Shown: positions 1 through 64,000 of the stretch, piece after piece
Position numbering within the stretch: position 1 is the first letter of the stretch
How the letters are laid out: the number at the start of each line of letters is the position of its first letter
Position numbers and translations under genes: made by a program
The notes under the pieces: model-generated
What the model saw: the letters and a program-made list of their open reading frames with translations, nothing else
Told to the model about the DNA's origin: nothing
Databases searched by the model: none
NCBI GenBank assembly: GCA_040954595.2
Contig: CM082592.2
Location: 2,346,438-2,410,437, forward strand
Direction: 5' to 3'
Length of the DNA stretch: 64,000 nt
Source of the DNA: Balanoglossus misakiensis
Taxonomy: Eukaryota; Animalia; Hemichordata

Positions 1-3000
1 CTGCACACGGAAGTTTTAACATGACAGGTTAAAGCCTAAATGTAGTCCTGGCAGTGGCTGGATCTAAACGTTATCAAAGCACTGGAGGAGTTCATATAAT
101 GAACTACAAAAAAACAGGGAGACTGCACACGGAAGTTTTAACATGACAGGTTAAAGCCTAAATTGTAGTCCTGGCAGTGGCTGGATCTAAACGTTATCAA
201 AGCACTGGAGGAGTTCATATAATGAACTACAAAAAAACAGGGAGACTGCACACGGAAGTTTTAACATGACAGGTTAAAGCCTAAATGTAGTCCTGGCAGT
301 GGCTGGATCTAAACGTTATCAAAGCACTGGAGGAGTTCATATAATGAACTACAAAAAACAGGAGACTGCACACGGAAGTTTTAACATGACAGGTTAAAGC
401 CTAAATGTAGTCCTGGCAGAGGCTGGATCTAAACGTTATCAAAGCACTGGAGGAGTTCATATAATGAACTACAAAAAAACAGGGAGACTGCACACGGAAG
501 TTTTAACATGACAGGTTAAAGCCTAAATGTAGTCCTGGCAGTGGCTGGATCTAAACGTTATCAAAGCACTGGAGGAGTTCATATAATGAACTACAAAAAA
601 ACAGGGAGACTGCACACGGAAGTTTTAACATGACAGGTTAAAGCCTAAATGTAGTCCTGGCAGTGGCTGGATCTAAACGTTATCAAAGCACTGGAGGAGT
701 TCATATAATGAACTACAAAAAAACAGGGAGACTGCACACGGAAGTTTTAACATGACAGGTTAAAGCCTAAATGTAGTCCTGGCAGTGGCTGGATCTAAAC
801 GTTATCAAAGCACTGGAGGAGTTCATATAATGAACTACAAAAAACAGGGAGACTGCACACGGAAGTTTTAACATGACAGGTTAAAGCCTAAATGTAGTCC
901 TGGCAGTGGCTGGATCTAAACGTTATCAAAGCACTGGAGGAGTTCATATAATGAACTACAAAAAAACAGGGAGACTGCACACGGAAGTTTTAACATGACA
1001 GGTTAAAGCCTAAATGTAGTCCTGGCAGTGGCTGGATCTAAACGTTATCAAAGCACTGGAGGAGTTCATATAATGAACTACAAAAAAACAGGGAGACTGC
1101 ACACGGAAGTTTTAACATGACAGGTTAAAGCCTAAATGTAGTCCTGGCAGTGGCTGGATCTAAACGTTATCAAAGCACTGGAGGAGTTCATATAATGAAC
1201 TACAAAAAAACAGGGAGACTGCACACGGAAGTTTTAACATGACAGGTTAAAGCCTAAATGTAGTCCTGGCAGTGGCTGGATCTAAACGTTATCAAAGCAC
1301 TGGAGGAGTTCATATAATGAACTACAAAAAAACAGGGAGACTGCACACGGAAGTTTTAACATGACAGGTTAAAGCCTAAATGTAGTCCTGGCAGTGGCTG
1401 GATCTAAACGTTATCAAAGCACTGGAGGAGTTCATATAATGAACTACAAAAAAACAGGGAGACTGCACACGGAAGTTTTAACATGACAGGTTAAAGCCTA
1501 AATGTAGTCCTGGCAGTGGCTGGATCTAAACGTTATCAAAGCACTGGAGGAGTTCATATAATGAACTACAAAAAAACAGGGAGACTGCACACGGAAGTTT
1601 TAACATGACAGGTTAAAGCCTAAATGTAGTCCTGGCAGTGGCTGGATCTAAACGTTATCAAAGCACTGGAGGAGTTCATATAATGAACTACAAAAAAACA
1701 GGGAGACTGCACACGGAAGTTTTAACATGACAGGTTAAAGCCTAAATGTAGTCCTGGCAGTGGCTGGATCTAAACGTTATCAAAGCACTGGAGGAGTTCA
1801 TATAATGAACTACAAAAAAACAGGGAGACTGCACACGGAAGTTTTAACATGACAGGTTAAAGCCTAAATGTAGTCCTGGCAGTGGCTGGATCTAAACGTT
1901 ATCAAAGCACTGGAGGAGTTCATATAATGAACTACAAAAAAACAGGGAGACTGCACACGGAAGTTTTAACATGACAGGTTAAAGCCTAAATGTAGTCCTG
2001 GCAGTGGCTGGATCTAAACGTTATCAAAGCACTGGAGGAGTTCATATAATGAACTACAAAAAAACAGGGAGACTGCACACGGAAGTTTTAACATGACAGG
2101 TTAAAGCCTAAATGTAGTCCTGGCAGTGGCTGGATCTAAACGTTATCAAAGCACTGGAGGAGTTCATATAATGAACTACAAAAAAACAGGGAGACTGCAC
2201 ACGGAAGTTTTAACATGACAGGTTAAAGCCTAAATGTAGTCCTGGCAGTGGCTGGATCTAAACGTTATCAAAGCACTGGAGGAGTTCATATAATGAACTA
2301 CAAAAAAACCAGGGAGACTGCACACGGAAGTTTTAACATGACAGGTTAAAGCCTAAATGTAGTCCTGGCAGTGGCTGGATCTAAACGTTATCAAAGCACT
2401 GGAGGAGTTCATATAATGAACTACAAAAAAACAGGGAGACTGCACACGGAAGTTTTAACATGACAGGTTAAAGCCTAAAAAGCCTAAATGTAGTCCTGGC
2501 AGTGGCTGGATCTAAACGTTATCAAAGCACTGGAGGAGCCTTCTATAATGAACTACAAAAAAACAGGGAGACTCCACACGAAGTTTACATGACAGGTTAA
2601 AGCCTAAATGTAGTCCTGGCAGTGGCTGGATCTAAACGTTATCAAAGACTGGAGGAGTCATATATTGAACTAAAAAAAACAGGGAGACTGCACACGGAAG
2701 TTTTAACATGACAGGTTAAAGCCTAATGTAGTCCTGGCAGTGGCTGGATCTAAACGTTATCCAAGCACATGGAGGAGTCATATTAATGAACTACAAAAAA
2801 ACAGGCGAGACTGCAACGGAAGTTCTCGTGAAGGTAAAGCCTAAATGTAGTCCTGGCAGTGGCTGGATCTAAACGTTATCAAAGCACTGGAGGAGTTCAT
2901 ATAATGAACTACAAAAAAACAGGGAGACTGCACACGGAAGTTTTAACATGACAGGTTAAAGCCTAAATGTAGTCCTGGCAGTGGCTGGATCTAAACGTTA

Positions 3001-6000
3001 TCAAAGCACTGGAGGAGTTCATATAATGAACTACAAAAAAACAGGGAGACTGCACACGGAAGTTTTAACATGACAGGTTAAAGCCTAAATGTAGTCCTGG
3101 CAGTGGCTGGATCTAAACGTTATCAAAGCACTGGAGGAGTTCATATAATGAACTACAAAAAAACAGGGAGACTGCACACGGAAGTTTTAACATGACAGGT
3201 TAAAGCCTAAATGTAGTCCTGGCAGTGGCTGGATCTAAACGTTATCAAAGCACTGGAGGAGTTCATATAATGAACTACAAAAAAACAGGGAGACTGCACA
3301 CGGAAGTTTTAACATGACAGGTTAAAGCCTAAATGTAGTCCTGGCAGTGGCTGGATCTAAACGTTATCAAAGCACTGGAGGAGTTCATATAATGAACTAC
3401 AAAAAAACAGGGAGACTGCACACGGAAGTTTTAACATGACAGGTTAAAGCCTAAATGTAGTCCTGGCAGTGGCTGGATCTAAACGTTATCAAAGCACTGG
3501 AGGAGTTCATATAATGAACTACAAAAAAACAGGGAGACTGCACACGGAAGTTTTAACATGACAGGTTAAAGCCTAAATGTAGTCCTGGCAGTGGCTGGAT
3601 CTAAACGTTATCAAAGCACTGGAGGAGTTCATATAATGAACTACAAAAAAACAGGGAGACTGCACACGGAAGTTTTAACATGACAGGTTAAAGCCTAAAT
3701 GTAGTCTTGGCAGTGGCTGGATCTAAACGTTATCAAAGCACTGGAGGAGTTCATATAATGAACTACAAAAAAACAGGGAGACTGCACACGGAAGTTTTAA
3801 CATGACAGGTTAAAGCCTAAATGTAGTCTTGGCAGTGGCTGGATCTAAACGTTATCAAAGCACTGGAGGAGTTCATATAATGAACTACAAAAAAACAGGG
3901 AGACTGCACACGGAAGTTTTAACATGACAGGTTAAAGCCTAAATGTAGTCCTGGCAGTGGCTGGATCTAAACGTTATCAAAGCACTGGAGGAGTTCATAT
4001 AATGAACTACAAAAAAACAGGGAGACTGCACACGGAAGTTTTAACATGACAGGTTAAAGCCTAAATGTAGTCCTGGCAGTGGCTGGATCTAAACGTTATC
4101 AAAGCACTGGAGGAGTTCATATAATGAACTACAAAAAAACAGGGAGACTGCACACGGAAGTTTTAACATGACAGGTTAAAGCCTAAATGTAGTCCTGGCA
4201 GTGGCTGGATCTAAACGTTATCAAAGCACTGGAGGAGTTCATATAATGAACTACAAAAAAACAGGGAGACTGCACACGGAAGTTTTAACATGACAGGTTA
4301 AAGCCTAAATGTAGTCTTGGCAGTGGCTGGATCTAAACGTTATCAAAGCACTGGAGGAGTTCATATAATGAACTACAAAAAAACAGGGAGACTGCACACG
4401 GAAGTTTTAACATGACAGGTTAAAGCCTAAATGTAGTCTTGGCAGTGGCTGGATCTAAACGTTATCAAAGCACTGGAGGAGTTCATATAATGAACTACAA
4501 AAAAACAGGGAGACTGCACACGGAAGTTTTAACATGACAGGTTAAAGCCTAAATGTAGTCCTGGCAGTGGCTGGATCTAAACGTTATCAAAGCACTGGAG
4601 GAGTTCATATAATGAACTACAAAAAAACAGGGAGACTGCACACGGAAGTTTTAACATGACAGGTTAAAGCCTAAATGTAGTCTTGGCAGTGGCTGGATCT
4701 AAACGTTATCAAAGCACTGGAGGAGTTCATATAATGAACTACAAAAAAACAGGGAGACTGCACACGGAAGTTTTAACATGACAGGTTAAAGCCTAAATGT
4801 AGTCCTGGCAGTGGCTGGATCTAAACGTTATCAAAGCACTGGAGGAGTTCATATAATGAACTACAAAAAAACAGGGAGACTGCACACGGAAGTTTTAACA
4901 TGACAGGTTAAAGCCTAAATGTAGTCTTGGCAGTGGCTGGATCTAAACGTTATCAAAGCACTGGAGGAGTTCATATAATGAACTACAAAAAAACAGGGAG
5001 ACTGCACACGGAAGTTTTAACATGACAGGTTAAAGCCTAAATGTAGTCCTGGCAGTGGCTGGATCTAAACGTTATCAAAGCACTGGAGGAGTTCATATAA
5101 TGAACTACAAAAAAACAGGGAGACTGCACACGGAAGTTTTAACATGACAGGTTAAAGCCTAAATGTAGTCCTGGCAGAGGCTGGATCTAAACGTTATCAA
5201 AGCACTGGAGGAGTTCATATAATGAACTACAAAAAAACAGGGAGACTGCACACGGAAGTTTTAACATGACAGGTTAAAGCCTAAATGTAGTCCTGGCAGT
5301 GGCTGGATCTAAACGTTATCAAAGCACTGGAGGAGTTCATATAATGAACTACAAAAAAACAGGGAGACTGCACACGGAAGTTTTAACATGACAGGTTAAA
5401 GCCTAAATGTAGTCTTGGCAGTGGCTGGATCTAAACGTTATCAAAGCACTGGAGGAGTTCATATAATGAACTACAAAAAAACAGGGAGACTGCACACGGA
5501 AGTTTTAACATGACAGGTTAAAGCCTAAATGTAGTCTTGGCAGTGGCTGGATCTAAACGTTATCAAAGCACTGGAGGAGTTCATATAATGAACTACAAAA
5601 AAACAGGGAGACTGCACACGGAAGTTTTAACATGACAGGTTAAAGCCTAAATGTAGTCTTGGCAGTGGCTGGATCTAAACGTTATCAAAGCACTGGAGGA
5701 GTTCATATAATGAACTACAAAAAAACAGGGAGACTGCACACGGAAGTTTTAACATGACAGGTTAAAGCCTAAATGTAGTCCTGGCAGTGGCTGGATCTAA
5801 ACGTTATCAAAGCACTGGAGGAGTTCATATAATGAACTACAAAAAAACAGGGAGACTGCACACGGAAGTTTTAACATGACAGGTTAAAGCCTAAATGTAG
5901 TCCTGGCAGTGGCTGGATCTAAACGTTATCAAAGCACTGGAGGAGTTCATATCATGAACTACAAAAAAACAGGGAGACTGCACACGGAAGTTTTAACATG

Positions 6001-6942
6001 ACAGGTTAAAGCCTAAATGTAGTCTTGGCAGTGGCTGGATCTAAACGTTATCAAAGCACTGGAGGAGTTCATATAATGAACTACAAAAAAACAGGGAGAC
6101 TGCACACGGAAGTTTTAACATGACAGGTTAAAGCCTAAATGTAGTCTTGGCAGTGGCTGGATCTAAACGTTATCAAAGCACTGGAGGAGTTCATATAATG
6201 AACTACAAAAAAACAGGGAGACTGCACACGGAAGTTTTAACATGACAGGTTAAAGCCTAAATGTAGTCCTGGCAGTGGCTGGATCTAAACGTTATCAAAG
6301 CACTGGAGGAGTTCATATCATGAACTACAAAAAAACAGGGAGACTGCACACGGAAGTTTTAACATGACAGGTTAAAGCCTAAATGTAGTCTTGGCAGTGG
6401 CTGGATCTAAACGTTATCAAAGCACTGGAGGAGTTCATATAATGAACTACAAAAAAACAGGGAGACTGCACACGGAAGTTTTAACATGACAGGTTAAAGC
6501 CTAAATGTAGTCTTGGCAGTGGCTGGATCTAAACGTTATCAAAGCACTGGAGGAGTTCATATAATGAACTACAAAAAAACAGGGAGACTGCACACGGAAG
6601 TTTTAACATGACAGGTTAAAGCCTAAATGTAGTCCTGGCAGTGGCTGGATCTAAACGTTATCAAAGCACTGGAGGAGTTCATATAATGAACTACAAAAAA
6701 ACAGGGAGACTGCACACGGAAGTTTTAACATGACAGGTTAAAGCCTAAATGTAGTCCTGGCAGTGGCTGGATCTAAACGTTATCAAAGCACTGGAGGAGT
6801 TCATATAATGAACTACAAAAAAACAGGGAGACTGCACACGGAAGTTTTAACATGACAGGTTAAAGCCTAAATGTAGTCCTGGCAGTGGCTGGATCTAAAC
6901 GTTATCAAAACACTAGAGGAGTTCATATCACGAACTACAAAA
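1..6942. repeat. 122-bp tandem satellite, ~57 copies, truncated by the window start
   Basis: Unit ctgcacacgg...aaaaaaacagggaga recurs every 122 nt (e.g. starts at 1341 and 1951, 5 x 122 apart). Copies are near-identical, with an indel-rich patch at ~2470-2840 and a diverged terminal copy at ~6900-6942. No unique spacers. Confidence 0.98.
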
Positions 6943-7209
6943 ACGGTCAAAGTTTCTATCAAAATGGCACCTGGTAGCTGCATCAATTGATCATATTATG
7001 ATGAATTGGATTAAACCATGATGGTGAACGGGTGAGAGTTATTACAAGCACACATAAATGCTCTTTCACTTACTTCCTATGGCAAACAGTAGCTACAACT
7101 GACAAGAAATTTTTACAATAAACATGATTTTGCTAATGGCATCAGGATGCCATTACTGCTGTTTTTTCTTAGAAAATGACTGCAGTTTGTTCTGTTGAAA
7201 GACCCGTAC

Positions 7210-10200
7210 CTCTCGACCACATCTGAACAAATCCGCAACCGATTTTTCGATTGATTTCTTCTCAGCTTCCGTTGCTTCCATTGTATTCAAGGTCTCTTCA
7301 CCAAATTCTCGTTTCAATGTGGCAGACACAGTGTCACCAGCATCAACCATTCCCTGTTCGAATACATGAAATGTCATTATTTACTTGACTTCACAAACAT
7401 GCTGAAGTTTACACAAAATTAGCAGAGTTCAATTTTGCTGTTGACTCTGACATGTGAAGGAGATATTTCTCTCTGATATATTAGTGGAAATACACCCAAA
7501 TGTTTTTAACTTTCAGAGTATAATACGGATGTCAAAAATTGCAATATTCTACAGGATTCATTCACTTTCACTTCCTGCGTCCAGAGCCAGCGGCTAACTT
7601 AGAGTTGAAAGTATAAATGAAAGTGATATTGTTTTACAACTGGAAATGACATAGTGACTTGTGTCAAAATCACCATTGTCACTACTGCATGTAGAATCAC
7701 TTTCTGTACTGGAGTCACTTTCATCCTCTCTCCGTTCACCCTACTTTGATGGCGATGTCTAACTTGAAATTGTAACCTACTACCTAAACACCTGTTGGCA
7801 TATTTTTTATCATAGATTGGTTGGCTGTGCATGACCTTGTTTTGAACTTCGTCCTGCAGCCAGTGATGCCACAAGTCAACTACGCCGTCACTTGAAGTTC
7901 CTGTACTTTTTTTGGACATCAATAGCTCTGCTATGCTTTTAATACACGAGTCGGGGAAACCATCATTTTTCATCAAACTTTTTCACCACATTCCACAATA
8001 TTAACTTTAAAAGAGTGGGTAACATTCCCCTGTAATTTTTTGATGACATTCCCATAACATTATTTTTTGTAGCTGTTTTTAATAACAAGCAGCACTTTGA
8101 AAGAAAGAAATGCCTCATAGACGAAAAACACGCCTCAGAAACAGTGCTGATTGGCACAAAACCTGTCATCACACAGTAAAAAGTCTATGATGTCCAGCTT
8201 TGAGATCAGCATGCATACTAGTATTGATTGAATTTGATTAATAATGTCATGTAAGTTGATCCTACCCCAGGAATGGCCCACTCTCCAGTATCACGCCTCT
8301 GGACTGACACAAACTGTAGGATTGGTTTCTGACTTTTCTGGTCTTTTAAGACATTGCCATGTACATCTCTTTTCCATCTAAAATAAATGTAATTAAAGAA
8401 CACGAACCATTATATAGCGATGAAATTATGATGATAATGTGATATCCCATATCCGCACACTTCAGTGAAATCCTGCAAAAGATGAATCACTTGGCAAACC
8501 CCATTAGACTAGAGATGACAGATGCTAGAGACTTGTACATGTAGATAATTGAAGTCAAAATGAATGATAAACATCTTGGTTGTTGCCTTGTTAAAGTTTT
8601 TCAAGATGTACTGGTGAACTTGTGGATTGTGTTTAATAATGAAAGAACTGTGAAAATGTGAATAATATGGCACTCGTCAGGGCCAAAAATAGCCAGTGGC
8701 GTTCCACACAGACAGTACGTTCTGGTGAGCCTTCAGCATCAATGTCATCAGCAATATAATTTGATAATACATGTATTGGGCATTTACACTGTATTAACAA
8801 GTGTGTTAGCACACTTAAAGTTTAGCCATCATTTCAATAATTGTGCCAGGCTCAAAACTTGCTAACACTCCCTTATAAAAATGAATGTTAATATGAAGAT
8901 TAATATCAAGCATCATAAGTCATTTCAAAAAACTATTTCTTACCGGGTTACAATAGGATCAGCAGCATGGTTAGGTCCCCATTTTCCCAGCAAACCTCTG
9001 CCTTTCATTCCTGTTCTACCACGTGGATTCCTAGACACAATTAATACAGAACAGATAAATTTTGAGTCTTTTCCAACTTCTCTCCTTATCTTCAGTAAAG
9101 GCGAATTAGCCGAAACTTCTGGCTACACATTCAGTATTTTGTTTGTGTGCATCAAATGCAATTTCTTGTTCTACTCAAAATATCCGGTTACTATACCCGG
9201 TATTCAACTTGTCAACATAGGCCGTATGTGTGTAATGGCCATTGTTATTGTTGACTAATGAATTCTAGTCAATTTGAATTCAAATTCTCCACAATAACAA
9301 TGCTATCTATAGACATTTAGGTTGTGTTAATATTGGATACGTGGCATTTCATTCTACTTTAAAGATTTTAACAAGAAACGCAGTAGATAAACAAAACAAA
9401 AATATACAACAAACAAAGCAAAACCTTGCAGCTAAAGGAGGGACAAAGTCTCTCTCTCGCTGCTCTTGTTCATTAATTACGTTTGATACAAGACACCGTT
9501 TATGTTAATGTACATGTGGATATAAAGTGAATCAACATTCGACAATACACAACTTCCATCCCACTTGTAGACACGACAGTGAAAAATTTGCCAAAATGAA
9601 TAATCAGTCTCTACTGTTTATTCATTTTGGTGAACTTCTTACTCTCATATCCTACAAGTGTGATGGAAGTTGTGAGTCGTCGAACGTTCATTCACTATAT
9701 ATCCACATGTAGATAACATAAACAGTGTCTTGTATCAAACATAATTATTGGAAAAGGGCAGAGAGAGAGAGACTTTGTCCCTTTAAGGTTAATGTTCTCA
9801 AGTCAGAGAAGTCATCTACAAACATCTTTTCAAGGTACAAGCTACCTCATAATCAACTGTCATTGCAACTCCAGAATTCCTAAATAATTATGCAGAATAT
9901 CATGCACCCAGTAACAGTTGAATGTGAATTCCTAGGAATTGACTGGAGGGAGACACTTAACCCTTTTCACCACCATGGGTTAGTCCAAAACCATTGTTTT
10001 CTATGGTGAGGTTTCATCTCTGCTAAGGGTAATGGGGGTGAAAAGGGCTAAAGCATTATTTATGCGTTGAAAATTAAAACCAAGATTGAACAGAAATCAC
10101 TCATTCACTTGCAGTACACAATTTAACTGTTATCAGCACTTTCAGAATTCACAAAGAATTGTGCTTAAAGTTATACCTACCTTGGCACTCCATCTATAAC

Positions 10201-13200
10201 TTCATAATTTCCCATGTGACTTTTCCTGTTGACTTTGCCATCTTTTTGATTGAAATGAAGTTTTCGACTTTCATCGGACCTGTATTGAAAGGATCATTAG
10301 CAATTAAATAGACTGATCACTTCCACAGTATTGATAGAAACGAAAATACTTCATTTAAAATATACGGTTCCTTTTGTACATTAATTTATATTGAATAAAA
10401 CGGTTCAAGATCCTATGCACAGTCAGTATATTTGCCCCTCATAAATATACCCACATTGCATGACATAAGGTCAAGTCCAATGACATAGTCAGAGAAGTCA
10501 GAATTACAGTGACCCCATTTTTGAATCACAGCGACCCAAATAAATTCACTTTCCAATGATGGAATTATCAGCACTGGCACTGTTAATAAATGATCTAGAT
10601 CAAATGTTCTAAATGTAGTGGTTGTACCAATCTCAGGCACTGCCAATGAACAACCATGTGCTGGAAACTATCTCTCAGCAAAGTGAACATGTGGTTTCAC
10701 AGAGTACATGCAGAACTTTTAGTACAGAAGTGTGTCACCGAGATTTTTTCTTCCCTACTAACTCATTTTGTCAATTTTTTTGGCATATAATGATCATCAC
10801 ACTCCACTTCACAAAATGGGAGTGCCAATTTAAAGGTTCACTGTAACTTGTTGCTATATTTTCAGTATTTTTGTTATGTTATTTTTTGTGGATTCGTGTT
10901 CTAATTCCTAAAACATAGTGAAATACCCAGCATTAGGTTAGGCCAAATAAAAAAAAATATGTGCTGTACCGATTACCCAACCTACCCTAAAAGTTTTGCC
11001 TGCCGACCCTAAACTTTTTAGAGCTTCGTAAACCGGAAGTAAAAATAAACAATGTCAAATATGCAAAATTTATGAAAATTGTGAGAAATATAACGTCATT
11101 CATCTACACAACCGTGGCGAAAAAAAAATTGCAAAATAAAAAAATTTCCCAACCTACCTACCCTATTTTTGAAAACCATGTAATCGGAACAGCACATATT
11201 ATTTTTTTTTGGCCTTATCAACACAACCTATGTGTTTACTCAGCATTGTTATTGTGAAAAAATTAAATTCAAGTCCAGAATAGAATTCATTTGTCCACAA
11301 TAACAATGGCTGTTAGGCACTTGCATGCTATGTTGACAAGCGCAGTACTGCATTTGATAATATTCAAAATATTCATTGGAAAAAATAGTCCAAAGTTACA
11401 GCTAATGTCCCTTTACGGTGTTTGTTCCTAAAGTACAAAATGACAACCCTGATGGAGACATGAAATAAAAGGGCTTACCTGATTTCTGGGTCTGCCCACA
11501 CAGGCTCCTCTGCAACTATAGGGGCTGTGTAATCAATGGGTTGATAATCTGGCCAGTCAACATCCCAGGAAACTTTGTCATCTGGGACTAGAAATCTCTC
11601 CACACCTCCTGAGGCTGGATACACTTTCTCCCTTGCCTTGATATGCAAGGCCAACTTTCCAGCATGTAGGCTGGACATTTCATTCACAACTGGACTGTGG
11701 CCCAGTAAGCTAAGGCCCCACAGAAAAAATCTGTAATTTTAAGTAATGATAGGTTATGTTAGAGCTGTTATGCTTCTGAGTCATCAACGTGCTAGCCACA
11801 CCCTGGCATTAAAGTTAAATTTATCAAAATTATTTTGTCTTTAAGTACTGTGTTCTATTTGCCGACAGATACTGTTCTCTTCTGGATTGCTTTGAACACA
11901 ATTGTCTTATTTGGCAAGTTTTCAACGAACAACTTCCCTTTTACATGATGTATAAAATTGTATTGCATCTAGGCTGTTGCTGTGAACCTTGCTTTATACT
12001 CAAACTACATTGTATAAAGATTAATCCCAAGCATTCCACAGACTGAAGAGCATAGCACAATTATGGACTGTACTTCCTCAATGCTGTATGCTAATTACCA
12101 AATCACATCAACATCACAAATCTGATGATATACAAACAAATTATATGTATACCACAGCTGAATAACTTCAACAAAAAAGCCAGGATATTAAAGGATAAGT
12201 ACACTTTTGATATGTTTCCATAATAGTAATAAAGTTACATGTAGCTTTTTGAAAAAAATCCTATCAACTGTTATCTAGGTCCTAAAATCAATGCAGGCAT
12301 TGTATGGCTTCCTTGCATTCATACAAAGTCACAATTGATGCATCGGAATCATTTATTTCATGTCATCAATATGCTATAAAGTTTACAGCAAAATTACCGG
12401 ACCCTAGCAAGATCAGCAATGACCAAATAAGCTTTGTTGAATGTTACATTCTTCAAAATTACTGCAGAATACTGGTCTCTAAGACCGATAAAAAATCCTT
12501 TCTTTCGCCTTTAATATCAAAGGTCAAAGTTTCAGTTTTGAACACATCATTCAAATCAAAATGAACATTAAACAACAGAACTTATCCCTTTTGAAAGACA
12601 AATAAAAAAATAACTTTTTAAATAAAATTGATGAAAAAATATGCCTTTTTAAAACAGAAAGGGATATCTTTGACCGGTGAATATCAAAGCTTACATTGTA
12701 CAAAGCATGAAAAAAAATATGCAAACCAAAACTCAACGTGAAAAACTCTTAATTCAAGACCTTCTCTGTGAGTAAAAGCCAGGCTGTCTCTGCAAGCTCG
12801 TGACTGGTATACATGTAGGACAAATGACCATATGGTGGTGCACTGTTTAAGCAAAGACTGTGCCTATGGTCATGCCAGTCTATGTGGTTCTTTTCGTTTC
12901 CCAACTCAAATTTTTTGAGGGCGCGCTTTATGCCTACATGTTTTTGCCAATTTTCACTCCTCCATATGACGTGCAGTCACGAACAGATGACACAGCAGGA
13001 GTGCAGTTGCCATGCACTATGATTTAATCTTCAGTGATAACATCGCTGTAGTACGAGTCTCCTGCAAAGAACCCAGCTGAACAATTTCTCAAGCAATTAG
13101 CATGGCATTGCAATTAATTTACTCATTAAAGGTATGCAGTCACCTCCAATTTACATACGCCCATATATGGCTGGCGCTCTCTTTTTTTTTTTTTGCGTGT

Positions 13201-14846
13201 GCCACTCACTAAAAATCCGTGATTGGCTAGATCTTAAGTTTACCATGGTAACTGTAGTTAAATTTCCATAGGTGACCGTATACCTTTAACATCCAGCGAC
13301 ATGATGCATGTGGAAACGATCCTTAATTATTCATTGTCAAATCATATTATATTGAGTATACTCAAATGCATTTTGCTCTGCCAAGGTGTAAGCACTTGCT
13401 TTAGACTCTCTCAAAGCCCACGATTCGCTACAAGGATCTTCACTGACGCGCCCTCAACTGTTTGGCAAGGGAGAAGCACCGTTTGGTGTTGTGTAGCGAA
13501 CCTCTCGGCGGGCACACATGCAATCAGTCCATAAGCCTGCATGGACGATGAGAGGGGCTGTGAGAGAGTCTAGCACTTGCTTATAATCTTGTGATCAGCT
13601 TCCAACAATTAAATTTATTTCCAAAACACGTGCTTGCAAAGTGGGGGAGAATTTACATGTAAGAGGCCATCTATATAGAATTTAAGAGGCCATCTATATC
13701 TTCTTAATTTGATAAAAAATGTAATAAATACAGGGTGTAATTGTTGTTTGTCGGTGACGAGTGCGGCTGATAAATTATCAAATATCGGTCGCGTGGAACC
13801 CTGTACAGCCCTACAAGACAACAAGGAGGTGATAAGATAACCATTGTGGCAATTATTATGTATTTGAAACCATCAACCGGTTGCCAAGAACTGCATTGGC
13901 GATTCACAAGGCCAGGTGAGGTAGTCTTAAGCTGCTTGAAAAAAGTTTACGTTTTCTTTGTGTGATGTTACATGACGAATTTGCAACATACTCAATTTGG
14001 CAAAACCTTAAATTTTCGTTGAAAATATTTTGGATTTTCGCAGACAATGTTGCGACTTGTTCTGTTCGGTGCATTTGTGGTTTTTGCCGCTGCAAGGCTG
14101 GCGCCATTTTATCCATCGGATGATTCGACAAGAGTGCCCAATAAGTACATCGTGGTCTTAAAGGTATGCCACCCTGTATTTTTGTAGAGTACATGTAAAT
14201 GGTAGCTTTGTAGACTAGTGCAAATATAACTCACAGAAACACAAATGATTTATAGTTGGACACGTTTAGTCATTTTTCCACCCAAATGATGGTACATGTA
14301 CATGTCTATGCTAAATAGTCATACTGTAAAACACTTTATTTTCGCGAGTTAAATTTTTCGTGATATCGAGAAATGCCACTGTTTCGCGAGTATTAATTTT
14401 TGCGTTCTCTTATTTCATTCACTGCATCGTTATCTTCAAAAACAATTTACGTGACTTTTTATTTTCACGCTATTTTGGCTCTCGCGTATTTGGCGAAAAT
14501 TAATTGCTAGTGAAGTGTTTTACAGTATATAAATATCGAAACTGTTTATACACCAATGTTTGTAATATTTTAAAGTTTTCCCGTTTATGGTATGGCACAC
14601 TAAACTTTCTAACGATAGCCGGAATAGGGTTGGACTGGATTATGAATTATTTACAGGGAGACACTGTGGACGATGTAGCAAATCAAATTGAAGAGTTGGG
14701 GCAGATTTTCCAGGTAGAGGTGAAAGTTTTAAGAAAATGGAATTCTGTACTCTTTGGGATGAGTGTGGAGATGACCAAAGACATCATGGAAAGGGTAGGC
14801 TCTTTACATGTAGTTTGTCATTGCAAAAAGATGATGATGATGATGG

Positions 14847-14892
<46 letters not shown>

Positions 14893-17800
14893 AGGAACTT
14901 CGTTGTAGAAAGGGGGAACATTATACACATGTTGACTGGCTATGAGGGCAACAGCATACATGTACGTCTGAAACCTGAAATCATTTTCGGAACTGATGCC
15001 CGGCAACTGATGACGTCATTTTATATGGATCAGCACAAAAAGAATGCATACCACGTGACTATCAATTGACCAATGAGAACACAGACTTTGGATGAGATGT
15101 GTTACAATACATTTTGATGAGTATTATCACAACTCTCTCACTGTTGCGGTACTAGTGTTTCCTTCATGTAAAATACTGTACCGACATTTGTGTGAAGTTT
15201 TCTCTTCTTTACTAGGTACGCACGCTTATTGGCGTAAATCATATTGAGGAGGATTCCATTGGTAGGGGGTCAGCTGTCGGTAGCTGGGGTCTCGATCGTG
15301 TCGACCAGCGTTACCTGCCAATGGACGATTCATTTATTCCACGAGGTACATGAAACTTTGATGCACGTGCCCATCTATCCTGCATATATCTCACTTGCAT
15401 CTTTTTGGCAAAAGCAGGAGCCAGTATGTGCTTGAGATTTTTTTTAGATATCATATTTGTTTATATTTTTGACCATAAATGGGCAAATGTATATTGGATG
15501 ATAGTGCATGTGCCTTCAATGATAGTAGACTCTTTTAAGAATATCTACGTGGTTTAGTTACCGCAAACAATTTTCTGTGGGGTAATGCAGTTGTATGATC
15601 ACGTTACAACTATCTTCATTCGAAGACTGTCTTTAAATTTGTTTTTATTTCTCGTTTAGACAACTTGTTTGTATTATTGTTTCCCTTTCATAATATTCCC
15701 AGGGGACGGTGCAGGTGTAAATGCATATGTACTGGACACTGGTATTCGTTACAGCCATGTTGACTTTGAGGGTAGAGCAGAATTCTGGTATGATTGCGTG
15801 CAGGACGGTCAGAGGGTAATATCCATTTTAGAGGAGAACAATTTGATTTCTGGTGGTGGTGAAGTATTTTCGATTGCCAGTCCACCTTTTTCCTAAAGCA
15901 AGTTTTAATTAAAACAATCAAACTTCGGGGGTTTTATAGCGTAAATTGTCTTGACCAGGACCCAACCGGTGATTGCCATGGGCATGGCACCCATTGCGCT
16001 GGTACTGTGGGTTCAAAGACGTACGGCGTTGCGAATAAGGTGTATCTCTGGGATGTTAGAGTGATGAATTGTAACAACCAGTGCCAGTGGTCCTGGCTGA
16101 TCGATGGTAAGTGAAATGCAAACCTGCATAAAACACATCCTTTATTGGCGATGCCAAAATGCATGTCCATCGCCTATCAAACAATTTCACACCTTCAAAC
16201 ACACAATCATGCAAAATGCTTCCTATTCTGTACAGTCAACATCTTTCCTTCACTTCTGCAACGTCATTTATGATAATCAAAGTGCACCACTTGGATGCTT
16301 AGATGGCCGCCCCTGTAGTTGTCAATTGATGATTGAAATGCCAACTTAAGGGTGTTGATCTGCAGGGTAACTACTGTACTGAAATGCAGATCATCGCAAA
16401 AAGAGACTGTCTTACAAATAAATGAATGAACACTGAAAGTGCTTGAAAATAATTTGAATCAAACGACAAAAAATGCAAAAGCAAAATCAAAGTAAGTTTA
16501 GGTTTCTTCTTTTTTGTTCATAATATGTTTTGTATATTCTATACCTAGTCTTTTAAAATTAAGTTAAGTAAATGTAACTATTTTTGTTAACTCACAGGTT
16601 TGAATCGTATTGGAAATTTGGGCGCGAAACCCGGAGTTGCATCAGTATCAATATATGGCAGTTACTCTGTGGCCTTAAACGCTGCCGTCAATGACTTAGT
16701 CAATAAAGGGTTTCCAGTTGCAATTTGCGCTGGAAACGACAATGCAGATGCATGCACCTACTCACCAGCCAGTGCTGCTGATGTAAGTGACCGTGGATAA
16801 TTCACAACAATGATGATAGCAGAATAAATTCTCCCCCAAGGAACGTTTGGAAGTGCGGAAAAATGGTTTATCTTGTAAATTTAATTTAATTTAATTTAAT
16901 TTAATTTAATTCAGGGAATCACAATTGGCGCCACAGAGAAAACAGACGCACGTTGGTCAAGTTCATCGTGGGGTTCATGCGTTCATATCTTTGCACCTGG
17001 TGTTGATATTCTAAGCACTTACAAGAACAGCGACACCTCTGTTGCGTACATGACTGGTACTTCCATGGCAACTCCCCATGTTGCAGGTATAAATTATTCT
17101 TCATGTTTGCTGTGCCTCGTTACTGTTTATCACATTTCCAATTTACTTTGATGTTGATCTCCCTGAACAGTGCAAACTATGTTTACGGTGTGGTTATAAA
17201 CAGAAAGTCGCACATGTGTATTTCTGATGACAACAAATGTTTTTGGTTGGATTGGAAGACAGAAAACGACTGACACAAGCCATAAAGTCCACCTAGTCAC
17301 AGTTGCACGTGATAATAGTCTAGTCCTAAGAGATACATGTTAAGCAGATAATTGACGTTTCTTCGTTTTATCACAGGTGCAGCAGCCATTCTCTTGCAAC
17401 TGAACCCTAGCCAAAGTGCATACCAGGTTAAAAATGCCATTTTGAGCGACGCCACAACTGGTGTGGTTGGAGATCCCCGAGGAACGCCCAACCGAATGCT
17501 GTACATTGGCTAGTCATTATCCACGGTTGAAATAGCATGTCAACAGGAAGAAGGACTACATTTAAATCATGAATCTTCAAATGTGTTTGATGATTTTGGT
17601 GCTAAACATAGGGTCTTATACACTAGAATAGACTAAAGTTTGGTGAACTTAAGTGATGTATTGTATTTAATTATCTGACGTCAATAAATTTGAAAATAAG
17701 TGGATACCAAGTGGATACCTATATCGGTTGCACCAGTTATTCGATAAATTATTCGGACAGCAAATTCGTAAACTGCTCAGCCAATATATTGGCAAAAGAT

Positions 17801-20800
17801 TCTGCTTGTACACCTCATGCACTTTTAATCTGAGCAAAAACATGTTCACTCCACTTGATTACAGCAGCTGTACAGTTTGACTTTTTTGGGATGAACCCGC
17901 AGTGACAGACTTCTTGTGTGGGGATGACTACACCTGGAGATGTATGACAGACATTGTATCATATCTATCTATTCATATCACGCATCGTGGTGGGTTTCAA
18001 TGGTGGTGTTTATGTTAGTTCATGATTATTCAAGATAAATAATGCTTCAAACACTTGTCAAATTTCTCACATAACATCAGAAATCGCCAACGTTTGAATT
18101 CATTTTATGACACAACGGACGCACCCAGACTTCAGACTGGTTAGAGTTCTTCGTATTCCAGGTATGACTTTTATGGAATGATATGTCAGCTTGCTGAGTA
18201 ATCAGTATCACTCATTTTTAAAAGAAAATCATTTTGAAAACTAGGCAGTGCACATTTCGTACAAGCTTACGTCAGGAATTTAATTTGTTCATCTGCATAA
18301 ACATAAACGCAACGATTGGAACAATCACTATAACTGCGTTGAACATAATTAGACTCATGGCAAATTATCAAATTCACAATTCCAGCCTAGACTGGCGTCT
18401 TGTCTTTCAATGTATAAAAAATTGTTAATCCTCTTTTATCTTTGAATTCACGATTTTTTGTTCTCTTAAAACAGTAAAATTTACCAGAAAGCATATCCTT
18501 TATACAGAACAAAGTGCACGATGTGGGAATACATTTATTGCCACTCTGCGAAATTGGTAAGCCATTTACTAGTATTTTGTCATGAACACCGGCCAGAACT
18601 AAACCACCCAACAATGAGGGCGCTCACTGGCAGAAGCCACATGATTATGTCACTAAAAAATGTGAGACTTTCGCATACCACATCTGCGTGTGAGTACGAC
18701 TGAACGTTGAGGGCGTCACAGAACTAGAAAATAGTGCGATTAACAGTCAAATGGCTGACCTGAATTCCGACTGATAGTAGAATGATTTCCAAAATCTGTG
18801 ATGATCATATTAGGACTGAGGGCCAGCACCCTCTATGGCTTCAAGTGCTTGGGGCCAGCTTAGCATGATTATGAACATCACACCAAGACCCGTGCCAGAA
18901 CCATATGGCAATACAACCATATGAAAATATGACATATCACAGTTCATTCCGAAACTAATTACGAAATTCAGATAACTTTTTGGAATTTCCGTTTAATCTT
19001 ATACTTTCTTCAACAAGTATCACCTTGATGCAACGGTATCATAATTTGTATTTTCAATTCATTCACACCCAAAAAAGAGTCAGATCATGGAAATTTTCAT
19101 ATGTTTCCTCAGCTAAACTTTTTTTGTTTCATGGGAAATTATTTTTTCACTGATTCCCCCCCCCCCCCCCCCAAAAAAAAATACAGCTGAATTTTACACC
19201 GATCACACACTTTTGGAAAGGTGTGCAAATTCGAGGGTTATTTCTTTACTAATATTTAATGTTTTCAAATAGGGAAGGTATTATTTTCAGACCGTGGAAT
19301 TCCAAAATTAGTTCAGAACTTGTTGTTTGTTAGCTTTATAAAAATGAAAAGAATTTGTATCATACATGTACGTGGATGATCATGATTTGTGTATACATTT
19401 ATTTATAACAGTTGACATTTTAGATATTTCTATTTGGTAGGTCAAAATGCTGAACTGTTGAAGGAACATTTGAGGAAGGACTAGAAGAAGTCCTGAAACT
19501 TTAAATCACCCTTTTAAAGTTCTTTAATATTAAATCTACTGGTTTGTATATTTCAAACATTGACAACTAACATGCAACAGGATTAGTTTTTGCCCGGCCA
19601 TGGGCCCAGATGTGAACCCAGCATGTGAACCCAGCATTAATTCACATCAACATCCCGATATGACCTTGTACTCCAGTACCATACAACACCTTCCTTGACT
19701 TTCATATAGAGGAAGTCCACCAAATTTAGGAATTTCCTACAATCTACAGCAGAAATGATTTTTTGGGGCAAAAAGAATGGAGAGGTTGATAACCAGAGCC
19801 ACACTTTGCCTCAGTCAATGTTTGTTTTCTTCTTTGCCTTTCTCAATTATAAAAACAAAATAATTACTAATTAGGAGTTGAGTAATAACATTCCACCATC
19901 AGCAGCACACAGGTATACATTGTACCATACAATGTAGAAAATCATATTATTACTTTCAAGAATAATGCTAATGCTTTGGAGAATACTGGTCTCCAAGACC
20001 GATAAAAAATCCTTTCTTTCGATTTATCAAAGGTCAAAGTTTTAGTTTCAAACACTGCGGCTCAGGCATCAATGGTCAGAGATCACCATCCCGATGGAAG
20101 GCTAAAGATCATGATATTGCCCTCGCTAACATGTGTTATTATTTAACTGTATGTTTTATAATACCTGTGCACATTACAGTAATATTTCTGTTTCACTAAG
20201 ACGTGCCTTCACAGTTTTGGCCTTTGAAAGGAAAGTGCTTTTTTTCCTAAAATGGAGGAAAGGATACATTTATTTTGGAATTCTTTCTTCCAGTTCAGAA
20301 AAAAAAATCCAAACTGCTAATTGAATTTTCAAAGTTGAAGAATTTCAATACATTTCATGTATGTTCAGGTACATGAACATGTATTTCAAAACATGGTAAC
20401 AGTAAGCAAATTGGTCAATTTCTCACTTCTGGCAGAAACAGGAAGTAAAATGACATCCTTCTGTCAGTGAATCACATACAAATATAAAAACGAAAATGAA
20501 AATGAATTTGAATACAACGATAACATCAGCAACATGTGTATGGCTAGCAGTAGCACACACAAAACCACACAACCATAGCTTGGACATGAAATCCTTCAAT
20601 TCACAGCCAGAAGTAAAAGGACTTCTGCCCCTGTGAGTCCATAATAAGCAAGACCTATCACAGTAAATTCACAACATTGAAGGTATTTGGCCAGTAGTGA
20701 GTTACAACCTAAATGTTTTCATCTCCAATAAATCAAAAAGTCCCAAGGTTTTCAGCATGATTACACTCAATGCAGTTATTGATAAGTCTACAGGAGCTGT

Positions 20801-21666
20801 CAATCATCTGCCACTAGTTGGGCCTTGGACAAATTACCACATGATTTCTATGTACTCATCTAAGGTCATCTAAACCATAGACCCTAGGGTCTATGTCTAA
20901 ACATATAGTGGAAGAGGGTATGCTTGATAGCAGCACAAATGGAAATCTGGTCAATTGTGTCCTTTGTTATCTACTCAATGTCACTGTCAGCATATCAAGA
21001 CTTGATCTGGGTGTGATATCTAATTAAAGTACACATAGTCTTTGAAGTAGACTGTACAGTTATTCACATTGTGACTAGCTCCAGGTTTCGCTTGGTGGAG
21101 TACATTTGCCGTCATACCCTAGCCCCAAGACAACATCTGCATTGCTGGAGGCAGCAGAGATCAAATTGTGGCAGGCACTGGCTTGGAGTGGCAGAGAAGA
21201 CCCAGACTGCTTCTACAACTACAGCCTGAAGGTATGGACTTGGTTTGTGCATGGACGTCCATGGTTTGTGCATACAAAACGCCATTGGGATGACATAATA
21301 CAACTAATGTACACTGTGAGTCACACTTCTTTTGAAACAAAACCGAAAGGAATGTCTATGACAACGCCATGAACGTGCCAGAGAGGTGTAGATGACACCC
21401 ACTGTGATCGAAAGCTACCCTATTTATGCAATAGAAATAGAATGTGTAAACCTGTGAACAGTTGTTGACCGTGACTGCAACGGTAAACATAACGATTTCG
21501 GGTAAAGTAACCAAGACTTACGAATTTTGAATACTGGATAGGCCTCCACCAACTACCCTGCGCATAGCAGCGCATATCAGACGATAAAATGTCCAATTTT
21601 AGGCTCTCGGAATGACATAGTTGTTATGAATACATACCTGGATGATCCCACTATCGCGTGAAACAT
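7210..21666 (-). CDS. NUDT9: ADP-ribose pyrophosphatase NUDT9 (Nudix hydrolase), spliced; 3' exons lie beyond the window start
   Basis: Phase-consistent GT-AG exons: 21666-21638 (MFHAIVGSS, inferred exon 1), 11730-11479 (..[34 protein letters not shown]), 10279-10181 ([19 protein letters not shown]), 9030-8944 ([29 protein letters not shown]), 8377-8266 ([22 protein letters not shown]), 7353-7210 ([24 protein letters not shown]9-type Nudix box). Exon 1 is less certain than the others. Confidence 0.93.
9435..9786. mobile_element. Non-autonomous TIR element family A (GGGACAAAGTCTCTCTCTCGC termini, TTAA flank; Kolobok-like)
   Basis: gggacaaagtctctctctcgctgc ... gcagagagagagagactttgtccctttaa. 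Related copies at ~39985-40330, 54303-54482 and 59869-60153. Confidence 0.8.
10830..11415. mobile_element. TTAA/AGG-ended MITE family C, interrupted by a Harbinger-like insertion
   Basis: ttaaaggttcactgtaact ... aaagttacagctaatgtccctttac. Internal sequence is shared with 29174-29476 and with the ~26150-26480 region. Confidence 0.65.
10941..11214. mobile_element. PIF/Harbinger-like MITE with TTA target-site duplication
   Basis: TIRs ggccaaataaaaaaaaatatgtgctgtaccgattac / gtaatcggaacagcacatattattttttttggcc. Flanked by tta on both sides. Confidence 0.8.
13127..13289. mobile_element. MITE family B (TTAA-AGGTAT...ATACCT-TTAA; Kolobok-like)
   Basis: ttaaaggtatgcagtcacct ... aggtgaccgtatacctttaa. 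Related copies, in the opposite orientation, at ~29828-30010, 51732-51927 and 53648-53839. Confidence 0.8.
14047..17513 (+). CDS. Secreted subtilisin-like serine protease, S8A proteinase K/aqualysin type, with signal peptide and I9 propeptide
   Basis: Exons 14047-14163 ([25 protein letters not shown]), 14657-14794, 15216-15345 ([10 protein letters not shown]), 15703-15815 (YVLDTG, catalytic Asp), 15959-16106 ([11 protein letters not shown], His), 16598-16782 (AGN, oxyanion Asn), 16915-17086 ([15 protein letters not shown], Ser), 17377-17513 ([10 protein letters not shown]). All introns are GT-AG with consistent phases. Confidence 0.95.
14322..14527. mobile_element. TA-flanked MITE family D (CTGTAAAACAC termini)
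   Basis: tactgtaaaacactttattttcgcgag ... gtgttttacagta. Same termini as the longer copy at 41247-42157. Confidence 0.75.
14829..14892. repeat. (GAT)n microsatellite
   Basis: About 21 gat units in intron 2 of the subtilase gene. It produces the spurious poly-M, poly-D and poly-I ORFs in the track. Confidence 0.95.
16877..16911. repeat. (AATTT)n microsatellite directly before a splice acceptor
   Basis: aatttaatttaattt... runs into ttcag at 16914. Confidence 0.9.
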
Positions 21667-21730
21667 ATGAACAATCGCGGAAGTGGCGCCCAGGAACGCC
21701 AAACACGTCACTACAGAGAGACAAGGGTAG
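21667..21730. promoter_or_regulatory. Putative bidirectional promoter region between NUDT9 and the NEF1-like gene
   Basis: Locally CpG-rich, with an ETS-type CGGAAGTG at 21678-21685. It lies between the NUDT9 ATG (21666, minus) and a plus-strand donor agg|gtaggt (~21727) with an acceptor at ~22072 ahead of the 22138 ATG. Confidence 0.45.
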
Positions 21731-22137
21731 GTTGGGGTCACAGTGGAGAGACTGTGTGTGCAATGACCTCTTGTGACCTCAATCCTGTACACAGCCACGG
21801 ATTCTCATTCGATTTCAATTACGTACGAGCAGGAGATCAGCGACATGCAAAATGTGCAGCATTGCTCTCCCAATTTCCATTTTTCACTAAAGTTCCATTT
21901 TATCAAATCTATCACTCGATCCACTTTGTGAATAATTTGGAGCGTACACATACCGGGGTACACGTACACAACATGCGTACCCGCATCCGGAGAGTTCATA
22001 ATCCGAATCAGTTGAAACGATTATATCCACCACCTCACATTTGAGCATTTGACGACTGCTTGTTGTGTGCAGAGTGAGAAGCCCTGGAGAAGTACCAGAG
22101 ACAAAACCTGACCCACTTGTTCTGACGATTGCATAAG

Positions 22138-24909
22138 ATGGATAGCGATACCGATTCCGACAATCCCAACCATTCTCCAAAGCAGGAGTACCAGGAACTG
22201 ATCAGGCGTCCGTTACCAGCCTGGTTCGACCCCGGTCCATTTCGTTACAATGGACGATTCACACTTGCTTTCCTGCCATGTGGTATCATCGTACTTGCCA
22301 TAACTGGAGAACTACTGCTTGCAATAATCGCCGTCGGTGCGCTGATCGTGCATTTAATGGACACGGGAGGTGCCAAGCGCCGAGCTGTTGTTGTTTACCT
22401 GTGTACATTCATCATGGCTCAAATGACGGTTATTTATGCAGCCTTTCCGCTAATTTGGAATTCACAAATTAATATCATTTTGATATTCTTGATAAATATG
22501 TTCACAGTCTTGACGGGAGGACTTATACTTCTACAGTTTAGAGTGTTTCGATATGAAGAACCATATTTGGCGGTGACAGTAGAACTTGGTTTGTTTTGCA
22601 TCTACCCAGCAGTTTGTACAGCCCTCATCACCTGGAGCAGTGTTACCATGACAACTGTGTATGCAACACCCTATTACGTCATTACTTATGGATTTCTACT
22701 GCTGCGGTTATTCCTGACTCCATCACTGTCATCATTCCGGAAGGAAGACCCCAAAAGGATTGAAGATTGCTACGTCATTGGTGCTGTAGAATGTGCAGCT
22801 ATTTCATTATTATACGTCATGTTTCCTGTTCTATTATTCATCATCATCAATTTCTGGACATTACTCCAGTGGCAGGTGTTGTTGCAACTTTTATTCGTTC
22901 TTTGTGTCCCATCCTTTCTTGTGACTCTCCTGGGAATAAGACCATTCCTGGAGTACCAGGGACTGACTCTCAAACATGTTATGCTGGTGAGGTGGACATT
23001 TGGGCTTGCATCTTTGCTGTTGGGAACAATACTGTTACACATATATGGAATGGAATCGGCGCTACTTCCGTGGCTTGTACCAGCAGTCATCAGTAACTTG
23101 GTGTTAGGAGTGAGTACCAGGTTAAAGCAACACCGACTATGGAGCAACATCTGTGGATTAGCAGTCATGATTGTGTACACACTTACCAGTGTGAAGTCAT
23201 TACCGCTGCAACTGCAGAACCCCGCCCTGAACATGAGGACAGTCTCAGTGCTTCTGATCTGGCACTCTGTTATCACAGTTCTTTGTGTAATGGTTTCCAA
23301 CATATCCTGGCAAATTCTTAGCGTGGTCATCACCTTGGAAACGGTTCTTTTTGTCATCGCAGAGCACATACTCCACGCTCAGGAATTTTATGGCATCGTC
23401 ATGATGTTGTTAACTTCCCTGATAAGTGCCTACATGTTGTTCCGTTTACAAGATGTCAACAGAATACCATGGTCAGTGACCTCGCTAGGGCTGGCTTTGC
23501 ATTCCACAAAAATTCTTACATTACTCCACAGAACTGATTTGATTTCTGAGTCAGGAACTTGGATGTACATTGTTCAGATGTTTTCATTAATGTCTGCTGT
23601 AATGATATTAAGTAAGTTACTTGTATTTGAAAACAGAGAGGATTTGTCGAGAGAGCAAGGACTGTACTATACAGGAGGAATCTTACTGACATTTACAGCA
23701 GTACACATGACCATGTTTACACCGATATGGAAGGCAACTATGAGAGCAACACCCTCAGTAGCTGACATAGTCTCTTCAATTCTCATAACGTCAGGGCTAA
23801 CATATCTCAAATTAGTGTTTGTGCATATGCCAAAAGATACAGTTGCTAGGAAACTAAATGTTCTCATCATTCTCAGCGGCATTCTGATTAGTATTATGCA
23901 ACCGCAGGGCTTGGTGGAGGGTTCAGATGAGTGTGGATGGATGCTTGTAGTGGCTTTCATCTGGTTCACTGCGGTGATATTTTCAATAATTCCCAACACC
24001 CAGATAAAAATGCTGATATTTCTTCAGGCTGTATTGCTAGGCACCCCTATAGGGATACAAAGCATTGCTGTACTCAGTGCAGACTCGGCCTTTGACACAG
24101 CTCTTTGCAGTATAGCCTATATTACTGCAGCAAGCCTTGCCATGTATGTTGTGTTATTGCTGTGGAATTGGGGTGAGAAATCCAAGAGCATCACTGTGAA
24201 CCACGTTTTCAAAGCATCAGTCTGTTTGCTCAGTCTCTTCATGGTGACATTTCTGCTTGAATTGAGCCTACAGCCTGTTTGGGATAGCCTGTCCAAATCA
24301 CCCCTGCTGAGGGCAGCATTACCATGCACCACATACTTTTGTGTGATCTTCATTGTCATCAGCCTTGCTTTAAAGCTGCACTGCCAGAGTGTGAAGCATA
24401 AAGACCCTTTCCAGTACAGTGGCCCGGGAAAACTGGAATTGTTTGGCAATGTACTGACAATACTATCCTTCTTGCTTGCTGTTCTGAACTGCCCCTTAGA
24501 CCATCCTGAGATCTGGAACTGCACATGCTCTGTCTTGCTGTTGCTTTTACAAGAAGATAAATTTATGTTGCAAGGCTTCAAAGCAAACAATCAAGCAGGT
24601 CCGGTATTTACCGCAGTCATGGCGATTTTATTCATTTCCACCATTGCAGAGAGTGATGTGTGGAAATTCGGACTTACATGGAGTGCATTTGTGGAAATTC
24701 TCATTCTTCTATTGAACTTTACAACATACATTACATTCTGCACTGTAGTGTGGTGTGACTATTTATTCTCCTCCATAAAAACTATTTGCTTCAGCGTTCC
24801 ACTCAACACTCTGCTATTCCTCATTGGAAGTAGTTACAGTAGTTGGTTGCTAGGGTTACTGGGATTATTTGGTGGTTTTTGGTTAATTTGTTACAAAATA
24901 CCACTTTAG
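22138..24909 (+). CDS. 923-aa multipass membrane protein with an uninterrupted CDS, similar to plant NO EXINE FORMATION 1 (NEF1)
   Basis: Single 2.77-kb ORF (first ATG at 22138) with more than 20 hydrophobic segments. Motifs FDPGPFRYNGRFTLAFLPC, LQFRVFRYEEP..VELGLFCIYP, PSLSSFR, GNVLTILSF and LLLLLQED..GF are collinear with recalled Arabidopsis NEF1 motifs (FSPSSFAYNGRIAIALVPC, LQFKWLQLENP..LERLLFACVP, PRVSSFK, GNVATVMCF, LLLLNQDSDFVAGF). Confidence 0.85.
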   Translation: MDSDTDSDNPNHSPKQEYQELIRRPLPAWFDPGPFRYNGRFTLAFLPCGIIVLAITGELLLAIIAVGALIVHLMDTGGAKRRAVVVYLCTFIMAQMTVIYAAFPLIWNSQINIILIFLINMFTVLTGGLILLQFRVFRYEEPYLAVTVELGLFCIYPAVCTALITWSSVTMTTVYATPYYVITYGFLLLRLFLTPSLSSFRKEDPKRIEDCYVIGAVECAAISLLYVMFPVLLFIIINFWTLLQWQVLLQLLFVLCVPSFLVTLLGIRPFLEYQGLTLKHVMLVRWTFGLASLLLGTILLHIYGMESALLPWLVPAVISNLVLGVSTRLKQHRLWSNICGLAVMIVYTLTSVKSLPLQLQNPALNMRTVSVLLIWHSVITVLCVMVSNISWQILSVVITLETVLFVIAEHILHAQEFYGIVMMLLTSLISAYMLFRLQDVNRIPWSVTSLGLALHSTKILTLLHRTDLISESGTWMYIVQMFSLMSAVMILSKLLVFENREDLSREQGLYYTGGILLTFTAVHMTMFTPIWKATMRATPSVADIVSSILITSGLTYLKLVFVHMPKDTVARKLNVLIILSGILISIMQPQGLVEGSDECGWMLVVAFIWFTAVIFSIIPNTQIKMLIFLQAVLLGTPIGIQSIAVLSADSAFDTALCSIAYITAASLAMYVVLLLWNWGEKSKSITVNHVFKASVCLLSLFMVTFLLELSLQPVWDSLSKSPLLRAALPCTTYFCVIFIVISLALKLHCQSVKHKDPFQYSGPGKLELFGNVLTILSFLLAVLNCPLDHPEIWNCTCSVLLLLLQEDKFMLQGFKANNQAGPVFTAVMAILFISTIAESDVWKFGLTWSAFVEILILLLNFTTYITFCTVVWCDYLFSSIKTICFSVPLNTLLFLIGSSYSSWLLGLLGLFGGFWLICYKIPL

Positions 24910-27022
24910 TCTTTTGCTACAGCCTTTCACACTCCTGTCTCATTGCTATAAAAAGCACAGGCACTGTTTGAGAAATGGGATGAAAATTTATGCAATAATA
25001 ACAATTGTCATATTGATATGTTCAAGCAATAGGTATTTTGGATTGTCCAATTACATTGTATGTGAGCATTAGTTGTGTCTAATACACCTCATACATGTGT
25101 AAAGATTCTTGTGCCATTTTCAATCCCATTTTGATATTTAATATTTATAACATTTCTCAGTGCTGAAGTTGGAATGGCTACAAAACTATTTCCAATTGCT
25201 AAAAATTGAAATCTTACTTTGTGCTCTAGTAGATGAGCACACCAGAACACAAAGATGATCATGTTCAAATTTGCTGATTTACAGGACTCATCAGCATACA
25301 GTGCAATATGGAAATTGATAATGACATTACGATGTAGTTGAATAATAACAAATTATTTTGCAAATGATCACAATACAAGCCACATGTTGATAGACAAGTT
25401 TGATACAGGTGTACATGTCCTACAATATTTCCTAATTTTATAACTTTCCATAGTGTAGTGGATATTTTTTTCACATTGACAGCCACCTGGCCCTGGTCAA
25501 ACAAGAGGACTTCCTCATGATATCAAACAATTTAACCATAAGCCAGTTCAAAACAATTTGATTTTGAAGAGTTTGTAGTATGATCTTACACACTTTTAGA
25601 TGCATTTGATTCACCACAGTGACCGGGATTTGATTGATAGTGGAATTTTTATTTCAATAGAAAAGTTGTATGATTTTTCACACGTCACTGTATATTTTTC
25701 TAAATTTTCACATGAAGTGAGAATTAATAACTACATGTATATTGTGCCAGACTACAAATAAAACATCAGTATTGGAAAAATCTGTCTGTTTTCAGTATAT
25801 TTCTGTTCTTGTGTCTACTACAGTTTCTTTTATGATCAAAGTTTCACTGCTCTCTCCTTTGTGTACTATTTCAATATTTGTTTTGTTTTTGTTCTATACA
25901 TGCATTGTAGTTTTCAAGTCAGTTGGAATTTTAAAATTGCAATTCCACTTTTTGCCTTCCATTCTGCTTTCACAACACTATGCATACATATAGATATCTG
26001 ATGCCAAAAGCCCATGGATGTGTGTCCTCTATTGAACTCATAAAAGGTGGTTTGATAAATAATTCTGGTAATAAGGACATCCTCATAAGTGGACTTGCTT
26101 CAACGAATAAATTTCAGCAAATTGTGTTCTGAATTACTATAGCATGTGTTGCTCTATTAGCTGCAACATTTTGCCGTTTTCAGTTTTGTGTTTTATGTTT
26201 CTACTTCAGTTTCTTGTTCACATTCTTGAAACATTATAAAATGTCTAACATATCAACACAACACGTATTTATATAAACAGCATTGTTATTGTGCAAAATT
26301 TGATTTCAAGTCTGGACTAGAATTCCTTTGTCAACAATAAATAACATTGGTCATTACACACATACATGTGAGCAGCGAACAGGGTATATTAGCATGCTGT
26401 TTGGAGTACAACAAGAAATTACATTCGGTACACAGAACAAAAATACAGAATATAAAGCCAAAAGTTACAGCTTTTGTCACTTTGAGTGAGTGCATATGCC
26501 ATGGGATTGTGTATGCCCTTGGCCACTGAGCTGTAACCAAAATTCAGTTCCGAAACTCACCCAAGGCAAACATACATACCAGGATAATTTACGAGACGGC
26601 AAACAACTAAAATTATCTATCATTAAGAATCGTTATAAAGACAAAATTTGCCAAGGGACAAGTGGGCTAGTCTAATAGATAGGTGGCTAGAAATGGTGGT
26701 TATTTTCATTTACATAGCTGATAAAATAAAGTGGCCCTAACACTAACTGTGTGTTCCTCTACTCAATTGCAAAGCAACAGCGAAGGGTCGTGTGTCATGC
26801 ACGGCTTATCATTAGTTACAGGGCGGTACCCCTGTAAATGTTAGCCGAGTTCCAAAGTCATTTACCAGGGTTCCCGTAGCAGAAGTGTTTCCAGAATTAT
26901 TTACCAAATCTCCAGCGGCCCCAACCTCAACAAAACACTGCTTAGCACCATATGCTTATAGTTTCATGTACAGTTGCATACCACAGTCTCACTTCAACTT
27001 TTTTAGTGTATGAAGTATGGCA

Positions 27023-27196
27023 TACATACCTGTATGCAGGCAGGCAGGCAGGCAGGCATGCATACATACATGCATGCTATGATGCATGCATGCATGCATG
27101 CATGCATACATACATACATACATCCATACATACATAAATACTTACACACATACATACATACATACATACATACATACATACATACATACATACATA
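27023..27196. repeat. Compound (CATA)n/(CATG)n/(GGCA)n microsatellite
   Basis: Visible tetranucleotide arrays, which produce the spurious MYVC and HTYI ORFs. Confidence 0.95.
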
Positions 27197-29173
27197 ATTA
27201 GATAGAAAACCTTTTAATTGTCATGCATAAAAAATGTTTTAATAAAACTATGTGTTTGGTTTTATCGGATAGTACAATCACTGCAATATTTTCTGTTATA
27301 CTTCATTTAAATATTTCATTATTTATAAAATTAACATGGTAATTAAATCACCTCATGTCCCTATATTAAGTTTCCCCAAAACGTGTTTGTTTGAAAATAT
27401 ATTCACATCTTTAATACACAAAATATGTGTCATAAACTCATGTTTAATATTCTCAGGAAAGATGATAGCATTGAACACTAGGTGGCGCCCTTGTCTTTGC
27501 ATTTGTATGAAGGATGACCTGAAGACTGAAGTGCTTGTGCTGCCATTTATCTGATATTAAAAACAGTGTACATGTTCTTCAAAATCAAAAGGGTTTAGAC
27601 ACTGCAGGAACTGGACACATTGTGAAGACTGCTGCACACAAATTGGGAAATTGGACATTACAGATGATTATTCAGAGACATGCAGATAGATGTATTGTTA
27701 TCTGCATTGAAAGTCAGCAAAATTATTACATCAAAATATTTCTTGACCAGTTGATAGCATGCATTCTGTGCAACAAAATTAAAATGATCTATCACACAGC
27801 CAATAGTATAGATTCCATTGAAAAGTACATTTAGAATAGAAACAATTCTAAATTGTGCAACAAATGAACATAAATAATGCCAAAATAGTTCATGTTACAC
27901 TTATAAAAAGACACATATAACTCAGCATATGACAAATATACAAAATAATTGACTTCCGGATCATTGAATGTTTATTATGAGATGAACTGATCAACCTATA
28001 CACCATACATTTCCTGGTAAGAGCCCTGCCTGGGCAAAGACCCATCCTCCACTTATAGTGAATTTTTTCAGATGAGGTTACATCCTGTCAAAAGCTCTGG
28101 CGTAATTGCATAGCTATTGTTTGTATTTTGCGTTAGTTGATAAACAATCAGGAGCAAAGTCGAAAAATTTGTCATCTGTTGACAGTTTTCATGAGCTATA
28201 ACCCATGAAAAAAATGCAAATACGCTTAGCCTGTGACGCAGTGACACCAATCGGAAAATGGTATCACCCACACCAAGGTGGGCGGAAGTTGGTCCTGGCA
28301 CTTTTTTTCCCATGATTCAAATTACAGTAAACGCCATATTGGAAATTCTGTCAACTTTCCCTCGATTTTGTAAAAAATCGCACGACTAATACATGGCGAA
28401 TATGTTTTTTTTCTGAAAGAGTGACCTCAAAGCTACCAAATTATGTAGAAATCAGCTGGAATGGACTTCCCCTTTAAGATACACAAAGACCTAATTTAAA
28501 ATTCAACTTTGACTTAAACACACAATACTGTTTGACTTATTATTATTCATCTATTTATTACAATAAAAAAATAACTCAAAGAGCATTTGTATTCATTTTT
28601 AAGAAAGATACTAAATTTACAGAAATATTAAACAATGTCTCTCTCTTTCAGTAATATATAGAAGAAACTACACTAGCCTGGGTTCAAAATACCATAGTAC
28701 AAACTGAATGAAACTCAATAGAGAAATGAACATTTAAGCATTGATCAAATTATTGCACTTTTTTAAAACTGTACTTTTAAATGAAAATCAAGTAGATACT
28801 CCTGAACAAACAAGAAATATACAATTGGAAAACATATTTTCATTTCATAATTGGCCATACATAATTAATCACTAGATTCATTTTATAGTCCTTATGACAA
28901 ATATGACTACAGCTGTAAATAACCGTAAGTTTTTCTGATGCATTACAAAAAGTTCACACCTAGAAATACATGTACTTAATTAATAATTTCAAAGTATTTT
29001 GCCATTTTCATTTAAGAAATTCACAACATGACATTTTTTACTGAATGGTTCAGTATTAACAAAATCCATGCAAGGACACTTCATTTTAATGATACAATAA
29101 AATAGCTCAAGAGGCCTGCAAATGCCTGACAACTAAATACAAAAAAGTAGACATCATGTACTGCCTTTTTTTC

Positions 29174-29476
29174 TTAAAGGGACATTAGCTGTTACTTTAG
29201 CTTTATTTCCAATATTTTCGTTCTATGAATCAAATGCAATTTCTCTACTCTAAACAGCATGCTAATATACCCAGCACTCTGCTTGTCAACACAGCCTGTG
29301 TTCTAGTCTGGACGTATTCAAATTTTGAACAATAACAATGCTGAATATATAAATATATATGCCAAACACTATAAAGCATTTCATTACGTTTCAGGAATTC
29401 GAACAAGAAACTGCAAATACACAAAACAAAAACTACTGAAAGCATAGCGAAAGTTACAGCTAATGGAGCTTTTTAA
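29174..29476. mobile_element. MITE family C copy (TTAA/AGG termini)
   Basis: ttaaagggacattagctgttacttt ... aaagttacagctaatggagctttttaa. Confidence 0.7.
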
Positions 29477-29624
29477 GTTCCCAAGATATATAAAAACTAT
29501 GATCCACTCCTAAGTCAGCTCAGAGTACAGACATGCGATTGCAAATCCATGTGATATCCAGTCTGACAAAGACTTCAAAAGTACTGATTGATTTATTGCT
29601 ATGTAATCTGTCACCTTCATTTTT

Positions 29625-32600
29625 TCATGATTCTGATGCTCCTTTTGTTGTTCCATCCACGTCCGATGTGCTTTTATACATTGCCTACAAGAAATATACA
29701 GAAAAATTAATATAGCTTCAGAAATAGTTAATTTACTAACAATGATATACATGTACATGTATTCTACACAAACTGATACGTTGTGTACATGATGATCAAT
29801 CAAATACGCAAACACCCATGCATGTATTTAAAGGTATACGGTCACCGACGGAAATTTAGCTACAGTCACCATGGCAAATTGAGATCTAGCCAATCACAGA
29901 TTCTCAGTGGGTGACAGGCGAAAAAAAGAGTACCATCATATCTTTATAACACTTAGATACAGCATTTTTGCTATTTATGGAAATATGTAAATTGGAGGTG
30001 ACCATGTACCAAGCAAGCAATGTGATGACCACATACCATATATGGTAAAAGACATGTTTCTGCCAGTAAAACATCTCTAATCTATCTTGAATAAATTTTT
30101 GTTATTAAATGACTTTTAATTATTTGTAGCATTTAAGAATTTGCACACAAATCTAATGAAAGTGTAGCTTCATTGCATCTGCATCATGAAAGTCAACAGA
30201 CTTTTGTCTATTGGTGGGTAGTATATTGTTAGAAGCATAGCTAGCTGCTGTGTTGTGTGGTGTGGTGCTGTGTTGCGTTGTGTTGTGTGGTGTGGTGTGG
30301 TGTGGTGCTGTGTTCTGTGGTGCTGTGTAGCTTTGTGTTGAGTCAGTGGATTGAACAAACTGGACACAGAACAATCTTTTCAAGGACTGATTCTCATCTT
30401 TCATTGGATGCAATCTTACAGTTTGATAAAAAATATTTTCACTTGTGTGATCCTGGTTTTATCTTACCAATCCAATTAACCTTGATACTCTAAAATGTTC
30501 AGCTTTGCAGACAAGATAACTTCATGGCTATCAATTCTGCTTTAAATAGGTTTCTACTTTGTGCTAGGGGGTCAAATAACATAATAATTGCATCCTGGGT
30601 AAAACAACTCACTGCAGTTGGAGCTTAAAGAAATGAAATGTTAACTGTATTTCATGTCTTCCTTTGGTCAAAGATTTTCGTCTTTGTAGCTAGCATATTC
30701 ACCTCATTCAACTTTTTCAGATTTTCTATTTTTTCTGTTACAAAGTGACCCAGTATCATTTTAGCATATGAACTTCCATTTCTTGAACAGGGCAAAATCG
30801 GCCATCTTGAATATGTGTGACCATTTGAGATTTTCACCACTCAAGTATGTCACAAAAACCTACAGCCAGAATTGAGATGACGTTGACACTGAGGAAGTTA
30901 TATTAACAGCAGCATATTCACAACTTCCACAGGAAGTTATCAAGGACAAATGTTGAAAACCTCTAGCCTAGGGCTAAATGTACAGAACTCCCCAGTTGTG
31001 AAAGGATAGTGGTGATGGTGGATGCCAGGCTACAGCAAATCATTCAGAATTACTGATGGAGAAGTTGTCATTGACAAATATTGATTATTAAACTTGATGG
31101 GTTAGCATAATCATCTTTAATTTGTTAATGCGCTTCTGTAGTGAGATCTGATTGGAGTGTTAGCAATATAAAATCTGTTTAGCAAGTTTTATGGCGTACT
31201 GAATTTTTCTAGGAAAACAAGAAAAGTTAAATGTTTGAAGACCAGACACCATAAAAGAATACCAGAAATACAGGGTCACACAAAGGTCATTAAAAGGGCC
31301 AATTTCAGAAGGCGCCTTTTTCTAGCCACATTGAATCCTTCTTAATCTCTGACTTCCATGGGTGCTGGAAATACCTATTCCACTTGGAGAATTACTATCT
31401 GGCACACTGTAAAGTGTCTTGCATTACAACTGTTATACGGCCCATCTCTCTGCTTGTCAACAAGTCATGTGTATATGTAGTATCATGTACCGCCCATTGT
31501 TATCATTTACAAATTCTTTCAAGTCCGGACTTGAATACAATTTTCAAACAATAACAATGCAAATTGCGCACTCATAGGCTTTGTTGAGAGGATTAACTCT
31601 ACACATTTAACATTGCTTCGGGGAACCGAACGAGAAACTATGGTTGAAACACAGAATAAACACTGAAAAAAATTGACAATAGTTTCAGCGAATGGACCTT
31701 TAAAAAATAACTTCAGGAATGTTAGGATGATGGCGATATGTAATATTTATGGCTGTCGAAAACATTTGGTAGCCATATTTGATTGCACAGCATATGAACA
31801 GTAACAGAGTCCTTACATGTTTAAAGCCAACTTCTAATAGATGGATGAAGAGATATGCATGTCTATCATAATTAATTGTTCTTGAGCAAAGTTTGAAAAA
31901 AAGGAGTCTGGGCAAACTCTGAGTAATGGCTTCAAATGGAAACATGCAAGCACACAACATAAATACCCCAGGCTGCATCAGCAGGGACCAAGAATACAGT
32001 TGAGCAGAATGATGTGAATTAGCCCTTCTAAGAAAACAAATGTCCGCTTAACCTTAAACCAGCTACATGTACCTTCACCATGGAAGAACATGCAACCACA
32101 CCATGAAGGAATATCACCAGGTGTTATCTCAACAATAGACTAAAAGTGATTGCTGGATGGCCAAATCATGCATCAGATTTGGAATCAAAATGGACATTAC
32201 ATCATGAGAGAGGTCTCACCATGGAGCAGTTGGGGAGATGTATGTGCACTGAAAACCACAGTATTGTCATTTACTTGGAATTTTATCTTTCTAAAGCTCT
32301 CAAAAATTCATTCGATAACAATCGAAGGGAGCAAAAAATATTAATTATTACTCAATAGCCAAGTCAGTATTTTACAAACTCATGGTAATCATTCACTTTT
32401 CCCCATGACAGAAAACATCAATTTCAAAAAGTGGAGTGGTGCTTCAGAAAGTAAATATCTCCAATTTACTGTTTGGTTCCTATGGTTGGTATTTGCCTTT
32501 CAAATATGCACACTCTGTATTGTATGAAATGATGGTATATTCAAAAGTTTGAAAATATGGTGGCATACTGATTTCCTTTCCTGAGGACCAATCTTATAAC

Positions 32601-35600
32601 ACTGGTAGTATAAGCATGTTAGAAAGGGCTGAGAGATGAGTTGGAATGTTTTTGCATTTGTCAAAGAAAGACAAACAGGAGGAGAGAAGAAGAGAAGGCA
32701 GGCAAAAAGTGTGGCACCGAGTCAGTCCATAAAAACATTTGATAAGAAATAGAATATTTTGGTCACAAGCAGCACGTACAAATCAGGTGACTGTGCCGAT
32801 TGGTTTGGGGACATAACAATTCTTTTGATCAGTTTTTTGCATTTTGGCAGATAATTTGACAAGCAAAACGGCAACCATGGGACACTACATTGTGAGTTTC
32901 TCAATTTTTTCCAAAACAGAAGTACCTCTTTTGCCTAGTACAATTTCGTCAGGCTTGGTGCAAAATTTCAGGAATACTCGAGGGGAGAGACATACTGGCA
33001 TTGATTCAGTGCATTTACATCCCTATTCAATGGTGATATTTATGTGGGTTTCCATACCTGCATATCAACTTCCTGAGTCTATGATACACCCATTGAAATG
33101 AAAAAAATTAATAGAAACAATATTTAGTAAAACTAGCTATTTATTTTATCATGAAAAGCAACTGACAACTTTGAATTACATTTTTGCATTTCATATCTCA
33201 CACTGCAGCAACAAATCATGTTTGACCTATCATAAAATCCTGACAAACGCAGTAACTGGGGATGGTTATTAGTATATTTTTCAGTATGTATTGTGATATC
33301 CTTAACACTGCTTTTCTTAATCATGAAATTTGAATGTGAAATTTTTTATGATATACTTTTAATTACAAACTCAGTGCAAAACCAACCTTGTTTAAACTAC
33401 ACTAGCTGATGCATCTAAACTCTAAAAGACAGAAAAAAAGAAACATTTCAGAATATTTCCAATTTTGCCTTCACATTATGACATGAAAAATTGAAATCTC
33501 AGAACTCATTAAGTTGGTTGCATTAATTTACGGAGTCCAAACTTTTGGATCTGAAAAATATGGACCTTTTTAGTTTCACCTCAAATATGGCAAAGAATGT
33601 ATACCCAGAACTCTCACATACCAACACCTCTCTCCACAGAGGTACCAGTAGATTTGATCATACATTTGTACATGTACTCCCAACTATGTGTGAAATTCAA
33701 AATACATGTACAGCCCAACCCCTACTCCTTAATAAAGGTGTTCATTATCCACACTTCTAACACAAATTATATTATACCAGTATATTGATGGTGTAAATCA
33801 CGCTATTTTATTGGTCGAGACACGACACGTGACTGTGATATATTTGTCATATACCACAGTCATATATCATAGTCAAAGAAAATGCCTTTTTAAAATGTTT
33901 TATGCAAAGTTTCAATATACTGGCATAATATAATAGCAATAAAACACCCCCAGCCATGGTATACCACGAGATTTTGACCAGTTCAACTCCATATACGCAC
34001 TCGCTATCGCTCGTGCGTATATGTCGTGAACTGGTCAAAATCTCGTGGTATACCATGGCTGGGGGTGTTTTATTGCTTAATTAACTCACAAGTAAAAAAG
34101 CATAGGGATAACTGATTGTTATTATTAAGCACATGTTTCCACTGCAAGTTAGCGTGAAAATCATTTCATCAGTGATGTTTTATACACAATATTAGTCTAA
34201 TCAAATGAAGACTTTTGTCTCAATACAAAATACCCCCTTGCAATATTACCTCTAAATCTATAGATCATCACCCAAATTCAGTAAAACAATAAAGATGGAT
34301 AGACAGACTGGCATATACAACATCTAAAATAAAGTTTCCACCCACAGTTATGCCTTCTGCGATAAATAACAAAATATTAGACAAAATTTTACCCAATTTC
34401 AGGTGCTGCCAAAATGTGTGTGTATCAAAGTGGATTAATTGAAGGAAAAAATAAGCTATATACCGGTATTAGGTACATGTAACCCAATTTTCAGAGGAAT
34501 CTCCTCATAAATTATCATTTTTTTAAAACTTTATTTGAAATTTTTTGGAATTTTGACAAAGCTGTCCATTCCAATTGAAAGCCATACAGGCAGATTATAG
34601 ACACACACACACACACAAACAGACTGACCCACAGACATATATGACTAATCCCATAAGCTCTACAACTATGTACCTAGCAAATGGGAGATAATAAAACTGA
34701 CATCAAACAATCTCACTTTTCAAATGTAAGGTCAGAACTCTGTATCTTGTGACCAGCTGGAGGAAATATTAATAATGTTTTTCTGTCTGTTAGCACAGCT
34801 ATATTAAAGTTAGTATTGACAGCGATGGTGAGAAATGAAGAGACAATGTTGGGTTGTGTTTGAGAGAGAAATACAAACAAATGAAAGAGCAAAATAAATT
34901 AATAACAAACCTGATTGATAGGTTTGGGCCCTACATCATTTCCAGCATTACCAGTACTATTATCAAATTCCTACAAAAAATACATATTTTTGTATGAAAA
35001 CTGGGCGGTTACATTCACCTGGATCTAGTCGGTACAATTAAACAGATTAGAATGTTTTGCGGGCATATGCTGTAAAAACTGGAGAAGTAAATGCATAGTA
35101 TTTTCTTCATTTTTTTTCTTGGTAATTTTGGAAATTGAAACCAAGTACAGAGAGGATTTTACGTTAAAAGGAAAAAGTTATTCATTTTTGACATTATTTG
35201 TGGTGATCCTGCAGTTTCTTTTGATGGATTATTTCAATGTCCTGTTCTGCAAACTGAAATATGCCATAAGGGTTTACGCCACGCCTAAAACCAACAGCAC
35301 GTAAAATCACAAGTTTACATTTGGTACTATCTAGAACCTCACACCATCCCTTTACAGTTTGATAAGCAAACATGACAGAATGATGGGCATGTATCCCAAA
35401 TGCCGGTAAGTGGATTTTCTTGCCTGTTCCAAGTTTATCCAACAAGGGCTTCCGTTCATGAAATAAGACCCTCTCTCACTCAGTATGCCTACTGCCATCA
35501 CTGTGGTCAGAGATTGTTGGTCAGGTGATATTCTGCAAACTGAATGCTTTTGGCAACTTTTTTAATGCCATAGGCATGAAATTCAAGGAGTTGATTATTC

Positions 35601-38600
35601 TCGTCTCGTTCTCTTTAACTCAAATATACATAACTTTTCCACCACTCCAAATGGTCTCTGGTTTTACACCGTTGTTAAGTAAATATTCCAGGATGAAGTA
35701 TGCGTTGTATCCTTTCGGATTGTGAGTGAGGGCTATTGACTTCTCGTTCTCCTCAGAAAAAAACCAACAACAAAATTCTTCTCAGTTCTGCACCCTTCTC
35801 ACCATAAAATATTTTCTGATTCTCCCCAGACTCCTCGCACTGACTACGCTCATCCACATGTTCAATATGAGTGCAATTTGAACAAACTCGTTGTGCAATG
35901 ACGGTGTAACATTCTATGACGTTCTATCAAATGATTCCCATAGCCTCAAGCAGTCACATTGACACAAGTAGATTGGGATGGTCCAAATCATAGTGTTGTT
36001 TGTAGCGACCACTTTCCGGACAATTCGTTTGACAGCAAAAGACAGGACCCTCTTATATCTCACCAATATTAGCTAACAGGCACCACTGTCGATCTAAACT
36101 GAAAGGCAACACCGTACCCAATCCGACAACACAAAGGCAGTCACCAGAAAAGAATGCACAGCCCACAGAATTGCAGAAAGAGCAACTGATGTACCACGGC
36201 CAGAAAAACAGCAAAAAGATTTGAAGACAACAGACCTCACCTGGTAATTTAGTGACACGATGAAAACTATGCCAGCCTAAACTTTGAAGACATACTGGCT
36301 ACAGATTTGAGGCAAGGTTAGATAATTGGAGTGGACAAAAATAAGTCACATAATGCTCATTTAATGACACATTTTCTTTGATGTTTGGCCTTTGGGGACC
36401 ACCCTAAGATTGAAGTTTTTCCAGCCTAACACCAAAGTTACCCGACTCTGGCATATTGAATTTCAAATATTGTTTAGCTCTGCTGATGTGCACGTGTGAC
36501 CTGTTGTTTGTTCCAAAGGGGGATAACTGGAATTAGATTATTCCAGTGACCAGGTAATTTGGAAACCAACTTGAGAGTCATGACTGCATCTCTGGTGACT
36601 AATGTGTCTGCTTCGAGGAAAATCAAATGAATGCCTATACACGCTTAACCCTAACGCTGCCAATGTTGAAACTGGTTAGATTTCCAGGGTGCCTAGAATC
36701 CTGGCTCCCAGGCCTGTTTATAGACTGCCAAGTGCGTGTTAATCAGGGCCTATACAAGACCCTCAGACCAATACAGTGCAAACCAGTGCAATTTGATACA
36801 TTTTACAGGGGGCTCAGACTGCCAAGTGTGTCTAAGTACGTATGAGAGCCATGTCATGACAGTCAAAATATGTTTCAGAAGAAAAAGTGGTAAATACGTA
36901 TTTTAAGGGACTTGACACTCTAAACAGGTATGACACCCAGTAGCATTAGGGTTAATATTAATTGAGAGAATATAAAACCATCTTACCCGATACTCTCCAG
37001 ATGCCTCGTCTATATCATCAACATACAGATATTTATGTTCTCTGTAATATTCTCTCTTCTTGAGGACATACAACACAACTATATCACACATTATTGTTGC
37101 CTGAAAAACAAAATAACAAAATGTTGGACTCTAAATTATTAAGATGATATTTTGTTCATAAATGTTTACCCCTTGTCTCTTTGGTCTGGCTCTCTGGTGC
37201 CCTATGGATTTCATCTCCCCCCCCCCCCCCCCCCCCATTTCGTGCACTAGGTCACCACCTAGAGCCTACAACTGTTTCTTGCAACATGGTTTTTTGTTTG
37301 CCCAATGCCACAGGAGCTGAACAAAAGGGGCCCCTGTCCAACCAGGTTTAGGTAGTTAGTTTTGCTACTTATGTATAGGATAGACAGGCATTTTTTTCAC
37401 AGGTTGCTTTGAAATTTTTATATTATCCAGCCAGTCGCTTTGGGCATTTTTTACTTAGCCCCCTTTTCTTTGCCTTTTTGCTTTGTTTTGACTTGTTTGT
37501 TTGTTTCTGTTACTGCATTAAACCATTCTTTTTCTTACATCTCTGTCTGGAGGTGAGCATTTACAAACTTATCAACAGAATGTTTGACTCTAAATTATTA
37601 AGATATTTTTCTGTAGATGTTCTTAGAAAATGTACCAAAGGTTTAAAACTGCTTCAAATAATATAAATCAAATGGTTGAAAGGCTGTCACATTGACTTGG
37701 AAAAGCTCCTTGAGAAAATCTTTTCACAGGCTACATGAAAATGTCATATGATACCCCAGATTTAAGATTTTATTTTCTGTACCCGTTTCATATCTGTACA
37801 AGGATATAGAATTTGTATGAAACTTTTACAGGTGAAGAGAGGTAAGTGAGGTTATTATGGAAATACTGTCGGAAAATATTTTCTCGTAGGAGCTGTCTGG
37901 AAATACTATGTGAGGCCTGACAGTGAAATAAAAACAATATGTCTACTCAGTAACATTTGTGCTGACTTAGCTTGCAATACCATTTCCATAGCTTGCTGAA
38001 TTCTTTTGCAATGATCTGATTTCTGTCAGACTTACCAAGGATAAAAGAGCCAAACCAGCACCAATATTCAGAAAGAGTGGAATAACACTGAATTTGCCTG
38101 CTTCTCCAGTGACAATAACATCATAGAGGATACCATAGGCTTTAGTCAGTGTTCTGTATTCATCTGTTTCGTTAATCTTGTACTTGTAGGCAAATCTAAG
38201 AATAGGAGATAAAGACAAGAATATATTTTGTGTTTCACGTTTTCCTTTAAGTATTAAAGTTTATAAGAAAATTGAGTCAAAACTCCACAGATTATCAACA
38301 TTTACACTCTTGTGTGGGAATCATCATGATCATACCTAATCCAATCAAATCAAATCAAATCAAGTCAAATCATTTCAGATCAGATCACAAACCTGAAGTT
38401 AAAACCTTTGGCAATCTTGGCATCAGGGTTGTCAAGACGACGAAATCCATAACGAGGTTTACATTCATCGGCACTGTGATCCAAATTGCACTGCCACTCA
38501 ATGAAGATGCCCATCACTCCACCCTGTCATGTACCAGAATATTTCATGTTGTTTATAATGAGATAAGAAAGGGTGATCAATATTGTTACCATGGTGATGA

Positions 38601-41600
38601 AGAGTATTTACTCCATTTTGTGCAACACAATGAACAGGTTAATGGTGAAGTCTGTACACCTCATCAACAAACTAAAAGGGATGGAAACTTACATGTTAGA
38701 ATACAAAGTTAGACAGTGTAACATCATTATTATTCATTTCTTGTATGTCAACACATTGTTGGTCATTTAGGGCCACCTGTAATACTCGATAATAGAGGCC
38801 ATTTTCAAGCAATTTCTCTGTGTATGCACCCTTGCCCACAAATAAACATGAATAGTCAGTGTGTCCCCCTTCATTCCATCAATATCAGATATAGGACAAG
38901 CTGTGAACAGCTAACGTGTCAGTGATCAACCGTTGGACTGTCTCACTTGATTTTCAAAAGTGAAAGATGCTATTTATTTCTGGGATGACATGAGTAAATT
39001 CTTCATTTTTCAGTTCTAGTTAAAATGATCTTTTCCATTTCTATCTATTCATTGGTGAAATACAATTGCAATATGCAATGTTGGGTGAAATAGTTTTAAG
39101 AATGTAATTTCAGCAGGGGTAACTTTTGGCCAAGCAGTAAACATGGTTTTTCCATATGAATTCAAAAATTATGGCTGGTGACTTAGTAAATTAATTCTAC
39201 ACAAATGAATGGTAAGTACAGACTTGCCTCCATTGCTACAGTCTCAAAATCCTCTCCGGATTCTGTGACAATATCCCCAAGACGAAATATTGGACAGAAC
39301 TGTAAATCTGGATCGCCAGAATTGTAGTGACAAGTTTTCAGAAAACTTTCATTGGAACTTTCCAAAATGTTCCTTCTGGAAAAGTGAAAAGTGCAGAGAT
39401 ACAACATGATTGATACATCTCCTGAACAAAATAACTGCTGTTATTTATAAGCATTGATTTCTTTACACTGGATGTCATACGAATTTTTGTACAGAGAGCA
39501 CCCTTGAAAAACATTGTGTCATCTCCAAGTACATGACATGAAAATGAGGCCAGCAGGTCAGAGTAACCACACCATTGGCAAAGAGAACAATATGGCAAAC
39601 TATTGGTGAAAGGGTCAAATGTTTATGAAATCACTTAAAAGCAACATAAACTGTATCCGACTTACAAATGAAAGATTCCACTTACTTTGAAAAATTGAAC
39701 TTGGGAAACGATATGCTGTTTTTGATGAGTACAGTGAAATTGGCGGCTTCATACAAAACCGGTCTGTCAGTCCTGTTTGAGCAGAAAGTTGAAACATTTT
39801 CAATTCAGGTACTTCCAATACATTATACATCATCCAAATGTAACAAACCTGGCAGTTAGGAACACTTATGAAACTGAGAACCTCTACTTCTTATTGTACA
39901 TTTACCTTGGAACAACTGTACACAAAAGATGTTAACTAGTAAGGAAGACAAGTGACTACATGTATAACTTGACACACTGACTGATCAAAGTCTCTCTCTC
40001 GCTGCCCTTTTTAAATTAATTATATTTGATACAAGACACCGTTCATGTTATTCTACATGTGGATATATAGTGAATGAACGTTCAACCACACACAACTTCC
40101 TTCCTACTTGTATGGTATGAGAGTAAAAACTTGCCCAAAATGAATAAATGGTAGAGACCGATTGTTCATTTTGGCGAGTTTTTCAATCTCGTGTCTACAA
40201 GCGGGATTGAAGGTGTGTGTGGTTGAATATTGATTCACAATATATTCTCATGTACATTAACATAAATGTTGTCTTGTATCAAACATAATTAATGGGAAAA
40301 GGTCAGCTAGAGAGAGACTTTGTCCATTTAAGGGAATACAAAACAAACAGGATTTTCAACACTCTCTTGAAAATATTATGGATCATCCAACAGCAAAGAT
40401 TCCTACATCAATTTTAACAACGGAAGTTTAGAAAATTGGGTTTTAGAATGCAAATGGTGACTAACATTATTTGGCAATGCATGTATAAGCAACTGGGTGC
40501 AACAAGTCATTGTTAATCAAGTTGGAATGAAATCAGTTGAGCTATTCTATGACAAAATATACCAGCTAGCACAGTAAGGGGGCCTTGGCCAATATTGATA
40601 ATTTTTCTGGAATGCTGTGAGCAAATTTGTCTGCGAACTACAGTAATGACATAACTACAACCATGAGATGATTATTGTTTTGAAAATAAGTCCAACCAGG
40701 AAGAAATATGTCACAGGTGAAACAGCTGGGAAAGTAAATAGTTACAATACAAGTATTTCCATCATATCTTTGACCTTACTTTCTTTTGAAATAATATAAC
40801 ATACAGAAGCAAAGTGATTGCAGAGATGTTACACATCCATATATTGTACCAATGTGTTGACCATATCAGCAAAAGTGGTAGATTGAAGTTTATCCTTGAA
40901 TGCTTTTTCAAACATTTATCATGATAGCTATAATTTGACCTTTGTTGCAACCCTGCAAGCCATTTGGATGTTGAACAAGCCATCAAAATCAGTCAAACCT
41001 GTCATAACACATTTCTATGTCCCTGTACCAACTTTGAATGTAATCAGTTCAAGCATGTTTCAGTATTGCATTCTGATGGGCAGACAAATTTACAGGTAGA
41101 CAGATGGACAGACGAACAAAGCCCAATGCAAAACATTTGTCAACAATAAATGTCGTCCAACAGCATACCGGTACTGTAAAACACTGAATTAGCTGCATTC
41201 ATTTTGGCGAATTTAGATTTTCGGTTCATTTACTGGGTTTGTGACTTACTGTAAAACACTTTATTTTCGCGAGCATTAAATTTACGCTAAATACGTGAGA
41301 GCCAAAACTACGCAAAAATAAAGACTCGCGTACATACAATGTATAGTTGTGAAAGAACCAGAGTTTCCGGTTATGCAAAAATGTGCGTAATACACGCAAT
41401 GGAAAATTTCTATACGCATATTGAACCGACAAGTGCGTCTGGTGTACGCAATGAAATTGACTCTGTTTTCGCCATTGAAAGTTCGAGCTAACAAAAGACT
41501 CGTCAAACGACCGACAAACTAGACAGCACCTTGTGCACGCTTACATGTTTTGAATAAAATTGCAACATTCCAAACCATTTGCGCAGACGCTTGACCATGA

Positions 41601-44600
41601 TTAAATGTAACAATTTTCGTTTAGCGCGCGTTCCAATCATCATGCCATGCGTCACGTACGTGTAATATCGATCAACATGGCGGCAAAACAGTCAACGAAA
41701 GCGGCAGAAAAAAAGACACTCGTGCTTTTCTGTAAGGTTTGTGAAAAATATGGCTTTCACGCGTGGTTCTCGTGATCTTCAAAAATCGGCCATCAAACGG
41801 CATATGCAAGGCACTGATCATAGAGAAGCGACGTCATTTGTCTGTAACCGTAAAATCACGTCAAAAGCTGTTTGGTCTGTTTAGAATTCTTGTTGGTTAC
41901 AATGTGTGCCATTTGAAGTGTTTTGCGTTGTTTTGCAACAGTCTGCTAATGGATGTGATATGAATACATTGTACGCATTTAAATCACCTTCGTACGCATT
42001 TTTATTGACCTCTTGCGTATGGCATACGCTTGGGGAAAAAAACTACCGGAAACTCTGAGAACAATGTGTGAAAACGCGAAAATTAATACTCGCGTAACAG
42101 TGGCCTCTCTCGATATCGCGGAAATTTTGACTCGCGAAAAAAAAGTGTTTTACAGTAGCTATAAAAAAAAGCATAACCATGGTAAATATAGAGAAAAATT
42201 CGAATTAGTGGCATCTTAAATTAGCGAATTTACACCTACTTACAGGTAGCTAAATTAGCTAAAATAATAAACTAAAAGGACATGTTTAATTTCAGTAGAT
42301 TTCATACATTAATTAAGACAGTTACCTTGGTCCTGGCTTCACATCTTTCTCTACAGGACACCAGGCCAATATTTCACAGGTTTTCGCTCCATATTCTGTG
42401 TTCATGATACACTTCCCAGTCATGACCCCTGAATTAAAATGAAATAGCTCTGTTTCAAGATGCATGCATTCAATTTAAAGATGTGCATTAAGTACTTGTT
42501 AAGTTATCTATAGACCAGAAGTCCAACCATTATGTTCACCGAATGCTTCATGTAATGGTACTTTAGTGGCATCAGTGAACATCTGGTTGGGACATGGATT
42601 TTAGCTGGGAGGACTTTTAGCAAAGTTAGTATGGTCCCCTGCCCCATTCCCACCGCTGGCTGCGCTACGCTAAAAGAGAGGGGTCAGGTACGGGCCAATG
42701 TCTTGGCCTAAAACCTGGCCAGCATATATGAACCAAAGACCATGTGATCATAAACAAGATGGATGCCTCCAATGTCCGTACGCAAATGAGAGAAATGTTT
42801 ACAATAGCCTGTGCCTGACCCTTTCCTTTAGCAGCCAACAGTGGGAATGGGGCAGGGGACCAGACTATTAGCAAAGTATGTTCTGCAAATGTTACACAGA
42901 TGTTTCAGTTTATTTTCTCACTCAGGAGACAATATGAGCAGGAAGAGGGTTGTTGCTTTTCAAAATAACTCCTTTAAAAATTGTGACCACTCCCTTCTTC
43001 TTCGCTAAGGCACGTATACCTGAGTGTGAAGAACCGTAATATTTTGCCGAGTTGACAATGACAATCACTACTTAAAGCCTCTAGAGCTGCCACTTTTTGC
43101 ATTATTTTCATGATTTTACTTTCCAACTTAAATTGGTTCTTAGAAATAAGCTTACTGATAGGCATACATAAACACCTTATCGATGTTCTATTGTGACTGC
43201 ATGTTGTAATTTGAAAACGCTATGTATTAAACAGGTGCCACACTGATTTAATCAGCCTCCATACAAACAGTACGCAGCTATCGTGGTATGTATCGCCAAG
43301 AGATGACAAACTGATGCAATTAATGGTGAGGATTTTAGAGGATAAGGAATATATTTGAAGTTTTTTATTGTGGAAACAAATGTGAAATTTGGCAGCTATA
43401 TTTAATTTATTTGTAGATTTTGCAGTCTTTTCCACAAGAGTCACTCTCTTGTTTCCAATCATGTTCAAATCTGTAATCTAATTAAAGGCTGAATTTTAAC
43501 CAGTGTTATGATGGCCAGAGATATTTGTTTAGAGTGTTGACAGCCTCCTGATCCATAATTATTACATTTTAGATCAAATTACCAAATTCACATTTTTTTA
43601 CAGAAAACACAATAATTACTCACTGTATTATTTGTTCAGCCACCTTTTCTTTTACACCAGGGGTTTGATTTTAAATTAATTTTGTAAAATACTCTGTACC
43701 GTTTTACATGGGATTGAAAAACGAAATGTTTCCAAGAAACAAAATGACCAAGTCAGATAGAATTCCATGTACTTCGTAGTTTGCTTTAAACAAGGTAGAA
43801 AATTGGCAAGTTTCAAAAGAGATCTTCCACATTTCTAACTTACCATTTCCATTCACTATGGGTTCGCCTTCTTCACAGTCACTATCAACAGTACAGTTTG
43901 CACCAAACATACCAGGGTCCTGCAAAAAGTGAAAGTTATACATTGTATGATACCTTGTCTGCAATTGACTATAAGTTTAATCCAGCAATGGATGAGAATG
44001 TTTGTCATCTGAATTCTGCACCAAGTTACCATGAATGATTATGAAAAGTAGACACTCAGTACTCCGGTAGATGCATAAGACTTCAGCGGTAAGTTCTCAA
44101 CATGACAGGGAAAGCTCCTCCTGGAGAGAATCATTTGCATATTGACACGTGTGGATTTATTGCAGTGGATCATGGGTTCGAGCCGCGCTTTGTCCTTGAG
44201 CAAGGCACTTTACTTCTCATTGCGTCTCCCCACCCAGGAGTGATGTGTACCTGGTAGGACAGAGATTGTAATGTGTGTGTTTAGCTCTGCTGCGCTTATG
44301 GCTGTACATCAACTTTCCATGGTAGCTTTGGCTAAAGTTGCATTCAAGTTGGTGAACGTATACCGTTAAAGAATGTATTTATTGATTTGAAGGTACATTT
44401 GTATCTATCTGTTATTGATAAAACTTCCAATCCTACCTCAGCACACGTTCCTTGTGTTTGGTCCACCGTGATGATCATGTTGGTCATAACAAAAAACGAA
44501 TTTTGCATCTTCAAGACAAAATTAAGAAGTTGTTAGTGTGCAACCCAAAATTCATCCAATGATTTTCTGATGAAGTAAGAATCATAGATCTTCTATAACT

Positions 44601-47600
44601 GTGGATGTACAGTATATACCCCACCACCAAAGTGTTACTGTATTTTGTGATTCTATCATTTTCTCCATTCTACAAAAACTATGAAAGGCTCTGAAAATCC
44701 AAGCCAAAAACACTCATCATGTCACGTTGTTCTTACGCCCATCTGCAGCCAGGCTTTTCAATTATCTGTACATGTTATTGTTATAAAATTACATACATGT
44801 AGACATCAGTGTGCCCTCCAACAAACATAATTTTTAAAATCTTTTAGTCAATTTGGGGGTTTCTAAAAATTTCTCTGAATCAGCCCTATACATTTGCATG
44901 TAGAGTGGAACATTTTCTTGAGTCACCAGTGAGTTTGTTGAGTCAGTGGCGCGTCATATGGCCTATAGAGGGCACACTGGCAGACATGTTTCTGAGGAGA
45001 AGAAAGACATCCGTCCACAATCTACATACCTGGGGAGGTATAACATAATCAGCCACGTCCCATAGTCTATCATAAGGTGTTGTATCATCTACAGTTATGT
45101 TGTCAGGATCTACAGCTGACAGGTTGGTGTAGGACACTCCTTTCACTTTAGTGGTCACAGTGCTAATAACACTGTCAAATTCTTGGTAACCTTTGGACCA
45201 TACGATCACATACCTAAATGAGAACATGAACAGGTTAAAATTTAAGTCTAAGAATGTCCAGTGAAACCTACACATTATTTAAGTGATACAAAATGTAAGC
45301 CTCTCTGTACATGTACTTCCAACAAAGATGGCTTGCATCTCATTATAAAAGCCCCATTAGTTGTAACTAACTTTTGGAAAATTATCACGAAATTTACGAA
45401 CATTAGGCCATACAGATGTATGCACTGTGTCTGCAGTATATACAAGTAACCCTAAGTATGGGTCTATATATGCAAGTTTTAACCAGACAAATAATGCAGC
45501 TTTACCACAAAGGAATAGTCTTGCCACCATGGGAAATACAAAATACAATGAAAACATTATTTTTCCCACTTAGAAGTTTATAAACTATTAGCATGATCTC
45601 ATCCACTGGAACACATGAAAGTAAATGTACATGTACTTCAACTGAGACAATGGGACATAACATTTTCATTTTTTATTGCAGTAATTTTCAACTACATGAT
45701 ATGTATACTGATATTTCTGTTATTTTTTCACCGTTTTGTCATAAATAAGCGTTTTCTTGATATACAACTTGAAGGCAATAATTAAAATCATATCTGAGAT
45801 TATTTAAAGCTTACAAATCTTTATCAAGTTGCAACTCATTAGGCTATAAAGCTGAACCACAGTCCTTCCATGGCCAAGTAAAGATGACACGAACTAAGAC
45901 CTTTTAATCAGGATCCATGGAGTCAGTTACCAGACAATGATACACCTTCCACTGTCTGCTTTATTTCCTACATGATCATTATAAACATGAAACAAGTTTG
46001 AGCAATGACACCCTGAAAGAACTGAATCATATTTTTTGGTGTCGTCCACACAGAATTTGCGGTGCTTTCCAAACAAGTCAACTTTAGAAAATTATGGCAC
46101 AATAGCTGAAATTGATACATTTTCAGTGAAAGATCAACATGGTATTTGACAGAAACGACTTGTCCAATAGCTTTACAACGATTATTTGTATGACCAGGCC
46201 TGCCACTGTGCCAGTGTTCTCATCAAAAGTCATAATAGACACAAGTAATTAGCAAATAAAAAGAGCTGAAAGCACTGTCTGACATTTTAATTAAAAACAC
46301 ACAGAGAACAAGTATATCATGTGCAAATTAAAATAATAGCTAATGACTGGTCCTTTAAGGAAATGATACAATGTGCAAAGAATTCATTAAAGAATGCTTT
46401 GTCAGATTTGGTGAAGGAAAACTGACAATTTTCACTCTGACAATTTTCCATTGGAATGTCAATTTTGCACCAAGGCTTTCATGAAGACATGATGATGATT
46501 CAGTGTGTGCAGAAGTTGATTTTATGTTTTGTTCAGAACACGATGGATTATTTTTGGAGTAGCAACTAGCATTATTCTTGTACTGCAAAGAGCAACTCTG
46601 CTTCTACATGTTTTGACATAACTGATGCAAAGTGTTAGCTATGTTAGGTGAGCAAACAAGTTAACACTAGTTGCATGTTTATGCTTGCTTTGGGATAGTC
46701 AGAAAAACATGAAACTGGAAAAATTATGATTGATAGTGATACTGTCATCAGTGTATGAAATAAAGCCTGTCCGACAGTCCGAGACTGGTTGTTTTTCTGT
46801 AGGACTGGTAAAAATAAAATGTTACCAGTCCAGCGGAGAGGTTGAATTTAGCGTGGGAGTTGACCAGTGGTATCATGGTATCTCTTAGACTTTCCTCGGT
46901 TCATGTATTGCAAAATTAAAGAAAGAATGGTGTAAAAGCTTGAAAATTATCAAATCAAAGTAATGTAAAGAGAAAGATGATTCCATCCCATCTTCAATTG
47001 TTCACAGATAAGGTAATAGCTTCTCAGTTGTATTTGATTACATTTAATTGTAATGCATAATATCAGGACTGGTAAGTTTTTGGCAGGACTGGCAACTTTT
47101 TGAAGTTGCCAGTCCTGGTGACTGGTTGATAATTTCTACGAATTTCGAACACTGCTGTCATAAAGAAGTTAGACTAGAAAAGACATTGCTTCCAAATTAT
47201 ATTTGTTCTCGTCTGATCTGAGCTCCTTCATTGCTGTTGTCTTCATGGTGGTCCAGGTAACTATTTATTCTCACTGAAAATGTTTCTCTATTGTCTTTGA
47301 TAAACACATTCAATGAGAGAAATAAAAGATACCTGAAACCCTATCACCCCCAGTTCCCTCTTTAGAGGTCCAACTTTACAGTTACCATAGAACACAATGG
47401 ATTTTGGCCAACCCATAGTGGTCAAAGGGTTGAGCTCCAAAGATTCCAACAAGTGGTTGGACTGCTCAAAACATCAAATGAGAAAATGACTAGAGTCTAG
47501 AAATAGAACTAGTCATCAGAGACTGGCGACAATGTTTACCAAGCTGTTGTCAAGACAACCCTTCAAAGGGCATCTACAACTGAGTAACTGGCAAGTCGAT

Positions 47601-49322
47601 GTGCAGGCTAGCTTGTTAGCTTTCTGTCATATTCACATTATAAACCTAGCATGTCATGATCATTTTTACTGGTGAAAAGAAACAACAACCAGAATTTTCA
47701 ACATTTATTACAATTTCAATTACTGCTTACTTTTTCCTCAGTAACCAGATGTACACGTACCAAATACAAAAGTTGTCTCTGTTCGACTTTAAATCAAGTG
47801 TTCTACACCATGTCCCAGTTGGCGTTCAAACTGTTTTCAGATACAAGTTTGGTGGTAAATTTTTATAGTATATTACAATATTACTCTACATACAGTGTAT
47901 ACAAATGATTATTGAAGGTGTACAAAATAGCAGTCTTATTTTTAATACACCAACTCTGTAATAACAACAGGTAACTGTGCCCACAATCAGTTACAGAGAA
48001 ATTAGACTAAAATTGAATAGGTTAGTGCAGCATGTGTTATTGGCCCCATAAGCCTGGTACAGGAGAGTCAACAACTCTGTAGCAGAAATTTGCCTGAAAC
48101 ATATGGTGTGAAATTTTCCTGCATAATACAAGAAGTATTAACAATAATTAAAATGTATATTGACAACAGGGATCTTTGAAAGGAACCACCTCATTCAAAA
48201 TGATTTAAATAGATCTGTTAAAATTACATGTTTTAGTCTTGTCACATTGTTGATAAATAAAATCACTATAATTTTCATTACCATTGACAGGGACAAGTTG
48301 CTCTCTTTTGATTTTATTTTAGTCATTTTTTTGGTACGAAACCAGATTTTGAAACCCACAGAAATTTGTGCCTGTCAGCTATTTTAAATCAAAACACAAC
48401 ATGTGACAGTACATGTACATTGTTCACATCATTAATCATGTTCATAAAGGCATATTTGACAGAACCAATGTTCTTTATTCTTAAAGCAAAACCACTTTTT
48501 TATGACTTTGTCAAGACTTATTATTAAAATACGCCTAATATAATTCATTTAAGCCTTTGGACAAGAAACGCGCTATCAAGAACTTTCGTGTGAGTTTCAC
48601 AACAGATTAAGGTGTTCACTGTTTCAACTGATGTTCAATTAGCATGAAGAATGAAATGAGGCATACAATTAAATGATAGCGAGGGCAATATCACGATCTG
48701 ACACCTGCATGAGGGATGGTGCTCTCTGACCATAATATTGATGATGCCCGAGCCCTGACATGCATACTATTTAGGTATAGCACTAAGGGATTTGATTAAA
48801 AAACTAAAATTGTTGAACATATATTTACCAAAAACAAGCCTAGTATACATGTATCTCACACACAAAATGAAAATTTAACATCTTGCCCTACAGTTTTAAC
48901 ATCAAGTTCATAATTGCAGTATGAGAAATTGTATTAATTGCTAGCTCTTATTTTCAACAGCTTGTATTGTTAGTCACCATGATATCACTGTATCATGATA
49001 CGATTGTCAAATGTGGACCTTATTCACACCAACACAGGATTATACACATCTGTCGTTGATGACGTGTTGTGTAGCTGAGTAGCACAAGCCACAACAGCCA
49101 CTGAAGTCTGAACTGTGGACTGAGCGACTCCCATTTTCGGTTTATGAAAATTTAACACACAAACTGCAGCATGTGTTATACTCACCCAACTATATATGCT
49201 ATTATTGCTAGCTGAATCACTCTGTTGATGACACCAACTTTCTTGCTTTTTATGTGCACAATTTTAGGTGTATCGTATTCAAGCGCTGCATCGATGATAA
49301 AATTACACCATCGTGGAGCCAT
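29625..49322 (-). CDS. P2X purinoceptor (ATP-gated cation channel, P2X4-like), isoform using the proximal first exon
   Basis: Exons 49322-49186 (EYDTPK, TM1), 45213-45030 (KGYQ..STVTTKVKG..RLWDVADYVIPPQ), 44508-44437 (FFVMTNMI), 43919-43844, 42428-42326 (TGKC..TCEILAWCPVE), 39763-39686 (NFTVLIKNSISFPKF), 39375-39228 (FCPIFRLG, GC donor), 38523-38393 (WQCNLD..GFNFR), 38195-38036 (RTLTKAYGI..GKFSVIP, TM2), 37100-36987 (CD..YYREHKY). Tail exons 34970-34911 and 29684-29625 are predicted from splice signals and phase only. Confidence 0.93.
30248..30328. repeat. (TGTGG/TGTGT/TGTGC)n pentanucleotide microsatellite
   Basis: Visible imperfect 5-mer array. Confidence 0.85.
33935..34077. repeat. 143-bp fold-back (long inverted repeat)
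   Basis: Perfect 51-bp arms at 33935-33985 and 34027-34077, plus an inner catatacgcac/gtgcgtatatg stem. Confidence 0.92.
35525..35908 (-). mobile_element. Decayed Polinton/Maverick protein-primed DNA polymerase B fragment (exonuclease region)
   Basis: Hand translation: VIAQRVCSNC..C..GENQKIFYG (frameshift) EEFCCWFFSEENEKSIALTHNPKGYNAYFILEYLLNNGVKPETIWSGGKVMYI*VKENETRIINSLNFMPMALKKLPKAFSL. This fits the Polinton pPolB consensus FCxWLF..AHNxxGYDxYFIL..IDSLNFLPMxLxxLPKAFGL. Confidence 0.85.
35947..36125 (+). mobile_element. Decayed THAP zinc-finger fragment (transposon-derived)
   Basis: QAVTLTQVDWDGPNHSVVCSDHFPDNSF, then a stop and a frameshift, then KLKGNTVP. This fits the C-terminal half of THAP (W..CSxHF..F..LK..AVP). 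Confidence 0.65.
39985..40330. mobile_element. MITE family A copy
   Basis: caaagtctctctctcgctgccc ... gagagagactttgtccatttaa. Internal sequence matches the 9435-9786 family. Confidence 0.8.
41247..42157. mobile_element. ~910-bp TA-flanked TIR element (family D), apparently nested in a related element spanning ~41172-42246
   Basis: tactgtaaaacactttattttcgcgag ... ctcgcgaaaaaaaagtgttttacagta. CpG-rich interior. No transposase ORF seen. Confidence 0.75.
42627..42867. mobile_element. TAG...CTA TIR element with a 10-bp TSD (AcademH-like, non-autonomous)
   Basis: TIRs tagtatggtcccctgccccattccca / tgggaatggggcaggggaccagacta. TSD ttagcaaagt at 42617-42626 and 42868-42877. Confidence 0.85.
44150..44305 (+). 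mobile_element. tRNA-derived CORE-type SINE fragment
   Basis: B-box ggttcgagcc (~44176) followed by the CORE-like tgtccttgagcaaggcactttac...cccacccaggag. Confidence 0.6.
46749..47154. mobile_element. CAGTG...CACTG TIR element with a 7-bp TSD
   Basis: cagtgtatgaaat ... atttcgaacactg, flanked by ctgtcat on both sides. Repeated ggactgg/ccagtcc subterminal motifs. Confidence 0.7.
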
Positions 49323-49856
49323 TCTGGCGACTGCTGCTACCAACTACCGGGGTCAAAGTTCGTCCACACGTGACAAGGTGTGTGTACCTATGTCATTGTA
49401 TGTGTGGACTTACGTAAACACTGAAACAGAAACAGTGCTGTCTCTATTTCACTGTCTAACCAAAGATTTTGTACAATCCTGTATTTCACCCTTAATCATG
49501 TGGGGTTGTCACAGAGTTCATTGCTTTTAATATGCTTTTCTTTTTGCCAAGATCTCACGACTTTTTTTACCGTCACAATCACGAACATGCATGTGACTGG
49601 TGAATGACCTCTGTATAAGGTCATGCTGGGGTGACCGACGGTCAAAGAAGGTTCGGTGCCGAAGTGTCAGTCAAGTTGACATTTGCTAGAATATTGAATT
49701 AGAAATGATAGGTTTTCATACCTTTCCACTTCCATGTTATCGTGCAAAGCGACCGAGGCTTGGGGTTTAGGTGTAAATTATAACATGGAAGTACTACCTA
49801 TATGATATGATTATAAATCACACACTGGCGAAAAATAAATCAAATATTCTACTCAC

Positions 49857-49990
49857 CCTATTATGTAAGTAAGGATACACAGCTGAAACAGTCTGTTGAT
49901 GAGACCAACTTTCTTGCTTTTGATATGAACATACTTCGGTGTGTCGTACTCCAAAGTAGCGTCCAATATCATATGATACCACCGTGCCAT
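49857..49990 (-). CDS. Second (distal) P2X first coding exon: N-terminus plus TM1
   Basis: ATG at 49990. Encodes MARWYHMILDATLEYDTPKYVHIKSKKVGLINRLFQLCILTYIIG and ends GG|gtgagt in phase 2, matching exon 2 at 45213. Confidence 0.9.
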
Positions 49991-50327
49991 TTTCCTGACC
50001 TGAGCTCAGCTGAGTGCATGAACCAAGGCCCCCGTTCGTCTGATTCTCGTGACCGCTTGTAGCGAGATATGACGTGATCTGAGATTAGTGCGATATTTTG
50101 CCGTGGTCTCTTTGATCAGTTAAGTTGAAAGTGTTGTCATTATTGACACAGAAATTTTGAGTGCCCCCCCGGAACAATTAATTACACATCAAAACATCAC
50201 TTTCTGTTATATTAGTTTTATTTTATTTCATCGTCATTTTACTGTTAAAAGATTGCGCCATCACTTCCGCGTTCCGCGGCGCTAGTGCGTTCGCTCGCAT
50301 ATTTTGCAAGTCCAGCTGTAGCCGTTC

Positions 50328-50401
50328 TAGCTCTGGACTTATGCGCTGTTTGGGTCTACGCTGAGCAGCGTAGACCCAAACAGCGCATAAGTCCAGAGCT
50401 A
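50328..50401. mobile_element. 74-bp perfect hairpin insertion with a 9-bp TSD (TAG...CTA termini)
   Basis: Perfect 36-bp arms at 50328-50363 and 50366-50401 with a 2-nt loop. TSD tagccgttc at 50319-50327 and 50402-50410. Confidence 0.9.
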
Positions 50402-51234
50402 TAGCCGTTCGTGAGTGTAGTTCTCTTTCATACCAAAAAAAAAAAACACGAAATATTTTATTGTGTGTTCGTTTAGGCCTATGCTAAGTTATCCAGCGTT
50501 CATACACCTAGAGCAATTCAAAATTCCAGGAGATTTCCAGTAATTTTCCAGGAGTTTTTGTGGTAAAAATGCCATTTTCCAGGGTCCAATAAATTTGCCA
50601 GATTTTTGCTCATGTTGTCTTTGTTGAATTGATTGCGGAAGTGGTCAGTTACCCATGAAATGACGGCCATACGCATATATGTAAATTTAGACCGCCAACA
50701 CTTACTGTTCTTGAAAAATTTTGCGACTATTTCTTTTTGCATTTTTCTGGCTCTCGCAAAAAAAATTATTGTTTGCAAAAATTTCCTGGTTTACACTATT
50801 TACTAATTCTGCTGTTTTAGTAACCATGGTGTTGCTTACTGAGATACACACTGAATTTTTTGGATGTTAAAGCGCAAATCACTACCTGTGGATGTTCAGA
50901 ATATGAATGACTTGATGTTCAACAGATGTCATTGAAGTTTGACCTTCAAAAGATGAGAGTACAGGTCTATATGCAGAGTATTACAGAACTTTTGTGTTCG
51001 GTTTTTATGTTTCCTCAGATTTCATTTCAAAAGATTATCCATACAGCTGAAGTGAATGCCATTAAGAAAGTAAATAATATTTCATTTTTTTTTTGCAGAT
51101 GAGGAAAGGAAGAAGAGAAAAGTGAGGCAATGCAGGTAGATGAAAAGAAAGATGTTGGATCCAAGATGGATGCAAGAAAAGTCATTGTAGACAGTCAAGA
51201 GTCAGCCAAGTTGATCTTACTGAAAGTAAGTTGG

Positions 51235-51409
51235 CTTTTGTCATCTGACTTGGGCAACTCTCCAACACCTCAGGCTGGGTAATTTAACAGTAATGTTGTT
51301 CTTATCATAAGTTTTGTGGTAAAAGCTGATCTTTTGTCATCTGACTTGGGCAACACCTCAGGCTGGGTAATTTAACAGTAATGTTGTTCTTATCATACGT
51401 TTTGTGGTA
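51235..51409. repeat. ~80-bp local direct duplication in an intron
   Basis: cttttgtcatctgacttgggcaac...ttttgtggta occurs twice, starting at 51235 and 51331. Confidence 0.85.
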
Positions 51410-51731
51410 GTTGTAGCCAGAAACCTCTCTTTACCATGACTTTTTTCCAATGCTAAAGGAACTTCAGACTCTAAACCAACCACTTCTACAAACGGAACAG
51501 TTTTCTGTGCTGTTTCGCTACCTGCTTTTAATGCGAGTTGTTGAGAGGTTTCACAATATCATCGCTAATGAGTGTGTGATTTCTTCTCCTTTGATTATAT
51601 TTCCAGCTATTTAGTATTGGTGAGCACAAAGTGAGTGCATCAACAGAAAGACAATATCTGAGAGGAATACAGTTGGTATGTAATATTTTATCTGAAAACA
51701 ATTACACTTCCCAGAAGAAATATGATATGTT

Positions 51732-51927
51732 TTAAAGGTATATTGTCACCTATGGAAAATTAGCTATAGTTACCATGGCAAATTGAGATCTAGCCAATCA
51801 CAGACTTTCACAGTGGGTGGCACAAGCGAAATAAAGAGCTCCACCATATGTTCTTTAGAACGCTACAAATACTCCATTTCAGCCATATATGGGCGTATGT
51901 AAATTGGAGGTGACTGTATACCTTTAA
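51732..51927. mobile_element. MITE family B copy
   Basis: ttaaaggtatattgtcacct ... aggtgactgtatacctttaa. Confidence 0.85.
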
Positions 51928-53647
51928 GGCAACTTTATCATTTCTTGAGAAAATTATGAACTATACTTTGTAAAGGCCGACAGATTTCTCCGTGACCGGC
52001 CAGGTTTCCTAATAAATGATATTGATTTTTTGTCATCATTTCTCGCACAGACACTGTCCAGGGAGATCTCCAGGCTGAAATCATTTGATTCATCAGAGAA
52101 CTCTGGCGACCACATCATTCTGGCAATGCAAGAAATCCCAATATCAAGTGACGAGAGTCAGTTTATTGCAGTCTACACAGAAAACATCATTTGTCATGTC
52201 CATTGTTCAGTTTGCTTCACCGAAGACAGGTAATTGTTTGCATTGCATGTCACTTTTATAGTTACATTATACTTACCTTCAAATATAGTTTTGTACATTC
52301 ACGAATTTGAATTCAGTTTGAGTTTCTCAAGTCAGTAAGCATTAAATGTAACTCCATATATAGTATTGGAAAAAGTTGAAGTTCAATTTGAGTTTCCTGT
52401 GCAAGTTTTGTAAATTTTCAGCTTCCAAAAATTATTCCTCAAATTATGAGACATTTACAGGGGAATATATATAAGTTGACATGCTTACTAAAATATCCTC
52501 ATAGATTTGTGACTTTGTACAGAATAGATATTTATGAGACTAAGACTTTGGTGGTACATGTATTATTGTCTATATTTCTGAGTCAAATTAGTGTGTGTTA
52601 AGTTACTTTGCAATTTTAATTTGCTTCTTTATATCACAATTTGAATTTTTTTCTTTATATCATTTAGAAATATCTTGAAAAGAAGAAAGATATGATGAGA
52701 TTTGTCCAGCTGGTGTCTGCAATTTTGAGTTCATCAAAGTCTGAAAACAGTGTGTTTACAAAACTTCTCAACCAGTATGAAAAAGTCAACAGACAACAGG
52801 GTGAGCTGTTTATTTTGTTTACTTCAAGCATTCAAAAACCATACACAAACTGTTACTTGAGCATTTTCACTAAATCACACAGGATAGATAGAAATTTACT
52901 TCGCAGAATGAATTTATTCCTTGATATCAAATGAAGTCAGACGCAGTCAAACACAGATACATTGGCATTCGATTTTCCACATGACGGGCAACTTCAGCAA
53001 TGTGGTGCAGACAACAATTGTACAGACAAAACGCCACGAGGCTGATGAGGCACCATGCTTGATACATGTTATGTGTCTGGCGGTTTTAACGAATAAAAAT
53101 ACTCAGAAAAACTTTTACTAGATGCCGAAATATTGCTTGCGCGTCACCTGGAAATGACAATGCCATGGGTCACATGGCCAGATCACATGATTGATAGTAA
53201 AGAATTCTTAACTGGATTCGTACACTACTGGAACTTCCTGGAATTTCCTTGAATTTGAAACCCCCCTTTGAACGCCATTAACCATTTTTGGTATCATGTC
53301 CAAATGTCCTCCCTTTATGTAGGGATGTATATCTAAATTCCAGTCTTACATCTTCCTTCCAGCAAAGTCCCTGAGCAGCGAGAAAAGTCCCCTCAAAGCC
53401 AGTGGAGGCAACTTGGATGAAGTGAGTGAAATCATTGAAGCCGTCTCAGAGGGACGGATGGCAGTAGACAAAAAGGTAAAGTCTGCATTTTTAACACGCC
53501 TGAACCCTTTCACTGCCATGGTTCAGTCCAAACCCATTGTTTTCTATGGTATGGTTGGAGGGAAATGGGGGTGAAAGGGCTGAGCTATTGGATAGTCTCA
53601 CCAAACAAACAGAAACATGAGAAGTGGAATAAGAAGGAACGGACCCA

Positions 53648-53839
53648 TTAAAGGTATATGGTCACCTGTGCAAATTTAGCTGCAGCTACCATGGCAAATT
53701 GAGATCTAACCAATCACAGATTTTCAGGGGTGGCACACGCTAAAAAAAGAGCGCCACCATTTGTTCTTTAGAACACTCAGATACGCCATTTTTGCCATTT
53801 ATGGACATGTGTTTATTGGAAGTGACCGTGTACCTTCAA
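53648..53839. mobile_element. MITE family B copy
   Basis: ttaaaggtatatggtcacct ... agtgaccgtgtaccttcaa. Confidence 0.8.
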
Positions 53840-54302
53840 TTATATAGGTCCACAATTTTGGTATTGTAATTCATCCAAAAATCTTATGATGACATCATCT
53901 TGTTAATGATACATTTGATGATTGGTGAATTGCGTTTGACTTTCTACCATTTTGCACAATTGGCAGTGTATCACCAGCTGACAGGCACCAATTCCAGCCA
54001 ACTAGAAGAGTTTCTGAATAAAGCCTTATCTGTTGCTATGCAAGTGCCAACAAAATCATCCAGCACCAGTGAAGCATTGAGTGAGTTGCTGTTACAAGAG
54101 CAGTCGAGATTGATTGACAAGTAAGTACAAGTTTATCTCAAGACGCATCTGTCTGGTAGCTTTGAGTTTGGGGTTTTATGTTCCTGGGATCACCTTGTCC
54201 ATATTTTGTTTTAATAAAGAACAAAATGGGTAGTTTTGTACTTGCAGGACATCTTATCATAATCAAAAAATGCATATTTATAACCGTATGCCTGCTTTGA
54301 TA

Positions 54303-54482
54303 TTAAAAGGGACAAAGTCTCTCTCTCGCTGCCCTTTTTCCATTATTTATGTTTGATACAAGTACATGTGTGTATGTATAGTGAATAAACGTTCAACCAC
54401 ACACAACTTCCATCCTGTTTGTAGGATATGAGAGTAAAAATCTCACCACAATGACTAAACAGTAGAGACTTTGTCCCTTTAA
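54303..54482. mobile_element. MITE family A, internally deleted copy
   Basis: aagggacaaagtctctctctcgctgccc ... agagactttgtccctttaa. Confidence 0.8.
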
Positions 54483-57162
54483 TGTGTAGATCTCTGAAAG
54501 ATATTTACCATACACTGGTATGTTATATCAGAGATGACATATCAGACCTTTATTCATCACTCAGCTATGTAGCAAAAACCTATTTCAGGTACATTGTAGT
54601 TAGAATTCCATCAGTATGATTGTTTTATACCCTTTACTCAACTGATTGTATATTTCTCTGCTGTTATACATTGTTACAGATGCGAGTTAGGCTGGTCAAC
54701 AGCAGGGCTGCTTATAGATTGGCTGGAGCTCCTGGACCCCGAGATTGTGCAAAGTTGCCCTCAGCTGCAACACCAGTTACTCTTTGTCAAGACGCACAAA
54801 CCCAGAACAGAGGGCAAAGTTCAAAGTTCATGCAGTGCTTATTTGCTGGCACTGTTGAGCCACCAGAGTAATTGGCAGACTTTGCATAAATGTATTGATT
54901 GGTTACTCAAGCCAAGGACAGACTCAACCAGGTGAGAAATTCTATCATACTTCTTCAGGTTGATCTTTGTACACAAAACATCTGGTGAATATCTGAAAAT
55001 CACTAATGCTTCATGTGTAGAATGAATTGCCAAGATATCAGACTTAGTGCTTAATGTAATGCAGAATTTCAATATAAAGTCAAACCTAGAATTTCTTTCA
55101 CATTTTAGTCACGTACTATGTTTTCACAAAACTAATTAAAAATATTTCCTCATTTCAGCATGGACTCAACTGCAGCTCTAGACTTCCTGTGGGCATGCAT
55201 ACACATTCCAAAACTCTGGCAGGGCAGAGATACCAAAACACCAAAGGTAAGAAAATACTAGCTGCATAATTTTATTAGCTAATTGTAGTTTTTTCGCCCT
55301 TCCAAAACATGGTGTCATTTCCAAGCAGACGACAAGAACGAGGCAAGTAGGTCATAGTGTACTGCTTGAGCTTGTCTGGTTTGTTGTTTTTATGATCCAA
55401 GTTGCGTGAAAAAATTACCTTACACTAAAATGTGGCTGTCGCATGTCGGTCCAAACTAAAGCGATGATACTCAACAGAATAATTTGTTTACTCTGTGAAT
55501 AAAAAAAGCCATAATCATATTAGAGCTGACAAAATCTCTCTGAAGTTTACAGAAACCAGAGAGTGCAAATAACTTGTGACACCTGCTTGTGTACTCACAT
55601 CACAAATGTGCTACTTTTACAGAAACGTACAGAAGAAGTTATCTTCAATCTCTCTGCAAAAGAAGTATGTTCATTGACTGACTTCATCCTTGCTGAGCTG
55701 GACAACACTTCAAACGACAAGACATCCCTCACCGTAGAAGTCAGAATTCCCCTTCTGATGAATTATTGTCATGGCAACAAACCAGTCATGAGGGATGTAG
55801 TCAATCATCTGTTCTCTAAAATTAACATGAATGGGTAAGAATTTTACAAACATCATCTTTAAAAATGTAAAATTGTTTATCACCTTATGCCATTTCCACA
55901 TGTGTTTTTTTTTTTTGTAACTAGTCTCTTGGTTTGGCACATGTGCATAAGGTGATTGTCACCCTTTTTAATTTGCTGCAATGTATTCCTTCCAAAGGAC
56001 AGCTTTAAATGATGTTGACTTACTACCAATACTTATTTATTTTCAGTGCTTTGAGCAATGCTCCATTGCTTCTTCTGTCGGAGATGTATCTGCAACAACC
56101 TGATTTAATTCAGAGTGTCAGAAAAAGTGGCTTGCTGGTGAAGAATGCAAACAGTGTCAGTCAGAGTGTCACACAGGTAAGACATATGTGCATTGCACGG
56201 AGAGCTGCATCAATTTAAGAACTGTGTGCAAAGCAGTTAATATGGAGAGCAATTTGACAATAGATGTCATTATATGATTGTAAATGTATGAAGTTCTAAC
56301 TTCCCTAACAAATGAAAAACTGACGAATTCTTCCTTCTTTTACTCTTGCAATCCAAAAATATGTTTTCAATGAGAATCATACTTGAGTATTAAAGTGTGT
56401 ACTGCAGTCAAACCTGTGTTAGTGGCCACTTTGTTATAGTTCCTGTGCAATTAACATGTACATTAATTGACCTGTCTATAAAGGCCACTTTAGGAAAGTC
56501 TCTTGACTGGCCACTATAAGCATGTTTGACTGTATATACATGTACATTTTGTAATCAAATTAGATTTTTGTATCAAAAACTCTTTCATGTACTGTTTGTG
56601 ATTGTAAAATCTTTCTGTGTTCTGTTTATTCATGGCATGTATTTCTTCTTCATGAATATAGAGATGGCGCCATCTCATTAGCATCTCGGTTGATATTTGT
56701 TTCAGTTTGATGTGCTGACCCACAGTTTATTGTTGATGTTGGCCGCAACAAAAGCTGGACGAAATTTTGAAAACAAAATGAATGATGCCAACATTGCACT
56801 CTGTAAGATAGCAACATCTCATCCAACATTGTTACTCAGGTTACAAGCAAGTAATCATGTCTGACAGTCACAATGGTGTCATTCTAAGTTCAAACAGTAA
56901 AGATCGTGGTATACTTGTATCACACAGTCTTGGAGCACGACTATCTCCACATTTGTGGTTGCAGTCATGATCTTAAAGTGAAAGTCTCCTTATAAAAAAA
57001 AAACCCAGTCAACTTTATTGAGACTAAACCCACTTGGCAACCAATCACGCCATCAAAGTATTATGAACAAGACTGCAATGCAAGAATTCATGAAATGGTA
57101 ATTCTCAGCCTCATTTAATAAGCGAAGTTGTTTCCAAATATGACACTTCTGTTACTCAAATG

Positions 57163-57595
57163 TAGCCCGGAGACCAGGCGTCGATCTAGAATACAACGCC
57201 CGGGGACAGTCGAGAAATTTCCTGCTGAGCTGAAAGATAGTAGCCCTGGCAACGATCAGGGTCGCTTAGTAACGAATGGATAACGAGTGATCTATCAAAT
57301 GTTGACGGGCGCCAGTGGTTGGATAATATAATTAACAAAGCTTGGTTATGAATATTCATACACCTTCAAAACCACTCCCACACCCTGTTGCGGGAATTTC
57401 ACTCATGACTCCACCTCTATTTCCTTATTTAGAATGCGATGATGTCATTTGGTTTACACATTGTTACATTGAGTGACCAATTAGCTTACACACAAGATTT
57501 ACCACCCGTGTCGTTCTGCGCACAGAATTCGGTGCGTAAATAGAGACTGTCCCCGGGCGTTCCTTTTCCCCTACTACGCCCTGGTCTCCGGGCTA
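57163..57595. mobile_element. TAG...CTA TIR element with a 9-bp TSD (AcademH-like, non-autonomous)
   Basis: TIRs tagcccggagaccagg / cctggtctccgggcta and inner IR acgcccggggacagtc / gactgtccccgggcgt. TSD actcaaatg on both sides. Confidence 0.88.
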
Positions 57596-59372
57596 ACTCA
57601 AATGATGAGTGACATCATTCCTGGATTTGACGGTATTTTGGTAGCTCAGCCAAATTTCTCTGTAACATGTCACTTGTGGTCAGTCTTAGCGGGTGTAGCA
57701 TGCTAATGGCCGCTGTCAGGATTTCGGACAGCCGAGAGTCACTTACTACATGTTGCATTGCCATTTTAGTCGAGTTGCAGTGACCCAGGTCATACTGACA
57801 GATCAGCCAATCAGCGACTGTCTGAAATCCCGACAATGGCCATTTTGTTTTACAAAACATTCAATGGTATTTCCTCATACTCTTTCTCTCTGTAGTGCAG
57901 TTGAAGCACCCAGAGAAGTCTGGATAACTGAGACTAATCATTAGTCTGTGTTAAATTCCTAAAATATTAACATGTTCCCTTTCTGAAGCAAAACAAGAAA
58001 GTATTACTAGGTCTGCAATGTCAGTTTTAATAGTCTGGTCCCCCCAAACCACTGTTGTGCTCACGGAAAGTGTCAGATTTGCTCCCTTCTATCCATGGCT
58101 GCCATTGGCCAACGTATCAAGCATTCTGATCAGTAAATAGAGATTTCTTTTGTGAGATTATTCCAAGTTTCAAATAATGAAGAATTTACATTCACGAACG
58201 TAAAATGAAACATAAACTAGTCTGTCAATTGAAATGTTTCATAAATTTGCACTGTTTTGACAGCACTAAATCTTCTTGACTTTTACATCATGCAACAGGC
58301 TATTTCACCCAGAATCTTGGTCAAATGGATTTTGCATTGAACTTTATAATTGTTAGAACAGTGCAGCCAACAGTAGAAACATTAGTCTTGTTGCCAACAA
58401 TTACAATTTTGAGTGTAAGTGGATATCTTGTCAACGAATATCATCTGATCTTTTGTTGTTTTTTGTTTCAGAGTATGCAAATGTTTTACTGCAGAAAGCA
58501 TTCATCGTTGGAATTAACACCAAGTTTGACACGGCACCCATCATAGCAGAGACTCTACAACTGTTGAATATGGAATCAGTCACAGTATATTCATAATGTG
58601 AACTCTCTTACATGGACTTTAATAGTAGCGGGGAAAAATATCTCTCAGATCTTGTCGCTTTTCATTTTATATAAACACTACTGCACACAGCAGTTCTTCA
58701 TGAAGATAGAGTCTTTTCTTTGCTTTTTGTGATGGACCCTCATACATGCCCACACTGTCAGTCATAGGTCAACTGACATCTGAGGCTCAGTAATAGATTT
58801 TTCTCTATTCTAAATCCACTGTGCATATTGAATTTTGAAAGAAAAAAATTACATTTCATTGAGTGATATGGACACTGATATGGAGAGATCATTGCTTGAT
58901 TTAAATATTCATGCAAAGATTAGGAATAAAGAGCATTTATAAGACAAGACACCATCGTGTGATTCGATATTCTGTTTTTAATCTGTTACTTCCGTGTTGA
59001 TTCTTTGTGAGGCAGACGTTAAAAAGGCAGACATACATACATGCTTGCATACATAAATAAATACACACAAGGGTGAGTTGGCGAGTGTTGTCATGGATTG
59101 ATGGCAGCTCAGTTGAGTTGTTGAACTTGAAAAAAATGTTAATCCTCTTTTTGCACTAGTTTGCCGAAATTAGTGAGATTTGGAGTTTCCTATCCAGTAA
59201 AGTTTCTCTGTTTACAAGTCAAGCTTTGTATGAAATTAGAAGAGGTACTGAGTTTAACAAAAAATGTAACTTTTGTGCCGTGTTTTGTTTGTGTATCACA
59301 TGAGAATGCCCTCCCGTACAAACTGCTTAGCCAGGCGAGATCTCTCTTGGAGTTCTGAAAATTGTCTCAGTA

Positions 59373-61115
59373 TTAGACTTCGAGATGCTCTAAATACTCC
59401 AGATTCTGTTCTGGATGATAGTACTTGCAGTAATAGTTGTCGGTGTCGTCGATACTTCTGTAGGAACAATATTCAGCATTTGCCAAAAATGTGACGTTTC
59501 CCTCTGGATGCCAGTGTATAAACTCTGAGACTTTCTCTGGGCACACCTATTGAAGAAAGACAACAAATTGTCAGTCGCTGTTTTCTTTTCCTGTATACGA
59601 GAATTAATATTTTAATTTAATAGCAAAACAAACCACATTCCGAAAACTGGCGGATAATGGTTCGGGGTCGTAATTAGAGAATTGTTCGCAAAATTATCAA
59701 GCTGGTAGAACTGGAGATTGTATGCAAAACTAGTATGGCTTGTTCGCCCATTCTTTTTGCAGATCAAATCCCATTTTTGACTTTGAGATGAAATCAATAC
59801 CGGAGAGAATTGGAATAATGTTAACCTGATTAATAGATTGAATATATGGACAGATACTAATAGAATACTTAAAGGGACAAAGTCTCTCTCTCGCTGCCCT
59901 TTTCCCATTAATTATGTTTGATACAAGGTAACGTTTATTCTACATGTGGATATATACTAGTAGTAGAGACAGAGTACCGGTATTCATTTTGGTGAGTTTT
60001 TCACTCTCGTGTCTACAAGTGGGATCGAATCTGTGTGTGGTCGAACGTTGATTCACTATATATCCACATGTAGAATAACATAAACCGTACGGTTTCTTGT
60101 ATTAAATACAAAAAAAACGGGAAAATGGGCGAGAGAGCGACTTTGTCCCTTTAATATTCTCTTCAAACTTACATCAAGGTCGTAGCACGTTTCAACGAGT
60201 CTGTTGTCAACGTACATGTGAAGTGTGCAATTCATGCAGCCTCTAACCAGTTCGTCATCGGATATCTTGGACCCCTGTGAAATGCAAACAGAAACAATCA
60301 TGGACTAATCTTATAGCAATAAGTAAGGGTCTCGTACGAATACAGTGTGAACAGAGAGGAAAAGTTAAACAGGTGATATCACACGATATGTACAGTGCAT
60401 CATGGACCCGCAAGTCACCACCGGGAAATTGAATCTTCCAGTGCTATAGGCTGCTCGTCTGTGAAATGTCATCGATGCGATATTCACCACCTCGCCTATC
60501 AGGCAAAAGTTATCATGTTTAGTGGTGGGATACATTAGTTGGTCTGCTGGTCGGATGATGAAGGTGATGAAGAGACGGGTGTGAGCATGAATTGGTGATT
60601 TTGGATGGAATTTCTGACGTTCTCACAACCCATATCCAACACTAAATTGATGTTCTGACACAGTCGCCAAAATTCTATACTTGTCTAGTTACTAGAACCA
60701 TGCACTCATCTTCGATTACTCCACCACACTCGTTCGGAATGCCTAGGGAAAATATTATCCATAATTATCTTTTTTTAAAGTTCTTATTTGGCTTTACCAG
60801 GCTTGTCAGTGTGTCCAACTTGTCAATCACAATGTCCACAGCTCTGAATGTCTTGGATGGTCCGATGTAGCTGCAGACAACTTTCAAGAACCTCGTTGTG
60901 TGAATCGGATCCTCCTTTTCCAATATGTCGGGTAGCATCATGATCTCGTCGAAACACTCCACGCCGTGCGTTAAGACAATATCGTATACAGCGTCGTTGT
61001 AAGCCGTGATTTGGGCAGAGGAACAAACCCATGGCTGAGAACGGAATGGATGCCCGGCTTCGAGGCCACGATACACGATGACCAGAAGAGCAGATACGAC
61101 AAACAGCAACCTCAT
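59373..61115 (-). CDS. Uncharacterised secreted protein, 197 aa, 9 Cys, three coding exons
   Basis: Exons 61115-60798 (signal peptide MRLLFVVSALLVIVYRGLEA), 60274-60173 (GSKISDDELVRGCMNC..ETCYDLD) and 59546-59373 (VCPEK..YYCKYYHPEQNLEYLEHLEV*). All junctions are phase-0 GT-AG. An upstream acceptor at ~61129 implies a 5' UTR exon. Confidence 0.8.
59869..60153. mobile_element. MITE family A copy with TTAA on both sides
   Basis: ttaaagggacaaagtctctctctcgc ... gcgagagagcgactttgtccctttaa. Confidence 0.85.
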
Positions 61116-62419
61116 TGTACGCGTTCACCTGTAGAAGAAAGAATTATTTCTCCATAAAGGTTTATACCATCAGGGACAAACTCCTATACGAAGAAGTACG
61201 TTAGGAAACTGTTTATGTCCAATGGATGCCCCAATCAAACAACGATAATATTTCATTTAGATTTCAATGCAGCTACAAAACCGGCTTTATGCATTCTTTT
61301 ATTTCGATCATGACAATTAATTTTATGGCAGAATGGACACAGCGAAAAAAAACAAACAAACAATTTTGCCGAAAGTTGGGGCATTATTCAAGTCTTTTCT
61401 CCGCAACAGAAATGCATATCCCCGCAACGAATTAATCTACTTCAGTCTTGCTCCAAAACTTCGTGACATTGAAATGCGCCCACGTATAGAACGTCCTGTG
61501 GACGCGACGCTAATGACATCGTCGCTCTGCTTGGCGACGTGTCGTAATAGATTCTTTACGAAGCTACAAACATCACCATATAAAAACTGCACGGAAATAT
61601 ACTTACCCCTTCTTACTGCGTAGTGATTAGCTTTGAAAGTGTGAAGCGAACGCTTACGTGCATCTCTAGGATGAATTCTTTTGTGTTTGCACGAATTTTA
61701 TAAATGCCTTGCAAATTATTGGAGTATACTGTCACCATATGTGTGTTATTCAAAAACATCGGAAAATTTTTTTCTAAATAGCTTATATTAAAACATGACA
61801 AAGTGTAAAAAATAGAAGTTATACAGAAGAATGCTGGTCGACTTTTTTCAGTTTAATATGTGCCACGCGTACACCTGCTGAACATATAATTCTGGTGTAT
61901 CAGCCGTTGTTAAAGGAAAGCGATCGTCGCGCCGCGGGGGTGTCCCCCTTGATGAGAAAATGTCCTCCCATACATAGCTGCTCTCAGATATATATCCCTC
62001 ACACTAACTTACAGCCCTACATCACAGGATGGACATCTGACGGACTGTGCCTATAATCTGTGCATCATACACACCTTATATTTCCTTCATAGTGACATCT
62101 TATAACAACGGTCGGAGTGTCGTCCTCCCACTCATCCTGAAACACGAGAATGACAAGAATGTTTATCCTTCCATCTAACATCACTTATACTCCACATCGT
62201 GGCCATAATCTGAGTGACTTCCATTATGATAACACACAGATTTGAAATAATATCAATATTTGCTATTGTTCCCCAACATGAATATAATGCTACAGATCTC
62301 TCTTCACTTGCTCAAAACCGTACATTGTACTTCCGGTCAGCAGATTCGCAATGGGTGTATTACATGGAAATAAACCTATATTATTGCAAATTTGGATACT
62401 TCGAATTTATGTGACATAC

Positions 62420-63986
62420 CTCCCAGCCAGTATCCCCAACATCTTCTTCTATCTTAACATATGGTTCAGGAATCAGTCCCAATTTACCATTTATTTTACC
62501 CTGCACACAAACAAATGCGAATAAATTCTATGAAAGTCTGTTCTCTTGTGCAAGTATACCGGGCATTCTAGGGGAGTATGAAAATGACTACATTTGCCAC
62601 TGACTCGGCACTGTTTGGGTTAAAGCACGTAGCTCGTCTCACACGCATGTTCCAGCTGTAGCCGCTGGTTACAGACGTTTAGTGAACAGTCAATCCCATA
62701 AGGCAGTGCTCTGTCCTAACAACAGAGAAGATGGCGGCGACCATAATCTGTGTCGGAGATCGTGAAAAGACACCAGCTTGGGTGAAAAGGAGGGACAAAA
62801 CCAGAATCTACTTATACGGTGCGCATGAAATATGGAAGGAAGCGAAGGCAGTCCACTATTTGAATGCATCGAATGGAAAATTTTCTGAACATTTGCTGGC
62901 TAAATTATGCGCATGTGTGTGAGACGAGCTAGTCGCTTTAAATGAGAATTGAAAGTCTCCAGAGGGTCTGAACATTTATCAAAAATTACAGAAACTGAAA
63001 ATCCACCAGAAACAAATGTGTATGGTACGATTTTGCATTTGCATCAGTGCAATTTCTGGAACCATATTAAAATTTCATCTTCAAAGTCTCTATTTCATTT
63101 TATACTCCATTCTCCAGGAAATAACACAATAAAATGATATTCTTACTTCAATCCAACTTCTGGTTATTGGAATGACATCACCTTTCTTGAAACTCAATTC
63201 TCCGCTAGTCGTTGCAACAAAGTCATACAGGGCCTGTGGTGTTAAACAACACACAGCAGTGTTGGTGCCAAAATGAAACATTTGCATGAAATATCAAAAC
63301 ATTTAAAGGGCGATGGTGTTCGTTTTATGCGCATATCAGATGTGTCAAACCAGAGGTCTCTGGTTACAATATTTGTACATGGTCAATGCCATAAGGCAGT
63401 AACAACAGACAAGATGGCGGCGACCATAGTCTGTTTTGGAGAGTGGGAAAAGACAGCAAATTTTGCATACAGAACAAATTTAACAGCTTTACCCACGCGT
63501 GTGCATTACAGAATAACGTCCTGGTTGACCATACATGCATTTGGGAAAAGGCCAGTGTGTCCTCTAAGCCCGTAAGACGCGCCACTCAGACTCAATAAAC
63601 TCACTGGTGACCCAAGAAAATTATCCACACTACATGCAAAGGCACATAGGGCTGACTCAGAGAAAATACACAGATAAGGTACCTGTAGATCAAGTTGACC
63701 TTGAATCTGAAAATCCTGCTTTCTTGATTTGCAGTCTTGTCACGGTCCCCCTGTCTCCTATAGTCTGTGTCAATACACCCCCTCCCCTGTCTCTCCTAAT
63801 CCACCCCTCACTTCCCCTGTATTGTCTCTGACTCCATGTTCCTGTTTATAAAAAGTCTATCAGTCCAGTATTCAATACAAATTCAACATGCTTACCAGAG
63901 CCCTGGGTCCAGTGATTGCAGCTACAGTGACTGGTTTATTTTCTTTGACACTTGTTGTTGGCGGTGGTTCTGGTTTGACACCAAGT
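62420..63986 (-). CDS. SH3-domain protein, 3' exons; the gene continues beyond the window end
   Basis: Exons 63986-63896 (..PEPPPT..GPRAL), 63233-63147 (ALYDFVATTSGELSFKKGDVIPITRSWIE) and 62500-62420 (GKINGKLGLIPEPYV). The terminal exon is uncertain (possibly starting near 61874). Confidence 0.85.
62620..62941. mobile_element. TTAA-flanked TIR element (Kolobok-like) containing a short ORF
   Basis: ttaaagcacgtagctcgtctcacacgcatg ... catgtgtgtgagacgagctagtcgctttaa. A related segment (ccataaggcagt..aagatggcggcgaccata) recurs at ~63390-63450. Confidence 0.7.
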
Positions 63987-64000
63987 CTGCAATATGGACA

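What the first reader, a model, noticed from the sequence alone, without database searches (positions are those of the whole stretch)
22138..24909. Animal homolog of plant NO EXINE FORMATION 1 (NEF1) with an intron-free CDS
Seen: a 923-aa uninterrupted ORF with more than 20 hydrophobic segments, while every neighbouring gene is intron-rich. Knowledge (recalled, not searched): its N-terminal and C-terminal motifs are collinear with Arabidopsis NEF1, a membrane protein linked to tapetal lipid handling and pollen exine formation. I know of no characterised animal member. Inference: it is either an ancient eukaryotic lipid or polymer transport family lost in model animals, or a horizontally acquired or retroposed gene that took over the NUDT9 promoter. 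Its animal function is unknown.
Basis: partly seen in the sequence, partly recalled or inferred. Interest (0 to 1): 0.8.

Follow-up and report, generated by a model that had tools for sequence, protein, structure and literature searches.

The report
Animal counterpart of pollen-wall protein NEF1
This single-exon animal gene encodes a full-length relative of NEF1, a protein so far studied only in plant pollen walls; it is predicted to cross the membrane about 30 times, its relatives in corals, molluscs, worms, starfish and protists point to ancient inheritance rather than transfer from plants, and it likely helps move lipid-like material to the cell surface.

Summary
The 923-codon unbroken ORF (22138-24909, +) is real and is a NEF1-family protein. 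A profile built only from non-animal rows scores it 211 bits (400 shuffles: at most 3.7); animal and non-animal profiles align over 875 columns (probability 100).

It is no orphan or horizontal transfer. Relatives are named from 16 animals in six phyla, plus an orchid, Diphylleia and Spironema. The tree follows the animal species tree with the query sister to echinoderms, and grouping it with green plants is rejected (p 2e-61). All animal rows, the query included, lack a 50-residue insert found in non-animal rows.

Mollusc-like relatives show an intron at codon 793 that is absent here, so introns were likely lost, perhaps early. AlphaFold gives a confident 30-helix model (pLDDT 90) with both ends predicted cytosolic, no soluble domain and no clear solved-structure match.

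The mechanism is inferred: a secretory-pathway or cell-surface transporter-like subunit, possibly partnered with DEX1, which has the same mutant phenotype in plants and a similar patchy distribution. Binding was not tested. No paper on animal NEF1 was found. New member of a known, mechanistically open family; interest 0.5.

The parts
22138..24909 (+). Single-exon CDS of the 923-aa NEF1-family membrane protein (P0001), about 30 predicted membrane helices
22195..23058 (+). N-terminal module (residues 20-307, first 9 helices), the best-conserved part: F35-Y37-N38-R40, Q133-F134, E149 (60 of 60 rows), S198-S199-F200
   Evidence: (pLDDT 96.4, pTM 0.92)
23362..23511 (+). Codons 409-458: conserved polar residues within or beside predicted helices 13-15 (E409 55/57, Y418 52/58, T426 49/58, K458 55/58); candidate transport site or buried ion pair (inferred)
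24514..24516 (+). Codon W793. Relatives show a phase-0 intron right after the equivalent codon; here the sequence runs on without one
21250..22500 (.). CpG-rich region (observed/expected about 0.9 against 0.05-0.5 on either side), candidate bidirectional promoter; ETS-like GCGGAAGT at 21677 (motif assignment recalled)
21638..21666 (-). Candidate first coding exon of the NUDT9-like neighbour (ATG at 21666, CAG|GTATGT donor, phase 2, in frame with exon 11730-11479); its ATG lies 472 bp from that of the NEF1-like gene
   Evidence: not confirmed by RNA
25757..25762 (+). First AATAAA downstream of the stop, candidate polyadenylation signal; no genomic poly(A) run longer than 6 within 3 kb

Best explanation
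This gene is the animal member of the NEF1 family, likely inherited vertically from an early eukaryote; it encodes a protein predicted to have about 30 membrane helices and no soluble domain, and likely works in the secretory pathway or cell surface as a transporter-like subunit that moves lipid-like or matrix precursors outward, possibly with the single-pass protein DEX1. Shown: the ORF, family membership, the tree position, absence of an intron found in relatives. Predicted: 30 helices, both termini cytosolic, all outer loops short, conserved motifs mostly on the cytosolic face plus one polar cluster (E409, Y418, T426, K458). Inferred: location in ER/Golgi/plasma membrane rather than plastid, since animals keep the family and have no plastid; a transport role, carried over from the plant mutant; DEX1 as partner; broad expression from a promoter shared with the NUDT9-like gene; old intron loss. 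My odds: vertical NEF1 orthologue about 0.95; transporter-like role in surface-material delivery about 0.45; direct DEX1 partnership about 0.3.
For: Family: 120 proteins at E<=0.001 among 1.84 billion representatives, 24 at <=1e-30. Profile of 20 animal rows vs 19 non-animal rows: probability 100, E 7e-64, 875 columns. HMM of the 19 non-animal rows scores the query 211 bits over residues 29-917; reversed -32; best of 200 full shuffles 0.7 (196 returned a score), best of 200 local shuffles 3.7. Range: 17 of 20 clusters looked up carry a species name, plus 2 of 3 hits: 16 animals in six phyla, Vanilla NEF1, Diphylleia, Spironema. Trees: animals one clade (100), query plus echinoderms 97 and 95; query plus 7 green rows rejected, p-AU 2e-61. 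Segment q302-345 is 39-49 residues in 26 of 26 animal rows and 90-138 in 29 of 29 non-animal rows. Topology: mean K+R 2.05 in 14 inner loops vs 0.52 in 15 outer loops in animals, p 1e-5; 2.22 vs 1.0 in non-animals, p 1e-3. Plant function (passages of reviews): nef1 makes sporopollenin but fails to deposit it on the microspore membrane for lack of normal primexine (PMC3220415); sterol esters are reduced (PMC12346373); nef1 and dex1 both disturb primexine and membrane undulation (PMC7063588). The DEX1 orthogroup is in Nematostella, sea urchin, Dictyostelium, Euglena, Trypanosoma and 13 of 13 green species, and absent from human, mouse, pig, frog, fly, C. elegans, rotifer and yeast (PMC13261697 supplement); an oyster gene is annotated Dex1 (PMC13280272).
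Against: No transport activity has been measured in any paper seen; reviews call NEF1 a plastid membrane protein. No family or solved structure supports a transporter fold. Only 13 polar positions are conserved in at least 75% of rows, which suits a scaffold as well. In the LECA co-fractionation map DEX1 has no partner at cuts 1608 and 2014 (coarser cuts not fully checked; soluble extracts), and I could not find the NEF1 row there. Loss in vertebrates, flies, worms and yeast is a common pattern, and for NEF1 itself it is not proven: most of the 120 hits are unnamed and short fragments were not placed. Expression is not shown.
Confidence: 0.45

Rival explanations
1. A non-transporting membrane scaffold or sensor that bends or organises the membrane, with an N-terminal module built like the membrane anchor of adenylyl cyclases; lipid changes in nef1 would be secondary.
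For: Human adenylyl cyclase 5 (8sl3_A) is the top match for the N-terminal model: Z 9.5, rmsd 6.1, 205 of 288 aligned, next row 7.2; second for the whole model, Z 9.3. Microspore membrane undulation is abnormal in nef1 (PMC7063588). Few conserved polar residues.
Against: Z under about 13 is within the tool's stated background for helical bundles; 7% identity; no other cyclase among the top 50; Foldseek does not list it; no cyclase Pfam hit in 39 members.
Confidence: 0.25
2. A stand-alone ion or small-solute transporter or channel of Golgi, lysosome or vacuole that sets lumen conditions for matrix synthesis, unrelated to DEX1 and not handling lipid.
For: Compact all-membrane build with short loops; oppositely charged conserved E409 and K458 in neighbouring helices; single-looking, slowly lost gene across eukaryotes.
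Against: No inverted repeat typical of many carriers was detected at sequence level (best internal match probability 26); no transporter family match.
Confidence: 0.2
3. A membrane-embedded enzyme (acyl- or glycosyltransferase of MBOAT or GT-C type) that makes a surface lipid or glycan.
For: Polytopic, lipid phenotype in plants, invariant E149.
Against: No His or Cys is conserved in 75% of rows, whereas MBOATs need an invariant His (recalled); E149 lies at the predicted cytosolic end of helix 5 and there is no large luminal loop as in GT-C enzymes (GT-C features recalled); no Pfam match.
Confidence: 0.08
4. On origin: a young retrocopy in this lineage whose intron-bearing parent survives elsewhere in the genome.
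For: No introns here, intron traces in relatives; it lies beside another gene's promoter.
Against: No poly(A) remnant; the 3' half of the CDS is strongly CpG-depleted (0.07-0.3), as expected of a long-resident methylated gene; none of 23 C-terminal fragments has an echinoderm best hit, and an asteroid-side relative is recorded full length on a 98-kb contig (P0123; gene caller unknown), hinting that echinoderms lack the intron too.
Confidence: 0.1
5. On origin: horizontal acquisition from a plant, alga or protist by this animal or its recent ancestors.
For: Intron-free CDS; the family is named from plants.
Against: Best hits are animal at 1e-143 to 1e-60, non-animal at 1e-14 or weaker; species-congruent trees; p-AU 2e-61; the query shares the animal deletion and lacks the C-terminal G-x-[KR]-x-[ILV] motif found in 18 of 32 non-animal and 0 of 30 animal rows.
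Confidence: 0.01

Closest known systems
Plant NO EXINE FORMATION 1 (Arabidopsis AT5G13390; tested through Vanilla planifolia KAG0465526.1, UniRef name 'No exine formation 1' = P0060)
   Same: Collinear over the whole length; same conserved residues; same predicted N-in/C-in topology with no soluble domain.
   Different: About 20% identity; about 190 residues shorter; lacks a 50-residue insert (likely two more helices) and the C-terminal G-x-[KR]-x-[ILV] motif; no plastid in the host; single-exon CDS.
Uncharacterised invertebrate proteins: Acanthaster XP_022102151.1, Anneissia XP_033119316.1, Lytechinus XP_054749159.2, Owenia CAH1798390.1, Lingula XP_013411980.1, Patella KAK6187462.1, Oculina KAL9984102.1, Paramuricea CAB3982047.1
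   Same: Full-length orthologue-like matches, 23-35% identity, one clade with the query.
   Different: All are named uncharacterised or hypothetical (the Mactra entry carries an unrelated automatic name). Mollusc-like relatives have an intron after the W793 codon; the query has none.
DEX1 (DEFECTIVE IN EXINE FORMATION 1, F4IYM4, orthogroup ENOG502QRZ6)
   Same: Same primexine phenotype in plants and a similar patchy range including cnidarian, sea urchin and oyster.
   Different: Not a homologue: a single-pass type I, calcium-binding protein. Proposed here as a partner only; binding untested.
Membrane anchor of class III adenylyl cyclases (human AC5, 8sl3)
   Same: Loose helix-bundle match to residues 20-307, Z 9.5, rmsd 6.1, 205 aligned.
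   Different: 7% identity, no catalytic domain, score within background for helical bundles; a lead only.

Membership tests
NEF1 family (all eukaryotes) | Full-length collinear sequence similarity to a protein named NEF1 | tested here: met
   name from UniRef for P0060; Atlas first hit 'No exine formation 1' at 0.87 is a lead only
NEF1 family (all eukaryotes) | Very polytopic membrane protein without soluble domain | tested here: met
NEF1 family (all eukaryotes) | Residues conserved in both animal and non-animal rows (E149, S199, E409, K458, P589, N771, D807) | tested here: met
   the query carries all seven
NEF1 family (all eukaryotes) | Direct comparison with Arabidopsis AT5G13390 | not tested
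   no call returned that sequence under its name
NEF1 family (all eukaryotes) | Function in lipid handling and surface-matrix deposition; rescue of nef1 | not testable with these tools
   plant phenotype known only from review passages
Non-animal (plant/algal/protist) NEF1 subtype | 50-residue insert between q302 and q345 | tested here: not met
   44 residues in the query; 39-49 in 26 of 26 animal rows, 90-138 in 29 of 29 non-animal rows
Non-animal (plant/algal/protist) NEF1 subtype | C-terminal G-x-[KR]-x-[ILV] motif | tested here: not met
   0 of 30 animal rows, 18 of 32 non-animal rows
Horizontally acquired plant or algal gene | Branches within the donor group | tested here: not met
Curated transporter or membrane-enzyme families (Pfam, NCBIfam) | Profile match | tested here: not met
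   query 0 families; 39 members gave 2 single weak hits; 6 proteins 0 NCBIfam families
Adenylyl cyclase membrane anchor fold | Structural match clearly above background | tested here: inconclusive
   Z 9.5, rmsd 6.1, 205 aligned; not seen by Foldseek
Retrogene | Loss of introns present in orthologues | tested here: met
   15 of 15 fragments reaching upstream of codon 794 have Gln at the W793 position, against Trp in 21 of 22 full-length animal rows; inferred from protein fragments, no DNA of relatives seen
Retrogene | Poly(A) remnant or an intron-bearing parent copy | tested here: inconclusive
   no A-run over 6 within 3 kb; genome not held

The most novel reading that the evidence does not exclude
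NEF1 and DEX1 are the two halves of an undescribed membrane machine dating from the last eukaryotic common ancestor: a 30-helix protein of unsolved fold and a single-pass calcium-binding partner that together lay down extracellular coat material. Plants use it for pollen primexine; corals, molluscs, annelids, echinoderms and acorn worms kept it; vertebrates, flies, nematodes and yeast lost it, which is why it was missed.
Probability: 0.3. Interest if true: 0.8.

Novelty: new member of a known kind. Interest (0 to 1): 0.5.

Why it matters
NEF1 was published as a 'novel plant protein' and is cited as a plastid membrane protein, and its biochemical role has stayed open since 2004. Full-length members in animals and plastid-free protists show that the core function is neither pollen-specific nor likely plastid-specific. 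They also make it testable in Nematostella, sea urchin or unicellular models. The confident 30-helix model with no solved counterpart is a structure target, and the conserved residues give direct mutants. The gene itself is one of many unannotated invertebrate orthologues already in databases, so the horizontal-transfer story that drove the first score falls away.

Tried and rejected
Word-indexed protein search with the query alone found nothing and with alignment A3 only 3 proteins; the exhaustive search was needed. The exact sequence is not in the protein collection or the Atlas.

Pfam, NCBIfam and PDB sequence searches gave no family. A weak hit to 6bhp (E 0.0016) vanished with two other profiles and was dropped. 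Foldseek on PDB and on viral models gave nothing at E<=0.001; the VIA-align second look reached only Z 6.2. These blanks do not show that the fold is new, and residues 308-923 were not folded and searched alone. No internal repeat was found.

An ExxxLI sorting motif in the N-tail occurs in only 2 of 27 animal rows and was rejected as a conserved signal. No RNA holder was listed. Two metagenome scans found no relative, so no orthologous DNA, intron map or synteny was seen.

The Nudix neighbour could have been the tail of a TRPM2 channel, which scored best for one exon. None of 110 minus-strand frames between 11745 and 36900 hit a channel family, so a stand-alone NUDT9-like gene is preferred. 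The bootstrap tree did not finish; supports are SH-aLRT from quick trees.

Ten paper searches listed no paper on an animal or protist NEF1. The library lacks most subscription journals and I did not read Ariizumi 2004. The pan-plant complex preprint has no NEF1 or DEX1 in its main text; its supplements could not be seen and may bear on the partnership. Guessed accessions did not locate NEF1 in the LECA table, which is cut. No DEX1 sequence was obtained. No earlier scan note covers this family.
Full report
Observation. The window holds one long open frame, 22138-24909 on the + strand, 923 codons. It has 23 hydrophobic segments by a strict window test and GRAVY 0.89. The neighbours are split into exons: a Nudix gene on the - strand, a subtilase, a P2X receptor and INTS1, whose named hits are animal.

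Identity. Pfam, NCBIfam and PDB sequences gave no family. An exhaustive search of 1.84 billion representatives returned 120 proteins at E<=0.001, the best full length at 34-35% identity. I looked up 20 of the 120; 17 clusters carry a species name, and a profile search added two more (2 of 3 hits). Sixteen are animals: three echinoderms, six molluscs, three annelids, a brachiopod, a nemertean and two cnidarians. The other three are Vanilla 'No exine formation 1', Diphylleia rotans and Spironema sp. Profiles of 20 animal and 19 non-animal rows align over 875 columns with probability 100. As a control for hydrophobic bias, an HMM of the non-animal rows alone scores the query 211 bits across residues 29-917, against -32 for the reversed sequence and at most 3.7 for 400 shuffles, half of them local shuffles that keep the hydropathy profile. 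The protein is a NEF1-family member. Arabidopsis NEF1 itself was not among the named rows.

Origin. A tree of 62 long rows (fragments under about 640 aa left out) puts 30 animal-side rows in one clade (SH-aLRT 100), with cnidarians outside a bilaterian group, lophotrochozoans together (99) and the query sister to five echinoderm-side rows (97). A 28-row tree under a mixture model gives the same groups (95 for query plus echinoderms), though it leaves the order of the animal groups open; it is a quick tree because the bootstrap run did not finish. Holding the query with seven green-plant-side rows is rejected, p-AU 2e-61. Two characters agree: the stretch q302-345 is 39-49 residues long in 26 of 26 animal rows and 90-138 in 29 of 29 non-animal rows, and a C-terminal G-x-[KR]-x-[ILV] motif is in 18 of 32 non-animal and 0 of 30 animal rows. 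The position beside echinoderms fits an acorn-worm host, which unreviewed notes on other pieces of this genome also suggest. Horizontal transfer into this lineage is refuted. Members in animals, plants, Diphylleia and Spironema make a very early eukaryotic origin likely; that step is inference. None of the 19 names is a chordate, arthropod, nematode or fungus, and every long unnamed animal-side row but one (P0031, at the base) falls inside a named clade, but short fragments were not placed, so those losses are likely, not shown. No relative above 35% identity was returned, so no other acorn-worm sequence was seen; I cannot explain that.

Introns. Among the hits are 23 short C-terminal fragments that look like single exons called as genes. 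Their match to the query begins at about residue 794 or later, and their best full-length hits are mollusc rows, several only at 30-36%. All 15 that reach upstream of that point have Gln, mostly after Phe, Leu or Tyr, where 21 of 22 full-length animal rows have Trp. That is the reading expected of a pyrimidine-rich CAG splice acceptor, so these relatives likely have a phase-0 intron after codon 793, where the query runs straight on. The query has therefore likely lost introns. No fragment has an echinoderm best hit, and an asteroid-side protein is recorded whole on a 98-kb contig, so the loss may date to the common ancestor of echinoderms and acorn worms (about 0.6; weak evidence, no DNA of relatives seen). 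There is no poly(A) remnant, and no genome was available to look for a parent copy.

Promoter. CpG observed/expected is about 0.9 from 21250 to 22500 and falls to 0.07-0.3 in the 3' half of the CDS, the pattern of an unmethylated promoter and a methylated, broadly expressed gene body (interpretation from general knowledge). Of 20 candidate first exons for the Nudix gene, the one at 21666-21638 has a consensus donor, lies in this island and is in frame with the exon at 11730-11479. That puts the two start codons 472 bp apart, head to head. A second CpG-rich patch near 14000-14500 offers a weaker alternative. No RNA run was listed to check this.

Anatomy. AlphaFold2 with 57 sequences gives mean pLDDT 89.6 and pTM 0.77; residues 20-307 alone give 96.4 and 0.92. 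I count 30 membrane helices. Lys and Arg alternate between loops as the positive-inside rule predicts for both termini in the cytosol (animals 2.05 vs 0.52, p 1e-5; non-animals 2.22 vs 1.0, p 1e-3), and in animals no outer loop has a median over 16 residues. Thirteen polar positions are kept in at least 75% of rows, none of them His or Cys; E149 is invariant (60 of 60). Most lie on the cytosolic face; E409, Y418, T426 and K458 cluster in helices 13-15. Structure searches found no clear match. The one row that stands out is the membrane region of human adenylyl cyclase 5 against the N-terminal module (Z 9.5, rmsd 6.1, 205 aligned, next 7.2), still within the background for helical bundles.

How it likely works. 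I saw only review passages on the plant gene: nef1 makes sporopollenin but does not deposit it on the microspore membrane because primexine is abnormal (PMC3220415); sterol esters fall and the review calls it a plastid membrane transporter (PMC12346373); nef1 and dex1 both disturb membrane undulation (PMC7063588). The original paper (Ariizumi 2004) was seen only as a title in reference lists. Since animals keep the family, a plastid role cannot be the shared one; a secretory-pathway or plasma-membrane site is the simplest inference. With no soluble domain and no catalytic signature, a transporter-like role is my best reading (0.45), ahead of a scaffold or sensor (0.25), a stand-alone solute carrier (0.2) and an enzyme (0.08). 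A partner lead came from recall and was then checked in print: the supplement of PMC13261697 lists the DEX1 orthogroup in Nematostella, sea urchin, Dictyostelium, Euglena, Trypanosoma and all 13 green species, absent from human, mouse, pig, frog, fly, nematode, rotifer, yeast, diatom, Plasmodium and Tetrahymena, and calls it a LECA family; an oyster gene is annotated Dex1 in one table row of PMC13280272. This resembles the NEF1 range found here. Against it, DEX1 has no partner at the two finest cuts of that map, the NEF1 row was not found, such loss patterns are common, and binding was not tested. I put the partnership at 0.3.

Novelty and verdict. Ten searches of the held library listed no paper on animal or protist NEF1; subscription journals and orthology databases were not searched and may already group these proteins. 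The finding is a new member of a known kind: the animal branch of a family whose mechanism is open. The surprise of a plant gene in an animal is gone; what remains is an ancient, unannotated 30-helix protein and a testable two-protein hypothesis. Interest 0.5.

Noticed in passing
window 1-6943: Tandem array of a 122-bp unit, about 57 copies, 98% matches. It begins just past the last NUDT9-like exon seen (about 7190), so it may lie in an intron of that gene.
   Followed up: no
window about 14500-17150 (+): Multi-exon subtilase gene (PF00082 hits at 15863-16111 and 16900-17148) on the strand opposite the NUDT9-like gene; it would be nested in its 10-kb first intron if the exon at 21666-21638 is right. 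A (GAT)21 repeat lies at 14830-14892.
   Followed up: partly
window 11730-11479 (-): NUDT9-like exon contains an internal Met 11 residues before the conserved core, which could give a shorter form without a targeting peptide (resemblance to human NUDT9 recalled). Best PDB sequence hit is the NUDT9 domain of Nematostella TRPM2, then human NUDT9.
   Followed up: partly
window about 36900-45280 (-): Multi-exon P2X receptor gene (three exons hit PF00864).
   Followed up: no
window about 51900-58600 (+): INTS1 (Integrator subunit 1); exon 54663-54929 matches named INTS1 proteins.
   Followed up: partly
window 60768-61124 (-): Open frame of 119 codons starting with a signal-peptide-like stretch and three cysteines, in a CpG-rich zone; no Pfam family. 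Possibly an exon of a small secreted protein.
   Followed up: partly
P0012 (Mactra antiquata KAL4233802.1): This NEF1-family protein carries the source name 'Pleckstrin y domain-containing A member 1', which no profile scan supports: a likely mis-annotation.
   Followed up: partly
non-animal rows of alignment A4: A C-terminal G-x-[KR]-x-[ILV] motif is kept from land plants to Diphylleia and Spironema (18 of 32 rows) and lost in all 30 animal rows; it may be a sorting or binding signal.
   Followed up: partly
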